Position numbers and translations under genes: made by a program
Notes under the pieces: generated by a model
Database searches by the model: none
Told to the model about the DNA's origin: nothing
The model's input: only the letters and a program-made list of their open reading frames with translations
Assembly: GCA_963744095.1 (NCBI GenBank)
Contig: CAVUSH010000003.1
Location: forward strand, 1,162-65,161
DNA length: 64,000 nt
DNA from: an uncultured Chloroflexia bacterium
GTDB taxonomy: Bacteria > Chloroflexota > Limnocylindria > Limnocylindrales > CSP1-4
Reading direction: 5' to 3'
In this document: positions 1 to 64,000 of the stretch, in pieces
How the letters are laid out: each line of letters opens with the position of its first letter
Position numbering within the stretch: position 1 is the first letter of the stretch

Positions 1-84
1 TTCCTGCTCGAGCTTGTCGATGAGAGGCAGCATCTTCTTGCAGTGGGGGCATTCGCGCCCGTAGAACATGACGAGGTGGGCCAT
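1..84 (-). CDS. thioredoxin/glutaredoxin-fold protein, 5' part only (continues past left edge)
   Basis: Open-ended, so absent from the ORF track. Minus-strand ATG at 82-84 gives MAHLVMFYGRECPHCKKMLPLIDKLEQE with a CPHC dithiol motif. Its ATG overlaps the TAA of the upstream gene (TAATG). Confidence 0.7.
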   Translation of the reverse strand, partial: MAHLVMFYGRECPHCKKMLPLIDKLEQE

Positions 85-515
85 TATGTCCTCCTGACGA
101 AGAGCCCGCACCAGCATTCCCCCGCCTTGACGCCCTTGTAGGTCTCGTGGATGGGGAAATTGCAGGGGCAGATGAGCTTCAAGTCCTCTTCCCAGTCCTT
201 GGTGCGCAGGCGGCAGGGGCAGAACTTGAAGCCGTGGTTCTTCTCGTTCTCGAAGATCCCGGTCAAGAGCAGGTTGACCTTGTCGGCGTCGGGATTGACC
301 TCGAACTCGTTGCCGACGGTAAACCGCTCGATGGACGCCCGGAAGTCCTCCGCGACCATGGCTATGTCCGGCCCTCCGCCAAGGATCTTGCGGGCCTCTT
401 CGGCCGTGATCTCGACGTAGGCGTGGAGGACTTTGCACGTCGGGCAGAGCTCGGGCGGGACGACCCCATAATGGATGTCGTTGCAGACGTAACAGCGCCA
501 ATATCGTTTTTTCAT
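84..515 (-). CDS. ferredoxin:thioredoxin reductase catalytic-subunit-like protein fused to an N-terminal rubredoxin-type zinc ribbon
   Basis: ORF track 84..587. Start moved to ATG 513-515 (MKKRYWRC...), which is preceded by GGAGGG. The N-terminus has CYVC...CPTC knuckles. The C-terminus has the CPCR...CPC...CWC cysteine pattern of the FTR catalytic chain. Confidence 0.8.
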   Translation of the reverse strand: MKKRYWRCYVCNDIHYGVVPPELCPTCKVLHAYVEITAEEARKILGGGPDIAMVAEDFRASIERFTVGNEFEVNPDADKVNLLLTGIFENEKNHGFKFCPCRLRTKDWEEDLKLICPCNFPIHETYKGVKAGECWCGLFVRRT

Positions 516-543
516 CAGATCCCTCCGGCCATTATTCTCTACT

Positions 544-572
544 ATATTAATAGGAAATCCAGGCGGGGTCAA
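544..572 (-). promoter_or_regulatory. sigma70-type promoter candidate for the FTR/thioredoxin operon
   Basis: Minus strand TTGACC (567-572), 17-nt spacer, TAATAT (544-549). It lies about 28 nt upstream of ATG 515. Confidence 0.55.
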
Positions 573-579
573 ACAAGAT

Positions 580-667
580 GGGGTCAAACCTACACTTTTT
601 TACTTTTCGCCGATCCGCTGGGTTCAGCAGGTCCCGAAAATGTGAGAAAAGTGTCAGGTTTGACCCC
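580..667. repeat. 20/21-bp inverted repeat (long hairpin) directly after the DUF481 stop; possible terminator or operator
   Basis: GGGGTCAAACCTACACTTTT (580-599) pairs with AAAAGTGTCAGGTTTGACCCC (647-667) with one bulge. The core GGGGTCAAAC occurs a third time at 565-574, overlapping the -35. Confidence 0.7.
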
Positions 668-670
668 TTC

Positions 671-1555
671 CTAAAAATTGATGACCAGGGAGGTCGTCAA
701 GAAGGTGTCGAGCTTCTTCAAGGGGACGGACACGAACAGCCCGGTCGGATCGCCGAGAGGGTCGAACAGGGGCAGGCTCTGGAGGGCCGGGACGTTCGCG
801 TAAAGGGTCCGCAGGATGACCTTGAGGGCCAGCGACTTGGAGATCGAGGCCGTCACCGAGTTGGCCCAATCGAACCGCCAATCGGCCGACCGGTTCAGGT
901 TGTCGTCGAAGACGAACTGGGTCGACAGGGACGAGCTGTCGAGGACCTTCTGGTCGCCGGAGACGGTCAAGCGGAACCCGGCAAAAGATACCGCGCTCTG
1001 GCCGACATACTGCCGGATCGTGTAGGTCAGGCCGGCCGCGGTCTTGACCTGCGTCCGGGCCTTGTTGACCCAGCCGTAGCCGAACCCGGTCGTGACGCTG
1101 ACCCGGTCGTCGACGCCCGCGAAGCGGTTCCGGTCCCAAGTCATTCCGGCCTGGCCCGCGAGGTTCTTGGAGATGCGGCGATCGTACTGGCCCGCCAGAA
1201 GATAGTTCCCCGCCACCTGGCGCGTGATTTTGTTCTCGATGATGATGAAATCCGTCTCGGTCCCCTGGGCGGTCCGCGCGTTCGTCGTGGAGTCGCTCGT
1301 CAGGATGTAGCTCCGGAAGAGGAGGGTGTCTCTGGCCCACTTTCGCGAGAATGTCGTTCCGAGGCTGAGCGCCGAAGTGGAGGTGTTGCCCCCGGTGACG
1401 ACGTAGCTGACCTCGGCGGTGGCGGCCCAAGGACCCAAGAGCCCGGATTTCTTCTCCTGGCCGCTCAAGGCGGCAGGCCCGGCGACGAGCAGGGCGAAAA
1501 GCCCGATGACCAGGGTCGTGCCCCGGAGGGGCGAGCGCGAAGTGGTCTTGCCCAT
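671..1555 (-). CDS. DUF481/YdiY-like outer-membrane beta-barrel protein
   Basis: ORF 671..1555 with signal peptide LVIGLFALLVAGPAALSG, an alternating beta-strand pattern and a C-terminal ...LVINF. AAGGAG RBS. A TTGACA-17-TTCTAA promoter candidate lies at 1591-1619 on the minus strand. Confidence 0.75.
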   Translation of the reverse strand: MGKTTSRSPLRGTTLVIGLFALLVAGPAALSGQEKKSGLLGPWAATAEVSYVVTGGNTSTSALSLGTTFSRKWARDTLLFRSYILTSDSTTNARTAQGTETDFIIIENKITRQVAGNYLLAGQYDRRISKNLAGQAGMTWDRNRFAGVDDRVSVTTGFGYGWVNKARTQVKTAAGLTYTIRQYVGQSAVSFAGFRLTVSGDQKVLDSSSLSTQFVFDDNLNRSADWRFDWANSVTASISKSLALKVILRTLYANVPALQSLPLFDPLGDPTGLFVSVPLKKLDTFLTTSLVINF

Positions 1556-1629
1556 GATAAGGACTCCTTTGAAATAGGCCCAGAGAGTTATTAGAACCCG
1601 CCGGCAAAAACTCTGTCAAGCCCTATTCC

Positions 1630-1650
1630 GTTCCGGACGGAACTTTTTTT
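1630..1650. terminator. GC hairpin plus T7 tract between the ROK kinase stop and the DUF481 promoter
   Basis: GTTCCG-GA-CGGAAC (1630-1643) is followed by TTTTTTT (1644-1650) on the plus strand. On the minus strand the A-run precedes the stem, so the direction of action is unclear. Confidence 0.35.
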
Positions 1651-1652
1651 GG

Positions 1653-2507
1653 CTAGTCGCGCGCGGCGTCGAAGTACAGGGCCGCCGCGCCGAGGATGGC
1701 GATGTTCTCGGTCTCCGAGACCTCGATCTTCAGCCGCTCCTTGGCCAGGGAATAGGCGTAGCTCTGGAAGGCTCGCCACAGGGCGGCCTCGAAGTGGCCA
1801 TAGGACTTGCTGACCGACCCGCCGAGGACGATGACCTCCGGGTCGACGGCGTAGCAGATGGCCTTGACCGCCTCGCCCAGGTGCCGTCCGAACTCGGCGA
1901 AGATCTCGAGAGCCTTCGCGTCCCCGCGACCGGCCCGCTCGGCGGCCTCGCGGCCCGACGTGCCGTGGACGCGGCGGAAGAACTGCCCGCTGGCGTAGGC
2001 CTCGAAGTTCCGGTCGAGATAGGGGAGCATGCCGAACTCCCCCGCGCCGCAGTTGATGCCCGAGTAGAGCCGGCCGTTGGCGATGATCCCGGCCCCGAGC
2101 CCCGTCCCGACGATGAGCCCGACGGCGTTGTCGTACGGCCCGAGCCTGCCGAAGTGCTTCTCCCCGGCCGCGAAGCAGTTGGCGTCGTTGTTGACGTAGA
2201 CGGGGAGGCGATAGCGCTCCTCGAGGATGGCTTTGAGCGGGACTTTCTTCCACGAGGGGATGTTCTGGACGTCATAGACCGTGCCGGTCTTGAGGTCGAT
2301 GATCGAGGGCACCCCGGCCCCGATGCCGGCGACGCCCGGGCCGATCGTCGCGTCGACGGCGCTGAACAGGTCCTCGAGGACCTCCCCCTCCGTGCCCTGG
2401 CCCCGGATCGGGACCGAGCGGACCCCGGCCAGCCGGCCGTCGACGACGAGCCCGGCCCGGACGTTCGTGCCGCCGAGGTCGACGCCGATGACGGCCGGAC
2501 CGCTCAC
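1653..2507 (-). CDS. ROK-family sugar kinase (glucokinase-like)
   Basis: Only the 3' part of ORF 1653..3209 is credible. GTG 2505-2507 (VSGPAVIGVDLGGTNVRAG...) overlaps the TGA of the transporter (GTGA), with GGAGG upstream. DLGGT phosphate-1 motif and GTGLGAGII present. Confidence 0.85.
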   Translation of the reverse strand: MSGPAVIGVDLGGTNVRAGLVVDGRLAGVRSVPIRGQGTEGEVLEDLFSAVDATIGPGVAGIGAGVPSIIDLKTGTVYDVQNIPSWKKVPLKAILEERYRLPVYVNNDANCFAAGEKHFGRLGPYDNAVGLIVGTGLGAGIIANGRLYSGINCGAGEFGMLPYLDRNFEAYASGQFFRRVHGTSGREAAERAGRGDAKALEIFAEFGRHLGEAVKAICYAVDPEVIVLGGSVSKSYGHFEAALWRAFQSYAYSLAKERLKIEVSETENIAILGAAALYFDAARD

Positions 2508-3829
2508 GCGGCCTCCTTCTTCTTCTTCATGGCGATCGTCTCGTTGGTGATGAGCGGCCTCGCCCAGAGGCCGATCGACAGGATGTAGCCGAGCGTGAGG
2601 TAGAGGACGAACATTCCCTGACGCAGGCCGAGGAGGTCGCCCAGGCGGCCGATGATGAGCGGCATGACGGCCCCGCCGATGATGCCCGTGCAGAGGATGC
2701 CGGAGAACGAGCCGTGGTGGCTCGCGACCGAGTTCAGGGCCAGCGAGAAGATGACCGGCCACATGACCGACGCGGCGAAGCCCATGAGCGGGAACATGAC
2801 CAGGGCCAGCGGTCCGGACCCGAACAGGGCCAGGGTCAGAAAGACGAGGGCCGCGGCGGTGAATCCCAGGAGCACCTTGCGGCTGTCCACGAACTTGAGC
2901 AGGACCAGGCCGAGGACGCCGCCGACCGTCATCAGCAGCCAGAACAGGGCCACGCGGTGGGCGCCGACCGTCTGGGGATCGTATTTGTGGTAGGTCAACA
3001 GGAACTGCGAGATCCAATTGGCGATGCCCTGCTCCGTGCCGACGTAGGCGAAGATGCCGAAGAAGTACAGGATGACCGACCTGTTCTTGAACAGGGACTT
3101 GTGGGTCTCCCAGGCGCCGGCCCGCTCGTCCTCGCTGCGAATGACGACCGGGAAGCGGATGGCCGCCAGCACGACGATCATGGCGATGACGAGGACCGCG
3201 AAGACCCAATAGACCGAAACCCAGGGGAGGGCCGGCGGGACGAGCCGCGACATCAGGCCGATCAGGGGTTTTCCGGCGCCGCCCGGCTGGCCGATGTTCC
3301 TGACGAAGTAGGTGTAGATGAACGGGCTCAGGAACGAGGCCCCGCCGAAGATGAGCTGGGCCAGGACGGAGTTGAAGGCGTAGTGCTCCTCGCCGCCGGC
3401 GACGCGCAGCAACGGATTGATGGCCACCTGGAGGGCGGCCATGCCCGCGCCGATGAGAAAGAGCGAGACGATGGCCGTCGGGTAGCGGGGCAGGGTCGCG
3501 AACAGGAGCGCCCCGGCGAAGGCCAGGACGAAGGCCCCGATCATGACCGGCTTCTCCCGGTAGCGTTCGAGCAGCATGCCCGAGGGGATGGACATGACGC
3601 CGTAGGCGATGAAGAAGGCGAAGGGGAGAAGGGCGACCAGGGTCAGGCTGAGATCGAAGCTCTTGATGATGTCGGGGACGAGCGGTCCGATGATGTTGGT
3701 CAGGAGCGAGATGACGAAGAAGATGAGCATCACCAGCGCGACCATGCCGACCGAGCGCCGGGAGACTGGGGCAGCCGAGGGAAGGGAGGATGCGGACGTT
3801 GGCGGGTTATCGTTCATGGAAGGCACCAT
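2504..3829 (-). CDS. MFS sugar:H+ symporter (FucP/GluP glucose-galactose family)
   Basis: ORF 2504..3853 with about 12 hydrophobic segments and FucP/GluP-like sequence. The start is ambiguous (ATG at 3853, 3829 or 3817). A TATAAA box sits just upstream of 3829. Confidence 0.8.
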   Translation of the reverse strand: MVPSMNDNPPTSASSLPSAAPVSRRSVGMVALVMLIFFVISLLTNIIGPLVPDIIKSFDLSLTLVALLPFAFFIAYGVMSIPSGMLLERYREKPVMIGAFVLAFAGALLFATLPRYPTAIVSLFLIGAGMAALQVAINPLLRVAGGEEHYAFNSVLAQLIFGGASFLSPFIYTYFVRNIGQPGGAGKPLIGLMSRLVPPALPWVSVYWVFAVLVIAMIVVLAAIRFPVVIRSEDERAGAWETHKSLFKNRSVILYFFGIFAYVGTEQGIANWISQFLLTYHKYDPQTVGAHRVALFWLLMTVGGVLGLVLLKFVDSRKVLLGFTAAALVFLTLALFGSGPLALVMFPLMGFAASVMWPVIFSLALNSVASHHGSFSGILCTGIIGGAVMPLIIGRLGDLLGLRQGMFVLYLTLGYILSIGLWARPLITNETIAMKKKKEAA

Positions 3830-3974
3830 CTTTCGCTCACTTTTATATAGCATATCGGCGGAAATTGAAAGGGCGGAATCGGGTCCTTATGGGGAAGATA
3901 AGGGCCGCTTGACAAAGGCCGGTCCCTGCCTGATGATGATCCCAGGGGTTGCCGGCGAGCTGACGCCGGACCGG

Positions 3975-5851
3975 ATGGAGGACATGATGCTGAGGATGCT
4001 CTTCCTTTCTTTTTCCCTGGCGGTGATATTGACCGGCGAACCGGGGATCCCCCCCGTCACGCTTTCGGCCCCAATCAGGCTGACCGCGATGGACGCCGGC
4101 GAGCTCATGGACGGCGGGCAAGCCAAGCGCCCTGTCCGACAGAGGGGGAATCCTCAGAGAAGAAACAGGCATCCCGACCGCAGCGTTGTTCGTTCACGAA
4201 GAGGCGCCTCGTCGCCCCGCACGACATGGGTCCGGACTTACTCCCGGGAGGGAACATTGACCCTCTCGGGCGTCGGAGTGATCTATGGCTTCCGGATGGC
4301 CCAGGCGAACGATGGAGGCCTTTTTCTGCTCGGCCATACCTCCGTCGATATCCCCGCGTCCTACGATAGCTGCGTCCTGAAGGTCGATCCGGCGGGTTCG
4401 ATCGAATGGCAAAGGGTCCTGAGACAAGGACCGGGAGCCGGAAACACCCAGTTCCTGCGCTCCATCTCCCCGACGAGCGACGGGGGATGTGTCGCCGGCG
4501 GGATCGACGATTCCGGGCCATCGCTCTGAAATTCGAGGCCGACGGCGATATCGCGTGGCGGCGCTCTTTCGGCCGCGAAGGCGCGCGACGACTTCGCCGA
4601 TCTTCGCCAGACGGCGACGGCGGCTATCTCCTGCTGGCCAATTCCGGCTTGGGGACTCGATGGGGATCGTGAGCGATCGGGACATTCTCCTCATCAAGCT
4701 CGATCCGTTCGGCGACCCGGTTTGGCAGAGAACCTATGGAGGCCCCTTCGATGAGAGGGCCGGTGGCTTCGTCGAACTGGCGGATGGAGGCTTCGCGGTC
4801 TTCGGCGCGCGCCCTCTCAACCGGATGAGAGCGGAGAAAGCCTCGTGTCTCCGCCTGTCCGCCACGGGCGAGATCGTCTGGCAGACCATCTATCAAGGAT
4901 GGGATGCTTACGCCACTTCCTAGACGACTCTGGACGGCGGCATGATCCTGCCGGATTCGTTTACGAAAGGACAGCCAGCTCAGCAGTGACCCGTGGGCCA
5001 TAAAGGTAACGGGGGGGGGCGCGGTCGAGTGGAAAAAGACCTACCATGGCTCTTTCGAGACGGCTTTACCTCCATCATGGCGACGCCGGATGGGGGATAT
5101 GTGGCGGCCGGCACGACAGGTTCCTTCTCCGGTCAGAGGCGAACGGGCTCTGCTCGTGAAATTCTCCTCCAACGGAGACATCGAGTGGCAGAGGACCTAC
5201 GGGCGGGAAGACCCGCAAGACGGCTATTCGTACGGCACGAACGCGAAATCTGCACCGGACGGAGCGCTTTACCTGGCCGGGACGACGAGCTTCGGCGGCA
5301 TGGGCGGAGTGCGTTTCCTCCTCATCAAGACCTCCGCTGAAGGGCTTGTTGAACGATTGCCCGGATTCGTGGGGGATGCCGGACTCGAGGTCCAGGATTC
5401 GACCGTCGAGATCCTGCCGGCCGCGCTCGTCCCTCAGGATGTGCCGATCCTGTCATCCGTCCCCGAGCTGACGACTCTCAACGTGGCCATTCGCGGCGGC
5501 CTGTTGTTCGCTCCACCTCTCAATGCCGTGGGCGAGACGTCGTCGTCCCGATCGCTGGCCCTGATCGGCCGCTCGAACCTGTTGACTTGGGAACCCAACC
5601 CGGCCAACGATGACCTCGAGATCGCCAAGTACCGGATCTATGCCGTCGGGCCTATCCTCCCCCGTCGGACGGAGATCATTCTCCCGGACGATGCCTTTCA
5701 TCTCTATGAAGTCGACGGGGACGTGTACCGGTTTGCTCACTCCCCCATTAAGGCCGGAGGATATTACTATGTGATCTGGGGAGTCGGCGCGGACGGGGGA
5801 GAGGGGCTGGCGGTGCGCCTGACCCAGCTTGACGCCGAGCGGCGGCCATGA
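3975..5851 (+). pseudogene. secreted SBBP-type beta-propeller repeat protein with C-terminal FN3-like domain, multiply frameshifted
   Basis: Signal peptide MMLRMLFLSFSLAVILTG. At least 7 copies of a roughly 55-aa motif DGG(Y/F)xxAGxT...D.LL(I/V)K(L/F)..G.I.WQRTYG. The frame must switch near 4520, 4655, 4975, 5052 and 5133, and the reading passes TAG 4921-4923. Pieces in the ORF track: 3609..4529, 4406..4672, 4489..4923, 4993..5340, 5090..5851. Confidence 0.7.
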
Positions 5852-6423
5852 AAAAGATCGCCCTTGTATCGGCCCTCATTGTTCTTGTCGCTTCGGCCGG
5901 CTTCGCCGCCGACGGGCCCGGCGTGACGGTCAGGGGCGGCGTCTTCTGGCCTTCGGATGCCGACTTCCGGACGATCTATGGCGCCGGGGCGATCTGGGGC
6001 ATCGAGGTCTCGTGGCTTTTCGGACGCCACATCGAGCCTTGGATCAGCGGCGACCTCTTCTCCAAACACGGCCACATGATCCCCACCGGAGAAAAGACCA
6101 GGATCTGGCTTGTCCCCGTCGCCGCGGGGCTGAGATATGTGGCCCGGATCGGGCGGCTCCGTCTTCATGCGGGGGGCGGGGTCGTCTATCATTTCTTCAG
6201 GGAAAGCACCCCTCTCGGAAAGGTCACCGATGGAGGCTGGAGCGCCATCGCGGAAGGGGGCTGCAGAGGTCCTCTATCGAAGACCTGGGACCTGGGCCTG
6301 AGCCTGCGCTATTCCCGCTGCCGGCTGCAGCCCCAAGAGCTGTCCTTCGACGTCGGCGGCCTTCAGCGGCGTTGGGGATCGGCTTCCGCTTCAACTGATA
6401 TAGAGCTTCGGCCGGCCTCCTGA
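5848..6423 (+). CDS. small outer-membrane beta-barrel protein (paralog of 9223..9807), probable 3' frameshift
   Basis: ATG overlaps the upstream stop (ATGA). Signal peptide MKKIALVSALIVLVASAGFA. The family-like C-terminus ...AALGIGFRFN* is in the neighbouring frame and ends at 6398, versus ...VVVGIQLFGND in the paralog. Confidence 0.65.
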   Translation: MKKIALVSALIVLVASAGFAADGPGVTVRGGVFWPSDADFRTIYGAGAIWGIEVSWLFGRHIEPWISGDLFSKHGHMIPTGEKTRIWLVPVAAGLRYVARIGRLRLHAGGGVVYHFFRESTPLGKVTDGGWSAIAEGGCRGPLSKTWDLGLSLRYSRCRLQPQELSFDVGGLQRRWGSASASTDIELRPAS

Positions 6424-6447
6424 CGCGCGCGCTCTCCGTGGCCTGGC

Positions 6448-9090
6448 CTACCTCGGCTTCTTGTCCCCTGTCTGCTCCTTCTCCCGCTGGAGCTCGATGA
6501 GGTCGACCGTCTGCGAGAAATCGCCCAGGAGCCACTTGGCGAAGTAGTCCGCGCGGAACCAGAACCAGTATTCGCCCATGTCGCCGTAGCCGTGGCGCTG
6601 GCCGGGGAAGATGAAGAAGTCGAAGCGCTTGTTGGCCTTGATCAGGGCCGCGGCCAGGCGCAGGGTGTTGGCCGGGTGGACGTTGTTGTCGATGTCGCCG
6701 GTCGTGATAAGGAGATGGCCCTTCAGGTTCTTGGCGATCTCGGAGTTCTTCTCGATCGAGTATTCGTACTTGACGTTGCCGTCCTTGTCCACGACCTCCT
6801 TGACGCCGTGGTGCTTTTCGCTCCACCAGCGGTTGTAGATGTTGTTCTCGTGGTTGCCCGAGGAGGACACGGCCACCTTGAAGAAATCGGGGTAGACGAG
6901 CATGGCCGCCGTGGACATGAAGCCGCCTCCCGAGTGGCCGTAGATGCCGACCCGGTCGATGTCGATGTAGGGATGGAGCGTCGCCAGCTCTTCGATGGCC
7001 CGCTTCTTGTCGGCCAGGCCGTAGTCGCGGAGGTTGCCGTAGCCGTAGTTGTGGTACCACTTCGACCGTGACGGGTGGCCGCCGCGGTTGCCGACCTCGA
7101 TGACGACGAAGCCGAGCTGGGCCAGAGCGACGTTGGCGTTGCGCGGCACGAACGTCTTGGAGACGCTCTCGGTCTGGGGCCCGGGGTAGACGTAGGCGAT
7201 GATGGGGTACCTGGCGCTCTCGTCGAAATCGAACGGCTTGTACATGACGCCGTAGAGGTCGGTGACGCCGTCGTCGGCCTTGACCATGAACGGCTCGGGA
7301 TACTTGAACCCGGCGGCCAGGAGGGCCGAGACGTCGGTCGTCTCGAGCTCGAGGACGAGGTTGCCGGCCGCGTCGCGGAGCTCCGACCGGGGCGCGGCGT
7401 CCACCCGGGAGAAGTTGTCGACGAACCAGCGGGCCCCGTCGTTCATGTCGGCGTTGTGTGAGGCATCGCCCTTGTCGAGCGGCTTGAGACCCGTCCCGTC
7501 GAGGGCCACCCGGTACAGGTGGGTGTAGTAGGGATCCTCGCCGGGCTCCCGGCCGCAGGCCGCGAAGTAGAGGACCCGGGCCTTCTCGTCGACCCTTTCG
7601 ATGCCCTGGCCGACGAACTCGCCCGAGGTGAGCTGGGCCTTCAGCTTGCCGTCGCCGTCGTAGAGGTAATAGTGGCCCCAGCCGTCGCGCTCGGACCACC
7701 AGATCATCTCCTTGCCGCCGCCGAGGAGCTGCAGGTCCTGGACTTCGACGTAGGTGTTGAGCCGCTCCTCGATGAGGATCTTGACCTCGCCCGTGGCCGT
7801 GTCGGCGACGCAAGCCTCGTAGCCGTGGAGGTCGCGCGTCTGGCGGCCGAAATAGAGCTTGTCCGGGGTGTCCGAGAGCCACTGGGCCGGCGGCGGGAAC
7901 TCGCGCTCCCGGTCGAGGGCCCGGCGCGGGGCCGTGAAGATGTTCAGGGTCGGGTCCTTGAACTTCTCCGCCTTGACCTTGACCTTGGCCTTGGTCGCGA
8001 GGTCGAAGACGAGGATCTCGGGCTGGGGCTGGTTCTCCTCGCCGGGCATCTCGTAGCGATAGGTCTCCAGGGTCGGCCGGGGATCGGCCAGCGAGTTGAT
8101 GACCCAGAGGTCGCCGACCTTGCGCTCGTCGCTGCGCTCGAGGGCGATCTTCTTCGAGTCCTTGGACCAGACGATCATGCCGGCCGGCCGGCGGAAGTCC
8201 TTGCGGTCCTTCTCGTCCTTCTGGTATTCCTTGATCTCCTCGCCGTTGAGGTACCGGGCGTAGGAATAATGCTCTTCGCCGTCCGTCGTCAGCTGTTCTT
8301 CTTTAACGGCCTTGTCGTCGGCCTTCTTCTGGGCCAGCTTGAAGCTCTCGGCGTCCATCATGAACAGGTTCTCTCCCCGGGCGAAAATGATCGTCTTCTC
8401 GTCGGGAGAGACCGAGGCCCAGCGCGGCCGCTTGTCGGGGGCCTTGTAGTCCTCGATGAGCGCGAGCTTGCCGGAGAGGAGCTCGTAGGTGAAGCCCAGG
8501 GTCTTGGTCTTCGGCTCCTCCTTGGGCTTCTCGGCCTCTTTATCCTTATTCTTCTGCGTATCCTGTTCCTTCTCTTTCTCCTTCTCCTTGTCCTTCTCCT
8601 GGACCTCCTCCTTGGCGATCTCGGAGGCCTTGACGATCTTGCCGTTGACCGAGATGTCGTTGTCCTTGGGGACCTCGATCTCGAACCGGATGGCCGTGTC
8701 CTTCTTGATGAACCTGATCGTCTTGATCGGCAGGTGCTGGGCGTCATAGGGGGAGAGGAGGATGCGCGTCAGCTGGGCGGCCATCTTGGCGTTGTCGAAC
8801 AGGGGCTTCTTGGTCTTGGCGGCCGGATCGACGATCATCCACTTCCGGCCCTGGCTCGTCTCGTAGCTGTACCAGAACCGGTCGCCCGTCTCGAGCCAGT
8901 GCGGCGACACGGCCGTGTCAAAGACGAGCTTGCCGACCTTGGCCGGGGTCCAGCGTGAAGCCAGGTCGTAGTTGGCCTTCCTGGCCTCGGGTCCGGCGCC
9001 TTGGCCGGGAGCCGCGGCCATGGCCATGATGAGGAAAGCGGCGGCGGCCGCGATGGCCGCGGCCCGGCGGGAGTTGGTCCGGAAAGACAT
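6448..9090 (-). CDS. S9-family serine peptidase, dipeptidyl-peptidase IV-like (DPPIV N-terminal propeller plus alpha/beta catalytic domain)
   Basis: ORF 6448..9090 with signal peptide, GHSGGGFMS nucleophile elbow and GAGGAGG RBS. It contains a Lys/Glu-rich insert at aa 161-196. Confidence 0.85.
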   Translation of the reverse strand: MSFRTNSRRAAAIAAAAAFLIMAMAAAPGQGAGPEARKANYDLASRWTPAKVGKLVFDTAVSPHWLETGDRFWYSYETSQGRKWMIVDPAAKTKKPLFDNAKMAAQLTRILLSPYDAQHLPIKTIRFIKKDTAIRFEIEVPKDNDISVNGKIVKASEIAKEEVQEKDKEKEKEKEQDTQKNKDKEAEKPKEEPKTKTLGFTYELLSGKLALIEDYKAPDKRPRWASVSPDEKTIIFARGENLFMMDAESFKLAQKKADDKAVKEEQLTTDGEEHYSYARYLNGEEIKEYQKDEKDRKDFRRPAGMIVWSKDSKKIALERSDERKVGDLWVINSLADPRPTLETYRYEMPGEENQPQPEILVFDLATKAKVKVKAEKFKDPTLNIFTAPRRALDREREFPPPAQWLSDTPDKLYFGRQTRDLHGYEACVADTATGEVKILIEERLNTYVEVQDLQLLGGGKEMIWWSERDGWGHYYLYDGDGKLKAQLTSGEFVGQGIERVDEKARVLYFAACGREPGEDPYYTHLYRVALDGTGLKPLDKGDASHNADMNDGARWFVDNFSRVDAAPRSELRDAAGNLVLELETTDVSALLAAGFKYPEPFMVKADDGVTDLYGVMYKPFDFDESARYPIIAYVYPGPQTESVSKTFVPRNANVALAQLGFVVIEVGNRGGHPSRSKWYHNYGYGNLRDYGLADKKRAIEELATLHPYIDIDRVGIYGHSGGGFMSTAAMLVYPDFFKVAVSSSGNHENNIYNRWWSEKHHGVKEVVDKDGNVKYEYSIEKNSEIAKNLKGHLLITTGDIDNNVHPANTLRLAAALIKANKRFDFFIFPGQRHGYGDMGEYWFWFRADYFAKWLLGDFSQTVDLIELQREKEQTGDKKPR

Positions 9091-9222
9091 GGGCGGGTCC
9101 TCCTCGAAGAATGATCGGCACGGAGCCTTGCGTAAGACGGCGATTATAGCACTATCGGGGCCGAAGGGGGACGGAGAATTGATCCCGGTGCCGCGGTCGT
9201 CAGACCGACAAGGACAAACGGA

Positions 9223-9807
9223 TCAATCGTTGCCGAAGAGCTGGATGCCGACGACCACCGCGATCCTGGCGCCGCCGAGCAGGATGGGCTGAGGCCCCGC
9301 CAGCCTGGGGTCCAGGTCGCGGACGCGGGCGGAGAGATAGCCGAATCTTACACCCATGAAGATCCTTTCGTCCTCCGGGACGAGAAGGAGGCCGCCTTCC
9401 GCCTTGATCCCCCTCCATTTTCCCTTGATCCAGGAATCCAATGCTTCCTCCCGGAAACTCATGCCGGCGATCCCGGCCCCCGCTTCGAGGCAGAGGAGGC
9501 GGGAAACCCTGATCATGTAACCGAGACCGACCGAGATATAGCCCTGGGTCGCCCGCGCATCCAGCCCCAGGTCCGGCGTCTTGCCGCTTTTTGAGAATTG
9601 ACCGATGCTGCCTGTCAGGCAGAGCCCCTTCACCAGCCGAATCGACGCCGAGAGCTCTGGATAGATCGCCTGGTTTCCGTATATCGAGCGGTAGCTCCCG
9701 TCGGCGGGGCGGATAACGTTCGCCTCGACGCCGATAAAGAGCCGGCTCTCCGCGTGCGCCGCAGCTGCCAGGACCAGCGCCACCGGGACGATCAGGAGCC
9801 TTCTCAT
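9223..9807 (-). CDS. small outer-membrane beta-barrel protein
   Basis: ORF 9223..9834. ATG 9805-9807 (MRRLLIVPVALVLAAAAHA) is preferred because of the AAGGGGAAGG RBS and because it lies after the upstream TAA at 9818-9820. Similar to 5848..6423. Confidence 0.7.
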   Translation of the reverse strand: MRRLLIVPVALVLAAAAHAESRLFIGVEANVIRPADGSYRSIYGNQAIYPELSASIRLVKGLCLTGSIGQFSKSGKTPDLGLDARATQGYISVGLGYMIRVSRLLCLEAGAGIAGMSFREEALDSWIKGKWRGIKAEGGLLLVPEDERIFMGVRFGYLSARVRDLDPRLAGPQPILLGGARIAVVVGIQLFGND

Positions 9808-9817
9808 GGCCTTCCCC

Positions 9818-12800
9818 TTAGATGGTGATTTCATTGGACTCGATGATCACGTCGCCCAGGGCATCGTAGGCCACGACCTTATAAGTGTAGCTCGTGCCGG
9901 ACTCCAAGAAGGCGTCGTTCGTGGTCCATGACGACCCTCCGACCTCCGATCCGGCCACCTCCTGTCGAAACAGATAGGCCTGAGAACCGGACTTCCGGAA
10001 GATCCTGAATGTATCGACGGGAACGCCGGCGGGATTGCCGACCGAGACCGTCAATCGCCCGTATTCCCGCTGGATGATCCAAGCCTTCTCGACGAGTCGC
10101 TGGCCGCTGAGGCTCAGAGTGATGGATCCCCCGGCCTGTGTGACGGTGACGTCCTTAGGGCTGCCGGCGGCGCCCGCCGCCGTGACGCGGATGATCCCGA
10201 CGCGCGAGGAGGACGTCCGATTGGTCGAGAAGGCCGCTGTGATCGGCCCACTGCCCATCCCGCTCCCTCCCGAGGCGATAGACAGCCAGCCCGCTCCCGC
10301 CAAGACCGCCGCCGTCCAATTGATCGTTCCCCCGCCCGTATTCGAAACGTCGAAAACCGTCGTTCCGCCTGTGAATGGGACGTCCCTATTGGACGGCAGG
10401 ACCTCCAGGACGGGGAGCTGGCTGATCGTCAAGAGGACCGGCCGGGTCGTACTGCCGGCCCCGTTGGTCGTATTGGCGAAGGTCACAGTATCGTTGTAGG
10501 TTCCTGCGGCCAGGGCGTTCGCCCCGGAGCCGATCGATACCGTGACCGTGACCGCAGCGCCGCCGGCCAGATTACCCGAAGCCGGCGAGACGGTGACCCA
10601 CGTTCGGGTGGCCGAGGCCGTCCAGGCTATGGTCGCCGCTCCCGTGTTCTGCAGCGCGTAGGCCCGGCTCGAGGCGCGAACGGACCGCCGACGGGTCCCG
10701 CCGATGTAAGCCCTTCAGCCGGCGTCACCGAGAGGGCGCCCGGCGGCCTGGATACGGTCAGTGTCACGGTCCGGATGGTGTTGCCGATGCCGTTGGTCGT
10801 GTTGCGTGAATGCGACCGTATCGTCATACGTCCCGGCCGAGAGCTCGACGGCCGCGGCGTTGATCGAGACCGTGACGATCGTCGACGCGCCCGCGGTGAG
10901 TTCTCCGGAGGACGCGGACAGTGTTGTCCAGGCCGCGGACTTGACCGCGGTCCAATTGATCGAAGTCGTGCCGAAGTTCCTGAGCGTGTAAGATTGGCTC
11001 GACGGTGTAAAGGGGCCGCCGACGAGTCCTTCCGCCGCGAGTCCGCCGGCCGGCGTCACGGCAAGTGAGCCCGCCGGCGCGGTGACCGTCAGACTGACCG
11101 TTCGGGTCGTGCTGCCGCTGCCGTTCGTCCCATTCGTGAAGGTCACGACACCGTCGTAGCTCCCCGCCGCCAGGCCCTCCGCTGCCGTTGATGTCGACAG
11201 GGTGACCGTCGAGGACACGCCGGGATCGAGGGTCCCGGAGGCCGGGGAGACGGCGATCCAGGTCCGGTTCGGCGTGGCCGTCCAGTCAAGCGCAGTCCCG
11301 CCTGTGTTCTGAAGGGTGTAGTTTTTACTCGGCGGCTCAAAAGAGCCCCCTTCGGGCCCCGTCGATGCCAGGCCGTCGGCCGGCGTCACTTCGAGCACGG
11401 GCGCGCCTGCCTGGGTCACGGTGACCGTGACGCTGGGGATTCTGCCATCGGTGGGCGTCACCTTGATCGACCCGGCCCTTGGGCTGAAGTCCGTGTTCTC
11501 CTGATAATCCGCGACGATCGTTCCGGTGTTGCTTCCGCTCGAACCCGATCGGATGGAAAGCCAGTCCTGGCCCGACGTGACCGCCGTGCTCCAATCGACC
11601 CTTCCTTTACCCGTCTTGTCCACGGCGAACGAGGTCGTGCCCGCGGCGTAGGGGACGTCCTGGTTCGGCGGCGTCACCGTCAAGCTGAGCGCGAGGATCG
11701 AGCCGAAGCGAATGTCGTAGTCGGGGTTTCTATGGGCCCAGAAGACGCCCGCCGAGCCGTCCCTCGTCCTGAGCCGGCAGGGGCACAACGACGACCGGAC
11801 CGGAATCGATCGGTCCGCCTCCGGTTTCCAGCGCCATTTCTGTCGTCCAGGTGCCGGGCCCGGCGGCCTCACGGCTCAAGAGACGGACCCGGGTGCCACC
11901 TTCGACAAAGGACGCGAAAAATCTGGGAGCTCCCGTCCCTTCCGCGGCCCGGACGTCTGGGAATCTCTCCACGGCCGCCGAGGAGGCCAGCCGGCCGCCT
12001 GACGCCCAGCTCCTGCCCGAGTCGGGCGAGCCGGCCAAACCGATGTCCGCGCCGCCGTCGGAGGCGCCGTGCTCATAGACGACCAGGACCGTGCCTTTCT
12101 TCGCCGCGATGCGGGGCGAGGAATCGGGCCCGTCGTCTTCGGGCGTGACGAAGATGGGATCGGACCAGCTCGCGCCGAACGTCGTCGACGAAGCGACCGC
12201 GATGCCCGACGCCCGGCCTTGGGGCCAAGAAAAGGCGACATGGAGGGCGTTTCTGTCCGGATCATAGACCAGGGCGGTTTGGATATCCGGACCGTCCGGG
12301 CCGGAGAACGAGGCGATCGTCAAGGCCCGGCTCCACGTCAGGCCGAGGTCGGGGCTGACCCTGAACTTGACCGAGCGCGTCAGGCCGTCCGATTCGGCAT
12401 AGACGATATAAAGGTAGGACGCGGCGTACCTCCAATAATCGGTGGCCAGCGACGGGTTCCGCTGATCGGCCTGGCCGAGGGTCACCGGGAACTCGACGTC
12501 CGTTGTCAGGTCTTCGGACAGCCGGGCGAAAAAGACGTCGCCGTCCCCAGCGGCCCAATCCCTCACGAAAGCCATGCCGATCGTTTGACCCGAGACCTGC
12601 CGTAGCGAGGGCTGCGTCCAGGGTCGTCCGTCGCCGACGACTATCGTCTCGGTCCATGTCAGGCCGCGGTCGGAGCTCTTCCGGACGCGGATATCCCTGG
12701 GCTGTCCGCCCGCCCATTGCTCAGCGGCCGCGAAAAGTGCCCATTCCCCCCGGCCCGAATTCCAGATCGCGGCCGACGGATTCTTCTCATCTTCCGGCGA

Positions 12801-13190
12801 GAAAAGCACCGGGCTCGTCCCATCGTTGGAGCCGATGTCCTTGATGTTTCCGGGCGCTCCCTCCACCCGGTTAGACCGGGCGGATGCTCCCATCTTGAGC
12901 GCGGCGGCAGGATCGGTGACGGCCGCGAGGGAGAATATCTGGGCGAAGACCTTGGCGGCGTTCGCCGCGTCGCCAATCGACCTGAGATGCTTCAGCTCCG
13001 CGCTCAGCCGGCGCAGGCCGGCGTCATCATCTTCCCGGACGTCGGGCCGGGCGACGGGCGATTTGCCTATTTGGGCCGGGCCGGACTCGCCGGTCCTGTC
13101 CTGGGTCCGGCCTGTTGTCTGGAGCAGGGCGAACCCGGCGGCGATCAAGATAGGAAGCCATATCCTTCCCGTTGGAAAACGGTGCCCCAT
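9818..13190 (-). pseudogene. large secreted BNR/Asp-box (sialidase-like) plus BACON/Ig-like repeat plus FN3-like protein, three frameshifts
   Basis: Piece 11730..13190 has signal peptide MGHRFPTGRIWLPILIAAGFALL and Asp-boxes SSDRGLTW, SPDLGLTW, STTFGASW, SPDSGRSW. Pieces 10715..11872 and 9818..about 10690 share one frame and carry repeated roughly 95-aa modules (VTVTQAG, TRTVSLTVT). ORF 10627..10827 holds the correct frame for about 40 codons in between. AAGGAGAG RBS before ATG 13190. Confidence 0.7.
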
Positions 13191-13348
13191 GACACTCTCT
13201 CCTTGGCTGACCCGCGGCTTAGCCCCATGCCCATCGTTCGGCAACGGATGCGAAAGAGGCCGATGATCAACGGCCTGGCAATTAGGAATAATATCACATG
13301 AAGAAGGACATCTGTCAAACCATCCTCCCGCGCCGGTCTCCGGCGGCA

Positions 13349-13789
13349 TCAAAACAGGGCCAGCGAATATTCCCTGAGACGGGCCTGGCGGCGCCGGGCG
13401 TCAGGCATGCGGCCCTCGAGCTCGGCCCAGAAGGCCCGGCCATGGCCCCGAACGCGAGTGTGGACGAGCTCGTGGAGGATGACGTAGTCGGCCAGGTCCG
13501 GCGGCACCACCGCGAGGAACGCGTTGAGCTGGATGCGGCCCGTGCGGGAGGCGCTGCCCCAAAGCGTGCCCTGGCACCGGACGCTCAGGCGCCCGGGACT
13601 GTAGCCGTGCTCGCGGGCCAGAGCGTCCAGGCGCCCGGCGAGGGCGGCCTTGGCGGCCCGCCGGTCCAGCCCCTGGGCCGCGAGAACGGCCTGGCGACAG
13701 CGGCCGCGGGCGCTCTCGAGGCGGGCGAGGGTGCGCCGGATCCAGGCGAGCTTGTCGAGGGCGACGCGCCGGGCCTCGTCGAACGACAC
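13349..13789 (-). CDS. DUF45/YgjP-like (M48-type) zinc metallopeptidase; true 5' end probably further upstream
   Basis: HELVH zinc motif (YVILHELVHT). Family-like sequence (RTYVLDGVGPVLFVKTKRARHISLTARASRGVRVAVPWRVS) continues in frame upstream of GTG 13789 to about 13930. There is no ATG, GTG or TTG in that stretch. Confidence 0.7.
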   Translation of the reverse strand: MSFDEARRVALDKLAWIRRTLARLESARGRCRQAVLAAQGLDRRAAKAALAGRLDALAREHGYSPGRLSVRCQGTLWGSASRTGRIQLNAFLAVVPPDLADYVILHELVHTRVRGHGRAFWAELEGRMPDARRRQARLREYSLALF

Positions 13790-13952
13790 CCGCCAGGGGA
13801 CGGCGACGCGGACGCCGCGGGAGGCCCGCGCGGTCAGGGAGATATGGCGGGCCCGCTTGGTCTTTACGAAAAGGACGGGGCCGACGCCGTCGAGGACGTA
13901 CGTCCGGCACGGCGCCGCGGACTTCGCCGACAGGCCCTGCCTGCCGCCGGTC

Positions 13953-16364
13953 TCAGTCCTCGAAATCGAACCGTCTCCGGGCGAGTTTATTGTTGACGGT
14001 GTTGGCGTCCAGCGCCCACATGCCCCGGCCGTGCGTGGCGATGACGATGATGTTGTCCCGCGGGTGGACGATCAGGTCGTGGACGTAGGCCGTCGGGAGG
14101 TTGCCGCCGAGGACCATCCAAGTCTGGCCGCCGTCGGTCGTGACGTAGACGCCCATATCGGTCCCGACGTAGAGGATGTTCTCTCTGACAGGGTCCTCGC
14201 GGATGACGTTGACCGGCCCGACCGGGATGCCTTTGGCCAGGCTCGTCCAGGTCTTGCCGAAATCGATCGATTTCCAGACGTAGGGCGTGAAGTCGTCGTC
14301 GCGCTTGCCGTTCTGGGTGAGATAGACCGTGCCCATCTTGTGGGCCGAGGCGACGACACGGGACATCCACTTGCCCGGGGCCAGTCCGGCCGTGATCTCC
14401 TGCCAGGCCTTGCCGCCGTCCTCGGTCACCCAAAGGCGGCCGTCGTCCGTGCCGGCATAGATGAGCCCATAGCGGAACGGCGACTCGGAGACGGTGAAGA
14501 GCGTCTGGTAGCGGATGTCGCCTCGCGTCGCCGGGTCGTTGGTCGTCAGGTCAGGGCTGATCCTCTCCCAGGTATCGCCCCGGTCGAGGGACCGGAAGAC
14601 GTACTGCATGCCGTGGTAGACGATGTTCGGGTTGGTCGGCGAGAGGATGAACGGGGCCAGCCACTGGCCGCGGAGAGGCGGCTCGTTCTCGTACGGAGTC
14701 GGGAGCAACGATTTCGTGTAGGGCCAGCCGGGGTACTCCCCGGGCTTGTCGTATTCGCTCCGCATGATCGTGCCGTAGAAGCCGGCCGAGTAGACGATGT
14801 CGGGGTTGGTCGGGTCGACGGCGTGGTTCGAGCCCTCGCCGCCGGGAGCGTTCTCGAATTCCTGGGCCGGGATCTTGTCCCGTCCCTGGCTCAGGTCGAC
14901 CTTGCCGCGGAAGCTGCCGTGGTCCTGCATCGAGCCGTAGACCTTGAACGGCGTGGCCATGTCGTAATTGAGGTTGAAGAACTGGCAGACGTTGATCTCG
15001 TTCTGGAAGTAGCGCCAGCTCTGGCCCTTGTCGTAGGACACGGCCACCCCCTGGTCGAATCCCCTGAGGAGATAGTTGGAATTGGCCGGGTCGATCCACA
15101 GGGCATGGTTGTCGCCGCCCGGGGCGCGGCGGAAGGTCGTATAGGTCTTGCCGCCGTCGGTCGAGACGCTGAAGGGCACGCCCAGGATATAGGATGTGTT
15201 CGGGTCGTTCGGGTCGACGCGGATCTGGCCGAAGACCCAGCCGTAGGTCCCGGAGTGGCGCTCCATGAATCCTTTCTGCTGGGGCGTCAGGCCGCTCGTC
15301 TGGGTCCAGGTGGCCCCGGCGTCGTCGGAGCGATAGACCGTGGCCCCCTTGATGAAACCGGAAGAGGGAACGCCGTAGGAGTCCGTGATCTCCTGGGGCG
15401 TCGGCTCGCGCGAGATCTCATAGTTGTCGACGAGCGCGTAGAGGGTGTCGGGCTTTGTCAGGCAGATGTCGATCCCGATGCGGCCGCGCCAGCGGGCGTC
15501 GGGCAGGCCCTGGTTGACGGGCGTCCAGGTCTTGCCGCCGTCGGTCGTCTTGAAGATGCCGCTTCCGACCGAGGAGGCGTCGTTTCTCGGATCGTTCCAT
15601 TTCTTGCGCGTCCGCTGCCACATCGCGGCGTAGAGGGTGTCGCTCGAGCGCGGGTCCATGACCAGGTCGTAGGCGCCGGTCTCGTCGTTGACGAAGAGGA
15701 CCTTGTCCCAGGTCTTGCCGCCGTCGACGGTCTTGTAGACGCCGCGGTCGGCGTTTTTCGTCCACTCGTGCCCGCCGGCCGCGACGTAGACGATGTCGGG
15801 GTTGGTCGGGTGGACGACGATGCGGGCGATGGTGTTCGTATCGGAGAGGCCCATGTTGGCCCAGCTTTTGCCGCCGTCGGCCGATTTGAAGATGCCGATT
15901 CCCGCCTGGGAGCTGCGGAAGATGTTGTGCTCGCCGGTGCCGACCCAAACGACGTTCTGGTCGGACGGGGCGAGGGCGATGTCGCCGATGGCCGCCGTGA
16001 CCATGTTCTCGAAGATCGGCGTCCAGGTCGTGCCCTCGTTCTCCGTCTTCCAGACGCCGCCCGAGGCCGAGGCGACGTAGACGGTGTAGTTCGTCCCCTT
16101 GGGGGCGACGACGGCGACATCGGTCACCCGGCCGCTGACGTTCGTCGGGCCGAGGAATTGCCATTTGAGGTCCTTGAACTTCGAGGCCGCCTGCATCGCC
16201 TTATACTCCTCGAAGCCCTTGAGCCGGAGCTCAGGGTTGGTCGATTGGAGGACCTTGGGTTTGACCGTCTTGGGTTGGGCGAACGGGAGCGCAGCCAGGA
16301 CGAGGATCGCCGCGGCGACGATCCATAGGGACCTGCGGACGGGGGACCTGCGGAACATGGACAT
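13953..16364 (-). CDS. secreted BNR/Asp-box repeat beta-propeller protein (sortilin/VPS10-like)
   Basis: ORF 13953..16397. ATG 16362-16364 (MSMFRRSPV...) lies 7 nt after GAGGAGG. About 10 Asp-boxes are present (SADGGKSW, TVDGGKTW, TTDGGKTW, STDGGKTY, TEDGGKAW, TTDGGQTW...). Confidence 0.85.
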   Translation of the reverse strand: MSMFRRSPVRRSLWIVAAAILVLAALPFAQPKTVKPKVLQSTNPELRLKGFEEYKAMQAASKFKDLKWQFLGPTNVSGRVTDVAVVAPKGTNYTVYVASASGGVWKTENEGTTWTPIFENMVTAAIGDIALAPSDQNVVWVGTGEHNIFRSSQAGIGIFKSADGGKSWANMGLSDTNTIARIVVHPTNPDIVYVAAGGHEWTKNADRGVYKTVDGGKTWDKVLFVNDETGAYDLVMDPRSSDTLYAAMWQRTRKKWNDPRNDASSVGSGIFKTTDGGKTWTPVNQGLPDARWRGRIGIDICLTKPDTLYALVDNYEISREPTPQEITDSYGVPSSGFIKGATVYRSDDAGATWTQTSGLTPQQKGFMERHSGTYGWVFGQIRVDPNDPNTSYILGVPFSVSTDGGKTYTTFRRAPGGDNHALWIDPANSNYLLRGFDQGVAVSYDKGQSWRYFQNEINVCQFFNLNYDMATPFKVYGSMQDHGSFRGKVDLSQGRDKIPAQEFENAPGGEGSNHAVDPTNPDIVYSAGFYGTIMRSEYDKPGEYPGWPYTKSLLPTPYENEPPLRGQWLAPFILSPTNPNIVYHGMQYVFRSLDRGDTWERISPDLTTNDPATRGDIRYQTLFTVSESPFRYGLIYAGTDDGRLWVTEDGGKAWQEITAGLAPGKWMSRVVASAHKMGTVYLTQNGKRDDDFTPYVWKSIDFGKTWTSLAKGIPVGPVNVIREDPVRENILYVGTDMGVYVTTDGGQTWMVLGGNLPTAYVHDLIVHPRDNIIVIATHGRGMWALDANTVNNKLARRRFDFED

Positions 16365-16454
16365 CGGCAACCTCCTCGGGGGAATCCAGTCGCTCAACTA
16401 TAGTGAAATCCTTCGCGGCCTGTCAACGGACAGCCGTGGCGGACGCGGACGGGG

Positions 16455-17354
16455 CTAGCTCAGAAGCGAGCCGAGGGCGATCGAATAGAACTTGTTGTCG
16501 TCCGAATCCCCGCGCGAAGTGAGGACGCAGGGGCAGGTCGCCCCGGCCACGACGGCCCCCAGCTCCCCTTTGGCCAGGTAGGTCGACGCCTTAAAGAAGA
16601 TATTGCCGGCTTCGATGCTGGGAAAGACAAGGATATCAGCGTCGCCCGCCACCGGCGACTTGAGGCCCTTGATCCGGGCGCTCTCTTCGCTGAAGGCCAC
16701 GTCGAGGGCCAGCGGTCCGTCGACCACGGCGCCCTTGATCTGGCCGCGTTCGGCCATCTTGGAGATGATGGCCGCGTCCGTCGTCGAGGGCATCTTGGGG
16801 TTCACCTTCTCGACCGCCGAGAGGAGGACGGCCTTGGGCTTGTCGATCCCCAGCTTGTGAGCCACGGCGATGAGATAGTTCAGGATGGCGATCTTCGCTT
16901 CGAGGTCGGGGGCGGGGATGACGGCCGCGTCGCCGCAGATGATGAGCTTCTTCCAGGCCGGGACCTGGATGACCGTCACGTGCGACAGGAGCCTTCCGGG
17001 AGGAAGCAGACCTCTCTCCTTGTTGATGATCCCGCGGATATAGACGGAGGAATCCAGCAAGCCTTTCATCAGAAAATCCGCCTCGCCTGCACGGACCTTG
17101 TCGATGGCCAGGGACAACGCCTTGTCTTTGTCCGGCTCGTCGACGATCTCGAAAAGACCGGTGTCGATCTTGTTTTCGCCGGCGACCTTTTGGATAGCCT
17201 TCCGGTCCCCGGTCAGGACGGCATGGACCAGCTTCTCTTTGACGGCCCGGCCCACGGCCTCGATAGTGTGAGGGTCTTCCGCGACCGCGACGACCAGCCG
17301 CTTGGTGGGCTTGCCCTTGACCCGGTCGACGATCTCGTTCAGGGTCGTGATCAT
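16455..17354 (-). CDS. ptb: phosphate butyryltransferase
   Basis: 3' part of ORF 16455..17759. ATG 17352-17354 (MITTLNEIVDRVKGKPTKRLVVAVAEDPH...). Belongs to the phosphate acyltransferase family and lies 26 nt downstream of buk. Confidence 0.85.
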   Translation of the reverse strand: MITTLNEIVDRVKGKPTKRLVVAVAEDPHTIEAVGRAVKEKLVHAVLTGDRKAIQKVAGENKIDTGLFEIVDEPDKDKALSLAIDKVRAGEADFLMKGLLDSSVYIRGIINKERGLLPPGRLLSHVTVIQVPAWKKLIICGDAAVIPAPDLEAKIAILNYLIAVAHKLGIDKPKAVLLSAVEKVNPKMPSTTDAAIISKMAERGQIKGAVVDGPLALDVAFSEESARIKGLKSPVAGDADILVFPSIEAGNIFFKASTYLAKGELGAVVAGATCPCVLTSRGDSDDNKFYSIALGSLLS

Positions 17355-17380
17355 GATGGCTCCCTTCGGTTCGCCAGAAA

Positions 17381-18448
17381 TTAGGATGGATAGGTGCGGG
17401 CCGCATCCTCTCCGCGCATCACGCGCAGGCCGGCTTGGGCTAATGCCACCATCTCGTTCTCCCCGGGGAAAACGAAGACCGGTCCGAGGAATTGGATATA
17501 CGTTTTGATCCTGTCGACGAACTCGGTCGAGAAGGCCAGCCCGCCGGTCAGAACGATCCCGTCGACCCGGCCCTGGAGGACGGCGGCGCACGCGCCGACC
17601 TGCTTGGCCACGGTGAGGACCATGGCCTCGAAAACAAGATCCGCCTGCTTGTCGCCTTCGGCGATGCGCTTGAGCGTCTCCCGCATGTCGTTGGTCTTGA
17701 GGTAGGCCACCATCCCGCCCCGGCCCGTCAGCATCTTCTTGAGATCTGTTTCCGCGCATTTGCCGGAGAAGGCCAGGGCGACCAGGTCGCCCGCGGGCAC
17801 AGTCCCGGCCCGTTCCGGGGCGATGGGCCCTTCGCCGTTCAGGGCGTTATTGACGTCCACCACGCGGCCCTGCCTGTGGACGCCGATCGAGATGCCTCCC
17901 CCGAGATGGCAGACGATGAGGTTCGCCGACTCATAGCTCTTGCCGAGCTCTCGGCAGGCCAGCCGGGCCGAATACTTGTGGTTCAGGGCGTGGAAGATGC
18001 TGCGGCGCCGGATCTCGGGGACGCCGCTCAGGCGGGCCCAGTCGTCGAGCTCGTCCACGACGACGGGGTCGACGATGAAGGCAGGGATGCCCAAAGGGCG
18101 TGCGATCTCGTCGGCGATCAGGCCGCCCAGGTTCGAGGCGTGCTCGCCCTGGACCCCCCGGTAAAGATCCTCGAGCATCCTGTCGTTGACCCGGTAAACG
18201 CCGCTGGGGATGGGATTGAGGAGTCCCCCCCGGCCGACGACCGCCGCCAGGTCCTTCGGTTCGAGCCCCTTGTCCCTGAGGATTTTGAGCACGATGTCCT
18301 TGCGAAAAGCCTTCTGCTCCACGATCTTGTTGAATGGCGCCAGCTCTCCGGCGGAATGCGAGATGTTCTCGGACAGGATCTCGCGTTCGTCCTCGTAAAC
18401 GGCGATCTTGGTCGAGGTCGAACCGGGATTGATGATCAACAGGCGCAT
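17381..18448 (-). CDS. buk: butyrate kinase
   Basis: ORF 17381..18448. MRLLIINPGSTSTKIAVYED..., HLGGGISIG, and a butyrate-kinase-like sequence throughout. Confidence 0.9.
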   Translation of the reverse strand: MRLLIINPGSTSTKIAVYEDEREILSENISHSAGELAPFNKIVEQKAFRKDIVLKILRDKGLEPKDLAAVVGRGGLLNPIPSGVYRVNDRMLEDLYRGVQGEHASNLGGLIADEIARPLGIPAFIVDPVVVDELDDWARLSGVPEIRRRSIFHALNHKYSARLACRELGKSYESANLIVCHLGGGISIGVHRQGRVVDVNNALNGEGPIAPERAGTVPAGDLVALAFSGKCAETDLKKMLTGRGGMVAYLKTNDMRETLKRIAEGDKQADLVFEAMVLTVAKQVGACAAVLQGRVDGIVLTGGLAFSTEFVDRIKTYIQFLGPVFVFPGENEMVALAQAGLRVMRGEDAARTYPS

Positions 18449-18615
18449 GGTCCACCATGGGCGAAGGATCGGGCTTTTTCGGTCGCGAGCGAGGGGCTTG
18501 GTTCCCGACCGTCTCCGTTGCCCGCTAACACGCGGGGAATCTTACTGCCCGAGCTGGACCGTGTCAAGGTCATCACGGCCTTTTCGGCGCCCGGCGCGGG
18601 CCGCCGGAGCCGAGG

Positions 18616-20112
18616 TCACTCCAACCGCGTGGCGAAAGGACGGCGCTCGCCCGTCCGGCCCCGATCGACCCGGCCGCGGGGCGAGGCCAGGAACTCCCTC
18701 ATGATGCGGCCCGCCTCGGGATGCGAGAAGAGGGGGACGTGGGACATGCCGGCGAAGACGATGACCTGGGAATTCCTGAGTAGCGACGCCGTTCTCCGGC
18801 CCCAGGAGACGGGCGTGTCGGGATCGAATTCCCCGGCGGCGACGAGGACCGGGACATCGCTGCGGACCGGATGGTTCTCCTTCGCCGCTGGCCTCCCGGG
18901 CGGCCAGACGCGCAGGGCTTCCAAGGGGACGGCCGTCTGGACGAACCGGGACAGCTCGGGCGGCAGCCCCGACGGCCGCAGGATCCGCTCCGGCCGTTCA
19001 AAGGGGAACTCCTCGGCGCACCAGACTGCCAGCCGCGCCCCCCAGGCGTAGCCTTGTGAGGACCCGAGGTAGGCCTCGACGAGAGGGGCCAGGATCTCCG
19101 TCCGTCCCCGGCAGGCTTCGTCGACGATCAACGGCAGGCGCGGGATCGTCGCGGCGTCTTCGAGCCCGGCGTAGACGCAGTTCATGACGCCGGCAGCGTC
19201 CAGCCGGACGGAGATGGGACGCCCGTCGACGGGGTCCTTCAAGGCCACATCGATCGGACGGAGATTGGCCGCTTCGAGAAAACGCCGCCAGCGCCCGTCG
19301 AAGCCTTCGAGCCGCGCCTGCAACGGCTGGTTTTCCCGCGCGGCGGCCATGAGCCTTCGGAAGACTTCGAGGATGTTGGCCGGCGCCTCCTCGTCCCAGT
19401 CGGCTTCGAGGGGCAGGACGGAGTCGAGAATGACCGCGCGGACCCCCTCCGGAGCGTCGCGCAGTACGGTGAGCATGATCTTGGTGCTGTAGGAGCTGCC
19501 ATAGAGATCCCAGGACGCGATGCCCAGGAGTCGCCGCAGGTCGGCGATGTCCGTGGCACTCTCCCGGGTCGTGTATCCGGACAATTCGACACCCCGGTTC
19601 TCGTATTCGCTAAGGGTCTTGCTCAGGGCCTTCCGGACCGCGGCCGGATCGGGGTCTCCGTTGAGGCGAACGCCCCAGCCCGAACGCAGCGCTTCGGCGA
19701 TCCGGGGGGCGGTCAGGGCGGGCTTTGCGAAACGTGTGCCGCGCTGCTCCAGCAGGATCACGTCCCGGTCCTCGAGCAGGGGGTCGCGCGCCCGGTTCCG
19801 GACGCGCCCGAGGATGCTGCCTCCTGGCCCTCCCGCGGAGATGAGCACCGGATCCGGGCTGGGCGAGCCGGAGCGGCTCTTGATGATGACGAAAGGCAGC
19901 CGGATCGTCCTCGCGACCCGGGATCTGCGGCTTTCCGGGACCACGAGATATCCCGTCCGAAGGTCCGGGCTCTGCGGAACGACGGACTGGTCGAGATCGG
20001 CCCATTCGATCTGGGCGACCGCCGGCCCCACGGTCGCCGCGGCCGGGCCGCGGGCCGCCGGCCAAAGCACGGAAACGGCCAGAATGACGCAGCCCGTCGC
20101 GTTCCGTATCAT
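18616..20112 (-). CDS. secreted alpha/beta hydrolase (S33 tripeptidyl/prolyl aminopeptidase-like)
   Basis: ORF 18616..20112 with signal peptide, ISAGGPGGS oxyanion region and a DLYGSSYST nucleophile-elbow-like motif. Confidence 0.7.
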   Translation of the reverse strand: MIRNATGCVILAVSVLWPAARGPAAATVGPAVAQIEWADLDQSVVPQSPDLRTGYLVVPESRRSRVARTIRLPFVIIKSRSGSPSPDPVLISAGGPGGSILGRVRNRARDPLLEDRDVILLEQRGTRFAKPALTAPRIAEALRSGWGVRLNGDPDPAAVRKALSKTLSEYENRGVELSGYTTRESATDIADLRRLLGIASWDLYGSSYSTKIMLTVLRDAPEGVRAVILDSVLPLEADWDEEAPANILEVFRRLMAAARENQPLQARLEGFDGRWRRFLEAANLRPIDVALKDPVDGRPISVRLDAAGVMNCVYAGLEDAATIPRLPLIVDEACRGRTEILAPLVEAYLGSSQGYAWGARLAVWCAEEFPFERPERILRPSGLPPELSRFVQTAVPLEALRVWPPGRPAAKENHPVRSDVPVLVAAGEFDPDTPVSWGRRTASLLRNSQVIVFAGMSHVPLFSHPEAGRIMREFLASPRGRVDRGRTGERRPFATRLE

Positions 20113-20221
20113 GGGACTCCTCGCCCAGCATAGCAGAACTCGGCCGGGCCCAACAGTCGTCCATCCGCTCCGCTCTCAGGGCCCTGCGGGCCACGCCCCG
20201 GGCGTGGTATAATGGCCGGAA

Positions 20222-20638
20222 ATGCAGGTCCGCAAAATCAGACCGGGGCAAGCCGCTCCCGCCGTAGAACTCGCCCGGAAGCTGGGACTCGACTATCCCG
20301 GAATGGAAGCCGATCCGCTCTGGATCGCTGAGGACGAGGGCGAAACGATCGGTCTTGTCGCCCTCAGGACGCACCCCGATTGCCTCGAGCTCTGCGCCCT
20401 CGGCGTCCATCCCCGGTTCCAGGGGAAGGGCGTCGGCAGGGCCCTGGTCGAGGCCCTGATGGCCGAGGTGCCAGGCGACATCCATCTGGCCACGATCATT
20501 CCCGGATTCTTCGAGAGCCGCGGCTTCCAGATTATTGAGGAAGCGATCCCCGCGACCTTCCCGGCCAAGCGCCGGACCGCGTGGTGCCAGGGCTGTCCCC
20601 AGGAGCGCTGCACGGTAATGTCGAGAAAGAAACAGTGA
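20222..20638 (+). CDS. GNAT-family N-acetyltransferase with Cys-rich tail
   Basis: ORF 20222..20638. Acetyl-CoA motif HPRFQGKGVGRALVEAL. C-terminal CQGCPQERC. Confidence 0.75.
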   Translation: MQVRKIRPGQAAPAVELARKLGLDYPGMEADPLWIAEDEGETIGLVALRTHPDCLELCALGVHPRFQGKGVGRALVEALMAEVPGDIHLATIIPGFFESRGFQIIEEAIPATFPAKRRTAWCQGCPQERCTVMSRKKQ

Positions 20639-21513
20639 GCCGGCCCGCCTTTCCCGATTTCAAGCCCGTCGGTCTCGAGGACCAGGACGTCTTCAAGGAG
20701 TACTTCGAAGCGTCGCCTTCGGAGGTCTGCGAGCTCAATTTCGCCAACATCTTCATGTGGAAGGACTCCGAGCACCCGAGCTGGACCATCCTCAACGGCA
20801 GCCTGTGCATCCTCGTGGAGCCCGATTTCGAGGATCCGTACATTCTGCCGCCGGTCGGGGGAGAGCGCCTCTCCGAAACGGTCTCGGCCTGCCTGCGGCA
20901 CGCCCCGCGCCTGTCTCGCGTCCCCGAGAGCTTCGTCGCGCGGTTCGGCGCCGGCTTCAGGGTCGAGGAGGACCCCGGTAACTTCGACTACGTCTATCTC
21001 CGCCGGGAGCTGGCCGAGCTCAAGGGCAAGAAGTTCGACGGCAAGCGCAACCGCATCAGGAAGTTCGAATCGACCTTCGCCCACCAATACCACGCCCTGA
21101 CGCGGGCCGACGTCCCCGGCTGCTTCCGGCTGCTCGAGGACTGGTTCGAGGAGAAGAGGAACGGCGACCCCTACATGAAGGCCGAGAAGGTGGCCATCGT
21201 CCAGGCACTGGCCTCGTTCGAGCGCCTCGGTCTCAAGGGCGGAGTCGTCAAGGTCGGCGGCCGCGTCGAGGCTTTCACGATGGGCGGGCGCCTGACCGCC
21301 GACATGGCCGTCATCCCCATCGAGATCGCCAATCCCGGCCTCGTCGGCCTGGCCCAGTGGATCAACCGCGAATTTGCGTGCCGGGAATGGTCCGACTCGA
21401 CGTTCATCAACCGGGAACAGGACATGAATATCGAAGGCCTGCGGAAGGCGAAACTGTCCTACCAGCCCGTGCGGCTGGTCAGGAAATACAACCTCTCGCT
21501 TATCAGGCCATAA
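20635..21513 (+). CDS. stand-alone DUF2156 domain protein (homologous to the C-terminal transferase domain of aminoacyl-phosphatidylglycerol synthases)
   Basis: ORF track 20581..21513. GTG 20635-20637 overlaps the GNAT TGA (GTGA). FANIFMWKD..., DGKRNRIRKF and VIPIEIANP resemble the DUF2156 family. No membrane domain. Confidence 0.7.
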   Translation: MSRPAFPDFKPVGLEDQDVFKEYFEASPSEVCELNFANIFMWKDSEHPSWTILNGSLCILVEPDFEDPYILPPVGGERLSETVSACLRHAPRLSRVPESFVARFGAGFRVEEDPGNFDYVYLRRELAELKGKKFDGKRNRIRKFESTFAHQYHALTRADVPGCFRLLEDWFEEKRNGDPYMKAEKVAIVQALASFERLGLKGGVVKVGGRVEAFTMGGRLTADMAVIPIEIANPGLVGLAQWINREFACREWSDSTFINREQDMNIEGLRKAKLSYQPVRLVRKYNLSLIRP

Positions 21514-22480
21514 GGCTGCAGATGGCGGCGACGTTGACCATGTCGTCGGCCGAGCAGCCGCGGCTGAGGTCGCAGTAGGGCTTGTTGAGCCCCTGGACGA
21601 TGGGCCCGACGGCCTCGGCCCCGGCCAGCCGCTCCGTCAACTTGTAGCCGATGTTGCCGGCGTCGAGGTCGGGGAAGATGAGGACGTTGGCTTTGCCGGC
21701 GACAAGACTGCCTTTGAACTTGCGCTCGCCGATCGAAGGGATAAGGGCGGCGTCGGCCTGCATCTCGCCGTCGAGAAGGAGATTGGGGGCCTTCTCCTTG
21801 GCGATCTTGGTGGCGCTGACGACCTTGTCGACGTCGGCGTGGGCGGCTGACCCCTTGGTCGAAAAAGACAGCATGGCCACCCGCGGCTCCTCGCCGGTCA
21901 CGGCCTGGAAGTTCTTGGCCGACGTGATGGCGATATCGGCCAGCTGGGCGTCGGTCGGGTTGGGGACGACGGCGCAGTCGGCGTAGCAGAGAAGCCTCTC
22001 GGGGAAGACCATGATGAAGTAGCTCGAGACGGTCGAGATGCCCGGCGCCGTGCCGACGGTGTGAATGGCGGCCCGGATGACGTCGCCGGTCGAGGAGAGG
22101 TTGCCGCCGACGACGGCCCCGACCTTGCCGGTCGTGAGCAGAAGGCCGGCATAATAGAGCGGGCTCTTGGCCGCCTCGGCGGCCTGTTCGAGCGTCCAGC
22201 CCTTAGCCTTGCGCTTCTCGAAAAGGAGGCTGACGAGCTCGTCCCGGCCCGGGTCGGTCATCGGGTCGACGATAGGAATGCCGCCGATGTCGAGGCCGTT
22301 GTCCTTGGCGATCGCATGGATCGCCGCGGACGGCCCGACCAAGCGGGGCTCGGCGATGCGCTTTTCCCTCAGGATCAGGGCCGCCTTGATGGTCCGGACG
22401 TCTTCGGCGTCGGGGAAGGCGACCTTGAGGAATTTCTTCGCGGCTTTGGCGCGGATGTCGGAGATGAATGTGTTGCCCAT
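21503..22480 (-). CDS. pta: phosphate acetyltransferase (short form)
   Basis: ORF 21503..22480. Pta-like throughout (LLDGEMQADAAL, GPIVQGLNKPYCDLSRGCS). Its 3' end overlaps the convergent DUF2156 gene by 11 nt. Confidence 0.9.
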   Translation of the reverse strand: MGNTFISDIRAKAAKKFLKVAFPDAEDVRTIKAALILREKRIAEPRLVGPSAAIHAIAKDNGLDIGGIPIVDPMTDPGRDELVSLLFEKRKAKGWTLEQAAEAAKSPLYYAGLLLTTGKVGAVVGGNLSSTGDVIRAAIHTVGTAPGISTVSSYFIMVFPERLLCYADCAVVPNPTDAQLADIAITSAKNFQAVTGEEPRVAMLSFSTKGSAAHADVDKVVSATKIAKEKAPNLLLDGEMQADAALIPSIGERKFKGSLVAGKANVLIFPDLDAGNIGYKLTERLAGAEAVGPIVQGLNKPYCDLSRGCSADDMVNVAAICSLMA

Positions 22481-22556
22481 GGGTGCTCCTTATCGATGAT
22501 CAGGACAGATAGCGTTTATACCCCACGGGCTTCAAGACTGTCAACCCCGCTGCGCC

Positions 22557-22585
22557 TTGACTTTTCCCCCCGGGCGAGGGAAAAT
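22557..22585 (+). promoter_or_regulatory. promoter candidate for ackA
   Basis: TTGACT (22557-22562), 17 nt, GAAAAT (22580-22585). AAGGAG RBS before ATG 22648. Confidence 0.4.
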
Positions 22586-22647
22586 GGGGCTTAAAAAAAT
22601 CGGCCCATTTTCCGGCCGATGGACCAAGGAATCTTAAGGAGTCATCG

Positions 22648-23994
22648 ATGATCATTCTTTCCCTGAACTGCGGCAGTTCGTCCGCCAAATACCGCCTCTA
22701 CGACTACGATAAGAAGGAGACGCTGGCCACGGGCATCGTCGAGCGCGTCGGCATCGGCAAGAGCTACATCCAGCAGTCCGGCCTCGGCCGCGAGCCGATC
22801 AAGTTCGATCATGAGTGCGCCAACCACAAGGAAGCCATCAAGCTGATCATCGACACCCTTCTCGATCCCAAGATCGGCGTCATGGACGACCTGAAGGAGA
22901 TCTCGGCCGTCGGCCACCGCGTCGTCCACGGCGGCGAGAAGTTCACGAAATCGGTCCAGATCACACCGGAGACGCTGGCGACCTTCAAGAGCCTCTACGG
23001 CCTGGCCCCCCTGCACAACCCGCCGAACGTCCTGGGCATCGAGGCGGCCATGGACGTCCTGCCGGACGTGCCTCACGTCGCCATCATGGACACGGCCTGG
23101 CATCAGACGATGCCCTCGAGCTCCTACATGTACGCCCTGCCCTACGAGTGGTATGAGAAGTACGGCGTCCGCCGCTACGGCTTCCATGGGACCTCGTTCC
23201 TGTACGTGGCCAAGCGGGCCGCCCTGCTCCTGGGCAAGGACCCGTTCGCGTGCAACCTCGTCTGCCTCCACATCGGCAACGGCGTCTCGGCGAATGCCAT
23301 CAAGAACGGCGTCTCTTTCGACACCAGCATGGGCCTGACGCCCCTCGAGGGCCTGGTCATGGGCACGCGGTCCGGCGACCATGACGCGGCGATCGATCTG
23401 ATGGTCATGGAGAAGGAGGGGATCGCCCCGGGCAAGATGAGCGACATCCTCAACAAGAAGTCGGGCCTGCTCGGCATCACCGGCAAGTACACCGACCGCA
23501 GGGACGTCCAGAAGGCCGCCGAGGCGGGCGACGCCCGGGCCAAGCTGGCCATCGAGGTCGAGTCCTACCGGATCAAGAAGTACATCGGGGCCTATTCCGC
23601 GGCCATCGGCGGCGCGGACGCCGTCGTCTTCACGGCCGGCGTCGGCGAGATGTCCGACCTCATCCGGGAGAAGTCGTGCGAAGGACTGGAGTTCATGGGC
23701 ATCAAGCTCGACAAGGCCAAGAACAAGCTGGCCAGGACCCGCAACGCCGAGACCGAGATCTCGGCCGACGACTCCAAGGTCAAGATCTTCGTCATCCCGA
23801 CCGACGAGGAGCGGGTCAACATCGAGGACGTCATCGCCATCCTCGAGGGCAAGTACGACGAACACACCCACTTCACCTATCGCTTCCAGTCGCCCGATTA
23901 CGTCAACTCGCAGCGCGAGCAGGATTTCGTCAAGGAGTGCGAGGCCAAGCCGGGGCTCAAGGCGATCCAGGTCAAGCCCAAGAAGCGCACATAA
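22648..23994 (+). CDS. ackA: acetate kinase with an extra C-terminal tail of about 45 aa
   Basis: ORF 22648..23994. MIILSLNCGSSSAKY, HRVVHGG, GFHGTS, HIGNG, TAGVGE and VIPTDEE motifs. Divergent from pta. Confidence 0.92.
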   Translation: MIILSLNCGSSSAKYRLYDYDKKETLATGIVERVGIGKSYIQQSGLGREPIKFDHECANHKEAIKLIIDTLLDPKIGVMDDLKEISAVGHRVVHGGEKFTKSVQITPETLATFKSLYGLAPLHNPPNVLGIEAAMDVLPDVPHVAIMDTAWHQTMPSSSYMYALPYEWYEKYGVRRYGFHGTSFLYVAKRAALLLGKDPFACNLVCLHIGNGVSANAIKNGVSFDTSMGLTPLEGLVMGTRSGDHDAAIDLMVMEKEGIAPGKMSDILNKKSGLLGITGKYTDRRDVQKAAEAGDARAKLAIEVESYRIKKYIGAYSAAIGGADAVVFTAGVGEMSDLIREKSCEGLEFMGIKLDKAKNKLARTRNAETEISADDSKVKIFVIPTDEERVNIEDVIAILEGKYDEHTHFTYRFQSPDYVNSQREQDFVKECEAKPGLKAIQVKPKKRT

Positions 23995-24024
23995 ACGACT
24001 GACGCTGCATGGGGCCTCGGGGAT

Positions 24025-24075
24025 AGCCCGAAGGAACTCGCCCTGCTACGCTCGGGGTATTCCTTCCGTCGGGCT
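24025..24075 (+). terminator. imperfect hairpin 30 nt after the ackA stop
   Basis: AGCCCGAAGGAA (24025-24036) pairs with TTCCTTC(cgtc)GGGCT (24060-24075). Only a short T-run follows. Confidence 0.35.
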
Positions 24076-24108
24076 TTGGGGTGGCTCAGAGGCCAATCTC
24101 TCCCTCCT

Positions 24109-24252
24109 GGGAAAGTTTGAAGACGCCGGTCCGTGCGCCGGACTCAGCGCCAAAACAACTCGCTCGGCGTGCGCTACGCCTCGCTCAGACACGTTTTGGC
24201 GGTTTCCACTGAAACTGCCCTCGTCCGTCACGCGGCCCGGCTAAACTTTCCC
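24109..24252. other. nested inverted repeats forming a long irregular hairpin of about 145 nt in a 400-bp convergent intergenic region
   Basis: GGGAAAGTTT (24109-24118) pairs with AAACTTTCCC (24243-24252). CGCCAAAAC (24148-24156) pairs with GTTTTGGCG (24193-24201). GGCGT (24166-24170) pairs with ACGCC (24176-24180). Further short pairs lie between these. Confidence 0.5.
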
Positions 24253-24402
24253 AATGTCGGATTCGACTGCCCTCCTCGCCACCCTTATACACCCTTCGCC
24301 AGAAACTCTTGAGCGTGGGAGGCGAATTCCTTTCCACCCTGACCCTTGGGCCTGACATAGGGCAGCCGATCTGATGCGCTTGCGGGGGGCTCGAGCTGGT
24401 CG

Positions 24403-25506
24403 CTATTTCCAATCATTGATGACGGCCAGAATGAGGTCCGAAAGGGCTTCGAGGTCGCGGCGGTCGATCTTCTCGATGAGCGAGTGGGCGTAGGACCCGG
24501 GCCAGGACAGGGGGATGTCGATCGCGCCGCCGGCGAGGAAGACCGAGCCGTCGTTGCCGCCGCGGGAATTGCCGACCTGGATCGGGATCATCCGCTTTCT
24601 GGCGATGGCCAGGACCTTGAGGATCTCGGGCTTGGGCGTGACGTTGCTCGTGTCGATGGCCCGGACGACCGCTCCCTTGCCGACGGGAAGATAGCCGAAG
24701 CGCTTCGACTCGAGGGGCGAGTCGGTCGAGACGAACGTGTCGATGGCGAAGACGTAATCCGGCTTCAGGGTCTTGGCCAGCTCCGAGGCGCCGAAGAGCC
24801 CCGTTTCCTCCTGGACGTCCCAAGCGAAGGTGATCGTCCGGCCCTTGACCGTCTCCGGCTTGAGGCGCAGGGCCGCATCGAGGAGGGCGGCGCAGCCGGC
24901 CCGGTCGTCAACGGCCCTGGTCGCCATGAGCCCCGGCGAGAAATCGGTGATGGTCTTCTTCGCCGTGATCGTGTCGCCCTCGGCGACGCCGAGCGTCCGG
25001 GCTTCCGCCTCGGTCGCGACGCCGAGATAGATGTCGAAGGCCTCGGCGGTGAACGGCGTTTCTTTGGGGGCCTCGCCTTGCGGCGGACGCTCGTCGTAAC
25101 CCGGGCGCGGCGATACGATCCCGGCGACATCGCCCTTGGCGGTGTGGATGAGGACCGGCCGCGCCTCGATCGTCTGCGGCAGGATGCCGCCGCCCGGCTT
25201 GACCCGGACGCGGCCTTCCGGAGTGATCTTGTCGATCGTCCAGCCGAGCTCGTCCGAATGCGCGACGAACAGGATATGAGGGCGGCCCGACCCGACGGTG
25301 AACCAGACGTTATTCATGCCGTCGCGCTCGGACTTGAGCCCTGCGGGCAGCCGGCCCTGGATGAAATCGGACACGGGCCCTTCGTGCCCCGAAACGCCGG
25401 GCACAAGGACGATCTCACGAAGGAGGTCCCAGGCTTTCGATTGGGCCGCCGCCGTGGAGACGGAGACGAGAAGAGTCAGGACGGAGATGACCGCCTGCTT
25501 TTTCAC
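24403..25506 (-). CDS. M42-family (TET/FrvX-like) aminopeptidase with N-terminal signal peptide
   Basis: ORF 24403..25506. GTG start overlaps the upstream TGA (GTGA). MKKQAVISVLTLLVSVSTAAAQ. Metal-ligand motifs AHSDELG, DDRAGC, QEETGLFGA and YAHS are all present. Confidence 0.8.
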   Translation of the reverse strand: MKKQAVISVLTLLVSVSTAAAQSKAWDLLREIVLVPGVSGHEGPVSDFIQGRLPAGLKSERDGMNNVWFTVGSGRPHILFVAHSDELGWTIDKITPEGRVRVKPGGGILPQTIEARPVLIHTAKGDVAGIVSPRPGYDERPPQGEAPKETPFTAEAFDIYLGVATEAEARTLGVAEGDTITAKKTITDFSPGLMATRAVDDRAGCAALLDAALRLKPETVKGRTITFAWDVQEETGLFGASELAKTLKPDYVFAIDTFVSTDSPLESKRFGYLPVGKGAVVRAIDTSNVTPKPEILKVLAIARKRMIPIQVGNSRGGNDGSVFLAGGAIDIPLSWPGSYAHSLIEKIDRRDLEALSDLILAVINDWK

Positions 25507-26621
25507 TTCTCACCTCCCGGCCGGAGAAATCGTTCCAGGATGCCGCACAAGGCCTCCAGGTCCCTGAGAGCGACGACCTCGGATGGCGTATTGAGGAAGC
25601 GGACCGGCAGGGCCAGCGTCACAACCTCCTCCGGCGGGCCCGCGAACGGCAAGGCCAACGGCGAATCGGGCGCGGCCCGGAACTGCAGGGGAGCTCCAGC
25701 CGCTGCGGCGGCCGCCTCGACCGCCTGTCGCAGCGCGGACGGCTCATCCTTGGCTTGGACGAGGACCGGACCGCTTCCGGGGACGGGGAAGCCGGCGCCT
25801 TGGCCCGCGGCGACGAGGTCGACGACGATCGTCCTCTTTGGCTGCCATCTCGACCTGGCGCGTGCCGCGCCGACGGCCGGGCGCGCGCCGCGGCCTCGGG
25901 CCCCGAACTTCGTCTGGGCCGCCCAGGCCAGGACGGTCTCTTCGCCGCCCGCCCGTCCGGCCAGGTTCTCGAGCACGGAAACGAGGCACGCCGCGGCCGC
26001 CTTTACTCCGAGCGACGGCCCGGCCCACTGGGCGCCGGCGAGCTCCGTCAGAACAGCCGGATATGTGACCGGATCGAGGAACTCGACGCCCCTGGCCCGC
26101 GCCTCCTGCTCGGACCTTGCGCCGATATCGACATAAGCGATCTCCAGCGAGAATCCCTCGACCTGGGTCCTGCGCCGCTCCGGGGTGAGGAGATGGATCG
26201 CGGGCTGCGAAACGACGCCTCGGACAGGTCCTTTCGCGGTCGAGACGATGACCGCCTGGCCGAGGAGAAAGGCGTCGAACCGGGCGTGAGGCGGCGGCAC
26301 CGGCCGGTCGAGCGTCAGGTACCCTTCCGGCGTGATTCCGCTGATCATATGCCCGTAGCCGTCGAGGGCGGCGAGGACGAGAGTCGGACCCGGAGTGCCG
26401 CCGAGCCGGACGGCGATCGTGCCCAAACCCGCGTCGTCGACCGCGAGGCCCTTGGGTAAGAGCCCCCGGATCTTCGCGGCGAGCGCCTCCTCGTTCCCCG
26501 TCGTCGACGGAACCGCGAAAAGCTCTTTTGTCAGGGTCTTGAGGTCCGCGGCTCCGGCCGCCGCGACCAGGCCTGTCAGCGCCAGCGCCACGGCCGATGT
26601 TCTTAACGCGCGATACGCCAT
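25503..26621 (-). CDS. M42-like paralog that appears to lack the metal-binding residues (probable pseudo-peptidase)
   Basis: ORF 25503..26669. ATG 26619-26621 (MAYRALRTSAVALALTGLVAAAGA) with GGGAGAGG RBS. Positions aligned by eye read AALDGYG, PSLGVKAAAAC and AAQTKFGARG instead of HxDE, DDRxG and QEE. Confidence 0.65.
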   Translation of the reverse strand: MAYRALRTSAVALALTGLVAAAGAADLKTLTKELFAVPSTTGNEEALAAKIRGLLPKGLAVDDAGLGTIAVRLGGTPGPTLVLAALDGYGHMISGITPEGYLTLDRPVPPPHARFDAFLLGQAVIVSTAKGPVRGVVSQPAIHLLTPERRRTQVEGFSLEIAYVDIGARSEQEARARGVEFLDPVTYPAVLTELAGAQWAGPSLGVKAAAACLVSVLENLAGRAGGEETVLAWAAQTKFGARGRGARPAVGAARARSRWQPKRTIVVDLVAAGQGAGFPVPGSGPVLVQAKDEPSALRQAVEAAAAAAGAPLQFRAAPDSPLALPFAGPPEEVVTLALPVRFLNTPSEVVALRDLEALCGILERFLRPGGEK

Positions 26622-26824
26622 TCGCCTCTCCCTTCTTTTTCCGATTCCCCGAGCTATACCCATTAACATAGGACTGACCTATGGTCAAACTCAAAAGGGG
26701 ACAATCCTAAGAGGGGAGGTCCTTCTCGGTTTGGCAGTCCCTCTTAGGGCAGGCCCAACTTGACGTCAAAGGGCCCATTCCTTTTAAACGGGATTTTCGT
26801 TATGATGAAAGAAAGGGCGATCGC

Positions 26825-27847
26825 ATGGACAAGAACAAGTGGCTGAGGGTTGGCGTCGGCATCCTGGTTCTGTTCCTTCTTGGCGTCTTCCTGAAGCTGG
26901 CCCGGCCGGTCATCGTGCCCTTCGCCTTGGCGCTTCTCTTTGCCTTCGCCGTTTCGCCCGCCCTCGATCTCCTGGTCCGCCGCAAGGTGCCGAAGGCCGT
27001 CGCCTTGGTCATCATCCTCGTCCTCTCGTTCGTCGTGCTCTACCTCATCGGCACGGTCTTCTATTCCGGCGGCAAATCCCTGGCCGCCGAGATCCCCGCA
27101 TATACGGATATGGTCAAGGGCTTCCTTGCGCGGATCGACAGTCTCGTGCCCGACCCTCGCCTCAAGCTCGGGCTGTCCGAGTGGATCCAGGGCTTCAACA
27201 TCGGCCAAGCCGGGACTGTCCTCCTGTCCGCCCTGGGGCCGTTCTTTTCCTTCATGTCCGACCTCCTGCTCGTGTTCGTTTTCATGATCTTCATTCTGGC
27301 CGCCCGCGGGCGCCTGATCCGGAAAGTCGACGAAGCGTTCCCGCCGGGCCAAGCCTCGGCCCTGAGCCGGACGGCCATCCGGATCGACTGCGAGATCCAG
27401 AGGTATCTGGCCGTCAAATCCCTGACGAACCTGCTCATCGGCATCTTCGTCGCCGCGGTCCTCGCGATCCTCGGCGTCCGCTTCGCCGTGCTGTTCGGCG
27501 TCCTGGCCGTGCTATTCAACTACGTCCCCACGCTCGGCGCGATCGTCACCGTCGCCCTGCCGACGCTCTTGACCCTCTTCCTCGAGGGGGGCCTGACTCT
27601 TAGGGTCGTGCTCGTTCTCGTCCTCCTCGTCGGGGTCCATGTGGCCCTGAACCGCCTGCTCGAGCGCCGGCTCGTGGCCAAGGACGTCAGTCTCTCCCCC
27701 CTCCTGGTCCTTTTTTCCCTCTTTTTCTGGGCCTGGCTCTGGGGGATCCCGGGGATGATCCTGGCTGTCCCGATGCTCACGGCGGCCAGGATCTTTTTCG
27801 AGAATGTGCCGACGCTTAGCTTCCTCGCGACGATGATGGATAAATAG
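26825..27847 (+). CDS. AI-2E/PerM (UPF0118) family transporter
   Basis: ORF 26825..27847. Multi-pass membrane protein with NYVPTLGAIV and WLWGIPGMILAVPML family-like segments. Confidence 0.8.
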   Translation: MDKNKWLRVGVGILVLFLLGVFLKLARPVIVPFALALLFAFAVSPALDLLVRRKVPKAVALVIILVLSFVVLYLIGTVFYSGGKSLAAEIPAYTDMVKGFLARIDSLVPDPRLKLGLSEWIQGFNIGQAGTVLLSALGPFFSFMSDLLLVFVFMIFILAARGRLIRKVDEAFPPGQASALSRTAIRIDCEIQRYLAVKSLTNLLIGIFVAAVLAILGVRFAVLFGVLAVLFNYVPTLGAIVTVALPTLLTLFLEGGLTLRVVLVLVLLVGVHVALNRLLERRLVAKDVSLSPLLVLFSLFFWAWLWGIPGMILAVPMLTAARIFFENVPTLSFLATMMDK

Positions 27848-27862
27848 GGGAAAGGCGACGTC

Positions 27863-28294
27863 TCAGCCGTCGAGGCCGACTGAGGCCAGGAACTGGGCGA
27901 GACGCAGCTCGATCTTGAGCGCCGTTTCCTTGTAGGTCTGATAGTCCGATCCGAGCGGGTCATCGATATCCCAACCGTAGAGGACGGATTCCGGGACCTC
28001 CCAGATATCCCGCAGACTGTGGTAGACGGACGGGTCCATGGCGACGACATAATCGAAGTTGCCGAGATCGTAGGTCCCGACCGGCCGCGCGACATGCAGG
28101 GAGATATCGATCCCGTAGACGAGCTTCATGACCAGGACCGCCTCCTCGGTGGGGGGGCCCCCGGTCGCCCCGATGCCGGCGCTGGCGACCTCGGCTGACG
28201 GGCCGAGGCGCTGGCGGGCGATCGCTTCGGCCATCGGGCTGCGGCAGATGTTCCCGTAGCAGACGAAGAGCAGGCGTTTCTTGGGCTTTTTCAT
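27863..28294 (-). CDS. low-molecular-weight protein-tyrosine phosphatase
   Basis: 3' part of ORF 27863..28600. ATG 28292-28294 (MKKPKKRLLFVCYGNICRSPMAEA) carries the CX5R(S) P-loop. A DP motif follows later. It lies 11 nt downstream of the kinase stop. Confidence 0.85.
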   Translation of the reverse strand: MKKPKKRLLFVCYGNICRSPMAEAIARQRLGPSAEVASAGIGATGGPPTEEAVLVMKLVYGIDISLHVARPVGTYDLGNFDYVVAMDPSVYHSLRDIWEVPESVLYGWDIDDPLGSDYQTYKETALKIELRLAQFLASVGLDG

Positions 28295-28305
28295 CTCGAC
28301 GACCG

Positions 28306-30300
28306 TCAATTCCGCCCGGCCTGGGCGGTCTCGAGCGAGACTTCCTTCGCCTTCTCGTAGAGGAAGGCGGCCAGGACGTACTGCTCGGCGGCCTGGGGGA
28401 CGAGGCCGTCCTTGTCCATCTGCCGCGCGCTGTCCTCCTCGTTCTTGGCCCGGTCGTAGAGCCAGGCCTGCTTGGAGGGCGCCTGTGCGGCCTCGGCGGC
28501 CCTGCGGATCGTGCCCGTCAGATCCTTCAGGGCGGCCAGCCCCTGCTCCTCGTCGGCCGCCCTGGGGCTGAGGAGATAGACCTGGTTCAGGATGCCGCAC
28601 AGGATCCTCGCGCCGGAAAAATCGTTCTTGGCAAAGGCGTCGGAGGCGTCCTTTTCCTTTTCATTGGCGATCCAGGAGAGGAGATTGGGCCGTCCCGTCC
28701 GGGGCGGACCGCCCATCTTCAGCTTGGTGGCCTGGAGCTCCTTGAACGCCGCCTCCGCCCGCTCCCTCTCGCTGACCTGCGAGAGGAGCTTTCGCATCTC
28801 GGACTCGCCCCGGTCGTAGCTCCGTTTCGAGGCCTCGAGATTGCCCGCCTCCTTCTGCTTCTTCCCTTCCGTGATCCGGGCCCGGATGCTGTCGAGCCAC
28901 TGGGACATGGCGGCCGATTCCTTCGGATATTTCTCCTTGATGGCGGCCAGAGCTTTCTCGAAATCCAGAGCGTCCTTCTCGTCCATGAACTTGGTCGGGT
29001 CCTTCACGAACGGGGCAAGGTAGCCCATGATGGCCTCAGGAACCCCGCCGCCGTAGTCAGGCTTCGGCTCAGCGGCCTTCTCGTCCGGCGGCCCCGGCCG
29101 GACCTGGGTTTTCGTCATGGCCTCGACGCCGGCAGCGATCTTATCGGACAGCCGCGAGGAAGCCTCGCGGCCGCGCCGGCCCGACATCTCGCTCCTGTCG
29201 CTCCGGTTGATGAGCGAGAGGATCCCGACGATGACCAGGGCGCCGACGATGAGCGCGGGAACAAGGATCTTCCTGAGCCTGAACTTGACCGTGATCTCGC
29301 GGTCCGTGAGGGGCTTCGCCCGGGCCGTGATCTGGCGGGTCAAAGGCAGGCCCTGTTCGGCGGCGGTCAGGTCCTCGAGGACCTCGGTCGCGGACCGGTA
29401 GCGGGCATCCCGCGATTTGGCCAGGCATTTCAGGATGATCCGGCTCAGGCCGGCGGAGATCTGGGAGTTGATCGTCTGCGGGTCGGCGGGGGGCTCGCTC
29501 CGGTGTTTGAGGACGATGCTGAGCGGCGTCGTGCCCTCGAAAGGCACGCGGCCCGTGACCATCTCGAACAGGATGGCCCCCAGGGCGTAGATGTCGACCC
29601 GGCAATCGATGTCGCGGCCCTCGGCCTGTTCCGGCGCCATGTACTCCGGAGTCCCGATGATGACCCCGGTGCCCGTGACGCCGCGCGTATGGAGGGACCG
29701 GGCGATGCCGAAATCCATGATCTTGGCATTGCCGTCCTTGTCGATCATGACGTTTTGGGGCTTGAGGTCGCGGTGGACGACCCCCAGACGATGGGCCTCG
29801 GCCAGGCCCTCGGCGATCTGCTTGGCCAGCCCGACCGCCTTGGCCTCGTTGAGGTGCCCCGACCGGCGGATGAAGCTCTTGAGGTCCTCGCCGGGGACAT
29901 ATTCCATGGAGATATAGATCGAGAGCCATTCCTCCCCGAGATCGTACATCCGGCAGACGTGACGGTGGGCGACCTGCCGGGCGAGCTTGATCTCGTTGCG
30001 GAAGCGCTCGATGACCTCGGGGTCCGAGGCGATCTCGGGCTTGAGGAGCTTGAGGGCCACGACCTCCCGGATCTTGCTGTCGTAGGCTTTGTAGACGGTG
30101 CCCATGCCGCCCTGTCCGATCTCCTCGATGATCTCGAAGCGGCGGGCGAACGTCGTGCCCCGATCGAGGCCCTTCGTGGGAGTCTGATAGGTGGCGGTCC
30201 CCGTCGGAAGGGTCTCGCCCGAGCCAGGGAGCTCGCGGCCGCAACGGCCGCAGAAACGCGTCCCCTCGGGATTGTCGTTCTGGCAGCGGGGGCATTTCAT
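28306..30300 (-). CDS. Ser/Thr protein kinase with N-terminal zinc ribbon, one TM segment and a helical extracytoplasmic domain
   Basis: ORF 28306..30300. MKCPRCQNDNPEGTRFCGRCG, VALK, HRDLKPQN, DFGIAR, GTPEYMAPE. TM segment ILVPALIVGALVIVGIL. Confidence 0.9.
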   Translation of the reverse strand: MKCPRCQNDNPEGTRFCGRCGRELPGSGETLPTGTATYQTPTKGLDRGTTFARRFEIIEEIGQGGMGTVYKAYDSKIREVVALKLLKPEIASDPEVIERFRNEIKLARQVAHRHVCRMYDLGEEWLSIYISMEYVPGEDLKSFIRRSGHLNEAKAVGLAKQIAEGLAEAHRLGVVHRDLKPQNVMIDKDGNAKIMDFGIARSLHTRGVTGTGVIIGTPEYMAPEQAEGRDIDCRVDIYALGAILFEMVTGRVPFEGTTPLSIVLKHRSEPPADPQTINSQISAGLSRIILKCLAKSRDARYRSATEVLEDLTAAEQGLPLTRQITARAKPLTDREITVKFRLRKILVPALIVGALVIVGILSLINRSDRSEMSGRRGREASSRLSDKIAAGVEAMTKTQVRPGPPDEKAAEPKPDYGGGVPEAIMGYLAPFVKDPTKFMDEKDALDFEKALAAIKEKYPKESAAMSQWLDSIRARITEGKKQKEAGNLEASKRSYDRGESEMRKLLSQVSERERAEAAFKELQATKLKMGGPPRTGRPNLLSWIANEKEKDASDAFAKNDFSGARILCGILNQVYLLSPRAADEEQGLAALKDLTGTIRRAAEAAQAPSKQAWLYDRAKNEEDSARQMDKDGLVPQAAEQYVLAAFLYEKAKEVSLETAQAGRN

Positions 30301-30415
30301 CGGATCGTCCGTATTTTGGTCGATAGCAACCGCATCAATTCGCGTCTATTATATATCAAACCCATAAGAAAATACGCCGGGCGGCCCGATTTGGTTTCCC
30401 CGCCGGCATGCCCTC

Positions 30416-34529
<4,114 letters not shown>

Positions 34530-34670
34530 GGGGCCTCCTCTCGATCGGATTGATTCGCCCGTATCTTAATTGAAGCCTTCATGGCGCGTCAAACGGCTCT
34601 GCGCACGTCCGGCCTTCTTTACTTGGTCCTTCCTATCTTATATCATTGACGTATCCTGAAAGGTGAACCC

Positions 34671-35198
34671 ATGATCCGTTCGACGACCGTCATCTGTGTC
34701 CGCCACAAGGGGAAAACGGCCATGGCCGCCGACGGCCAGGTGACCATGGGCCAGGCCGTTCTCAAGAAGACCGCCCAGAAGATCCGCCGCCTGGGCAAGG
34801 GGGATGTCCTGGCCGGGTTCGCCGGATCCACGTCGGACGCCTTCGCCCTGTTCACCCGCTTCGAGTCCAAGCTCGAGGAATACCGCGGCAATCTCTCCCG
34901 GGCCGCGATCGAGCTGGCCAAGGACTGGCGCATGGAAAAAGCCCTGCGCCAGCTCGACGCGCTGCTCATCGTGGCCAACACCGAGGCGTCCCTGCTCATC
35001 TCCGGCACCGGCGACGTCGTCGAGCCGGACGACGGCATCCTGGCCATCGGGTCGGGCGGGTCCTTCGCCCTGGCCGCGGCCAGGGCCCTCATCAAGCACA
35101 CCGGCCTCGACGCCCGGACCATCGCCGAGGAAGCCCTGCGGATCGCCGCCGATATCTGCGTCTACACCAACTCCGAGATCACCGTCGAGGAGCTCTGA
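34671..35198 (+). CDS. hslV: ATP-dependent protease subunit HslV
   Basis: ORF 34671..35198. [12 protein letters not shown]..., [14 protein letters not shown]. Confidence 0.9.
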
Positions 35199-36592
35199 TG
35201 CCGATCGTCCTGCCCGAATCGCTGGATAAGCCCGTGGTCGAGGCTCCCGAGACCGAGCTCACGCCGCAGGAGATCGTCGCCGAGCTCGACAAGTACATCA
35301 TCGGCCAGAAGGCGGCCAAGAAGGCCGTGGCCATCGCCCTGCGCAACCGCTACCGCCGGCGAAAGCTCCCGCCCGCTCTCGCCGACGAGATCGCCCCCAA
35401 GAACATCCTCATGATCGGGCCGACGGGCGTGGGCAAGACCGAGATCTCGCGGCGCCTGGCCAAGCTGACCTTCTCGCCCTTCCTCAAGATCGAGGCCAGC
35501 AAGTTCACCGAGGTCGGCTACGTCGGCCGCGACGTCGAGTCCATGATCCGCGACCTCGTCCGCATCTCCGTGGACATGGTCAAGCAGGAGAAAGTCGCCG
35601 AGATCGAAGGCAAAGCCCGGGCCGCGGTCGAGGAGAGGCTGCTCGACATCCTCTTGCCCCCGGCGAAGAAGCGCGACGAATCGTCCGGCGAAACCGGGGA
35701 CGAAACGGCGCCGCATGAAACCCGCGAGAAGTTCCGGGCCCAGCTCCGCCAGGGGCTCCTCGACGACCGCACGGTCGAAATGGAGGTCAAGGAGAAGACG
35801 ACGCCGCCTCTCGAGGTCGTGTCCAACTCCGGGATCGAGGAGATCGGCTTCCAGATCCAGGAGTTCCTCCCCGGCTTCCTCGGAGGCCGGACGAAAAGGC
35901 GGCGGATGAAGGTCAAGGAGGCGCGCGAGCTCATTCTCGAAGAAGAGGAGAAGCGCCTCGTCGACATGGACCAGGTCTCCCGCCTGGCCATCGAGCGGGT
36001 CGAACAGTCCGGGATCATCTTTCTCGATGAGGTCGACAAGATCGCCGGCCGCGAGTCCGGCCGCGGGCCCGACGTCAGCCGCGAGGGCGTCCAGCGCGAC
36101 CTCCTGCCGATCATCGAGGGCACGACCGTGAACACGCGGTTCGGGCTCGTCCGGACCGACCACATCCTGTTCATCGGCGCCGGGGCCTTCCATGTCTCCA
36201 AGCCTTCCGACCTCATCCCCGAGCTCCAGGGGCGATTCCCCATCCGGGTCGAGCTCACGCCCCTCAGCAAGGACGACTTCGTGCGCATCCTGACCGAGCC
36301 GGAGAACGCTCTCATCCGCCAGTACGAGGCGCTCATGGGCACGGAAGGCGTCACCGTCTCCTTCACCCGGGACGCCGTCGAGGAGATCGCCGACATCGCC
36401 GAGAAGGTCAACGCCGATGCCGAGAACATCGGCGCCCGCCGCCTCCACACCGTGGTCGAAAAGGTCATGGAGGACATCTCCTTCGCCGCCCCGAACATCG
36501 CTCTCAAGTCCATCCGCATCGACCGCGAGTATGTCCAGGACCATCTCAAGGACATCCTCGTCAGTCAGGACCTGCGGCGCTTCATCCTGTGA
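35198..36592 (+). CDS. hslU: ATP-dependent protease ATPase subunit HslU
   Basis: ORF 35198..36592. ATG overlaps the hslV TGA. Walker [21 protein letters not shown], and an HslU I-domain insertion. Confidence 0.92.
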
Positions 36593-37125
36593 TGACAAAA
36601 CCGGTCGCGGCGCTCCTCATCGGCCTCGGGCTCTTGTCCGCCGCGGCCTGCGGCCGCAAAGGCCCGCTTGCCCTCCCGCCGGGACGGGCGCCGATGCCCG
36701 TCGAAAGACTGACCGCGGCCGCGGCCGAAGGCTCGGTCGTCCTGCGCTGGGCCAATCCGACGAAGGAGATCTCGGGCCGGCCGCTCGCATCGCTCGGGGC
36801 CGTCGAGATCTGGGTCTTCGACCGGGGTCTCCCCTCGGGCGCCGGGCCGCTTACGCCGGATGCGATCGAAAGGACGGCCCGGATCGTCCGCAAGATCCCC
36901 GCCAAAGATTTCGGCACCCTCGCCGGAAGAGAAGGGGAGGCCCCCGGCGTCATGACGTTCTCTTACGCACTTCCCAAAGCGGCCCCGGCTCCGGGGAAGC
37001 TGGCCTTCACCGTCCGGGTCTTCGACCGGAAAGGGCGGGCCTCGGAATTCTCCGCGCCCGTCGCCGTCGACATCGCCCGAAGAGACGCCGGGGTCGACCC
37101 GCGGGTCTCCAAAGGGGTATCCTGA
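36592..37125 (+). CDS. lipoprotein with YifL/LptM-like CGxKGPLxLPP start and an FN3-like body
   Basis: ORF 36589..37125. ATG 36592 overlaps the hslU stop by 1 nt. [30 protein letters not shown]. Confidence 0.6.
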   Translation: MTKPVAALLIGLGLLSAAACGRKGPLALPPGRAPMPVERLTAAAAEGSVVLRWANPTKEISGRPLASLGAVEIWVFDRGLPSGAGPLTPDAIERTARIVRKIPAKDFGTLAGREGEAPGVMTFSYALPKAAPAPGKLAFTVRVFDRKGRASEFSAPVAVDIARRDAGVDPRVSKGVS

Positions 37126-37141
37126 TGTCCGGAGAGAATCC

Positions 37142-37921
37142 TTGAAGATCTACCGGTTCCGCTATCGCAAGAGGGTCCTCCAGGGCGTCCTCAAAGAAGA
37201 GTATCTCTTCCCGATCATCGGGTCCGTCTTCGGCGACTTCCGCATCGGGACGAGCCCCGTGCCCATCGGGGACGTCCGCGTTCTGCCGCCGGCCCTGCCC
37301 TCGAAGATCATCGGCATCGGCCGCAACTACCGGGAGCACGCCAAGGAGTTGGGGAACCCGCTCCCGGAGGAGCCGCTCATCTTCCTCAAGCCGCCGTCGG
37401 CCCTCATCGGCCACCTCGAGGCCGTCGTCCAGCCGCCCTCGTCCGCCCGAGTGGACTACGAGGGGGAGGTCGGCGTCGTCATCCGCAAGAAGGCCCGGGA
37501 GCTTCGCGACGACGAGCCGGTCGAGGGCTTCATCCTCGGCTACACCTGCTTCAACGACGTCACCGCCAGGGATCTGCAGACGAAAGACGTCCAGTTCACC
37601 CGGGCCAAAGGATTCGACACCTTCGCGGCTGTCGGCCCCTGCATCGCGACCGGGCTCGACCCGGAAGGGCTCCGCTTGAAGACCTTCCTCAACGGCAAGC
37701 TCGTCCAATCCGGGACAACGGCGAACCTGATCTTCTCCATCCCCTACCTCGTCCGGTTCCTGTCCCGGATCATGACCCTCAACCCCGGTGACATCATCGC
37801 CACGGGCACGCCAGCCGGGGTCGGTCCGACGTCGCCCGGCGACCGGGTCGACGTGCAGGTCGAGGGGATCGGCGTGCTCTCGAACACGTTCACGCGCCTT
37901 GGCGCCCAGGAGGACCCATGA
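37142..37921 (+). CDS. fumarylacetoacetate hydrolase (FAH) family protein
   Basis: ORF 37142..37921. TTG start 5 nt after [27 protein letters not shown] and FAH-fold motifs. Confidence 0.8.
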
Positions 37922-38562
37922 AGCTGTTCCTGGATTCGGCCAATCTCGACGAGATCCGCGAAGTCGCGGGCTGGGGCGTCCTCGACGGGGTGACCACTAA
38001 CCCGTCGCTCTGTTCCAAGGAGAGCGCGACCTTCGAGGACAACATCCGGGCCATCTGCGCCATCACGCCCGGGCCCGTCAGCGCCGAATGCGTTTCGCTC
38101 AAGGCCGACGAGATCATCCCCGAAGCCCGGACCCTGGCCAAGATCGCGCCCAACGTCGCCGTCAAGATCCCCGTAGGCGTCGAGGGTCTCAAGGCGGCCA
38201 AAGCGCTCGACCGCGAGGGCATCTCGGTCAACATGACCCTCATTTTCTCCGCCGGCCAGGCCCTGCTCGCGGCCAAGGCCGGGGCCCGGTTCGTCAGCCC
38301 CTTCATCGGCCGCCTCGACGACGTGTCCGAGGACGGCATGGCCCTGATCGAAGAGATCGTCGAGATCTTCAGGAACTACCAGTACAAGACCGAGGTCATC
38401 GTGGCCAGCGTCCGCCATCCGCGTCATGTCATCGAAGCGGCTCGGATCGGCGCGGATATCGCCACCGTCCCGTTCGCGGTCATGCAGAAGCTCCTCCGGC
38501 ACCCGCTGACCGACGCCGGGGTCGAACGGTTCCTTGCCGACTGGAGGAAAGTCAAGAAATGA
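37918..38562 (+). CDS. tal: transaldolase / fructose-6-phosphate aldolase (short TalC/FSA type)
   Basis: ORF 37918..38562. ATGA overlap with the upstream gene. [24 protein letters not shown] (Schiff-base Lys), [11 protein letters not shown]. Confidence 0.9.
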
Positions 38563-41500
38563 GGCTCCACCGCGTCGTCCGGGTCCGCGAACAGGCCCGG
38601 GCCCTCGCCCTCAAGGTCCGGCGGGCCGCGGTGTTCATCCTTGTCCTGACCGTCCTCGCCGTCAGCCTGGTCGTCGGCAAGAACGTCCTGCTGAAGGAGG
38701 TCCGCGCCGGGATCCACAAGTCGTTCGCCTACGACAGCCTGAAGCTGTCCTACTTCCCGCCCGCCTTGGTCATCGAGAACGTCCGCTCGCTCACCGAGCC
38801 GCCGGCGCTTCGGGCCCGCCGCGTCCGGATCGAGATCCCTTATCTATCGCTCCTCCGGAACCGGAAGGTCCTATCCGTGGTCCTCGAGTCCCCGGAGGTC
38901 CATATCCGCCCGCCCGCCGCCGGGGCCCCCCGCGGCAAGCCGCGTCCGCCTCTGTCGATCCTCGAGCTGCCCTTCGTCATCGAGAGCGGGCGCATCGAGA
39001 ACGGCTCGGTCTTCCTGGAGACGAGTCTGACCACGCTCGAGGCCCGCGGCGTCCGGGCTCTTGTCACCCAGAAAGGCGCGGATTTCTCCATCCGGGCCAC
39101 CGCGGCGACAAGCAGCTTCTCGTCCCAGGAGCACGGCCTGACCACGATCGGCGCCCTGACCGTGCTCCTCTCCGGCAGGGGGGAGGACGTGACCGTCAAC
39201 CGGCTTGCGGTCGAAGGGCCGGGCGTCACCCTCACGGCCGACGGGCTCGTCCGGAACATCTTCGATCCGACGATCGAGCTCGACACCCGGTTCGACCTCG
39301 GGACGGCCGTCCTCGTCGACATCCTTCGCATGCCCTTCGCCTGGGCCGGGCGGTTGAGCGGCGAGGGCCGTCTCGAGCGCAAGGACCGCCGCCTGTCCTT
39401 TTCGACGAGCGTTTCATCGGACACACTGGCCATCAGCGGCGTTGTTATGGGGGCCGTCAGCGGCCGCTTGGAGCTCACTCCGGAGAACGGGGTTCGTCTC
39501 GAGATCGGCCTTCAGAAGCCGGGGCGGCCGGCCGAGAGCGTGAGCCTGGCGTTCCTGCCCGGCCGGGTCGAAGGCCGGGTGGCCCCGGCCTTCCTCGACC
39601 CGGTGTTCCGGGAAATCAAGATCCCCTGGCCGGTCAGGTCCCCGGCCTGGGGCACGTTCACCCTGGTCGACGGCAAGCTCGAGGCCGACGCCGAATTCCG
39701 CGACGAGTCGCTCGAGCGGCGCGGAGATTCCTTCGCCTTTCGCGGCGGGGCCAAGGTCGGGGTCGATTTCCCGTCCCGCATCGTCACCGTCGAAGCCCCC
39801 GGCCTTGAATCGGATTTCGGACGGCTCGAAGCCACGGCCAGGATCGACCTTGCCGGGGACATCGACGCCCGGATCCGGGGGCAGATCGCCGATGTCAAGG
39901 AGATCCGGGAGTTCGTGGCTCTCGTCCTTTCCCAGACGTTCGGCTTCGGGGAGATCCGCGGCCAGGGCTACGCCGATGCCCGGCTGTCAGGGCGCTCGGC
40001 CTCGCCGGCGGTGGCCATCAAGGCCACGCTGTCCCCGGGAGGTTTCGATCTCTTCGACGCCAGATTCGTCGAAGCGGACGTCGCCTTGTCGGGCGGCGTC
40101 TTTGAAGGCCGGTTCGATGTCGACGATCCCGCTCTCAAGGGCCAGGTCGAAGTCAAGGCCTCGAACGGGGACCTTGAAGTCGACGTCAAGAACGGGGACG
40201 GCGAGCTCAGCCATGTCCTGCCCACCCTCGGGATCCCGATCGCTCTCTCCGGCCGGGCCGCCGGCGATTTTCGGATGGTCCAAAAGGCCGCTGGGGTCCA
40301 GGAGTTTTCAGGGACTTTCGCCAGCCCGGAGATCAAGGGCTACGGCCAGACGGCCTCGCGCGTCGCCGGGCGGCTCGTCTGGAAGGACGGCGTCATTTCC
40401 TTCCCCGAGCTGGCCATGGATTTCTACAGCGGCCGCCTCGAGGGCCGCATGCTCATCGGCACCGTCAACGGCGAATTCGACGTCGACGCCCGCGGCGAGG
40501 AGCTCGATTTCGCGCGGCTGGTCCCGTCGGCCTCCGGGCGGCTGTCTCTGTCCCTGGCCGGCCGCGGCGTCTTCGGCAGGGACAGGCTTCCCGGTCTCTT
40601 CACCATCAAGGACCTGATGCTCTCGCCCCTCGAGAAGACCGAGGCCCGCGGCGAGCTCCAGCTCGGCGCGGCCGGCGGCAGGATCAGCCTGAGCCTCAAG
40701 GGCGGTCTCGTTCCCGGTGACAATCCCTTCGACGGCGCCTTCGATTTCCCCCTCGCCGGCGAGCTTTGGAGCGGCGTCCTCAAGGGCCGTATCGCCGACC
40801 TCGACCTCATCGTCCCGTGGAAGGGCGCCCAGGGCCGGATCGATTACACCGCGGACATCCGCGGGACCGAGGCCGCGGCCCGGATCGCCGTCACTCTGAA
40901 CGTGGTCGCCCCGATCATGCCCTTGCCGGGGTTTGCATACGCGGTGACCGGTTTCACCTCGGCCATGAGCTATCTCGACGATGTCCTGACCGTGACCTCT
41001 CTGGGCGGAACGCTCGGCGGGGGGCCCCTGTCCGGCTCGGGCAAGGTCGGCATCGGCAATGGCGGCATCGCCTCGATGGACCTGACCCTCGAGGGCCGGG
41101 ACATGGTCCTCTCGCCCATGGAGCGGATGCGGGTCCAGGCCGACGCGACGCTGCGCATTCTCAAGGACGAGAAGCGCTTCGTCACGGAAGGAGAGATCCT
41201 GTTCAAGCGGTTCGACTGGCGGCGCGAGATCTACGAGGCCTTCAATTTTTCCTCGCAGCCCGCGTCGGAGACCCCGGGAGGGCCGTCGTTCTTCGACGGC
41301 ATGTCGCTCAACATCCGCCTCCGGGCCGACGAAAACGCGGTCGTCCAGAATTCCCTGGGCCGGTTCGATGTCCGCTTCAACCTGACGGCGACCGGCCTCT
41401 TCTTCGACCCGGTCCTCTTGGGCGACATGGACCTCTTGAGCGGCGACTTCTACTTCCAGGACCGGAGCTTCCGCGTCATCCACGGCCGGCTGAGCCTCGC

Positions 41501-42050
41501 CGATTCCGTGAGCGAGCCGTACCTCGATTTCCGGGGCGAGACCTACGTCAAGGACTACCGGGTGACGCTCAGCATGAGCGGTCCCGTCAGCCGTCTCAAG
41601 CCGGAGTTCACCTCGTCGCCGCCGTTGCCGCCCGAGGAGATCCTGTCGCTCCTGTCGCTCGGAGAGTCCTTCCGGCGGACGTACTATTCGTATGCCGGGG
41701 ACCGGAGCACGGCCCTGAACACGGCGTCCCTGCTGACCTATCAGATCGCCGATCTGGCCAAGAGGGGGGCGGGCGGCCTGTTTTCCCTCGACCGCTTCCG
41801 GATCGATCCCTATATCCCGGAAGGCGCTCCTGGAGGCATCGCCGCCCGGATCACGGTGGGCAAGAAGGTCTCCAAGAACCTGTTGGTCCTGTATTCGACC
41901 ATTCTGGCCAATTCGAGCGTCAGGTCCGAAATCGACGAGGTCCCGATCTTCCGCATGGAGTGGGACATCAGCCGGAGATTCTCGCTCGTCGGCGGGCGGG
42001 ACGACCGGGGGAGGCTTGGTTTCGATGTCAAGTTCCGCAGGCGCTTCTAG
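38559..42050 (+). CDS. tamB: translocation and assembly module protein TamB (DUF490)
   Basis: 3' 1163 codons of ORF 38088..42050. ATG 38559 overlaps the tal stop (ATGA). N-terminal TM anchor [15 protein letters not shown]. Long beta-rich body with a DUF490-like C-terminus. Confidence 0.8.
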
Positions 42051-43404
42051 GCCGCGGCACCGGGCCCGGCGGACCGGGGCGGGGCTTGTCCTCGCCCTGG
42101 CCCTCATCTCGGCCGGGGCCCTCGCCCTGAGCGCCCAGGAGGCCCCGGTCGTCGCCCGCGTCGTCGTCCGGGTCGACGGGCAGCCCGGCGAAGCGGGACT
42201 CCTCGATCTCATCCCCATCAAGCCCGGCGACGGCTTCTCGGCGCGTCTGGTCGATCAGGCCGTCAAGCAGATCTTCCGGACCGGGCTCTTCGCCGACGTC
42301 CGGGTCACGAAGGAGGGCGAGCAGCGGATCGATCTCTTCTTCGATCTCGTCCGGAAGGTCTATATCGACGCCGTCCGCTTCCGCGGCCCGAAGGTCTCCG
42401 CGACCCGCCTGCGGGAAGGCCTGACGGCGTTGCGACCGGGCGCCTATCTCCAGGAGGACCGCATCCCGGCCGCGGTCAACGAAGTCCGGGAGGGACTGAA
42501 ACAGCAGGGCTTCTTCGACGCTGTCGTCGTGTGCGACGTCAAGAAGAAGGCCGCGGCCTCGACGGCCGACCTGGTCTTTCGCATCCTGGACTGGAAGACC
42601 TTTCGGATCGGCGGGCTCGAGGTCGAGTGGAAGTCCGAGATCCCCGAACGGGCGCTCCTCAAGAAGATGAAGAGCAAGGTCGGGGACCTCTATGGGCCCG
42701 ACCGCCTGGCGGCCGACCTCCAGGCCCTGTCCCGGGGGCTGGACCGGGTCGGCTATCCGCGGGCGGAGGTCCGTCTCGCCGGCGAGGTCTTCAACGAGGA
42801 GTCCCGCCGGGTCGAGCTGCGCATCGAGATCCTGCCCGGGGAGAAGATCACGATCATCGTCAACGGGGCCAAAGTCCCCCGCCGCCTCGTTGCCCCCATC
42901 TGGGAAGAGCGCGTCTTCGAGCAGTGGGGCCTCACCGAGGGCGAGGCCCGGATCCTCAACTATCTCCGCCGCAAGGGCTATCTCTTCGCCGCCGTCAGGA
43001 GCCGGGTCGAACGGGGCCTCAACGAGCTCGTCATCATCCACGACATCACCCGCGGCGAGAAATCCAAGATCACAGGCGTCGACTTCCGCGGCAACTCCGC
43101 CTATTCGAGCCTCGACCTGAGGACCCGTCTGGCCGTCCGCGAGGGCGTGCCGCTGTTCTCCCTGCTCAGCTACGACAAGCTCTTTGCCATCCCCCGCGAG
43201 CTCGAGAGCTTCTACAAGGACAACGGCTTCGCCGACGTCCAGGTCCGTCTCGACCTGGCCAAAGAGGAGCGCGGCGTGCGGGCGGTCTTCGATATCCGGG
43301 AGGGCCCGAAAACCACGGTCGAGTCCATCCGGATCGCGGGGACTTCGCTCGTCTCCGCGGACGCGCTCGCCCGCGAGCTCGTCAGCCGTGAGAAGGGCCC
43401 TTGA
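42025..43404 (+). CDS. BamA/Omp85-family protein, POTRA-domain part, ends at an in-frame TGA
   Basis: ORF 42016..43404. ATG 42025 lies 10 nt after GGGGGAGG and overlaps tamB by 26 nt. Signal peptide GLVLALALISAGALALSAQ. Repeated POTRA-like units. Confidence 0.75.
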   Translation: MSSSAGASRPRHRARRTGAGLVLALALISAGALALSAQEAPVVARVVVRVDGQPGEAGLLDLIPIKPGDGFSARLVDQAVKQIFRTGLFADVRVTKEGEQRIDLFFDLVRKVYIDAVRFRGPKVSATRLREGLTALRPGAYLQEDRIPAAVNEVREGLKQQGFFDAVVVCDVKKKAAASTADLVFRILDWKTFRIGGLEVEWKSEIPERALLKKMKSKVGDLYGPDRLAADLQALSRGLDRVGYPRAEVRLAGEVFNEESRRVELRIEILPGEKITIIVNGAKVPRRLVAPIWEERVFEQWGLTEGEARILNYLRRKGYLFAAVRSRVERGLNELVIIHDITRGEKSKITGVDFRGNSAYSSLDLRTRLAVREGVPLFSLLSYDKLFAIPRELESFYKDNGFADVQVRLDLAKEERGVRAVFDIREGPKTTVESIRIAGTSLVSADALARELVSREKGP

Positions 43405-43491
43405 TTTCCCCCCAACGTCCAGAGGGACGTCGGGCAGATCGAGGCCTATTATCTCAACCACGGTATTCGCGGCACCGAGGTCGCCTCCCGG

Positions 43492-44817
43492 GTGGAACGC
43501 GTGCCGGGGGACCGGGTCTCCCTCGTCTATGAGATCACCGAGGGAACCCAGGTCACTGTCCGGGACGTCTTCGTCACCGGCAACCATACCACCCGGAACC
43601 GGGTCATCCGCCGCGAGCTCCGCATCAAGAAGGGCGAGGACGCCGACTATTCGCGCGTCCAGGAGACCAAGCGGCGACTCGAGCGCCTCGGGATCTTCTC
43701 CGAGGTCCGCGTGGACGAAGTTCGGACCGGTCCGGCCGACGAAGTCGTCGTCGTCACCGTCCGCGAGGGCGAACAGAACTATGCCGGAGTCGGCCTCGGA
43801 TTCGAATCCAGAAACCCGGTGACCGGCGCTCTCGTCGACTGGCTCGATTTCCGGCCGCGCGGCACGGTCGAGTACATCCGCAGCAATATCTTCGGGCTGG
43901 GCGCGCAGGTCGGCGTCCTTGGCCAGGTCAGCACGATCGAAAGGCGCGCGGTCGTGTCCTGGAACCAGCCCTATCTCCTTGGCTTATCCATGCCGACCAC
44001 CATCCTCGCTTGGGCGGAGCGGGAGGCCCGAACGGGCTTCACCTTCGACCGCCGCGGCGTCAGCCTGAGCGCCGCCAAGCCCTTGACCAAGGCCCGCCTC
44101 CTGCTGGGCTCTCTGAGCCTGACGCGAACGTCCATCGTCCAGCCCGTCGATCTCTCCCAGCTCCCGCCGGATATCGACCGCCAGTTCCTGCCGTACTCGG
44201 CCGCCCTGGCTTCCGTGAGCATGAGCTGGGAGAGGCGGGACGACACCCTGAACCCCACCCGGGGATGGTTCCTCAGCGCGGTCGGCGAGATAGGCGTGCC
44301 TGTCTTCGGCACCGAATCGAACTACCAAAAGCTCTTCGTCAAATCCCAGTACTTCCGGCCGCTCCTGTCGAGTCTGAATCTGGGGCTGACCGGCCGGCTC
44401 GGGCTCGGCAACGGCCTGAGCCACCTGCCGGAGCGGTTCTTCGCCGGCGGCAGCAACACCTTCCGGGGCGAAGGATTCGAGATGCTCGGGCCCATTGCCC
44501 CTGCCCCGCTGGACCCGACGGCGTTCAAGCCCTACGGAGGGGAAGCGGTCCTCCTCGTCAACGCGGAACTGATCTTTGCCCTTTTTCCGGCCTGGAGGGA
44601 GTTCCGCCTGGCCTCCTTTTTCGATCTGGGCAACGTCTACGAAAGACTCAGTGTATTCCGGCCCTTCGACCTCCGCGGCGCCGCCGGGGTCGGCATCCGC
44701 TACCGGACGCCCCTCGGGCCCGTCCGGGTAGAGATCGCCTGGAAGCTGTGGGGCTTCGACGTCCAGGACCACAAGGGCCGGCCGCTCATTTTCCTGACCA
44801 TCGGCAACATCTTTTAA
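43492..44817 (+). CDS. BamA/Omp85-family protein, last POTRA plus 16-strand barrel part (same frame as 42025..43404)
   Basis: ORF 43492..44817. Family-like sequence already runs from codon 43405 (FPPNVQRDVGQIEAYYLNHG). RNRVIRREL and RFFAGGSNTFRG motifs. Ends ...TIGNIF. Confidence 0.75.
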   Translation: MERVPGDRVSLVYEITEGTQVTVRDVFVTGNHTTRNRVIRRELRIKKGEDADYSRVQETKRRLERLGIFSEVRVDEVRTGPADEVVVVTVREGEQNYAGVGLGFESRNPVTGALVDWLDFRPRGTVEYIRSNIFGLGAQVGVLGQVSTIERRAVVSWNQPYLLGLSMPTTILAWAEREARTGFTFDRRGVSLSAAKPLTKARLLLGSLSLTRTSIVQPVDLSQLPPDIDRQFLPYSAALASVSMSWERRDDTLNPTRGWFLSAVGEIGVPVFGTESNYQKLFVKSQYFRPLLSSLNLGLTGRLGLGNGLSHLPERFFAGGSNTFRGEGFEMLGPIAPAPLDPTAFKPYGGEAVLLVNAELIFALFPAWREFRLASFFDLGNVYERLSVFRPFDLRGAAGVGIRYRTPLGPVRVEIAWKLWGFDVQDHKGRPLIFLTIGNIF

Positions 44818-44824
44818 AGAGGCT

Positions 44825-45463
44825 ATGAGGACCATGATCAGAAGGATCCTGTTGTTCCTGCTGCTCGCGGCGTCGGCCGGGCTGGCCCAGACGGTCAACT
44901 GTGTCGTCGCCGTCGTCAACGGCGAGATGATCACGCTCCTCGACGTCGAGGTGGCCGCCGAATTCGGCCTGGGCCGGGACCCGGCCGCGGAGAACGCGAC
45001 CGACCCGCGGCTCGCCGCTCTCGAAACGCTCATCGACCGGAAGATCGTCCTGGACCTGGCCCGCGAAGTCCGCGGCGTGAACAAGGACGAGATCGGCGCC
45101 GCCATCGCCGACCTGACGAGGAGGGTCGGAGAAGACGCCTTCGGCGCCAAACTGGCCAAGTTCGGCCTGACCTCCAAGGACCTGGAACCCTATCTCCAGG
45201 ACCGTATCCTGTACGACCGGGCCTTGGCCCTGCGGTTCAGCCAATCGATCCCGGTCTCGGTGACAGAGGTCGAACGGCACTACCGGGACATCTATGTTCC
45301 CGAGCAGGCCCGCCGGGGCGTTGCGGCCGAGCCGATCGACCGGGTCTCAGGCGAGATCCAGGTCAGGATCCGCGACGAGCGCAGGGCCCAGCAGACGGCC
45401 GGCTGGGTCCGCGACCTGAGGAAGAACGCCGACATCCAGATCAAGAAGGACTGTCTGAAATGA
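44825..45463 (+). CDS. SurA N-terminal-domain periplasmic chaperone-like protein (no PPIase domain)
   Basis: ORF 44825..45463. Signal peptide, then VVAVVNGEMITLLDVE, typical of the SurA N-domain. Confidence 0.65.
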   Translation: MRTMIRRILLFLLLAASAGLAQTVNCVVAVVNGEMITLLDVEVAAEFGLGRDPAAENATDPRLAALETLIDRKIVLDLAREVRGVNKDEIGAAIADLTRRVGEDAFGAKLAKFGLTSKDLEPYLQDRILYDRALALRFSQSIPVSVTEVERHYRDIYVPEQARRGVAAEPIDRVSGEIQVRIRDERRAQQTAGWVRDLRKNADIQIKKDCLK

Positions 45464-46389
45464 ACATCGCCTACCTCTTCCCCGGCCAGGGTTCCCAGGC
45501 CGTCGGCATGGGCAAGGACCTCTACGACCGCTCGCCCGAAGTCCGGGCTCTTTTCGAGACGGCGGACGAAGCGCTGGGGTTCTCCATCTCCAAGATATGC
45601 TTTGAAGGGCCGGACGAGGAGTTGAGGCTGACCCGGAACACCCAGCCCGCGCTCCTCGTCGTCAGCACGGCCGCCTGCCGCCTCCTCGGCCGCGACCCTG
45701 TCGTCGCGGCGGGCCACAGCCTGGGCGAGTATTCGGCCCTCGTCGCCGCCGGGTGCCTTCGCTTCGAGGACGCGGTCGTGCTCGTTCATAAGCGGGGCCG
45801 CTACATGCAGGACGCCGTCGCCGTCGGCGCCGGCGGCATGGCCGCCGTCCTGGGCGTTCCGGGCGAGGAGGTCGAGCGGCGCCTCGCCGAGGTGCGTTCG
45901 GGCCTCGTCCAGATCGCCAACTGGAACAGCGAAGACCAGATCGTCATCTCGGGGGAAAAGGCCGCGGTCGAAGAGGCGCTGGCTGTGATCAAGGCGCCGC
46001 GCTCGGTCATGCTTCCGGTCAGCGCGCCGTTCCACTCCCGGCTGATGAAGCCGGCCGAAGAGAGGCTGGCCGCGGACCTCGAGGCCACGGCATTCGCCGA
46101 TCCGCGCTTTCCGATCGTTACCAACGTCGATGCCCGGCTCATCCGGACGGGCGCCGAGGCCCGGGACGCCCTCAAGCGGCAGGTCAGCCGGTCGGTCCTC
46201 TGGACGAAGTCCATGGCCGTGATGAAGGAGCTCGGGATCGACGTCTGCGTCGAGTGCGGGCCGGGCAAGGTCCTGGCCGGGCTCGTCAAGCGCATTTCCA
46301 GGGGCTGGCCCAAGGCCCCGGCCGTCCACAACGTCGAGAACTGGGAGGGGGCGGAGAAGGCGCGGACGGCCCTATTCGGCCGGCTGTGA
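45460..46389 (+). CDS. fabD: malonyl-CoA:ACP transacylase
   Basis: ORF 45460..46389. ATGA overlap. FPGQGSQ, GHSLGEYSA, and a FabD-like sequence throughout. Confidence 0.92.
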   Translation: MNIAYLFPGQGSQAVGMGKDLYDRSPEVRALFETADEALGFSISKICFEGPDEELRLTRNTQPALLVVSTAACRLLGRDPVVAAGHSLGEYSALVAAGCLRFEDAVVLVHKRGRYMQDAVAVGAGGMAAVLGVPGEEVERRLAEVRSGLVQIANWNSEDQIVISGEKAAVEEALAVIKAPRSVMLPVSAPFHSRLMKPAEERLAADLEATAFADPRFPIVTNVDARLIRTGAEARDALKRQVSRSVLWTKSMAVMKELGIDVCVECGPGKVLAGLVKRISRGWPKAPAVHNVENWEGAEKARTALFGRL

Positions 46390-46917
46390 GATGACCCGCG
46401 GGCCGAAGCGGACAAAGTATTCGAAGGCCGAGATGATGGCCAAGGCGAAGACGAGCCACAGCCCGATCTTGGCCGCGACGTAGAACTTTCCGAGGTAGAG
46501 AGGGCCGAGCACCAGGGCCCCGATGATCCAGGATTCGCTGCCCATTTTGGCTTTGCCGAAGGCCGAGGCCGGGATGTTGACCCCCTTGGACGAGGCCATC
46601 GCCCGGAAGCCGGTCACGGCGATCTCCCGGCCGATGATGACGATGGCCGCCCAGGCCGGCACGCGGGCGAGCTCGACGAGGCAGATGAGGGCCGAGGCGA
46701 TGAGGAGCTTGTCGGCCGTCGGATCGAGCAGCTGGCCGAGTACGGTCACCATCCCCTTCTTGCGGGCCAGCCATCCGTCGAGCCAGTCGGTGAGCGAGGC
46801 GAAGATGAAGATAATGCAGGCGACGAGGTCATGGCCGCGGAAGTTCGTCAGCATGACGGCGACCATGGCCGGAATGGCCAAAATCCTCGCCAGGCTCAAG
46901 TAATTGGGGATGTTCAC
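46372..46917 (-). CDS. pgsA: CDP-diacylglycerol--glycerol-3-phosphate 3-phosphatidyltransferase
   Basis: Last 181 codons of the long shadow ORF 46372..50010. GTG 46915-46917 (VNIPNYLSLARI...). DWLDGWLARK...LDPTADK is the CDP-alcohol phosphatidyltransferase motif. Confidence 0.85.
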   Translation of the reverse strand: MNIPNYLSLARILAIPAMVAVMLTNFRGHDLVACIIFIFASLTDWLDGWLARKKGMVTVLGQLLDPTADKLLIASALICLVELARVPAWAAIVIIGREIAVTGFRAMASSKGVNIPASAFGKAKMGSESWIIGALVLGPLYLGKFYVAAKIGLWLVFALAIISAFEYFVRFGPRVISQPAE

Positions 46918-46998
46918 GCCCCCCGAGATTACACCACCGCCCCCGCGAGTGTCAATCTTGCAAAAGGGGAGGGGCGTGGGTATAGTGAACATTCGCCG

Positions 46999-49638
46999 AT
47001 GGCCAACGATACTTCTTTGACCCCGATGATGGAGCAGTATTTCCGCATCAAGGAGCTCCACCGCGACGCCCTGCTCTTCTTCCGACTGGGCGATTTTTAC
47101 GAGATGTTCTACGAGGACGCCAAGATCGCGGCGCCCATCCTCGACATCGCCCTGACCTCGCGGCAGAAGGTGCCCATGTGCGGCGTGCCCTATCATGCCG
47201 TCAACTCCTATCTGCCCAAGCTCCTGAGGCAGGGCTTCAAGGTGGCCATCTGCGAGCAGGTCGAGGACCCCAAGGCGGCCAAGGGGGTCGTCAGGCGCGA
47301 GGTCATCAAGGTCCTGACGCCGGGCACGGCCGTCGAGATCGACCTCGAAGAAGCGAAGGAAAGCACCTACATCGCCTCCCTCGCGCTCGATGACGACGGC
47401 TGGGGCATGGCCCTGGTCGATCTCGCCGCCGGGGAGGTCCGGACCCTCGAGGGCGCCTGGGCCGAGGCCAAGCTCCTCATGGACGAGCTCTTCAAGGCCG
47501 CGCCCAAGGAGATCCTTTATCCCGAAGGCGCGGAGGACGCCCTGCGGCGCGTTCTCCCCCCCGACGGATCGAACGGCGCCGCCCTCAGTCCGGCCGAAGG
47601 CTGGCTTTTCGATCCGCCCCTGGCGGCCCGCGTCGTCCTCGAGCATTTCGGGGCCAAGTCCCTCGCGGGCTTCGGACTCGAAGACAAGCCCCGGGCCGTG
47701 GCCGCGGCCGGGGCCCTCATCGCCTACGTCAAGAAGGTCCGGCAGGGCTCCCTGACCCTCGTCCACCGTCTCTCGTATCTCAACGCCGCGAGCCACCTCG
47801 TCCTCGACGCGACGACCGTCCGCAACCTCGAGCTCGTCCGCAACCTCCGCGACGGCAAGCTCAAGGGGACCCTTCTCGACGTCATCGATTTCACGATGAC
47901 CTCGCCGGGCGGCCGCCTTCTCCGCTCCTGGCTTCTCCGCCCTCTCCGCGGCGTCGCCGAGATCGCGGCCCGCCAGGACGCCGTGGCCGAGGGCCTCGGC
48001 GCGACGATCGCCCGCCGCGAGATCCGCGAGACGCTCAAGGGCGTCCACGACCTCGAGCGGCTTGTGGGGAAGATCGCCCTGGCCGCGGCCCATCCGCGCG
48101 ACCTCGTCGCCCTCAAGGCCTCGCTCGCCCCGCTGCCGGCGATCGAGCGCGAGGTCCGCGCCTTCTCGTCCCGTCTCTTCAAGGACACGGCCGGCCGCTG
48201 GGACAACGCCGCCGATGTCGCCGGCCTCATCGACAAGGCCATCTTCGACGAACCGGCCTTCCTGCTGACCGAGGGCGGCATCGTCAAGGACGGCTGGAAC
48301 GCCGAGCTCGACGACCTGCGGGGCGTCAGCCGCTCGGGCAAAAGCTTCATCGCCCAGCTCGAGAGCCGCGAGCGCGAGCGGACGGGCATCGGCTCGCTCA
48401 AGGTCCGCTTTAACAAGGTCTTCGGCTATTACATCGAGGTGACCAAGCCACACCTGGACCGGGTGCCGGCCGACTACATGCGCAAGCAGACGCTGGTCAA
48501 CTCCGAGCGTTTCCTCACGCCCGAGCTCAAGGAATACGAGGAGAAGGTCCTCCATGCGGAAGAGCGCATCGGCGTCCTCGAGCACCGCCTCTTCCTCGAG
48601 GTCCGCGAGGCCGTGGCCCGGGAGACCCCGCGCCTGCAGCGGATCGCCGCCGACGTGGCTGCGCTCGACGTCCTTCTGGCCCTGGCCGAGTGCGCCGCCC
48701 GGCGAGGCTACGTCCGCCCGGTCGTCGACGAGGGGGACGCGATCCGCATCGAGGCCGGCCGCCACGCCGTCATCGAGACGAGCCAGGCCGAGCTCTTCAT
48801 CCCCAACGACCTCGAGCTCGACGCCGCCGCGAACCAGATCCTGATCATCACCGGCCCGAACATGGGCGGCAAGTCGACCTACCTGCGCCAGGCCGCGCTT
48901 ATCGTCCTGCTCGCCCAGATGGGCGCTTTCGTCCCGGCCAAGTCGGCGGCGATCGGCCTCGTCGACCGCATCTTCACCCGCATCGGGGCCATGGACTTCC
49001 TCAGCGTCGGGCAGTCGACGTTCATGGTCGAGATGCTCGAGACGGCCTCGATCCTCCACAACGCGACCGCCCGGAGCCTCATCCTCCTCGACGAGGTCGG
49101 CCGCGGCACGAGCACCTTCGACGGCCTGAGCATCGCCTGGGCCGTGGCCGAGCGGCTCCACGAGCGCGAGGACGTCCGGCCGAAGACGCTCTTCGCTACG
49201 CACTACCACGAGCTGACCGAGCTCGCCCTGACCCTGCCCAGGATCAAGAACTATCACGTCTCGGTCCGGGAGTGGAAGGACGAGGTGGTCTTCCTGAGAA
49301 AGATCGTCGCCGGCCCGTCCGACCGGAGCTACGGCATCCACGTGGCCAAGCTGGCCGGAATTCCCCGGGACGTCATCGACCGGGCCCGCGAGATCCTCTT
49401 TAACCTCGAGAAGCAGGAACTGGACGAGGCCGGGCAGCCACGCCTGGCCCGCCATGGCCGGCCGGCGGGGGACCGCAACCAGATGATGCTCTTCGCCGAG
49501 GACCGGGAATACGCCTTGCTGCGCGAGCTCAGGGATGAGATCGAGGGCCTCGACCTGGCGTCGCTGACCCCCCTCGAAGCGCTGAATATCCTGGCCGGGC
49601 TCAAGGGCCGGAGCGGGCCCGGCCAGGCCGGTCAATAA
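46999..49638 (+). CDS. mutS: DNA mismatch repair protein MutS
   Basis: ORF 46831..49638. ATG 46999 (MANDTSLTPMMEQYFRIKE). GPNMGGKST Walker A, and a MutS-like sequence throughout. Confidence 0.93.
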   Translation: MANDTSLTPMMEQYFRIKELHRDALLFFRLGDFYEMFYEDAKIAAPILDIALTSRQKVPMCGVPYHAVNSYLPKLLRQGFKVAICEQVEDPKAAKGVVRREVIKVLTPGTAVEIDLEEAKESTYIASLALDDDGWGMALVDLAAGEVRTLEGAWAEAKLLMDELFKAAPKEILYPEGAEDALRRVLPPDGSNGAALSPAEGWLFDPPLAARVVLEHFGAKSLAGFGLEDKPRAVAAAGALIAYVKKVRQGSLTLVHRLSYLNAASHLVLDATTVRNLELVRNLRDGKLKGTLLDVIDFTMTSPGGRLLRSWLLRPLRGVAEIAARQDAVAEGLGATIARREIRETLKGVHDLERLVGKIALAAAHPRDLVALKASLAPLPAIEREVRAFSSRLFKDTAGRWDNAADVAGLIDKAIFDEPAFLLTEGGIVKDGWNAELDDLRGVSRSGKSFIAQLESRERERTGIGSLKVRFNKVFGYYIEVTKPHLDRVPADYMRKQTLVNSERFLTPELKEYEEKVLHAEERIGVLEHRLFLEVREAVARETPRLQRIAADVAALDVLLALAECAARRGYVRPVVDEGDAIRIEAGRHAVIETSQAELFIPNDLELDAAANQILIITGPNMGGKSTYLRQAALIVLLAQMGAFVPAKSAAIGLVDRIFTRIGAMDFLSVGQSTFMVEMLETASILHNATARSLILLDEVGRGTSTFDGLSIAWAVAERLHEREDVRPKTLFATHYHELTELALTLPRIKNYHVSVREWKDEVVFLRKIVAGPSDRSYGIHVAKLAGIPRDVIDRAREILFNLEKQELDEAGQPRLARHGRPAGDRNQMMLFAEDREYALLRELRDEIEGLDLASLTPLEALNILAGLKGRSGPGQAGQ

Positions 49639-49991
49639 GAGTCGGTCTCGTCCTCGACGGTGAACCCGTCCTTGATGTCCTCGTCCTCTTCTTCGTCCTC
49701 GTCCCCGTCCTCGTCGAGGTCCTTGTCGCCGTTTCCGGAGAAGTGGGCCTCGCCGTCGTCCTCCTTGCGCTCTTCGAGGGCCTTCTCGAGCTCGTCGCGG
49801 TCCTCGAAGCGGCGGATGGTGTTGGACGCGGCGTCGCTGTAGCAGAGCTCGAGATAGTCGTCCTCGATGACCAGGAACACCGACTTCGAGTGTCCGGTCT
49901 GGAGGTTGCCGACCGTCTCGACGACTTCCGCGCTTTTCGATTTCCGGATCGCGTCGAGCGTGAGCCAGCTCGTGACTTCCATCTCTTCCAT
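49632..49991 (-). CDS. hypothetical small protein with a strongly acidic C-terminal tail
   Basis: ORF 49632..49991 (119 aa). Ordered-looking N-terminal half, then DEDGDEDEEEDEDIKDG. It is the only ORF that fills the mutS-clpB gap. No family recognised. Confidence 0.5.
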   Translation of the reverse strand: MEEMEVTSWLTLDAIRKSKSAEVVETVGNLQTGHSKSVFLVIEDDYLELCYSDAASNTIRRFEDRDELEKALEERKEDDGEAHFSGNGDKDLDEDGDEDEEEDEDIKDGFTVEDETDSY

Positions 49992-50078
49992 GACGCGCCT
50001 CTACTGACATTAGATATGCTTTTTTTTCCGCTTGTCAAGGGGTCGCGAGGCGCTTGTGCTGCGACCTTACGCGGTGCC

Positions 50079-50107
50079 TTGACAGCCCTTCGCCGGGAGA
50101 CTTTAAT
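50079..50107 (+). promoter_or_regulatory. sigma70-type promoter candidate for clpB
   Basis: TTGACA (50079-50084), 17 nt, TTTAAT (50102-50107). GGGAGGAG RBS before ATG 50141. A GGTCGC/GCGACC hairpin lies at 50041-50066 just upstream. Confidence 0.55.
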
Positions 50108-50140
50108 AGAAGAGATAGACCGCCGAGGGAGGAGCTGACG

Positions 50141-52723
<2,583 letters not shown>

Positions 52724-52742
52724 GGTTCTTCCCACGGTCCCG

Positions 52743-52797
52743 GGAAATCCATCTCTCCGGCCTTGCTCAGGATATCGCCGCCTCGAGATGGATTTCC
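52743..52797. repeat. perfect 13-bp inverted repeat with 29-nt spacer between clpB and the fadL-like gene
   Basis: GGAAATCCATCTC (52743-52755) and GAGATGGATTTCC (52785-52797), followed by A7. A TATAAT box lies at 52812-52817. Confidence 0.7.
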
Positions 52798-52850
52798 AAA
52801 AAAAGGGCGTATATAATGGGTCGCACGTTCAGTCATTGGAGATACGGACG

Positions 52851-54141
52851 ATGACCAAGAAGATCCTTATCGCGGCCACGACCGCATTGTTCCTGCTGCC
52901 TTCTTTCGCGTCGGCCAACGGGCTCAACCTGAACGGACTTGGGACGCGGGCCCAAGGCATGGGCGGGGCTTTTGTCGAGCATCGCCGACGATTTCAGCGC
53001 CGTTTTCTGGAACCCGGCCGGTGCGGCCGGCTTCAGCAAGGAGATGTTCGGCTTTTACGCGACCGACCTGATTCCGAGGGCGACCTACCGCCGGGACTTC
53101 GCCTTTCCCGAGGACCCCAAAGTCGATGCCAGGACCAAGGATTCGCACTACCTGGGTTTCCTGGCCGGCTACTACAGGCCGGTCAGCTCCAAGATCGTCA
53201 TCGGCCTGGGCATCGGTACGCCCTCTGAGCAGGGGACCCTGTGGAACGGCGCGGATTTCGCCGGCCTCTCGGCCGGGACGGCCTACGATTGGTCGAGCCG
53301 ATTGATCGTTTTCTCCTTTTCGCCGCTCGTCGCGGTCAAGCTCAGCGAGGCGATATCCGTAGGGGTGACGCTGAACGTCAACCTGGGGACGTCCAGCCTC
53401 AAGATGCCGGCCGGGTTTTCGAGCTTGCCGGAAATCGGAGTCTTCGATCCCGTCGACCTCGGACAATACGAAGAGAACATGACCGGCTGGGGGCTGGGGG
53501 CGACTATCGGTGTCCTGGTCAAACCTATCGACAAGCTCAGCATCGGCCTGACCGTGCGGACGCCGTCGGCGATCGCTTTCGACGGCTCGGCCAGAATGTC
53601 CAACCTTTCGCTCTATGATCTTCCGGGGAGCTCGGACCTCGAGCGGAAGATCACTTGGCCGCTGTGGGTCGCGGGCGGCGTGGCGTTCCGGCCTGTCCCG
53701 CTCCTTCTCCTGAGCGCTGACGTTCACTGGACCCAGTGGTCCAAGCGCGACCAGATCAGGACCACGTTCCTTGATCCCGACTGGGTGCCACTGGCTACAG
53801 CCGTCGGCAAGGATGTCCGGGTCCTTGACTGGAAGGACACGACGCAGATCCGGTTCGGCGCGGAGTACATGCTGAACGGGACGACGGCGCTTCGGGCCGG
53901 CTATTACAGCGACCCGGCTCCGGGGCCGGAATCGACGCTCACGGCTCTTCTGCCGACTCACACCTTCAATGCCTTTTCGGTCGGCGCCGGCAAGGCGGTC
54001 GGAGACCTCCAGCTGGATTTCGGCCTGGCCTACCTCAAGGGCAACACGCGTACGGCCGGGCTCGGGCTGCCCAATGCCATGCCCGGGACTCACAGGCTGA
54101 ACATCTTCGTCCCGACCGCTTCGGCCAGCTATAAGTTCTAG
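52851..54141 (+). pseudogene. FadL/OMPP1/TodX-family outer-membrane transporter, one frameshift near codon 42
   Basis: ATG 52851 (MTKKILIAATTALFLLPSFASANGLNLNGLGTRAQGMGGAFV) in ORF 52788..53228. The protein continues as SIADDFSAVFWNPAG... in ORF 52939..54141, which is the +1 frame. The switch falls around 52970-52980, next to a T4 run. Ends ...ASYKF. Confidence 0.75.
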
Positions 54142-54229
54142 CCGTCCGTCCGAACGCAGAGACGCCTCGTCATCCGTAAGGGGGGCGGCTGTCTATTTCG
54201 GAGTGTCGGGCCTGAGGCAAAAGAAAGAA

Positions 54230-54302
54230 TGGCTAGGGACGGAATTGAACCGCCGACGCAAGGATTTTCAGTCCTTCGCTCTACCAACTGAGCTACCTAG
54301 CC
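54230..54302 (-). tRNA. tRNA-Phe (anticodon GAA), copy 1
   Basis: Minus strand GGCTAGGTAGCTCAGTTGGTAGAGCGAAGGACTGAAAATCCTTGCGTCGGCGGTTCAATTCCGTCCCTAGCCA. It folds as a 7/4/5/5 cloverleaf with a CTGAAAA anticodon loop. No encoded CCA. Confidence 0.93.
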
Positions 54303-54415
54303 ATCAGGTCTCCGGCTACCGCCGGAAAGCGCGTTCAGTCTAGCCATTTGGAGCAAAGTCAACGGCCTGAGGCCGATAACCGACCTTTGGTTCAATTGAG
54401 GACGCCGCGGCTTCT

Positions 54416-54443
54416 TTGCTTCTGGGCTTTAGAATGATACAAT
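54416..54443 (+). promoter_or_regulatory. promoter candidate for hicBA copy 1
   Basis: TTGCTT (54416-54421), 16 nt, TACAAT (54438-54443). AAGGAGGG RBS before GTG 54465. Confidence 0.5.
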
Positions 54444-54464
54444 GAACGCAAGGAGGGACGGAAC

Positions 54465-54680
54465 GTGAAATTCAATGTAATCCTGACTCCCGCGGAAGAG
54501 GGCGGGTTCATAGTGACGGTTCCGGCCCTCGACGGTTGTTTTACGGAAGGCGAAACGGAAAAGCAAGCCCTCAAGAACGCCAAGGAAGCCATTGTCTGCT
54601 ATCTCGAAGGCCTCGAGAAGGTCAATCAGATCAGGCTTAAACCCAAGACCGTCATCAAGGAAATCGAGGTCCACGTTTGA
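54465..54680 (+). CDS. hicB: HicB-family antitoxin (short form, no obvious DNA-binding tail)
   Basis: ORF 54465..54680. [43 protein letters not shown] is a typical HicB/UPF0150 N-domain. Confidence 0.85.
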
Positions 54681-54892
54681 GCCGAACGTTTTCCGGGAAA
54701 GAGGTCGTCAAGGCCCTTCGCCGGAGTGGCTATGTCGTCGATCATCAGCGCGGCAGCCACATCTTCTTGCACAACCTGGAAAGGAACGTCTCATTGGTGA
54801 TACCGCTCCATAAAGAGCTCAAGAAGGGAACTCTTCACGCCATCTTGAAAAAAGCCGGCCTGTCCTTGGGGGATCTCAAGGAACTCGTCTAG
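54677..54892 (+). CDS. hicA: HicA-family mRNA interferase toxin
   Basis: ORF 54677..54892. TTG start overlaps the hicB TGA (TTGA). [26 protein letters not shown]...[12 protein letters not shown] is the HicA/YcfA signature. Confidence 0.85.
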
Positions 54893-55008
54893 CCCGGGCG
54901 TCTTCTCTCTCGGCCGGAACCTGGCCCGGCATGGCTTGAATGCGCGGACCCTTTTCGATCTTTTCCTCGAGCTCCGCGAGATCCTGAAGGCGATACGCGA
55001 GCGGCTCG

Positions 55009-56115
55009 CTACTTGACCTTCCAGGTCATGGAATAGCGCTTGACGTACTGGATCCCCTCATCGTCCTGAATGATCGCATAGAGCTTGCCGTCCTTGAAGA
55101 CCAGAGGCTCGCCCGGAATAGGATAATCGCAGAGGTAGCGCCCCTCCGGATCGAAGATGTTGAAAACGTCGACCCCCGCTCCAGGATCTCTCTGCCAGGT
55201 GGAAACGTAGAAGCGGCCGTCCTCGTCGGCATAGACCCACGAGAGGGGCGGCAAGTGCCTAGGGACGGTGATCTCATCCCGGGATTGGATCCCGATCCGC
55301 TTCATCTGGCGGTCGACATCCTGATCGGAAACCGGAACGGGATCGTAAGCCTTGATGATGGTCCGAACTAGGCGGCCCCCGGCGTCAAAAACGCTAAGGC
55401 GGTAATCCCTCTCCCCCGAGGCACATACGATCTCGCGTCCGCGAGAGATATCCCAACGGACGACGCTCGCAAACAACTGGAACTTCGCGGACGGGTCCGG
55501 CATCGGGGAAAAGGCCAGGACCTTCTTCTGCTTGAGACCGGGGCCGCAGAGAACGACTTCATAGCGGGGCTTCTCCTCTTCCATGACCATCCTTGTGCCC
55601 ACGGCATCTCCGCTCTCAAGGTATTTGATAAAAGCCCGCGGCCCGACCGAGTTATCTTGGCTGCGCAGGAAGAGTCCTGCCCGATCGAAAAAGGACAGCC
55701 TACCCATTTCCCCCACAAGGATCTCTCCGGCGGGGGCGAGAGCGACGAAGAACGGGCCCTGGAACTCCCCCGGCCCCTGACCGCGTCTTCCGATCGAACG
55801 AACATGCCGGCCGTCGTTCCCGAAGACATCGACTCGGGGCTTCCGTTGATCGAGCGTGATGATCGATCCTTTATCATCGACCGCGAGACCCCGCAAACTT
55901 ATGAACATGTATTCCTCGGCGCCCGCGGCCGTCCCGATCGTCAGATCCTCCTTGAGTTCCAAAGCCCCTTGCGGATACATGGGAGTTGATGGATTTCGAA
56001 CGACCTCGACGCCGTTCGCGGTCTCGATCGATCCCTTCCAAGCGGACTCTCCCTTACAGCCCCAAACGACGGCTAAGAGCGGCAAAAAGGCTAGAAATAT
56101 CCCTGCTTTTCGCAT
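55009..56115 (-). CDS. 6-bladed beta-propeller (NHL-like) protein, probable lipoprotein
   Basis: ORF 55009..56169. ATG 56113-56115 (MRKAGIFLAFLPLLAVVWGC) after GAGGAGG. GRRGQGPGEF motif. Paralog of 61897..63081. Confidence 0.75.
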   Translation of the reverse strand: MRKAGIFLAFLPLLAVVWGCKGESAWKGSIETANGVEVVRNPSTPMYPQGALELKEDLTIGTAAGAEEYMFISLRGLAVDDKGSIITLDQRKPRVDVFGNDGRHVRSIGRRGQGPGEFQGPFFVALAPAGEILVGEMGRLSFFDRAGLFLRSQDNSVGPRAFIKYLESGDAVGTRMVMEEEKPRYEVVLCGPGLKQKKVLAFSPMPDPSAKFQLFASVVRWDISRGREIVCASGERDYRLSVFDAGGRLVRTIIKAYDPVPVSDQDVDRQMKRIGIQSRDEITVPRHLPPLSWVYADEDGRFYVSTWQRDPGAGVDVFNIFDPEGRYLCDYPIPGEPLVFKDGKLYAIIQDDEGIQYVKRYSMTWKVK

Positions 56116-56256
56116 TTTGCCTCCTCGCTGTATATCCCCTCCCCAAAGAGATATCCCTCGCAACGACAATAGTCAAGGTTCTCAAATCACAAGGGCAGGC
56201 GTGGAAATCCCCTAAGCGATCTTGGCCTTCTTGAGGGAAAACGACAGCTCTCCTAT

Positions 56257-56448
56257 CTTGACCAAATCTTGACCAAACCGACGGAAAAACAGAGACGACC
56301 CGGGACTGGCAGGGACGCGCAGGGAAGCGGATTTGCCCTGTTGGAGCACGTTTATCAGGGATTTCTCGGGGAAGCCGGAAAAGGCGCTTACTGAGTTAAT
56401 CGCCCCAGGGTCAATATTTTACTGATTTAAAAGGGGTTGTCAATCTGA
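56257..56448 (+). repeat. R element, copy a
   Basis: CTTGACCAAATCTTGACCAAACC followed by a conserved non-coding stretch of about 130 nt (...GTTTATCAGGGATTTCTCGGGGA...CTGAGTTAATCGCCC) and a weaker extension to TTGTCAATCTGA. Confidence 0.8.
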
Positions 56449-56624
56449 AGTCGGGTAGTTTGAGGCCTAATATTCTGCCGCTGGGAAAAACACTCTGTTG
56501 GAGACCTTCCTCGAGCTGCGCAAAATCCTGAAGGCAATCCAGAAAGGCTCGGTCTACGAAGACGATAAGGGGTTGCACATTCCGACTTTCGTCGTTATAT
56601 TAATATAAAGAAAGGGACTGCCGG

Positions 56625-57857
56625 ATGAACCGCAGGAGATGGGGGATTCAAATATCTTTGATTTTTATCATGATCTTCCTAATTTTCGCATGCTTACCGA
56701 GACTGAAAAAGATGGGCTCGGCAGCCATTTCGTCCGACGGCGAGGGAGAGCCAGGTCCGGTAAATAGATCCGAATGGTCCTGGTTTGATGGCCAGGGAAG
56801 AACCCGCTCATATGAGCAGACGTTTGATAGAATCCGCGAGATTGTGAGCAGAAATGGTATCCGGGGGCTTTCCCTTGTTCTGAAACAGGCAAAACTCTGG
56901 ACGGATAATCCTGACGTGTTTCATCTTAACCTGGGTTTTGAGTCTTCCCAATCTACGAAGTCGATCGACGCAAAGACCATTTTTCGCGCCGATAGACTTG
57001 GGCAGACAGTTGTTGCCTATCTGGTTCTAAGGCTCGCTAGCGACGGACAATTCGATCTCGACCGATCGTTATCAAGATACGTCGCGAAATCCGCGATGGA
57101 AGGTTCCTTTTATAAAGATATCGCAAACGACCGTCGATGTGCGCAACTGACAGCGAGGCGGATCCTTAGCCACCAAAGCGGGCTGGTCAACTCGCGGTTG
57201 AATCATCCCGATAAGAAATTAACGTTTATCACTTCGCCAGGGAAAGGTTATGCCTATTCCGACGAGGGATTCGGATATCTCCAGTTTATTCTGGAACAGA
57301 CGCTTGGCAGAGGCTTGGATGAGCTCGCTAACGCCTATGTTTTCGGTCCCTTTGCTATGACACAATCCAAGTTCTCCTGCGAGATCCATGCTCCCGCGGA
57401 CTCGGCCTTTCATCCTGGCGATTCGAAATCGGGCCAGCCCTGTGCTTTCTTTACGACCTCCTCGGATTTTACGAATTTCATGTGGCAGATCAGGATGGTG
57501 ATAGGCGAGCTGCCTTATGAAGCCTGGGCTTCATATCTCATCGACCCGACTGTTTCCGTCCGCTCTCCCTCAATACTGACGGAAGGGCCGTACGAGGGCA
57601 AACTGAGCCTGCCCTCAAAGCTGGCTTGGTGTCTGGGGTGGGGTATTTACCGAATTCCCAGGGTCGAAGCTGGGGCCTGCACTTTTATTGGAGAGAAGAA
57701 TCAAGAGATGGAATCTTACGCCACCGTTTTTTATTCTAACCATTCAACGGCAGTGACGATCTTTGCAGTCCCGTCATCCTCAGATTCGGCAATTCCTTTG
57801 ATCTTTAGGGAACTTCTCGGTGATATGGAGAATCCGTTCTCCTGGCTTGGGTTTTAA
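56625..57857 (+). CDS. beta-lactamase/transpeptidase-fold (class C / esterase VIII-like) protein lacking the SxxK motif, membrane-anchored
   Basis: ORF 56625..57857 with visibly lower GC. N-terminal TM IQISLIFIMIFLIFA. The family segment reads FRADRLGQTVVAYLVLRLASDGQFDLD where FRxxSxxKT... is expected. YSD replaces YxN. Confidence 0.65.
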   Translation: MNRRRWGIQISLIFIMIFLIFACLPRLKKMGSAAISSDGEGEPGPVNRSEWSWFDGQGRTRSYEQTFDRIREIVSRNGIRGLSLVLKQAKLWTDNPDVFHLNLGFESSQSTKSIDAKTIFRADRLGQTVVAYLVLRLASDGQFDLDRSLSRYVAKSAMEGSFYKDIANDRRCAQLTARRILSHQSGLVNSRLNHPDKKLTFITSPGKGYAYSDEGFGYLQFILEQTLGRGLDELANAYVFGPFAMTQSKFSCEIHAPADSAFHPGDSKSGQPCAFFTTSSDFTNFMWQIRMVIGELPYEAWASYLIDPTVSVRSPSILTEGPYEGKLSLPSKLAWCLGWGIYRIPRVEAGACTFIGEKNQEMESYATVFYSNHSTAVTIFAVPSSSDSAIPLIFRELLGDMENPFSWLGF

Positions 57858-57875
57858 AGGAAGGCCAGAGATATC

Positions 57876-58024
57876 CTTGACCAAATCTTGACCAAACCAC
57901 GGAAAAACCGAAACGAACAGGGACGGATAGGGACGCTCCAGGAAGCGGTTTTCCCCTGTTGTAGCACGTTTATCAGGGATTTCTCGGGGAGGGCTCAAAA
58001 AGGGCTTACTGAGTGAATCGCCCA
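57876..58024 (+). repeat. R element, copy b
   Basis: Same opening CTTGACCAAATCTTGACCAAACC and conserved body. It has a 1-nt deletion relative to copies a and d. Confidence 0.8.
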
Positions 58025-58093
58025 GTCGGCTTCGGGTTAATTAAGGCGGAACCGCCCTTGTTGAATGGCGGAACTTCTGGCATGAGTTCCGGG

Positions 58094-58315
58094 CCAAAAA
58101 TGTGTGTCCATAAATGTGTCCTAAGTACTTTCTTGATCCGAAGAATTTCTTCGCCAAATTGCGGATTTGCAGCCGTGTCCCGCTCAGGATCTACCCATAT
58201 TTCGACTAAGGCAGAGAACGTGGACACACTTTGGACACACTTTGCCCTCTCCGCGTTCCTGGCTTTTCTCGGTTTTTCCAGGTTTTACGCGGGATTTCTG
58301 GCGAGGGATTATTGA
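58094..58315 (+). repeat. Q element, copy b
   Basis: AAATGTGTGTCC and AAATGTGTCC (58098-58121), a 100-bp core with palindrome CGAAGAATTTCTTCG (58139-58153), then GGACACACTTT twice (58222-58243). Near-identical to 60901-61108. Confidence 0.8.
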
Positions 58316-58325
58316 AGTTCACCCC

Positions 58326-58352
58326 ATATAGAAAAGGAGTTTCTGGAACTCC
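58326..58352 (-). terminator. hairpin plus T-tract downstream of tRNA-Phe copy 2
   Basis: Minus strand GGAGTT-ccaga-AACTCC (58352-58336), then TTTTC. About 20 nt after the tRNA 3' end. Confidence 0.45.
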
Positions 58353-58371
58353 TATGGGAGAAAAAGAAGAA

Positions 58372-58444
58372 TGGCTAGGGACGGAATTGAACCGCCGACG
58401 CAAGGATTTTCAGTCCTTCGCTCTACCAACTGAGCTACCTAGCC
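58372..58444 (-). tRNA. tRNA-Phe (GAA), copy 2, identical to copy 1
   Basis: Same 73-nt sequence as 54230-54302. Confidence 0.93.
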
Positions 58445-60344
58445 ATTGACCGCCCGGCGACCGCCGGAAAGCGCGTTCAGTCTAGCCATTTGGAGCAAAG
58501 TCAACGGCCTGAGGCCGATAACCAACCTTTGGTTCAATTGAGGACGCCGCGGCCTCTTTGCTCCTGGGCTTAGGATGGATACAATGAACGGTCGGAGGGA
58601 CGGAACGTGAAATTCAATGTAATCCCGACTCCCGCGGAAGAGGGCGGGTTCATTGGTTCCACGGTTTGAGCCGGAAAGGGGTGCTGACCTTGCTTTTATC
58701 GCCGCCCAACTCAAGATACTTCTTAAATATTCCCCGGCTTTGTTAGGTTCGTTCCGTCCATTATAAATCCTCCCTAGCTCGAGGTACGGGACGAGCGCGT
58801 TCGGATTGTAAGCGATCGCCTTCTCGAAGTAATCGATCGCCTGTCCGGTCTTTCCTTGCCCGGCATAGAGGAGCCCCAGGTATTGGCAGGACGGGGCTGA
58901 CACCGGTTCGACTTTGACCGTGAGGGAATGCTCCAGGATGGCGGCATCGGCCTGAAGCGGCGCACCAGCCGCGGCGTTCTCCTGGCGAATAGCCTCCAGC
59001 CAGTTCTTCTCGGCCCTCAGATCGTCCCCAAGCTCATGGTAAGCGCATGCCAGGTTGTAGAAGCTCAGTGGATCCCGCGTATTCAGCCCGAGGGCCTTTT
59101 CATACGAGCGTGCGGCATTCTCGTAATCCCCGATCTTAAAGTAGACATTCCCCATTAGGTCGCGCGCTTCCGCGCTATTGTTCTTTAGCGCGATGGTCCT
59201 TGCGCCGCAGGCGAGAGCTTCCGCGAAACGGCCCAGCGTATTGCTGAGCTGGCCGAGATTGTAGTAAATCGTCGGCGAATCGGCATAGATTTCGGTGAAC
59301 TCACGCAGCTGATTGGCGGCGTCGACGAGGAGGCCTAACTGGATGTACTGAAGGGCATATCGGTTAGCCACTGCGGCGACGTCGTTTGGCCGGCCCTCCA
59401 GGACGTAGAGAAACCGCGGCCCTCTGGCCTTCATGAACTCCCGAGAAAATATCGACGCAGACGAACCATCGACGATGCGCCTGCCCGCCCGAGCCTGTTC
59501 CAATAGGAACCGGGCCTGGAAATCCAGCGGGCTCAACTTCACAACCCTCGTCAGCACCTGGGCAGCTTTTTGGAAATCGGACCGTCGCATATCGTCAATG
59601 GCCACATTCTTGAGTGGTTCCGGCCGGAAAGGTTCGGCGGCAACGGCCTCCTCAAGAGAAACCCGGCTTTCTTCCTGCCGGCCGAGTTGCGCCAAGATGA
59701 TAGCCTTGAGCATGAACACATCGGAGGGAATATCCGTGACGATGATCTTGTTCTTTGGTGGCGCACGCCGTCTTTCCCGTTACGGCGGAAATCCCCCCGA
59801 TCTCCCCTTCGGCCGACGAAATATCGCCCTTCGTGCCGCAAAGCCTCAGGGCCTCCGGCCAATGCCCCGCTTCCATTTCCGCGTAGATTGACTGAAGCCA
59901 GCAATCTGTGGCGTCGTAGCTCAGGTCCTGGGCACGAAGAAACCAGGATCTCGCGGCCTGGGAATCTTGCTTTTTAATCGCCTCCAAACCAAGGAGGTAG
60001 GCGGGAAGGCCGGCATTGGGAAATAGGCCCCTTAGGTTGGCGTTGAGCTTCTTGACGTTGGACGAATTCACGATCTTATCCAGCTTTGCTTGGATTGTCC
60101 GAGCGGTCATGAGGGCATCATCGGGCTTCCCTGAGGCATGCTGAATGAAGCTGAGAAGGATCAGCGGATTGAGATCATCGGGAAATAATTCACGCTCCCG
60201 ATTGAGAACGCCCACGGCTTCCTTGTATTTGTTCAACCGGAAGTACGCGAAGGCCTGTTTGACCCGCAGTCCGCGCTCCATCGGGTGCGCCTGAAGGGCT
60301 AGCTCGAATTGCGAAATCGCTTCGTCATACAGCATAGAATCCAT
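58439..60344 (-). pseudogene. TPR-repeat protein, frameshifted and 3'-truncated/fused into repeat DNA
   Basis: ORFs 59652..60344 and 58439..59719 are TPR-like throughout (e.g. YYNLGQL, YFKIGDYENAARSYEKAL, YNLACAYHELGD). The frame switches near 59745-59760. After about 58654 the ORF reads antisense through the hicB stub and spacer and stops inside tRNA copy 2. A signal-peptide-like 45-codon ORF from TTG 60462 lies in another frame. Confidence 0.65.
58606..58653 (+). pseudogene. hicB remnant (first 16 codons only)
   Basis: GTGAAATTCAATGTAATCCCGACTCCCGCGGAAGAGGGCGGGTTCAT matches the hicB 5' end together with the spacer and promoter upstream. Similarity stops at 58653. Confidence 0.8.
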
Positions 60345-60669
60345 GCAGAACTAGAGCTCGTGCGATTCGCGGGTCTTCGCCCCCTAATGGCGGAGGCGCC
60401 ATGAACGCAGGGAGGATAGCCGCGGACAGCAGCAAGAATCGGAGACGAGCGGAAGTGATCAAAGATATCTGCCTTCTGACGCCGGGTTACCGTCGAGATC
60501 TGCGACGAAAACCTGGATGAGCTTTAGGATCACGGTGACTTCGTATTGGAGAGGCTTTATAGCCTGCTCGCTGCGCGGCTGACCTTTGCCCGCCTTGCTG
60601 AGCTCACACCAATAAAGTAGCGCGATTCTGGTGAGATTTCAATACAACAGACTGCTGCCGTCCTTTAAC

Positions 60670-60735
60670 CTTGACCAACTATTGACCAACCAACGGAAGA
60701 ACCGAGACGACCCGGGACGGCCGGGCACGCTCCGG
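60670..60735 (+). repeat. R element, copy c (partial, diverged)
   Basis: CTTGACCAACTATTGACCAACCAACGGAAGAACCGAGACGACCCGGGACGG... keeps the 11-bp phased direct repeat, then loses similarity. Confidence 0.65.
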
Positions 60736-60900
60736 TAAGCTGATTTCGTCTGTAGAATGGGCATTTCCGGGGTTTTTATGGAGAGGGCGAGAGAGTCGCC
60801 AACCGAGCTACAGCTCCGGTCGCTTCGAAAAGCGAGAGTGGGCGGTCGCTATCGAATAGCAGACCACGGACCAAGGGAAACTGGGGGCGAATTAGCGGGT

Positions 60901-61108
60901 CCAAAAATGTGTCCTAAGTACTTTCTTGATCCGAAGAATTTCTTCGCCAAATTGCGGATTTGCAGCCCTGTCCCGCTCAGGATCTACCCATATTTCGACT
61001 AAGGTAGAGAAAGTGGACACACTTTGGACACACTTTGCCCGCTTCGCATTCCTGGATTTTCCCGGTTTTTCCAGATTTTACGCGGTGTTTCGGGCGGGGG
61101 ATTATTGA
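60901..61108 (+). repeat. Q element, copy c
   Basis: One left-arm AAATGTGTCC (60905-60914), the same core, then GGACACACTTT twice (61014-61035). Confidence 0.8.
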
Positions 61109-61163
61109 CACTTTCCCCATACGGAAGAGGGCGGATCAGAGCTCATCTGGGGGAAAAAAAGAA

Positions 61164-61236
61164 TGGCTAGGGACGGAATTGAACCGTCGACGCAAGGATT
61201 TTCAGTCCTTCGCTCTACCTACTGAGCTACCTAGCC
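61164..61236 (-). tRNA. tRNA-Phe (GAA), copy 3, two substitutions
   Basis: Differs from copies 1 and 2 at U17->A (D-loop) and G50->A, which turns a G-U pair with U64 into A-U. Confidence 0.9.
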
Positions 61237-61351
61237 ATTGACCGCCCGGCGACCGCCGGAAAGCGCGTTCAGTTATGGTCATTCGGGGGGTAAAGTCAAC
61301 GGCCTGAGGCCGATAACCGACCTTTGGTTCAATTAGGTCGCCGCGGCTTCT

Positions 61352-61379
61352 TTGCTCCTGGGATTTAGAATGATACAAT
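61352..61379 (+). promoter_or_regulatory. promoter candidate for hicBA copy 2
   Basis: TTGCTC (61352-61357), 16 nt, TACAAT (61374-61379). Confidence 0.5.
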
Positions 61380-61400
61380 AAACGCTAGGAGGGACGGAAC

Positions 61401-61616
61401 GTGAAATTCAATGTAATCCTGACTCCCGCGGAAGAGGGCGGGTTCATAGTGACGGTTCCGGCCCTCGACGGTTGTTTTACGGAAGGCGAAACGGAAAAGC
61501 AAGCCCTCAAGAACGCCAAGGAAGCCATTGTCTGCTATCTCGAAGGCCTCGAGAAGATCAACCAGATCAAGTCCAGACCCAAGGCCGTCATCAAGGAAAT
61601 CGAGGTCCACGTTTGA
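61401..61616 (+). CDS. hicB: HicB-family antitoxin, copy 2
   Basis: ORF 61401..61616. Differs from copy 1 only near the C-terminus ([16 protein letters not shown] versus [16 protein letters not shown]). Confidence 0.85.
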
Positions 61617-61828
61617 GCCGAACGTTTTCCGGGAAAGAGGTCGTCAAGGCCCTTCGCCGGAGTGGCTATGTCGTCGATCATCAGCGCGGCAGCCACATCT
61701 TCTTGCACAACCTGGAAAAGAACATCTCATTGGTGATGCCGCTCCATAAAGAGCTCAAGAAGGGAACTCTTCACGCCATCTTGAAAAAGGCCGGCCTGTC
61801 CTTGGGGGATCTCAAGGAACTCGTCTAG
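61613..61828 (+). CDS. hicA: HicA-family toxin, copy 2
   Basis: TTG 61613 overlaps the hicB TGA. It lies inside ORF track entry 61472..61828. [10 protein letters not shown] versus [10 protein letters not shown] in copy 1. Confidence 0.85.
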
Positions 61829-61896
61829 CCCGGGCGTCTTCTCTCTCGGCCGGAACCTGGCCTGCCTGGAAATCAATAGGTCGAGTTATTCCGTTC

Positions 61897-63081
61897 CTAC
61901 TTTTCGACGATCTTGTACTCGTAGAAGCAGACGCCGCGGTAGCTGTCGAGCAGGAACAGCCGATCCTGGTGGACCCAGATCTTGTCGACGAAGTGGGTCA
62001 GGGGGATCTCGCCAAGAAGTATGCCGTCCGATCTGAAAATCTCCAGTTTGTACATGTCCGTCTTCCTAAGATCAGTGTGCCCGACGAGTTTTCGGGTCTC
62101 CGCCCCACCGACCTGGCCGCTATACATGACGATGACCTCCTCGTCCTTCCTAATCTGCCGGTCGCAGGTCACCACCCAGATCCGGCCAGAGCCGTCGGCA
62201 TCGAGGCTTCTCGCCACGGAATTGAATTTGGGATAGAAGGTCCGAGCCCCCTCACGCCGTCCCTTCTCCACCATTTTAGCCGGATAATTCAGTTCACGGT
62301 CGGCTCTCCACAACAACTGTCCGTCCGGCGAAAATTTCTCGATGCGATTCTGAAGGAGAAAGCAGAGGTAAATGTTGTCTTCACGGTCAACTGTGAAATC
62401 CCAAGAGTTACCCACGCTGTTCGCGAGCTCGTCTCCAAAGTCGAAGGGGTCCCCGAATTCTTGCTGCGGTGCGAGATCCGGCCCCAGTATTTTGACCAGC
62501 TTAGGCCCACGCCTATTGCCCTCGACGGCCATCTTCCCGGAACGCAAGAGCCGCATCTGGTAAATATCCAGGTTTATGACCGGGATGGTCTTAAGGACCT
62601 CGCCTTTTGATGCGAACACCTGGATCCGCCGCTGCCGGTTATCCAGGACGTGGAAGCGGCCTTCGCCGTCGAAGTCGATCGAGCGCGTGGACATGAACTC
62701 CCCGGGCCCCTGCCCTTTTCGGCCGACGGTCCTGAGGTAGCGGCCTTCCGGATCGAACACCTGGATGCGCTGATTCTGGCTGTCGGCGATGTAGATATTC
62801 CCGGCGGTGTCCACGGCCAAGTCTGCGGGTGAGTTGAAGGCCAGGTTCTCATCATCCGAATCCACGTCGCCGATTGTCCTCACCAGCTCGATAGAGACCT
62901 TCGGGGCCGTCCCCCAGACCCCACCCTTAGCGTTGTGAACGATCCGGACGCCGTTCTCGGCTACGATTGTCTGAGCAGAGATGCCCCGGGAAAGCAAGGG
63001 CCCAACGATAAGCGAAACTAATAGGAGGAGGAACGAGATTAATGGGAGTGCTGCAAGGTGGTTCTTTGTCCATACCGTCAT
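61897..63081 (-). CDS. 6-bladed beta-propeller (NHL-like) protein, signal-anchored
   Basis: ORF 61897..63081 with GGGAGGG RBS. GRKGQGPGEF, NIYIADSQNQRIQVF and RRIQVF blade motifs. Confidence 0.8.
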   Translation of the reverse strand: MTVWTKNHLAALPLISFLLLLVSLIVGPLLSRGISAQTIVAENGVRIVHNAKGGVWGTAPKVSIELVRTIGDVDSDDENLAFNSPADLAVDTAGNIYIADSQNQRIQVFDPEGRYLRTVGRKGQGPGEFMSTRSIDFDGEGRFHVLDNRQRRIQVFASKGEVLKTIPVINLDIYQMRLLRSGKMAVEGNRRGPKLVKILGPDLAPQQEFGDPFDFGDELANSVGNSWDFTVDREDNIYLCFLLQNRIEKFSPDGQLLWRADRELNYPAKMVEKGRREGARTFYPKFNSVARSLDADGSGRIWVVTCDRQIRKDEEVIVMYSGQVGGAETRKLVGHTDLRKTDMYKLEIFRSDGILLGEIPLTHFVDKIWVHQDRLFLLDSYRGVCFYEYKIVEK

Positions 63082-63153
63082 GGATATGTCCCTCCCTTTC
63101 GAACAGCACTCAACGTTGCCCTTATAGTGAAGGCTTGCTTTTTTATGCGCCCA

Positions 63154-63182
63154 TTATTAGGGCGGGACCGTCGAGGCGTCAA
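63154..63182 (-). promoter_or_regulatory. promoter candidate for the second beta-propeller gene
   Basis: Minus strand TTGACG (63177-63182), 17 nt, TAATAA (63154-63159). Confidence 0.45.
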
Positions 63183-63207
63183 GCGGTCGGTTTTGGGTCC
63201 CAAAGAC

Positions 63208-63399
63208 CTTGACCAAATCTTGACCAAACCAACGGAAAAACGGAGACGGTCCGGGACGGCCCAGGACGCTCCGGGAGGCGGTTTTGCCCTGTTGGATCAC
63301 GTTTATCAGGGATTTCTCGGGGAAGCCGAAAAAGGCGCTTGCTGAGTTAATCGCCCGTCAGTCAGTATTTTACAGATTCGAAAAGGATTGTCGATCTGA
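63208..63399 (+). repeat. R element, copy d
   Basis: Closest to copy a, including the extension GTCAGTATTTTACAGATT..TTGTCGATCTGA. Confidence 0.8.
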
Positions 63400-63454
63400 T
63401 CTCAGGGGCGGATTGACGGCCCTCGACTCCTGTGCGAATATAGGCCCAGTACCC

Positions 63455-63670
63455 ATGCGGACCGATACTCTGGACCCGGAGATCGTCGACGACGAGATGG
63501 CGGCCGTTCTCCGGGGCAAGACGCCCGTCGAGCGGCTTCGCGTCGCCTTCGGACTGTGGACTTCCACCAAGAATATGCTCGAAAGGCTCCTCAGGTCCCA
63601 GCATCCCGATTGGGATGACCGTGCCATCAAGGCGGAGGCCGCAAGAAGGATGTCTCATGGAACAGGATGA
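63455..63670 (+). CDS. small helical hypothetical protein (candidate antitoxin/partner of the downstream nucleotidyltransferase)
   Basis: ATG 63455 inside ORF 63284..63670 (MRTDTLDPEIVDDEMAAVLRGKTPVERLRVAFGLW...). The upstream part of the ORF is R-element DNA that carries stops in copies a and b. TTGACG-17-GAATAT at 63413-63441. No clear SD. Confidence 0.5.
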   Translation: MRTDTLDPEIVDDEMAAVLRGKTPVERLRVAFGLWTSTKNMLERLLRSQHPDWDDRAIKAEAARRMSHGTG

Positions 63671-64000
63671 GCTGCTGAGACACGCCGCACGATGCTTTGA
63701 CGAGAGCGGCGTCCGCTATTTCGTGACGGGCGCCGTCGCGGCTATCGCCTATGGCGAGCCGAGGCTGACGAACGATATCGATATCGTGGCCGATCTCGAG
63801 GAAGACAAAATTCCCCGGCTCAAGAGCTGTTATCCGGCAGATGAGTTCTATTTCGACGAGGAGTCCGCCAGGCGGGCTGTCCGGGCCAGGTCCCAATTCA
63901 ACATCATCCATCCCGGCTCCGGTCTGAAGATCGATATCATGATCTCCCAAGGCAACGAGTTCGATCAGAGCCGTTTCCGGCGGGCCCGGCGGCTCAAGCC
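63657..64000 (+). CDS. Pol-beta-superfamily nucleotidyltransferase-fold protein (AbiEii/MNT/DUF6036-like), 5' part, runs off window
   Basis: Not in the ORF track because it is open-ended. ATG 63657 overlaps the upstream ORF by 14 nt. MEQDELLRHAARCFDESGVRYFVTGAVAAIAYGEPRLTNDIDIVADL contains a G[AS]x9-12 DxD NTase motif. Confidence 0.65.
   Translation, partial: MEQDELLRHAARCFDESGVRYFVTGAVAAIAYGEPRLTNDIDIVADLEEDKIPRLKSCYPADEFYFDEESARRAVRARSQFNIIHPGSGLKIDIMISQGNEFDQSRFRRARRLK

Follow-up and report, generated by a model that had tools for sequence, protein, structure and literature searches.

The window analyzed here, a 64,000-nt stretch of DNA from an uncultured Chloroflexia bacterium, ends in an array of three tRNA-Phe genes set among different cargo genes (54.1–64.0 kb). 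On comparative evidence, this array is an insertion polymorphism, since each of nine syntenic relatives has one tRNA-Phe at the locus. It is not an assembly artifact or a recent local duplication. We consider that the island was probably built by serial accretion of small, integrase-less cassettes bearing toxin–antitoxin (TA) modules. On this reading, 54.1–64.0 kb would form the end nearest fadL of a composite island seated at the tRNA-Phe locus of the chromosome.

Organization of the island

ARAGORN, run on the whole window, finds exactly three tRNA genes, all tRNA-Phe(GAA) and all on the minus strand, as the first-pass annotation had claimed; Rfam agrees (71.6–73.6 bits, gathering score 29). 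One of the two differences in copy 3 converts a G-U pair to A-U. The decrease in GC content that had been described after the fadL-like stop is also recovered, with values of 0.60–0.71 before 54000 and 0.48–0.61 after it, the drop falling at 54.1 kb. Beside each tRNA-Phe copy lie a common promoter/spacer and either hicBA or its stub, and R and Q elements precede copies 2 and 3. The part order given in that annotation is correct, and Pfam agrees with its gene calls (Toluene_X/FadL, HicB_lk_antitox, HicA_toxin, two DUF5128/NHL propellers, beta-lactamase fold, TPR). The features are:

52788–54141, plus strand: gene of a fadL-like outer-membrane transporter, with which the core ends (Pfam Toluene_X, E=7.5e-32)
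54142–54228: "gap", the ancestral chromosomal 3′ flank of tRNA-Phe (76% identity to island-free L006)
54229–54303, minus strand: tRNA-Phe(GAA) copy 1, intact (ARAGORN; Rfam 71.6 bits)
54304–54464: spacer 1; the tRNA-proximal ~65 nt are an ancestral-type tRNA-Phe promoter, the hicB-proximal end a hicBA -10 box and RBS
54465–54680 (hicB) and 54677–54892 (hicA), plus strand: type II toxin–antitoxin pair, copy 1 (Pfam PF15919, PF07927)
55009–56169, minus strand: DUF5128 six-bladed beta-propeller 1 (Pfam PF17170)
56257–56448, promoter on minus strand: R1 (tail 56257–56390; tRNA-Val 5′ fragment 56391–56405; orphan tRNA-Val promoter 56416–56443, pointing to propeller 1)
56625–57857, plus strand: beta-lactamase-fold (serine hydrolase) protein with lipobox-like leader (Pfam PF00144)
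57875–58105: R2 and type-a "mid" segment (tail and tRNA-Val-like 5′ fragment 58009–58023, one mismatch)
58106–58361: Q2, conserved block directly 3′ of tRNA-Phe copy 2 (core ~58104–58246)
58371–58445, minus strand: tRNA-Phe(GAA) copy 2, intact, same sequence as copy 1 (ARAGORN, Rfam)
58446–58653: spacer 2 and 47-nt hicB stub; homology stops at 58653, a deletion scar
58654–60344, minus strand: TPR protein (Pfam TPR families)
60668–60898: R3 (type b) and type-b "mid" segment (tandem 11-mers followed by a diverged tail whose tRNA-like 5′ fragment differs)
60899–61147: Q3 (core ~60897–61039)
61163–61237, minus strand: tRNA-Phe(GAA) copy 3, intact, 2 nt off copies 1 and 2 (ARAGORN, Rfam)
61238–61828, plus strand: spacer 3 and hicB (61401–61616)/hicA (61613–61828) copy 3 (ORF list, self-BLAST)
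61897–63081, minus strand: DUF5128/NHL beta-propeller 2 with N-terminal membrane or signal segment (Pfam)
63206–63399, promoter on minus strand: R4 (tail 63206–63340; tRNA-Val 5′ fragment 63341–63356; orphan tRNA-Val promoter 63367–63394, pointing to propeller 2)
63284–63670, plus strand: ORF of an Rv0078B-like antitoxin, next unit (Pfam PF18993)
63657 to past 64000, plus strand: AbiEii-like toxin, next unit, N-terminal part in the window (PF08843 on the full-length L001 gene)

Self-BLAST recovers the parts said to recur beside the tRNA-Phe copies: 54212–54926 matches 61147–61862 over 718 nt at 94.4% (tRNA, spacer and hicBA), 54219–54511 matches 58362–58653 at 93% (tRNA, spacer and the 47-nt hicB stub), and 58106–58653 matches 60899–61447 at 89.7% (Q, tRNA and spacer). 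The flank copies, earlier called near-identical by eye, have a measured identity of 91–97%, and repeat copies within the island diverge by 3–14%. Of hicBA, copies 1 and 3 agree at 97.4%, and copy 1 and that of the related genome L014 at 92%; hicBA homology to other loci begins ~30 nt upstream of hicB. All three tRNA-Phe copies have the ancestral-type promoter, whose block TTGACTT...TAnACT is kept in all relatives. Q and R had been listed as separate repeats; both are present, but R plus Q form a single contiguous block of ~510 nt. The Q2 core contains two direct and two inverted GTGTCC hexamers. The tandem 11-mer GTGYCCAAANTGTGYCC is confined to Q and the arm adjoining tRNA-Val 3′ fragments (2 copies in the window vs 0.05 expected), and TTGACCAAM tandems are found in R tails only. 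Neither motif has a tandem form in the 54-kb core of the window, and island-free relatives contain not even single copies.

R had been taken as a mere flank repeat and is instead a truncated tRNA-Val gene (promoter and 5′ 15–16 nt) fused to an element tail. Its build is an orphan tRNA-Val promoter (TTGACA-16/17-TAAAAT), then GGGCGATTAACTCAG, then the tail; the first 15–16 nt of tRNA-Val and the 135-nt tail, which holds two TTGACCAAA 11-mers, lie behind the promoter. The R1 tail opens with tandem 11-mers TTGACCAAATC/TTGACCAAACC. By self-BLAST, the copies (56257–56448, 57875–58023, 60668–60746, which is partial, and 63206–63399) are 82–86% identical. The R2/type-a mid subtype is common to L011, L013 and L015. 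R3 is a separate subtype that is shared with the other R copies over its first ~80 nt only and, together with its type-b mid, has 77–81% identity to L014 6904–7133.

The cargo genes are of different kinds. The N-terminus of propeller 1 looks by eye like a hydrophobic leader of lipoprotein type; the protein has a homolog in L014 (70% aa identity), and an identical propeller 2 protein is encoded on an independent contig, L001. The two propellers are 33% identical over 130 aa, and the remaining cargo genes are unrelated. In the window assembly, the fadL-like gene is split across two reading frames (ORF list) and the TPR gene is frameshifted, its ORF running through the hicB stub; on L001 it is a single 590-aa ORF.

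The tRNA-Phe locus in relatives

The order clpB–fadL–tRNA-Phe is kept in the nine syntenic relatives, with one tRNA-Phe each, beside fadL. There, the tRNA-Phe locus lies between clpB–fadL and an asd-like gene with yicC, and its gene content varies; neither gene of this conserved right flank occurs within the window. In the island-free relative L006, the gap between fadL and the tRNA is 76% identical to 54142–54228. An acquired, composite array, as proposed in the first-pass annotation, is upheld by this comparison: a single tRNA-Phe is present in 9 of 9 syntenic relatives, and conserved three-copy synteny in none.

Could the array have arisen in situ, from one ancestral unit (tRNA-Phe, hicBA, propeller, R, Q) that was duplicated in tandem and then diverged while gene conversion kept the flanks alike? 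In favor of this, the cargo includes a pair of paralogous DUF5128 propellers, and hicBA copies 1 and 3 have the high identity given above. However, the propellers share just those 33% and the other cargo is unrelated, and the spacers, Q and mid+R are no nearer between units than to other species. The spacers are ~91% identical among window copies vs 90–93% to L014, a genome whose clpB and fadL are 90% and 74% identical to those of the window. Q2 and Q3 are 86% identical, neither being nearer to the other than to Q of other genomes. In mid+R, units 2 and 3 belong to separate subtypes that are 58% identical to each other and match other genomes at 83–84% and 77%, respectively. We regard in situ duplication as highly improbable. 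Serial acquisition of related TA-carrying units, already proposed in the earlier reading, is preferred over local duplication because the flanks are as diverged mutually as from other species and the cargo is unrelated.

Still less credible is that one tRNA-Phe region was mis-assembled as three copies. The assembly does have indel-type defects, with fadL and the TPR gene split over frames, and short-read contigs end at repeats. Against this, the copies are 3–14% apart, each with distinct unique flanks, and other metagenomes contain arrays built in the same way. L001, from another ENA assembly, moreover has the same junctions (TPR, R3, Q3, tRNA copy 3, hicBA, propeller 2, R4), spanning tRNA copy 3 and reaching into spacer 2. 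The divergence of the copies and the junctions on L001 thus dispose of the assembly duplication that had earlier been raised as a caveat.

Adaptive amplification to raise tRNA-Phe gene dosage, in which the neighboring genes are passengers, would fit three copies that all look functional, with the promoter kept. It is a very unlikely explanation nonetheless: a single copy at the locus suffices in relatives, internal tRNA copies in the L015 and L014 arrays have decayed to fragments (48 nt and 20 nt) or been entirely deleted, and cargo and origin differ between units.

Insertion scars and a proposed mechanism

In related genomes, the same cassettes without integrase (TA, cargo, R tail) are tandemly stacked at true tRNA-Val and tRNA-Ala loci. 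Where insertions lie in the D-loop of tRNA-Val, tRNA-Ala or tRNA-Phe, the cassette's own 5′ segment and promoter restore the tRNA, and the displaced tRNA 5′ fragment and promoter end up abutting the R tail. At R-type junctions, L015 has the 5′ 20 nt of tRNA-Phe and L016 the 5′ 14 nt of tRNA-Ala, each next to the matching intact tRNA. L032 has the order tRNA-Val, hicBA, cargo, R abutting the Val 5′ 15 nt, and adh_short, and two stacked units in L033/L035 each end in R with the Val 5′ 15 nt. To judge by its sequence, R is the junction remaining after element insertion into a tRNA-gene D-loop, the scar of a second, 5′-type integration mode.

The other class of scars consists of displaced tRNA 3′ fragments of 41–48 nt, from the anticodon stem-loop onwards, which bracket cargo without integrase: 48 nt of tRNA-Phe adjoining fadL in L015, and 43 nt and 41 nt of tRNA-Val in L022 and L026, with the intact gene 6.6 kb and 3.4 kb away. 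L026 and L031 show polymorphism at the site: 99.9% identity on the side of hicBA gives way to unrelated sequence at the 3′ end of tRNA-Val. The displaced 3′ fragments indicate that site-specific recombination at tRNA genes, implied in the earlier reading, is active in this lineage.

Neither the island, nor the 1.3 kb that follow the window, nor any of ~15 related loci yielded an integrase, excisionase or transposase; the lack of a recombinase reported for the window holds in these sequences too. None was found among ten ambiguous window ORFs without obvious core assignment, the other window ORFs being judged by eye. All genes between the att-like repeats of L022 and L026 have non-recombinase Pfam assignments, and the L015 island gives zero recombinase matches in Pfam, two of its ORFs having no Pfam match. 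The catalyst is therefore one that we infer entirely.

We propose that small circular elements without integrase entered serially by Campbell-type insertion. Their shared backbone would comprise a tRNA segment with a tRNA-type promoter, an adjacent TA module, which is hicBA in these units and Rv0078B/AbiEii in the following one, a variable cargo chiefly of envelope or secreted proteins (DUF5128 propellers, beta-lactamase-fold protein, TPR protein), and the 135-nt R tail. In the window, each incoming unit would have brought along the Q block and an entire tRNA-Phe with its promoter, so that the whole tRNA was duplicated at each insertion. A recombinase could be supplied in trans, encoded either deeper in the array or at another genomic site, and hicBA may guard units against loss when the repeated tRNA backbones recombine. 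From its place in R, the displaced tRNA promoter might drive transcription through the tail and on into cargo in sense orientation, for instance both propellers; by the gene lists, only 7/12 R tails lead into a sense-oriented gene. Subsequent decay may account for the solo R copies, the hicB stub and the truncated 3′ end of the TPR gene. The ancestral 3′ flank at tRNA-Phe copy 1 and the ancestral-type promoter at all copies are as expected for a circle inserted through the tRNA. Counting against accretion, neither att class in relatives leaves complete internal tRNA copies by itself, and an element-borne whole tRNA-Phe/attP is therefore a presumed requirement of the model. No R junction inside the array has a tRNA-Phe fragment, the fragments there being of tRNA-Val type or other. 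Some of the mosaic, at a minimum, must therefore owe its assembly to different exchanges, such as homologous recombination via hicBA or R.

Taken further, homologous recombination alone, in line with the second option of the first-pass annotation, would make the locus a hypervariable hotspot, shaped by RecA-dependent unequal crossing-over and by circles or transformed DNA that integrated through the shared 0.7–1.3 kb backbone (R, Q, tRNA, spacer, hicBA), with the tRNA-Phe copies of this genome never touched by a site-specific recombinase. The duplication of complete tRNAs, a 160-nt spacer and hicBA goes far beyond the need of any att core, and no recombinase was found in the searched loci. Furthermore, hicBA paralogs (80–85% identity) adjoin three different tRNAs and could mediate ectopic exchange, and tRNA-Val-type R junctions within a tRNA-Phe array imply segment shuffling. 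However, the first insertion beside a native tRNA-Phe could draw on no more than ~140 nt of homology (tRNA and promoter), with the promoter only partly conserved in relatives. Nor does this account predict the precise tRNA-fragment scars at the anticodon stem-loop and D-loop of related loci, and the boundary modules have conserved tandem 11-mers typical of protein-binding sites. We consider it unlikely as the sole process, if a serious contender, and prefer serial accretion of cassettes.

Comparison with known systems

Small units without recombinase, stacked at one site with a resident promoter facing new cargo, are known from integron cassette arrays. The analogy is functional only: here, too, units mostly have 1–2 genes and no recombinase, and the displaced tRNA promoter in R faces inserted cargo, but the window has no intI or attI, its units contain TA modules and tRNA segments, and only 7/12 R tails face a sense gene. 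An attP spanning a whole tRNA is known, for example, from Streptomyces SLP1/tRNA-Tyr; unlike the window units, such elements are autonomous, with their own integrase. Phages with tRNA-dependent lysogeny carry a complete tRNA of the targeted isotype (PMC10865867), and so resemble our units in bringing a functional copy of the targeted tRNA. They are, however, autonomous, with their own integrase, and destroy the host copy, whereas the window copies are all intact.

Closer in layout is the tandem accretion of integrative elements and cis-mobilizable elements (CIMEs) related to ICESt1/ICESt3 (reviewed in PMC5704250). In both, related elements lie head-to-tail at one attachment gene, internal units retain boundary sites without integration or transfer genes and are visibly decaying, and TA modules are tied to island maintenance. 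The window differs in that its boundary is a complete promoter-bearing tRNA with ~0.6–1.2 kb of backbone instead of a short att repeat, that junctions of another type (R, which holds tRNA 5′ fragments) are interspersed with the first, and that no locus examined has an integrase-bearing partner, in a host that is uncultured. The ssrA-specific islands of Dehalococcoides, 15 of which have no integration module and are read as CIMEs (PMC3146451), likewise form multiple tandem islands of strain-variable content downstream of one small-RNA gene and bounded by its repeats. In contrast, window-type repeats are whole tRNAs or 5′/3′ tRNA fragments, and zero units have a recombinase.

Among the 3919 tRNA/tmRNA islands of Islander, 159 have a displaced 5′ tDNA fragment, 2083 an anticodon-centered attP, and only 4 tandems comprise three or more (PMC4383910). 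L015, L022 and L026 resemble these islands in their intact gene and displaced 3′ fragment from the anticodon stem-loop, and L016, L032 and L033 its 5′-fragment class, in which the island restores the gene. Islander tests each candidate island for an integrase gene, a filter that the loci described here fail, and the "fragment" in the window is a full-length tRNA. Accretion, integrase-less CIMEs and islands with 5′ fragments have all been described (PMC5704250, PMC3146451, PMC4383910), and the island looks like an unusual variant of known island stacking, not a new principle.

Layout of the tRNA-Phe array and its home locus

The window contains exactly three tRNA genes, all of them tRNA-Phe(GAA) on the minus strand, as the first-pass annotation had read them (ARAGORN; Rfam scores of 71.6–73.6 bits). 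Copies 1 and 2 are identical, and copy 3 has two changed positions, one of which betters a T-stem pair. At 54 kb, the GC content goes from about 0.62–0.71 to 0.48–0.61. Self-comparison reproduces the repeat layout that had been noticed by eye, with flank copies that are 89.7–94.4% identical, and Pfam bears out the gene calls (FadL, HicB, HicA, two DUF5128/NHL propellers, a beta-lactamase fold and TPR).

tRNA-Phe genes and repeated blocks of the window
54229–54303, minus strand: tRNA-Phe copy 1 (ARAGORN)
58371–58445, minus strand: tRNA-Phe copy 2 (ARAGORN)
61163–61237, minus strand: tRNA-Phe copy 3 (ARAGORN)
54212–54926 and 61147–61862: tRNA, 160-nt spacer and hicBA, 94.4% identical (self-comparison)
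54219–54511 and 58362–58653: tRNA, spacer and 47-nt hicB stub, 93% identical (self-comparison)
58106–58653 and 60899–61447: Q, tRNA and spacer, 89.7% identical (self-comparison)
56257, 57875, 60668 (partial) and 63206: starts of the four copies of R (self-comparison)

Order of the array from left to right (mid-a and mid-b, subtype segments between R and Q)
Core fadL, then the ancestral gap
tRNA1, spacer, hicBA, propeller 1, R1 / tRNA-Val 5′ fragment with promoter
Beta-lactamase-fold gene, R2 / Val-like fragment, mid-a, Q2
tRNA2, spacer, hicB stub (a deletion scar), TPR, R3 (type b), mid-b, Q3
tRNA3, spacer, hicBA, propeller 2, R4 / tRNA-Val 5′ fragment with promoter
Rv0078B-like/AbiEii toxin–antitoxin (TA) module, running on past 64000

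An assembly artefact is contradicted by L001, an independent ENA contig that repeats the junctions of the window at 99.5–100% identity (hicB stub, TPR, R3, Q3, tRNA copy 3, hicBA, propeller 2 and R4). This contig was reached through an exact-protein look-up with propeller 2 and adds 1.3 kb beyond the window. The gene that follows the Rv0078B-like/AbiEii TA in it is 77% identical to a 359-aa gene in the second unit of L033 (a tRNA-Val locus), and a degenerate R starts at about 65.2 kb. The same look-up returned no further contigs for propeller 1 and the Rv0078B-like ORF, and short contigs only for the beta-lactamase-fold protein.

Nine syntenic loci were retrieved with the fadL-like protein (62–91% identity); eight are labelled Candidatus Aminicenantes, Aminicenantia or Aminicenantales, and one only Acidobacteria bacterium. 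All nine keep clpB–fadL followed by a minus-strand tRNA-Phe, and each has a single tRNA-Phe rather than the three-copy layout; a comparison with relatives at this site had been proposed in the first-pass annotation. In L003, L004, L006, L007 and L008, fadL is directly adjoined by tRNA-Phe; the 88-nt gap between fadL and copy 1 of the window is homologous to the gap of L006 (76%), and the ~65 nt upstream of tRNA-Phe form one conserved promoter block in all window copies and in the relatives. To the right of tRNA-Phe, the relatives have an asd-like dehydrogenase and yicC in common, and in related loci the tRNA-Phe at the end is intact and continuous with the native promoter and the asd-like flank. 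The asd-like gene and yicC are found nowhere in the window, and the island therefore continues beyond 64000. No partial tRNA-Phe fragments occur in the window or its genome relatives; in the window, the far boundary is a full tRNA copy.

Occupancy or content of the locus differs among relatives and the composition is atypical, as in the class of tRNA islands. L002, the closest full-length relative, carries an IS21-family element (IstB, E=6e-83) between fadL and tRNA-Phe (11537–14429). L006 and L008 have DUF6807/ThuA genes at the tRNA-Phe locus, and in L009 DUF5128 propellers flank tRNA-Phe on both sides; the 3′ flank of L009 has weak similarity to Q over the first ~100 nt and lacks the Q core. 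In L014, the fadL-proximal tRNA and promoter are lost, the distal spacer, hicBA, a propeller-1 homologue (70% aa) and R are kept, and more cargo, R–Q and a single tRNA lie beyond the first R. L036 and L037 have fadL, tRNA-Phe, spacer, hicBA and other cargo, and related loci such as these two and L014 show a decay series of the array. Two side observations concern the core genes: in L008, the clpB 3′ end and the fadL 5′ part are present twice, ~3 kb apart (6072–7292 and 9118–11212), which indicates a local duplication beside the same hotspot, and in the window the fadL-like gene lies in two frames (N-terminal part with signal peptide at 52788–53228, the rest at 52939–54141), either by a frameshift or by a long-read indel error.

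Identity of repeated parts within the window and to other genomes
Spacer copies 1–3, mutual: about 91%
Spacer copies versus L014 (clpB 90% and fadL 74% identical to the window): 90–93%
Q2 versus Q3: 86%
Q2 or Q3 versus other genomes: 83–87%
mid and R, unit 2 versus unit 3: 58%
mid and R, unit 2 versus L011/L015: 83–84%
mid and R, unit 3 versus L014: 77%
Propeller 1 versus propeller 2 (protein, 130 aa): 33%

It follows from these comparisons that the units were acquired separately or that old alleles were united. Judged by sequence identity, the units of the window are not copied in place; they are of independent origin.

Boundary modules, toxin–antitoxin genes and cargo

R (a tail and a displaced tRNA 5′ fragment, with or without an orphan promoter) and Q (the block 3′ of tRNA-Phe copies 2 and 3) align as one ~510-nt block with a sharp end at GGTTTGGTCAAGATTTGGTCAAGG, past which the sequences are unrelated. 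The Q core spans 143 nt, is about 98% identical between the window copies (58104–58246 and 60897–61039) and contains GTGTCC hexamers, two direct and two inverted. A metagenome scan for the Q-core architecture yielded four real loci (L011, L013, L014 and L015), where the Q core lies ~130 nt downstream of tRNA-Phe and is followed by R. On its right side, R consists of a tRNA gene cut short (promoter TTGACA, 16–17 nt, TAAAAT, then 10 nt, then GGGCGATTAACTCAG) that matches the promoter and first 15–16 nt of tRNA-Val(CAC) in related contigs, and this fragment is joined to a 135-nt tail after the D-loop (...CTCAG). Type-b R (window 60700–60800; L014 about 6960–7010) carries a tRNA-like 5′ fragment, GGAGCTGTAGCTC(A/G)G..., which matches none of the Val, Phe and Ala tRNAs; its sequence suggests a fourth target tRNA of the cassette family.

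Rfam searches of Q and R (window region at E<=1, five loci at gathering score) match tRNAs alone. The consensus fold of Q reaches −48 kcal/mol on the tRNA-sense strand versus −34 kcal/mol on the other, with an uninformative shuffle control, and its six copies have zero compensatory changes, one-sided changes being preserved by G–U pairs. There are short ORFs on both strands of Q, but the substitutions (1 synonymous versus 3 non-synonymous) are too few to inform on coding. A small Q transcript downstream of tRNA-Phe is possible on the folding models, while R was rejected as a structured RNA, its fold z-scores being near zero on both strands. Viral contigs scanned for Q-core and R-start patterns gave no match and therefore no phage link. 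R-like motifs also occur singly, both in the spacer and upstream of the tRNA-Ala of L016; their orientations are inconsistent, and they are therefore taken as chance.

The hicBA genes have the make-up of type II TA genes (PF07927, E=1.6e-17; PF15919, E=2.5e-10; 4-nt gene overlap) and are predicted to encode a HicAB type II system, with a HicB of 71 aa that covers profile positions 2–61 of 123 and has no evident DNA-binding domain. A second predicted module, an Rv0078B-like antitoxin with an AbiEii-like nucleotidyltransferase toxin (window 63284–64000 and beyond; L001 1088–2036), directly follows the orphan tRNA-Val promoter of R4, the position that hicBA takes in other units. Just downstream of the TA modules, many units have a ~40-nt motif of the CTTCCTCGAGCTCCGCGAGATCCTGAAGGCGATCC type (window about 54960–55000; L014 just after hicA; L011 7458–7486; L015 8638–8673 and 11583–11624; L033 10231–10268 and 13295–13334), which may be a further conserved backbone or boundary element. 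Among the cargo, TPR takes up two ORFs in the window (58439–60344) but a single one, of 590 aa, in L001 (4975–6747). In either case the TPR frame runs on into and through the hicB stub, which means that the deletion behind the stub probably removed the native 3′ end of TPR.

Two kinds of scars at tRNA genes

Close relatives of the window HicA led to cassette loci at other tRNA genes, where the boundary of the unit carries a piece of the target tRNA 5′ part.

Cassette loci with displaced 5′ fragments
L032: intact tRNA-Val, promoter, hicBA, two small genes, R tail / tRNA-Val 5′ 15 nt with promoter, adh_short
L033/L035: layout of the L032 type at tRNA-Val, with two stacked units
L033/L035, unit 1: hicBA, 671-aa gene, R / Val 5′ fragment
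L033/L035, unit 2: hicA/UPF0150, 359-aa gene, TolB-like propeller, R / Val 5′ fragment
L016: intact tRNA-Ala, hicA/HTH pair, DUF5128 propeller, R tail / tRNA-Ala 5′ 14 nt with promoter, hicBA
L015: R tail adjoining the first 20 nt of tRNA-Phe

The L016 cassette (2.2 kb, at 7384–10216) has an identical layout in L017–L021, and its protein occurs on 47 listed contigs. In L032, L033/L035, L016 and L015, the 5′ fragment at the junction is from the same tRNA as the intact gene nearby, which is the signature of an element inserting in the 5′ part of a tRNA gene. By this signature, R is an integration scar, at which the element would restore the tRNA with its own promoter and 5′ segment. Islands with a displaced 5′ fragment are seen at tRNA-Ala (L016) and tRNA-Val (L032, L033/L035), and correspond to a minority class among Islander islands (159 of 3919; PMC4383910). 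No recombinase was found in the 5′-scar units of L032, L033/L035, L016 and L015. R1, R2 and R4 of the window are 5′-fragment junctions of the tRNA-Val type, yet they lie inside a tRNA-Phe array.

The second kind of scar consists of 3′ fragments.

Displaced tRNA 3′ fragments
L015: 48-nt tRNA-Phe 3′ fragment beside fadL, from the 3′ end to exactly the base of the anticodon stem
L022: 43-nt tRNA-Val 3′ fragment, repeat pair 2942–2984 and 9557–9631
L026: 41-nt tRNA-Val 3′ fragment, repeat pair 6146–6186 and 9622–9696
L032: 29-nt tRNA-Val 3′ fragment, 5885–5913
L030: 30-nt tRNA-Val 3′ fragment, 214–243

The tRNA-Val fragments are in direct orientation, 1.9–6.6 kb from the intact gene. In L015, L022, L026 and L032, the tRNA is accompanied by a displaced, directly oriented fragment of itself; in place of such a fragment, the window has a full tRNA-Phe. 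The genes between the tRNA-Val repeats of L022 and L026 are metabolic only, and the cargo of the integrase-less tRNA-Val islands (L022, L026, L032 and L030) comprises GH95/fucosidase, two M24 peptidases, and GGT with AraC. On the hicBA side, L026 matches L031 at 99.9% identity, but all relatedness between the two stops at the 3′ end of tRNA-Val. The island arms beside the L022 and L026 fragments are conserved although the cargo differs, and carry the tandem motif GTGCCCAAATTGTGCCCAAAAT (tandem GTGCCCAAA 11-mers), a near-twin of GTGTCCAAAGTGTGTCC in Q. The tandem 11-mers of the boundary modules are GTGTCCAAAGT and TTGACCAAATC; neither the arm/Q tandem nor the R-tail tandem has further copies in the window (2 found versus 0.05 expected) or any copies in island-free relatives. 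These 11-nt-spaced repeats may be binding sites for a protein, most likely the arm-binding domain of a recombinase or an accessory factor.

Taken across these loci, the units form a family of modular, TA-carrying cassettes with conserved ends and without a recombinase, which leave two kinds of tRNA-gene scars and stack, and their content is polymorphic right at the tRNA boundary.

Recombinases, possible mechanism and known systems

The first-pass annotation had reported no integrase, excisionase or transposase, and this held up under Pfam: no recombinase was found in the window island, whose ORFs all have other assignments, or among ten ambiguous window ORFs. Searches were likewise negative in the 1.3-kb extension, in the islands of L014, L015, L022, L026, L032 and L033 (Pfam), and at L002, L005, L006, L008 and L009 (Pfam), where L002 has the IS21 IstB only. 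This absence across about a dozen units that have conserved boundary modules and TA genes in common suggests mobilisation in trans and not simple decay.

The window array may have grown by Campbell-type insertion of circles, each of which would carry a complete tRNA-Phe flanked by Q and, at its opposite side, by spacer–hicBA, with the enzyme supplied in trans. Such an insertion would duplicate the full gene and explain why copy 1 has the native 3′ flank and the other copies have Q. The hicBA module could then oppose loss of units by recombination between the repeated backbones, and the orphan tRNA promoters in R1 and R4 may transcribe into propeller genes; a sense-oriented gene is faced by 7 of the 12 R tails examined, including all but one propeller cargo. 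Neither scar class predicts complete internal tRNA-Phe copies, and this tRNA-Phe array has R junctions of the tRNA-Val or another type, which both speak for homologous exchange via the hicBA, R or tRNA backbone. This exchange must therefore have contributed, and could in principle have given rise to the whole array. Under another candidate idea, the block from R / Val fragment through mid and Q to tRNA-Phe would stem from the host flank, taken along when a Val-type cassette excised aberrantly.

A wider proposal, which we regard as rather unlikely, is that the Aminicenantes have a tRNA-gene capture system for integrase-less cassettes, with the recombinase acting in trans. Each cassette would combine a TA module and cargo with a tRNA 5′ segment, which includes the tRNA promoter, and with an R tail bearing tandem 11-mers. 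It would insert in the D-loop of tRNA genes, among them those for tRNA-Val, tRNA-Ala and tRNA-Phe. The tRNA would be rebuilt from the cassette's own segment, and the displaced strong tRNA promoter would be aimed through the R tail at the newly arrived cargo. Repeated insertion would then build integron-like arrays, in which the tRNA gene acts as both attachment site and promoter. The recombinase, unrecognised or distantly encoded, would bind GTGYCCAAA and the TTGACCAAA 11-mers, and the whole-tRNA-Phe/Q variant of the window would be a derivative with captured host flank DNA. If mobilisation in trans were true, a widespread and uncultured phylum of sediments would have a platform for capturing cassettes, which would explain the diversification of envelope and secreted proteins in these bacteria. 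For annotation, island finders that need an integrase and a tRNA fragment will miss such arrays.

Three known systems come closest: tandem accretion with CIMEs (PMC5704250), the Dehalococcoides ssrA island arrays (PMC3146451) and Islander-type islands (PMC4383910). The units of the window are bounded by repeated tRNA/R/Q modules and have no recombinase or transfer genes, as in CIMEs and accretion. The three tRNA-Phe genes are intact, like the target tRNA at one end of Islander-type islands; however, the integrase is missing, and where those islands have a displaced tRNA fragment, the window has a full tRNA gene. The integron set of intI with adjacent attI and Pc is absent, and a search for integrases came up empty in the window and at the other loci; integrons are comparable by function alone. 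It was known before that islands can lie in tandem at tRNA genes and that such arrays have decayed members without an integrase, and the Dehalococcoides ssrA arrays include 15 islands without an integration module (PMC3146451). Beyond this, about a dozen units at at least three different tRNA genes and in many metagenomes keep their boundary modules and TA without a recombinase, complete promoter-bearing tRNA genes are duplicated at unit boundaries, and orphan tRNA promoters are left facing cargo genes.

Follow-up and report, generated by a model that had tools for sequence, protein, structure and literature searches.

A tRNA-stub-bearing repeat as a probable attachment-site arm of elements integrating into the 5' part of tRNA genes

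The 64-kb stretch of DNA analysed here (the window) carries a conspicuous repeat, R, and the question raised by this locus is whether R regulates the genes beside it, is a structured RNA, or is part of the attachment (att) arm of an integrating element. All three possibilities had been put forward in an earlier note, with regulation as the lead idea. We found all four R copies on one strand and at the starts given there. A profile search defined R as a unit of 149 nt, located on the minus strand at 56257-56405 (copy a), 57876-58023 (copy b), 60670-60817 (copy c) and 63208-63356 (copy d). Copy c, previously described as a 66-nt partial copy (60670-60735), is instead full-length but diverged and extends to 60817. 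Reading on the minus strand, R consists of a tRNA stub of 14-19 nt, a conserved body of about 110 nt and GGTTTGGTCAAGATTTGGTCAAG, and the left edge of every copy is sharp, at CTTGACC. The stub had been missed earlier: at its 3' end (...ACTGAGTTAATCGCCC) R matches the start of a tRNA gene in reverse complement. In copy a the stub (56391-56405, minus strand) is identical to nt 1-15 of the Aminicenantes tRNA-Val(CAC), GGGCGATTAACTCAG, with position 56405 corresponding to tRNA position +1. Val-type stubs are also found in copy b (GGGCGATTCACTCAG, 58009-58023) and copy d (63342-63356), and the stub of copy c (GGAGCTGTAGCTCGGTTGG, 60799-60817) resembles tRNA-Ala(GGC). The view that R is non-coding was upheld, as no reading frame is conserved among the copies, and through the 9-mer pair just one frame is free of stops.

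Copies a and d have about 45 nt more in common, up to about 56455 and 63406, respectively. This extra stretch is a near-consensus sigma-70-type promoter of the tRNA-Val type on the minus strand. In copy a it is TTGACA-16-TAAAAT (56416-56443), reading into R and towards the gene for an NHL protein, and upstream of copy d it is TCGACA-16-TAAAAT (63367-63394, minus strand); these are the two best promoter matches within 54100-64000. A region homologous to the promoter region of copy a precedes intact tRNA-Val genes at three loci outside the window (L063, L076 and L018; L-numbers label such loci or contigs). The promoter is absent from copy b and from many other R copies.

The pair of 9-mers 11 bp apart, described before as a feature of each copy, is indeed present in all four (CTTGACCAAATCTTGACCAAACC at 56257-56279, minus strand, in copy a; TTGACCAAC-TA-TTGACCAAC in copy c). 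When up to one mismatch was allowed, TTGACCAAA occurred 14 times in the window compared to 4.6 ± 1.9 times in shuffled sequences, and 14 matches were reached in none of 100 shuffles. Eight of the 14 matches are the four 11-bp-spaced pairs within R. In addition, three GRGACK units phased at 10 bp adjoin the 11-bp pair (in copy a GAGACG, GGGACT and GGGACG, starting at 56292, 56302 and 56312; 56292-56317, minus strand), and this phased triplet is kept in the family consensus. Judging from the sequence, the 11-bp repeats probably represent arm-type sites for the integrase, and the GRGACK units may be sites for accessory proteins.

About 90 more R copies were found outside the window, in Aminicenantes-type contigs. 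Nearly all of them were gathered with the 22-mer itself and are unfit for judging the conservation of the repeat, for which only the approximately five copies found by the profile are independent. The 94 profile matches lie in 77 loci, and their orientation is uniform inside each locus. The stubs equal nt 1-14 to 1-19 of real Aminicenantes genes for tRNA-Val(CAC), tRNA-Ala(CGC), tRNA-Ala(GGC) and tRNA-Phe. Among the distinct full R copies from outside the window that are followed by a tRNA gene on the same strand, the stub type was the type of that tRNA in all 16 informative cases, and the tRNA gene was intact, co-oriented and 1.2-6 kb away. Thus, at the level of the family, a tRNA fragment at one end of the island is accompanied by an intact tRNA of the same identity at the other. 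Moreover, stub and body assort independently, since one cluster of bodies is combined with Val (18), Ala-CGC (16), Ala-GGC (3) and Phe (1) stubs.

The flanks of the islands point in the same direction. Direct repeats flank the islands and end within the 5' part of the tRNA; they are 17 nt long in L025 and L011, and in L004 the repeat is about 140 nt long and includes the promoter. The same upstream flank occurs in two forms, leading either into an intact tRNA gene or into a stub followed by the R body, and the two forms diverge after tRNA nt 14-19. Such pairs were found for Ala (L074 versus L075), for Phe (L060 versus the window) and for the Val promoter (the window versus L063, L076 and L018), so that occupied and empty forms with the breakpoint inside the target are represented among homologous flanks. 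Metagenome contigs also break precisely at positions 56405 and 63207, the edges of R, and run on into flanks of the L008 type. Neither an excised circle nor an empty-site read was seen in these low-depth metagenome contigs.

Integrase genes were found beside R in two related loci and beside an intact tRNA gene in a third. In L019 a 367-aa integrase (PF00589 and Int_N) ends 144 nt before the stub, body and repeats, and phage tail genes lie beyond; in L008 a C-terminal integrase fragment ends 37 nt before R; and in L040 the gene for a 480-aa integrase directly adjoins an intact tRNA-Ala(GGC) at its 5' end. These three integrases are mutually related. The tRNA stubs, the flank polymorphism and the integrase adjacency favour the third alternative of the earlier note, and we consider it likely that R is an attL/attP-type arm of tyrosine-integrase elements targeting the 5' part of tRNA genes. 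Most likely the kind of element is ordinary and only the insertion site, within the first ~15 bases of the tRNA, is rare.

In the mechanism that we propose, strand exchange would occur in the tRNA D-arm, around nt 14-20, which would place the island on the upstream side of the tRNA. A replacement promoter and tRNA 5' end would come with one of the element's arms, so that a complete tRNA would be kept. The promoter formerly in place, together with the first ~15 nt of the tRNA, would be shifted to the distal end of the island and fused to the other arm of the element. R would be this fusion product of the tRNA stub, the ~110-nt body and the 11-bp-phased TTGACCAAA pair. The pair would probably be bound by the N-terminal, arm-binding domain of the integrase, and the GRGACK triplet and the A/T-rich stretches probably by accessory or bending proteins. 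As a side effect, the displaced tRNA promoter would be aimed through R at the first cargo gene. The attP of L019 contains one further 10-mer match (one mismatch), about 70 nt beyond the core on the opposite side. Present-day mobility is unproven because most of the small related islands (1.2-4.5 kb) lack an integrase gene and have no further TTGACCAAA site in the tRNA-proximal arm. It also speaks against the mechanism that the R copies of L040 and L009 are inverted relative to the nearby tRNA-Ala(GGC).

The window itself departs from the simple form of this mechanism. It contains three complete tRNA-Phe(GAA) genes on the minus strand, which the simple model does not predict in place of stubs. 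Copy 1 (54229-54303) lies beside conserved flank genes (fadL-like and clpB) at the proximal end of the stack, and the synteny of this region is kept in L004. Copies 2 (58371-58445) and 3 (61163-61237, with two substitutions) lie within the stack. On the minus strand R copy b is preceded by a repeat, D6, and tRNA-Phe copy 2, and the order tRNA-Phe, D6, R recurs in L030 and L078. All four R copies of the window lie upstream of tRNA-Phe genes, yet none has a tRNA-Phe stub: the stubs of copies a to d are of Val, Val, Ala(GGC)-like and Val type, and the neighbouring tRNAs are all Phe. Moreover, no integrase gene was found in the entire 64-kb window. Because of the mismatched stubs and the missing integrase the array looks like old, nested insertions, and the window copies resemble internal junctions left by events in succession or nested in one another, not by one clean event. 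The best reading of the four copies is that they border several small islands that lack an integrase and are stacked on the upstream side of tRNA-Phe, the order of events being inferred.

The cargo of these islands is heterogeneous. An NHL or 6-bladed beta-propeller protein is encoded downstream of copy a (55009-56115, minus strand) and a second NHL/beta-propeller protein downstream of copy d (61897-63081, minus strand). A beta-lactamase-fold serine hydrolase gene lies between copies a and b (56625-57857, plus strand), and a TPR-repeat gene, consisting of two overlapping ORFs with an apparent frameshift, downstream of copy c (58439-60344, minus strand). R is much more conserved than the cargo: copies a and d show 85% nucleotide identity, whereas the two NHL proteins are about 33% identical at the amino acid level over ~130-156 aa. 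It is conceivable, though rather unlikely, that R and its cargo form a cassette system, in which an integrase acting in trans would insert short cassettes without an integrase gene, most of which would code for highly divergent NHL beta-propeller proteins, successively into tRNA D-arms, with expression from the captured tRNA promoter through R. Such a system would be integron-like, with the tRNA gene as the platform and R as the recombination site.

The position of R relative to the cargo could also be understood in terms of regulation. The claim that R lies upstream of minus-strand cargo genes was correct and turned out to be general, as the first ORF is co-oriented in 24 of 28 islands, with R 70-220 nt ahead of it, and in most islands this ORF belongs to the NHL family. 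Together with the repeat spacing of one helical turn and with a displaced tRNA promoter that reads through R, within which no terminator is predicted, this would suit a cis-regulatory module whose 11-bp boxes serve an OmpR/PhoB-type or other regulator of the downstream, usually NHL, gene. Boxes of the OmpR/PhoB type are direct repeats about 10-11 bp apart that overlap the -35 element or lie just upstream of it, and they have a cognate regulator. However, in R the boxes follow the only strong promoter at a distance of about 130 nt instead of preceding a -35 element, and no response-regulator gene is linked to R. Unrelated cargo is also found behind R (the TPR gene, 650-aa proteins and phage tail genes), and the opposite-strand hydrolase gene is flanked by R as well. 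A stub matching the local tRNA at 16 of 16 informative loci would be unexpected for a regulon box. For OmpR/PhoB-type boxes in particular the phasing is the one point in favour, and elsewhere R travels with a tRNA stub and adjoins integrase or phage tail genes. Thus, we consider a regulatory module improbable.

Another explanation is that R forms one end of a transposon or MITE, or that it was spread by segmental duplication through homologous recombination without a site-specific recombinase. R is multi-copy and has sharp edges, and the ~100-nt nearly identical flanking repeats in L085 and L073 could recombine homologously. Nevertheless, R has no terminal inverted repeats, no inverted copy at the other end of the island and no linked transposase, and in four different tRNA genes the junctions are at identical nucleotide positions. 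The orientation of R is uniform within each locus and, apart from L040 and L009, constant relative to the tRNAs. We regard this origin as very unlikely, and for a MITE or IS end the lack of an inverted partner and the constant orientation led to rejection. There is still less to suggest that R is transcribed into a structured non-coding RNA, whether as an sRNA headed by the tRNA stub or as a leader or riboswitch of the cargo gene. Copies a and d do have their near-consensus promoter, situated about 10 nt ahead of the stub, and one metatranscriptome contig overlaps a copy of the R family, but the promoter is missing from copy b and many others, and the RNA contig, with a depth of 2.6 and ~12% mismatch to the window, could be DNA carry-over. 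An Rfam scan gave no match at the gathering score or at E ≤ 1, and RNAalifold found no consensus fold in 52 distinct R copies on either strand. In the alternative CAGGG/CCCTG pairing suggested earlier, only invariant G-C triplets pair, and the variable positions change without compensation. An integron attC site would be an imperfect palindrome closing each cassette at its 3' end and folding into a hairpin as single-stranded DNA, with IntI nearby. This reading was rejected since R has no hairpin potential, is located on the 5' side of the cargo and includes a tRNA stub.

Interpreted as an attachment-site arm, the conspicuous repeat is explained as a footprint of site-specific integration, and at least four small islands are delimited at the tRNA-Phe locus in a genome of Aminicenantes type. 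The R family would represent a widespread example, in uncultured bacteria, of a rare 5'/D-arm integration sublocation. The recognisable 149-nt arm could serve as a simple marker for such islands, which island finders based on 3' fragments may miss. Integrase-less mini-islands carrying NHL genes appear to be unusually abundant.

The proposed arm can be compared with that of phage lambda, in which attP and attL contain the arm-type sites P'1-P'3 for the integrase, with Xis, IHF and Fis sites alongside. Like lambda-type arms, R has tandem direct repeats about one helical turn apart at 100-150 bp from the crossover core, with a second phased repeat set and A/T-rich stretches between the 11-bp repeats and the core, and in the phage-like contig L019 it is situated just past the 3' end of int. 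Unlike in lambda, the core lies in the 5' part of a tRNA, the sequences are unrelated, the opposite arm has only one candidate site, and the arm sites of R are predicted from sequence. Classically, three sublocations of integration into tRNA genes are recognised, the anticodon loop, the T-loop and the 3' end, and the 5'/D-arm falls outside this scheme. In the literature searched, 5'/D-arm integration was found for Klebsiella tRNA-Arg only. The Klebsiella pneumoniae islands integrate at the 5' end/D-loop of tRNA-Arg (arg2) (bioRxiv 10.1101/2020.11.02.365908) and share sublocation and polarity with the R islands, but the latter occur in another phylum, use four target tRNAs (Val, Ala-CGC, Ala-GGC and Phe), have a conserved ~110-nt arm and are mostly 1-4 kb long and integrase-less. 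The dusA-associated integrase islands insert into the 5' end of their target gene and supply a new 5' end, with the integrase adjacent (PMC4482086), as is proposed for R; however, their target is protein-coding, and the integrase family and att sequences differ from those of R. Tycheposons at Prochlorococcus tRNA genes belong to another lineage, have other integrases, and a conserved 150-nt arm is unreported for them. In tycheposons, successive integrations push older elements outward, and their arrays leave partial tRNAs, degraded integrases and cargo-only remnants (bioRxiv 10.1101/2020.12.28.424599). Such stacking of successive integrations at one tRNA gene resembles our reading of the R array.

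A profile made from clear copies was used to set the limits of the 149-nt R unit, and the profile search placed the four copies of the window on the minus strand at 56257-56405 (a), 57876-58023 (b), 60670-60817 (c) and 63208-63356 (d), confirming the positions and the common orientation reported in the earlier note. Copy c had been considered there a partial, 66-nt fragment; since the profile delimits the unit at 60670-60817, this copy is diverged but full length. The 9-mer TTGACCAAA (at most one mismatch) occurred 14 times in the window versus 4.6 ± 1.9 expected, and eight of these occurrences form the four 11-bp-spaced pairs inside R. The key to the anatomy of R was its reading on the minus strand, which is also the strand of all three tRNA-Phe genes (54229-54303, 58371-58445 and 61163-61237). 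In this direction each copy opens with nucleotides 1 to 14-19 of a tRNA gene, hereafter the stub. The start of copies a, b and d, GGGCGATT(A/C)ACTCAG, is identical to nucleotides 1-15 of the Aminicenantes tRNA-Val(CAC) gene in locus L018 (apart from one substitution in copy b), and the start of copy c, GGAGCTGTAGCTCGGTTGG, is similar to tRNA-Ala(GGC). Directly after the stub comes a conserved body (about 110 nt) with three 10-bp-phased GRGACK units (56292, 56302 and 56312 in copy a), and the unit terminates in GGTTTGGTCAAGATTTGGTCAAG. Copies a and d share about 45 additional nucleotides, which represent a promoter: the sigma-70 consensus scan detected TTGACA-16-TAAAAT at 56443-56416 and TCGACA-16-TAAAAT at 63394-63367, the top two matches across 54100-64000. 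Over about 90 nt this region is homologous to the sequence that precedes intact tRNA-Val genes on other contigs. TTGACC was rejected as a -35 element, as it has no -10 element at 16-18 nt and the consensus scan gave no plus-strand promoter there.

The exact-pattern scan revealed 19 copies in contigs of Aminicenantes MAGs and in three linked AT-rich phage-like contigs, the metagenome scan added 58 loci, and the profile search over all collected loci resulted in 94 matches, always in a single orientation within any locus. Nearly all copies were gathered via the R 22-mer, so the conservation of the repeat partly reflects ascertainment; the profile search contributed only about five copies that are independent of the 22-mer, and in these the repeat carries 1-3 changes. 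The 22-mer was not found in IMG/VR. Its nine matches outside Aminicenantes lie in unrelated contexts with neither tRNA nor integrase nearby; at six of these loci from the exact-pattern scan (L002, L012, L007, L010, L017 and L022) both were absent from the 1.8-8 kb fetched around the units, and several of these unrelated bacteria carry three 11-bp-phased TTGACCAAA-like units instead of two.

Four tRNA types are represented among the stubs, namely tRNA-Val(CAC), Ala(CGC), Ala(GGC) and Phe(GAA). Outside the window, the stub was identical in kind to the downstream same-strand tRNA in all 16 distinct full-length copies for which the fetched DNA contained such a gene, and these stubs lie 1.2-6 kb upstream of the tRNA and co-oriented with it. 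In the simplest islands a direct repeat common to both ends stops within the tRNA 5' part, with the sequence CGTGGGCGGTTAGCTCA in the L025 island and a length of about 140 nt, promoter included, in the L004 island. Homologous upstream flanks join either an intact tRNA or a stub followed by the R body, and diverge past tRNA nucleotides 14-19. Moreover, the type of stub is independent of the type of arm: among the 38 copies of one body cluster there are 18 Val, 16 Ala(CGC), three Ala(GGC) and one Phe stub, and a second cluster has seven Phe and two Ala(GGC) stubs. The stub matching, direct repeats, flank polymorphism and independent assortment thus place the recombination junction in the tRNA D-arm, with the R body and repeat on the element side. 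The population occurs in sediments, soils and sludges. Metagenome contigs of related populations break exactly at 56405 (tRNA +1) and 63207 (the repeat edge) and run on into flanks known from locus L008, which fits R being a shared recombination module. In loci L040 (386-4920) and L009, R copies with an Ala(GGC) stub are opposite in orientation to a nearby tRNA-Ala(GGC), possibly owing to inversion between att sites.

In other contigs the arm adjoins integrase genes. The phage-like contig L019 encodes a 367-aa tyrosine integrase (PF00589 plus Int_N) ending 144 nt before a tRNA-Val stub; past this stub lie the R body and repeat, then tail genes. A second R copy, whose stub follows a promoter of the tRNA-Val type, opens the contig. 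This arrangement is the one to be expected of attL together with an internal attP-like junction in tandem prophages. The L019 attP has another one-mismatch copy of the 10-mer about 70 nt away on the opposite side of the core, with an estimated chance expectation of roughly 0.1 in the 2 kb scanned. In L008 a C-terminal integrase fragment ends 37 nt before R, and L040 encodes a 480-aa integrase, bearing an N-terminal HTH, whose gene directly adjoins an intact tRNA-Ala(GGC) on its 5' side; the integrases of L019, L008 and L040 are mutually related. Relatives of the L019 integrase were not found in IMG/VR, and its identity to Pseudomonas phage integrases in INPHARED was at most 27%, which was uninformative as to the att type. 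The best 120 of the 146 relatives of the L008 fragment are 63-186 aa long. Several short ones are located on contigs longer than 10 kb, and integrase decay seems common in these genomes, although a search bias may contribute. The homologues of the fragment gave no link to R: the three neighbourhoods inspected lacked it and differed from one another (one had a split gene, another an IS21 truncation, and the third a gene beside a tRNA 3' fragment at a classical 3' site).

The stub-arm fusion, tRNA matching, D-arm junctions and integrase adjacency support the att arm, which the earlier note had listed as an alternative to its own proposal of response-regulator boxes. The 11-bp spacing of the repeat does fit such boxes. 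However, the only strong promoter lies about 130 nt upstream of them, and they travel together with tRNA stubs, integrases and phage genes. A side effect of R on regulation is still plausible, given the mostly co-oriented first ORF past R and the lack of a predicted terminator within it. The suggestion that R is a structured RNA, with CAGGG/CCCTG elements pairing in alternative ways, did not hold. Rfam matched only the three tRNA-Phe genes, both in the window at gathering score and in 56150-58400 at E ≤ 1, RNAalifold gave no consensus structure for 52 distinct copies on either strand, and explicit counting of the CAGGG/CCCTG helices revealed no compensatory changes. The RNA evidence comprised one weak contig from one metatranscriptome run. 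The absence of inverted ends and the constant orientation, finally, speak against a transposon or MITE. R is indeed non-coding, with no frame conserved; a coding integrase C-terminal remnant was dismissed, as the frame also varies between copies.

With R as an att arm, the TTGACCAAA pair would be a putative arm-type integrase site, and the GRGACK triplet and A/T-rich stretches could bind accessory proteins. The small islands may be mobilised in trans or be relics, and the displaced tRNA promoter would transcribe the cargo.

On the minus strand, the window reads R-d, an NHL gene and hicAB, tRNA-Phe 3, D6', R-c, a TPR gene, a hicB fragment, tRNA-Phe 2, D6, R-b, a hydrolase gene, R-a, an NHL gene and hicAB, tRNA-Phe 1, a fadL-like gene and clpB. 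In locus L004 the conserved core flank (clpB, the fadL-like gene and tRNA-Phe) bears one clean island with a Phe stub. The Phe type is absent among the four stubs of the window, its three tRNA-Phe genes are whole, no Phe fragments were found, and no integrase was found anywhere in the 64 kb. Our reading of the window is that old insertions are stacked and nested in it, such that the tRNA-proximal arm of the next upstream element would precede each R. Each tRNA-Phe gene has about 200 nt of duplicated upstream DNA (54229-54511, 58371-58653 and 61163-61447), containing a TTGACT-17-TAGACT promoter and the start of hicB, of which only about 60 nt precede a truncation at copy 2. Identity between the two hicBA pairs is 96%, versus about 33% at the amino acid level for the neighbouring NHL genes.

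Of 28 islands, 24 had a co-oriented first ORF past R. This ORF is usually a member of a strongly diverged NHL/DUF5128 six-bladed beta-propeller family (55009-56115 and 61897-63081 in the window). These genes share 23-33% identity between most islands, and more in two close pairs, whereas R is about 65-90% identical across related loci, a contrast suggesting that these putative exported proteins turn over or diversify rapidly at tRNA loci. The TPR-repeat gene (minus strand, 58439-60344) consists of two overlapping ORFs (58439-59719 and 59652-60344) and is probably a frameshifted pseudogene; metagenome contigs differ from the window by 1-nt deletions at 59766 and 60351. Toxin-antitoxin modules are recurrent cargo: HicAB, a HigA-like gene, and an antitoxin-like/nucleotidyltransferase-like pair. 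The two ORFs of this pair, the antitoxin-like one being small, are located within 63456-64000, upstream of R-d on the minus strand, and the same nucleotidyltransferase-like ORF is present in locus L001.

The repeat D6 (58091-58337 and 60884-61130; 88% identical, ungapped) begins about 10 nt past the 3' end of tRNA-Phe copies 2 and 3 and is absent there at copy 1. It contains two tandem AAAGTGTGTCC units (minus strand) and, about 110 nt from them, the inverted pair GGACACA..GGACACA; D6 could be an arm belonging to a second element of the 3'-end type, or another protein-binding module. The order tRNA-Phe, D6, R recurs in loci L030 and L078. Homology of D6 to R was dropped, the best local alignment being just 18 nt. 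A conserved module of about 47 nt (module 2; CTCGAGCTCCGCGAGATCCTGAAGGCGAT, plus strand ..LFLELREILKAI..) lies just 3' of NHL genes; it occupies 54948-54994 and 56492-56538 in the window and also occurs in L015, L018, L028, L032, L063, L070 and L083. Eight of its copies, from these seven other loci, are fused directly to shortened versions of R retaining only the repeat and about 25-60 nt (about 20-40 nt by profile). Module 2 might represent either the second arm of NHL-type islands or what remains of a gene.

As related in a preprint on Klebsiella islands (10.1101/2020.11.02.365908, citing Williams 2002), classical surveys recognised the anticodon loop, the T-loop and the 3' end as the three sublocations in tRNA genes. 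The same source describes, as a novel preference, Klebsiella islands that sit upstream of tRNA-Arg and exploit its 5' acceptor half, D-stem and D-loop. In both this use of the 5' part and the upstream position, they are the closest match to the R islands. In dusA islands, too, the 5' end of the targeted gene is replaced (PMC4482086), and tycheposon arrays resemble the window in stacking and decay at tRNA genes (bioRxiv 10.1101/2020.12.28.424599). Two features of the R islands stand out as peculiar: the long conserved arm and the preponderance of integrase-less islands with NHL genes.
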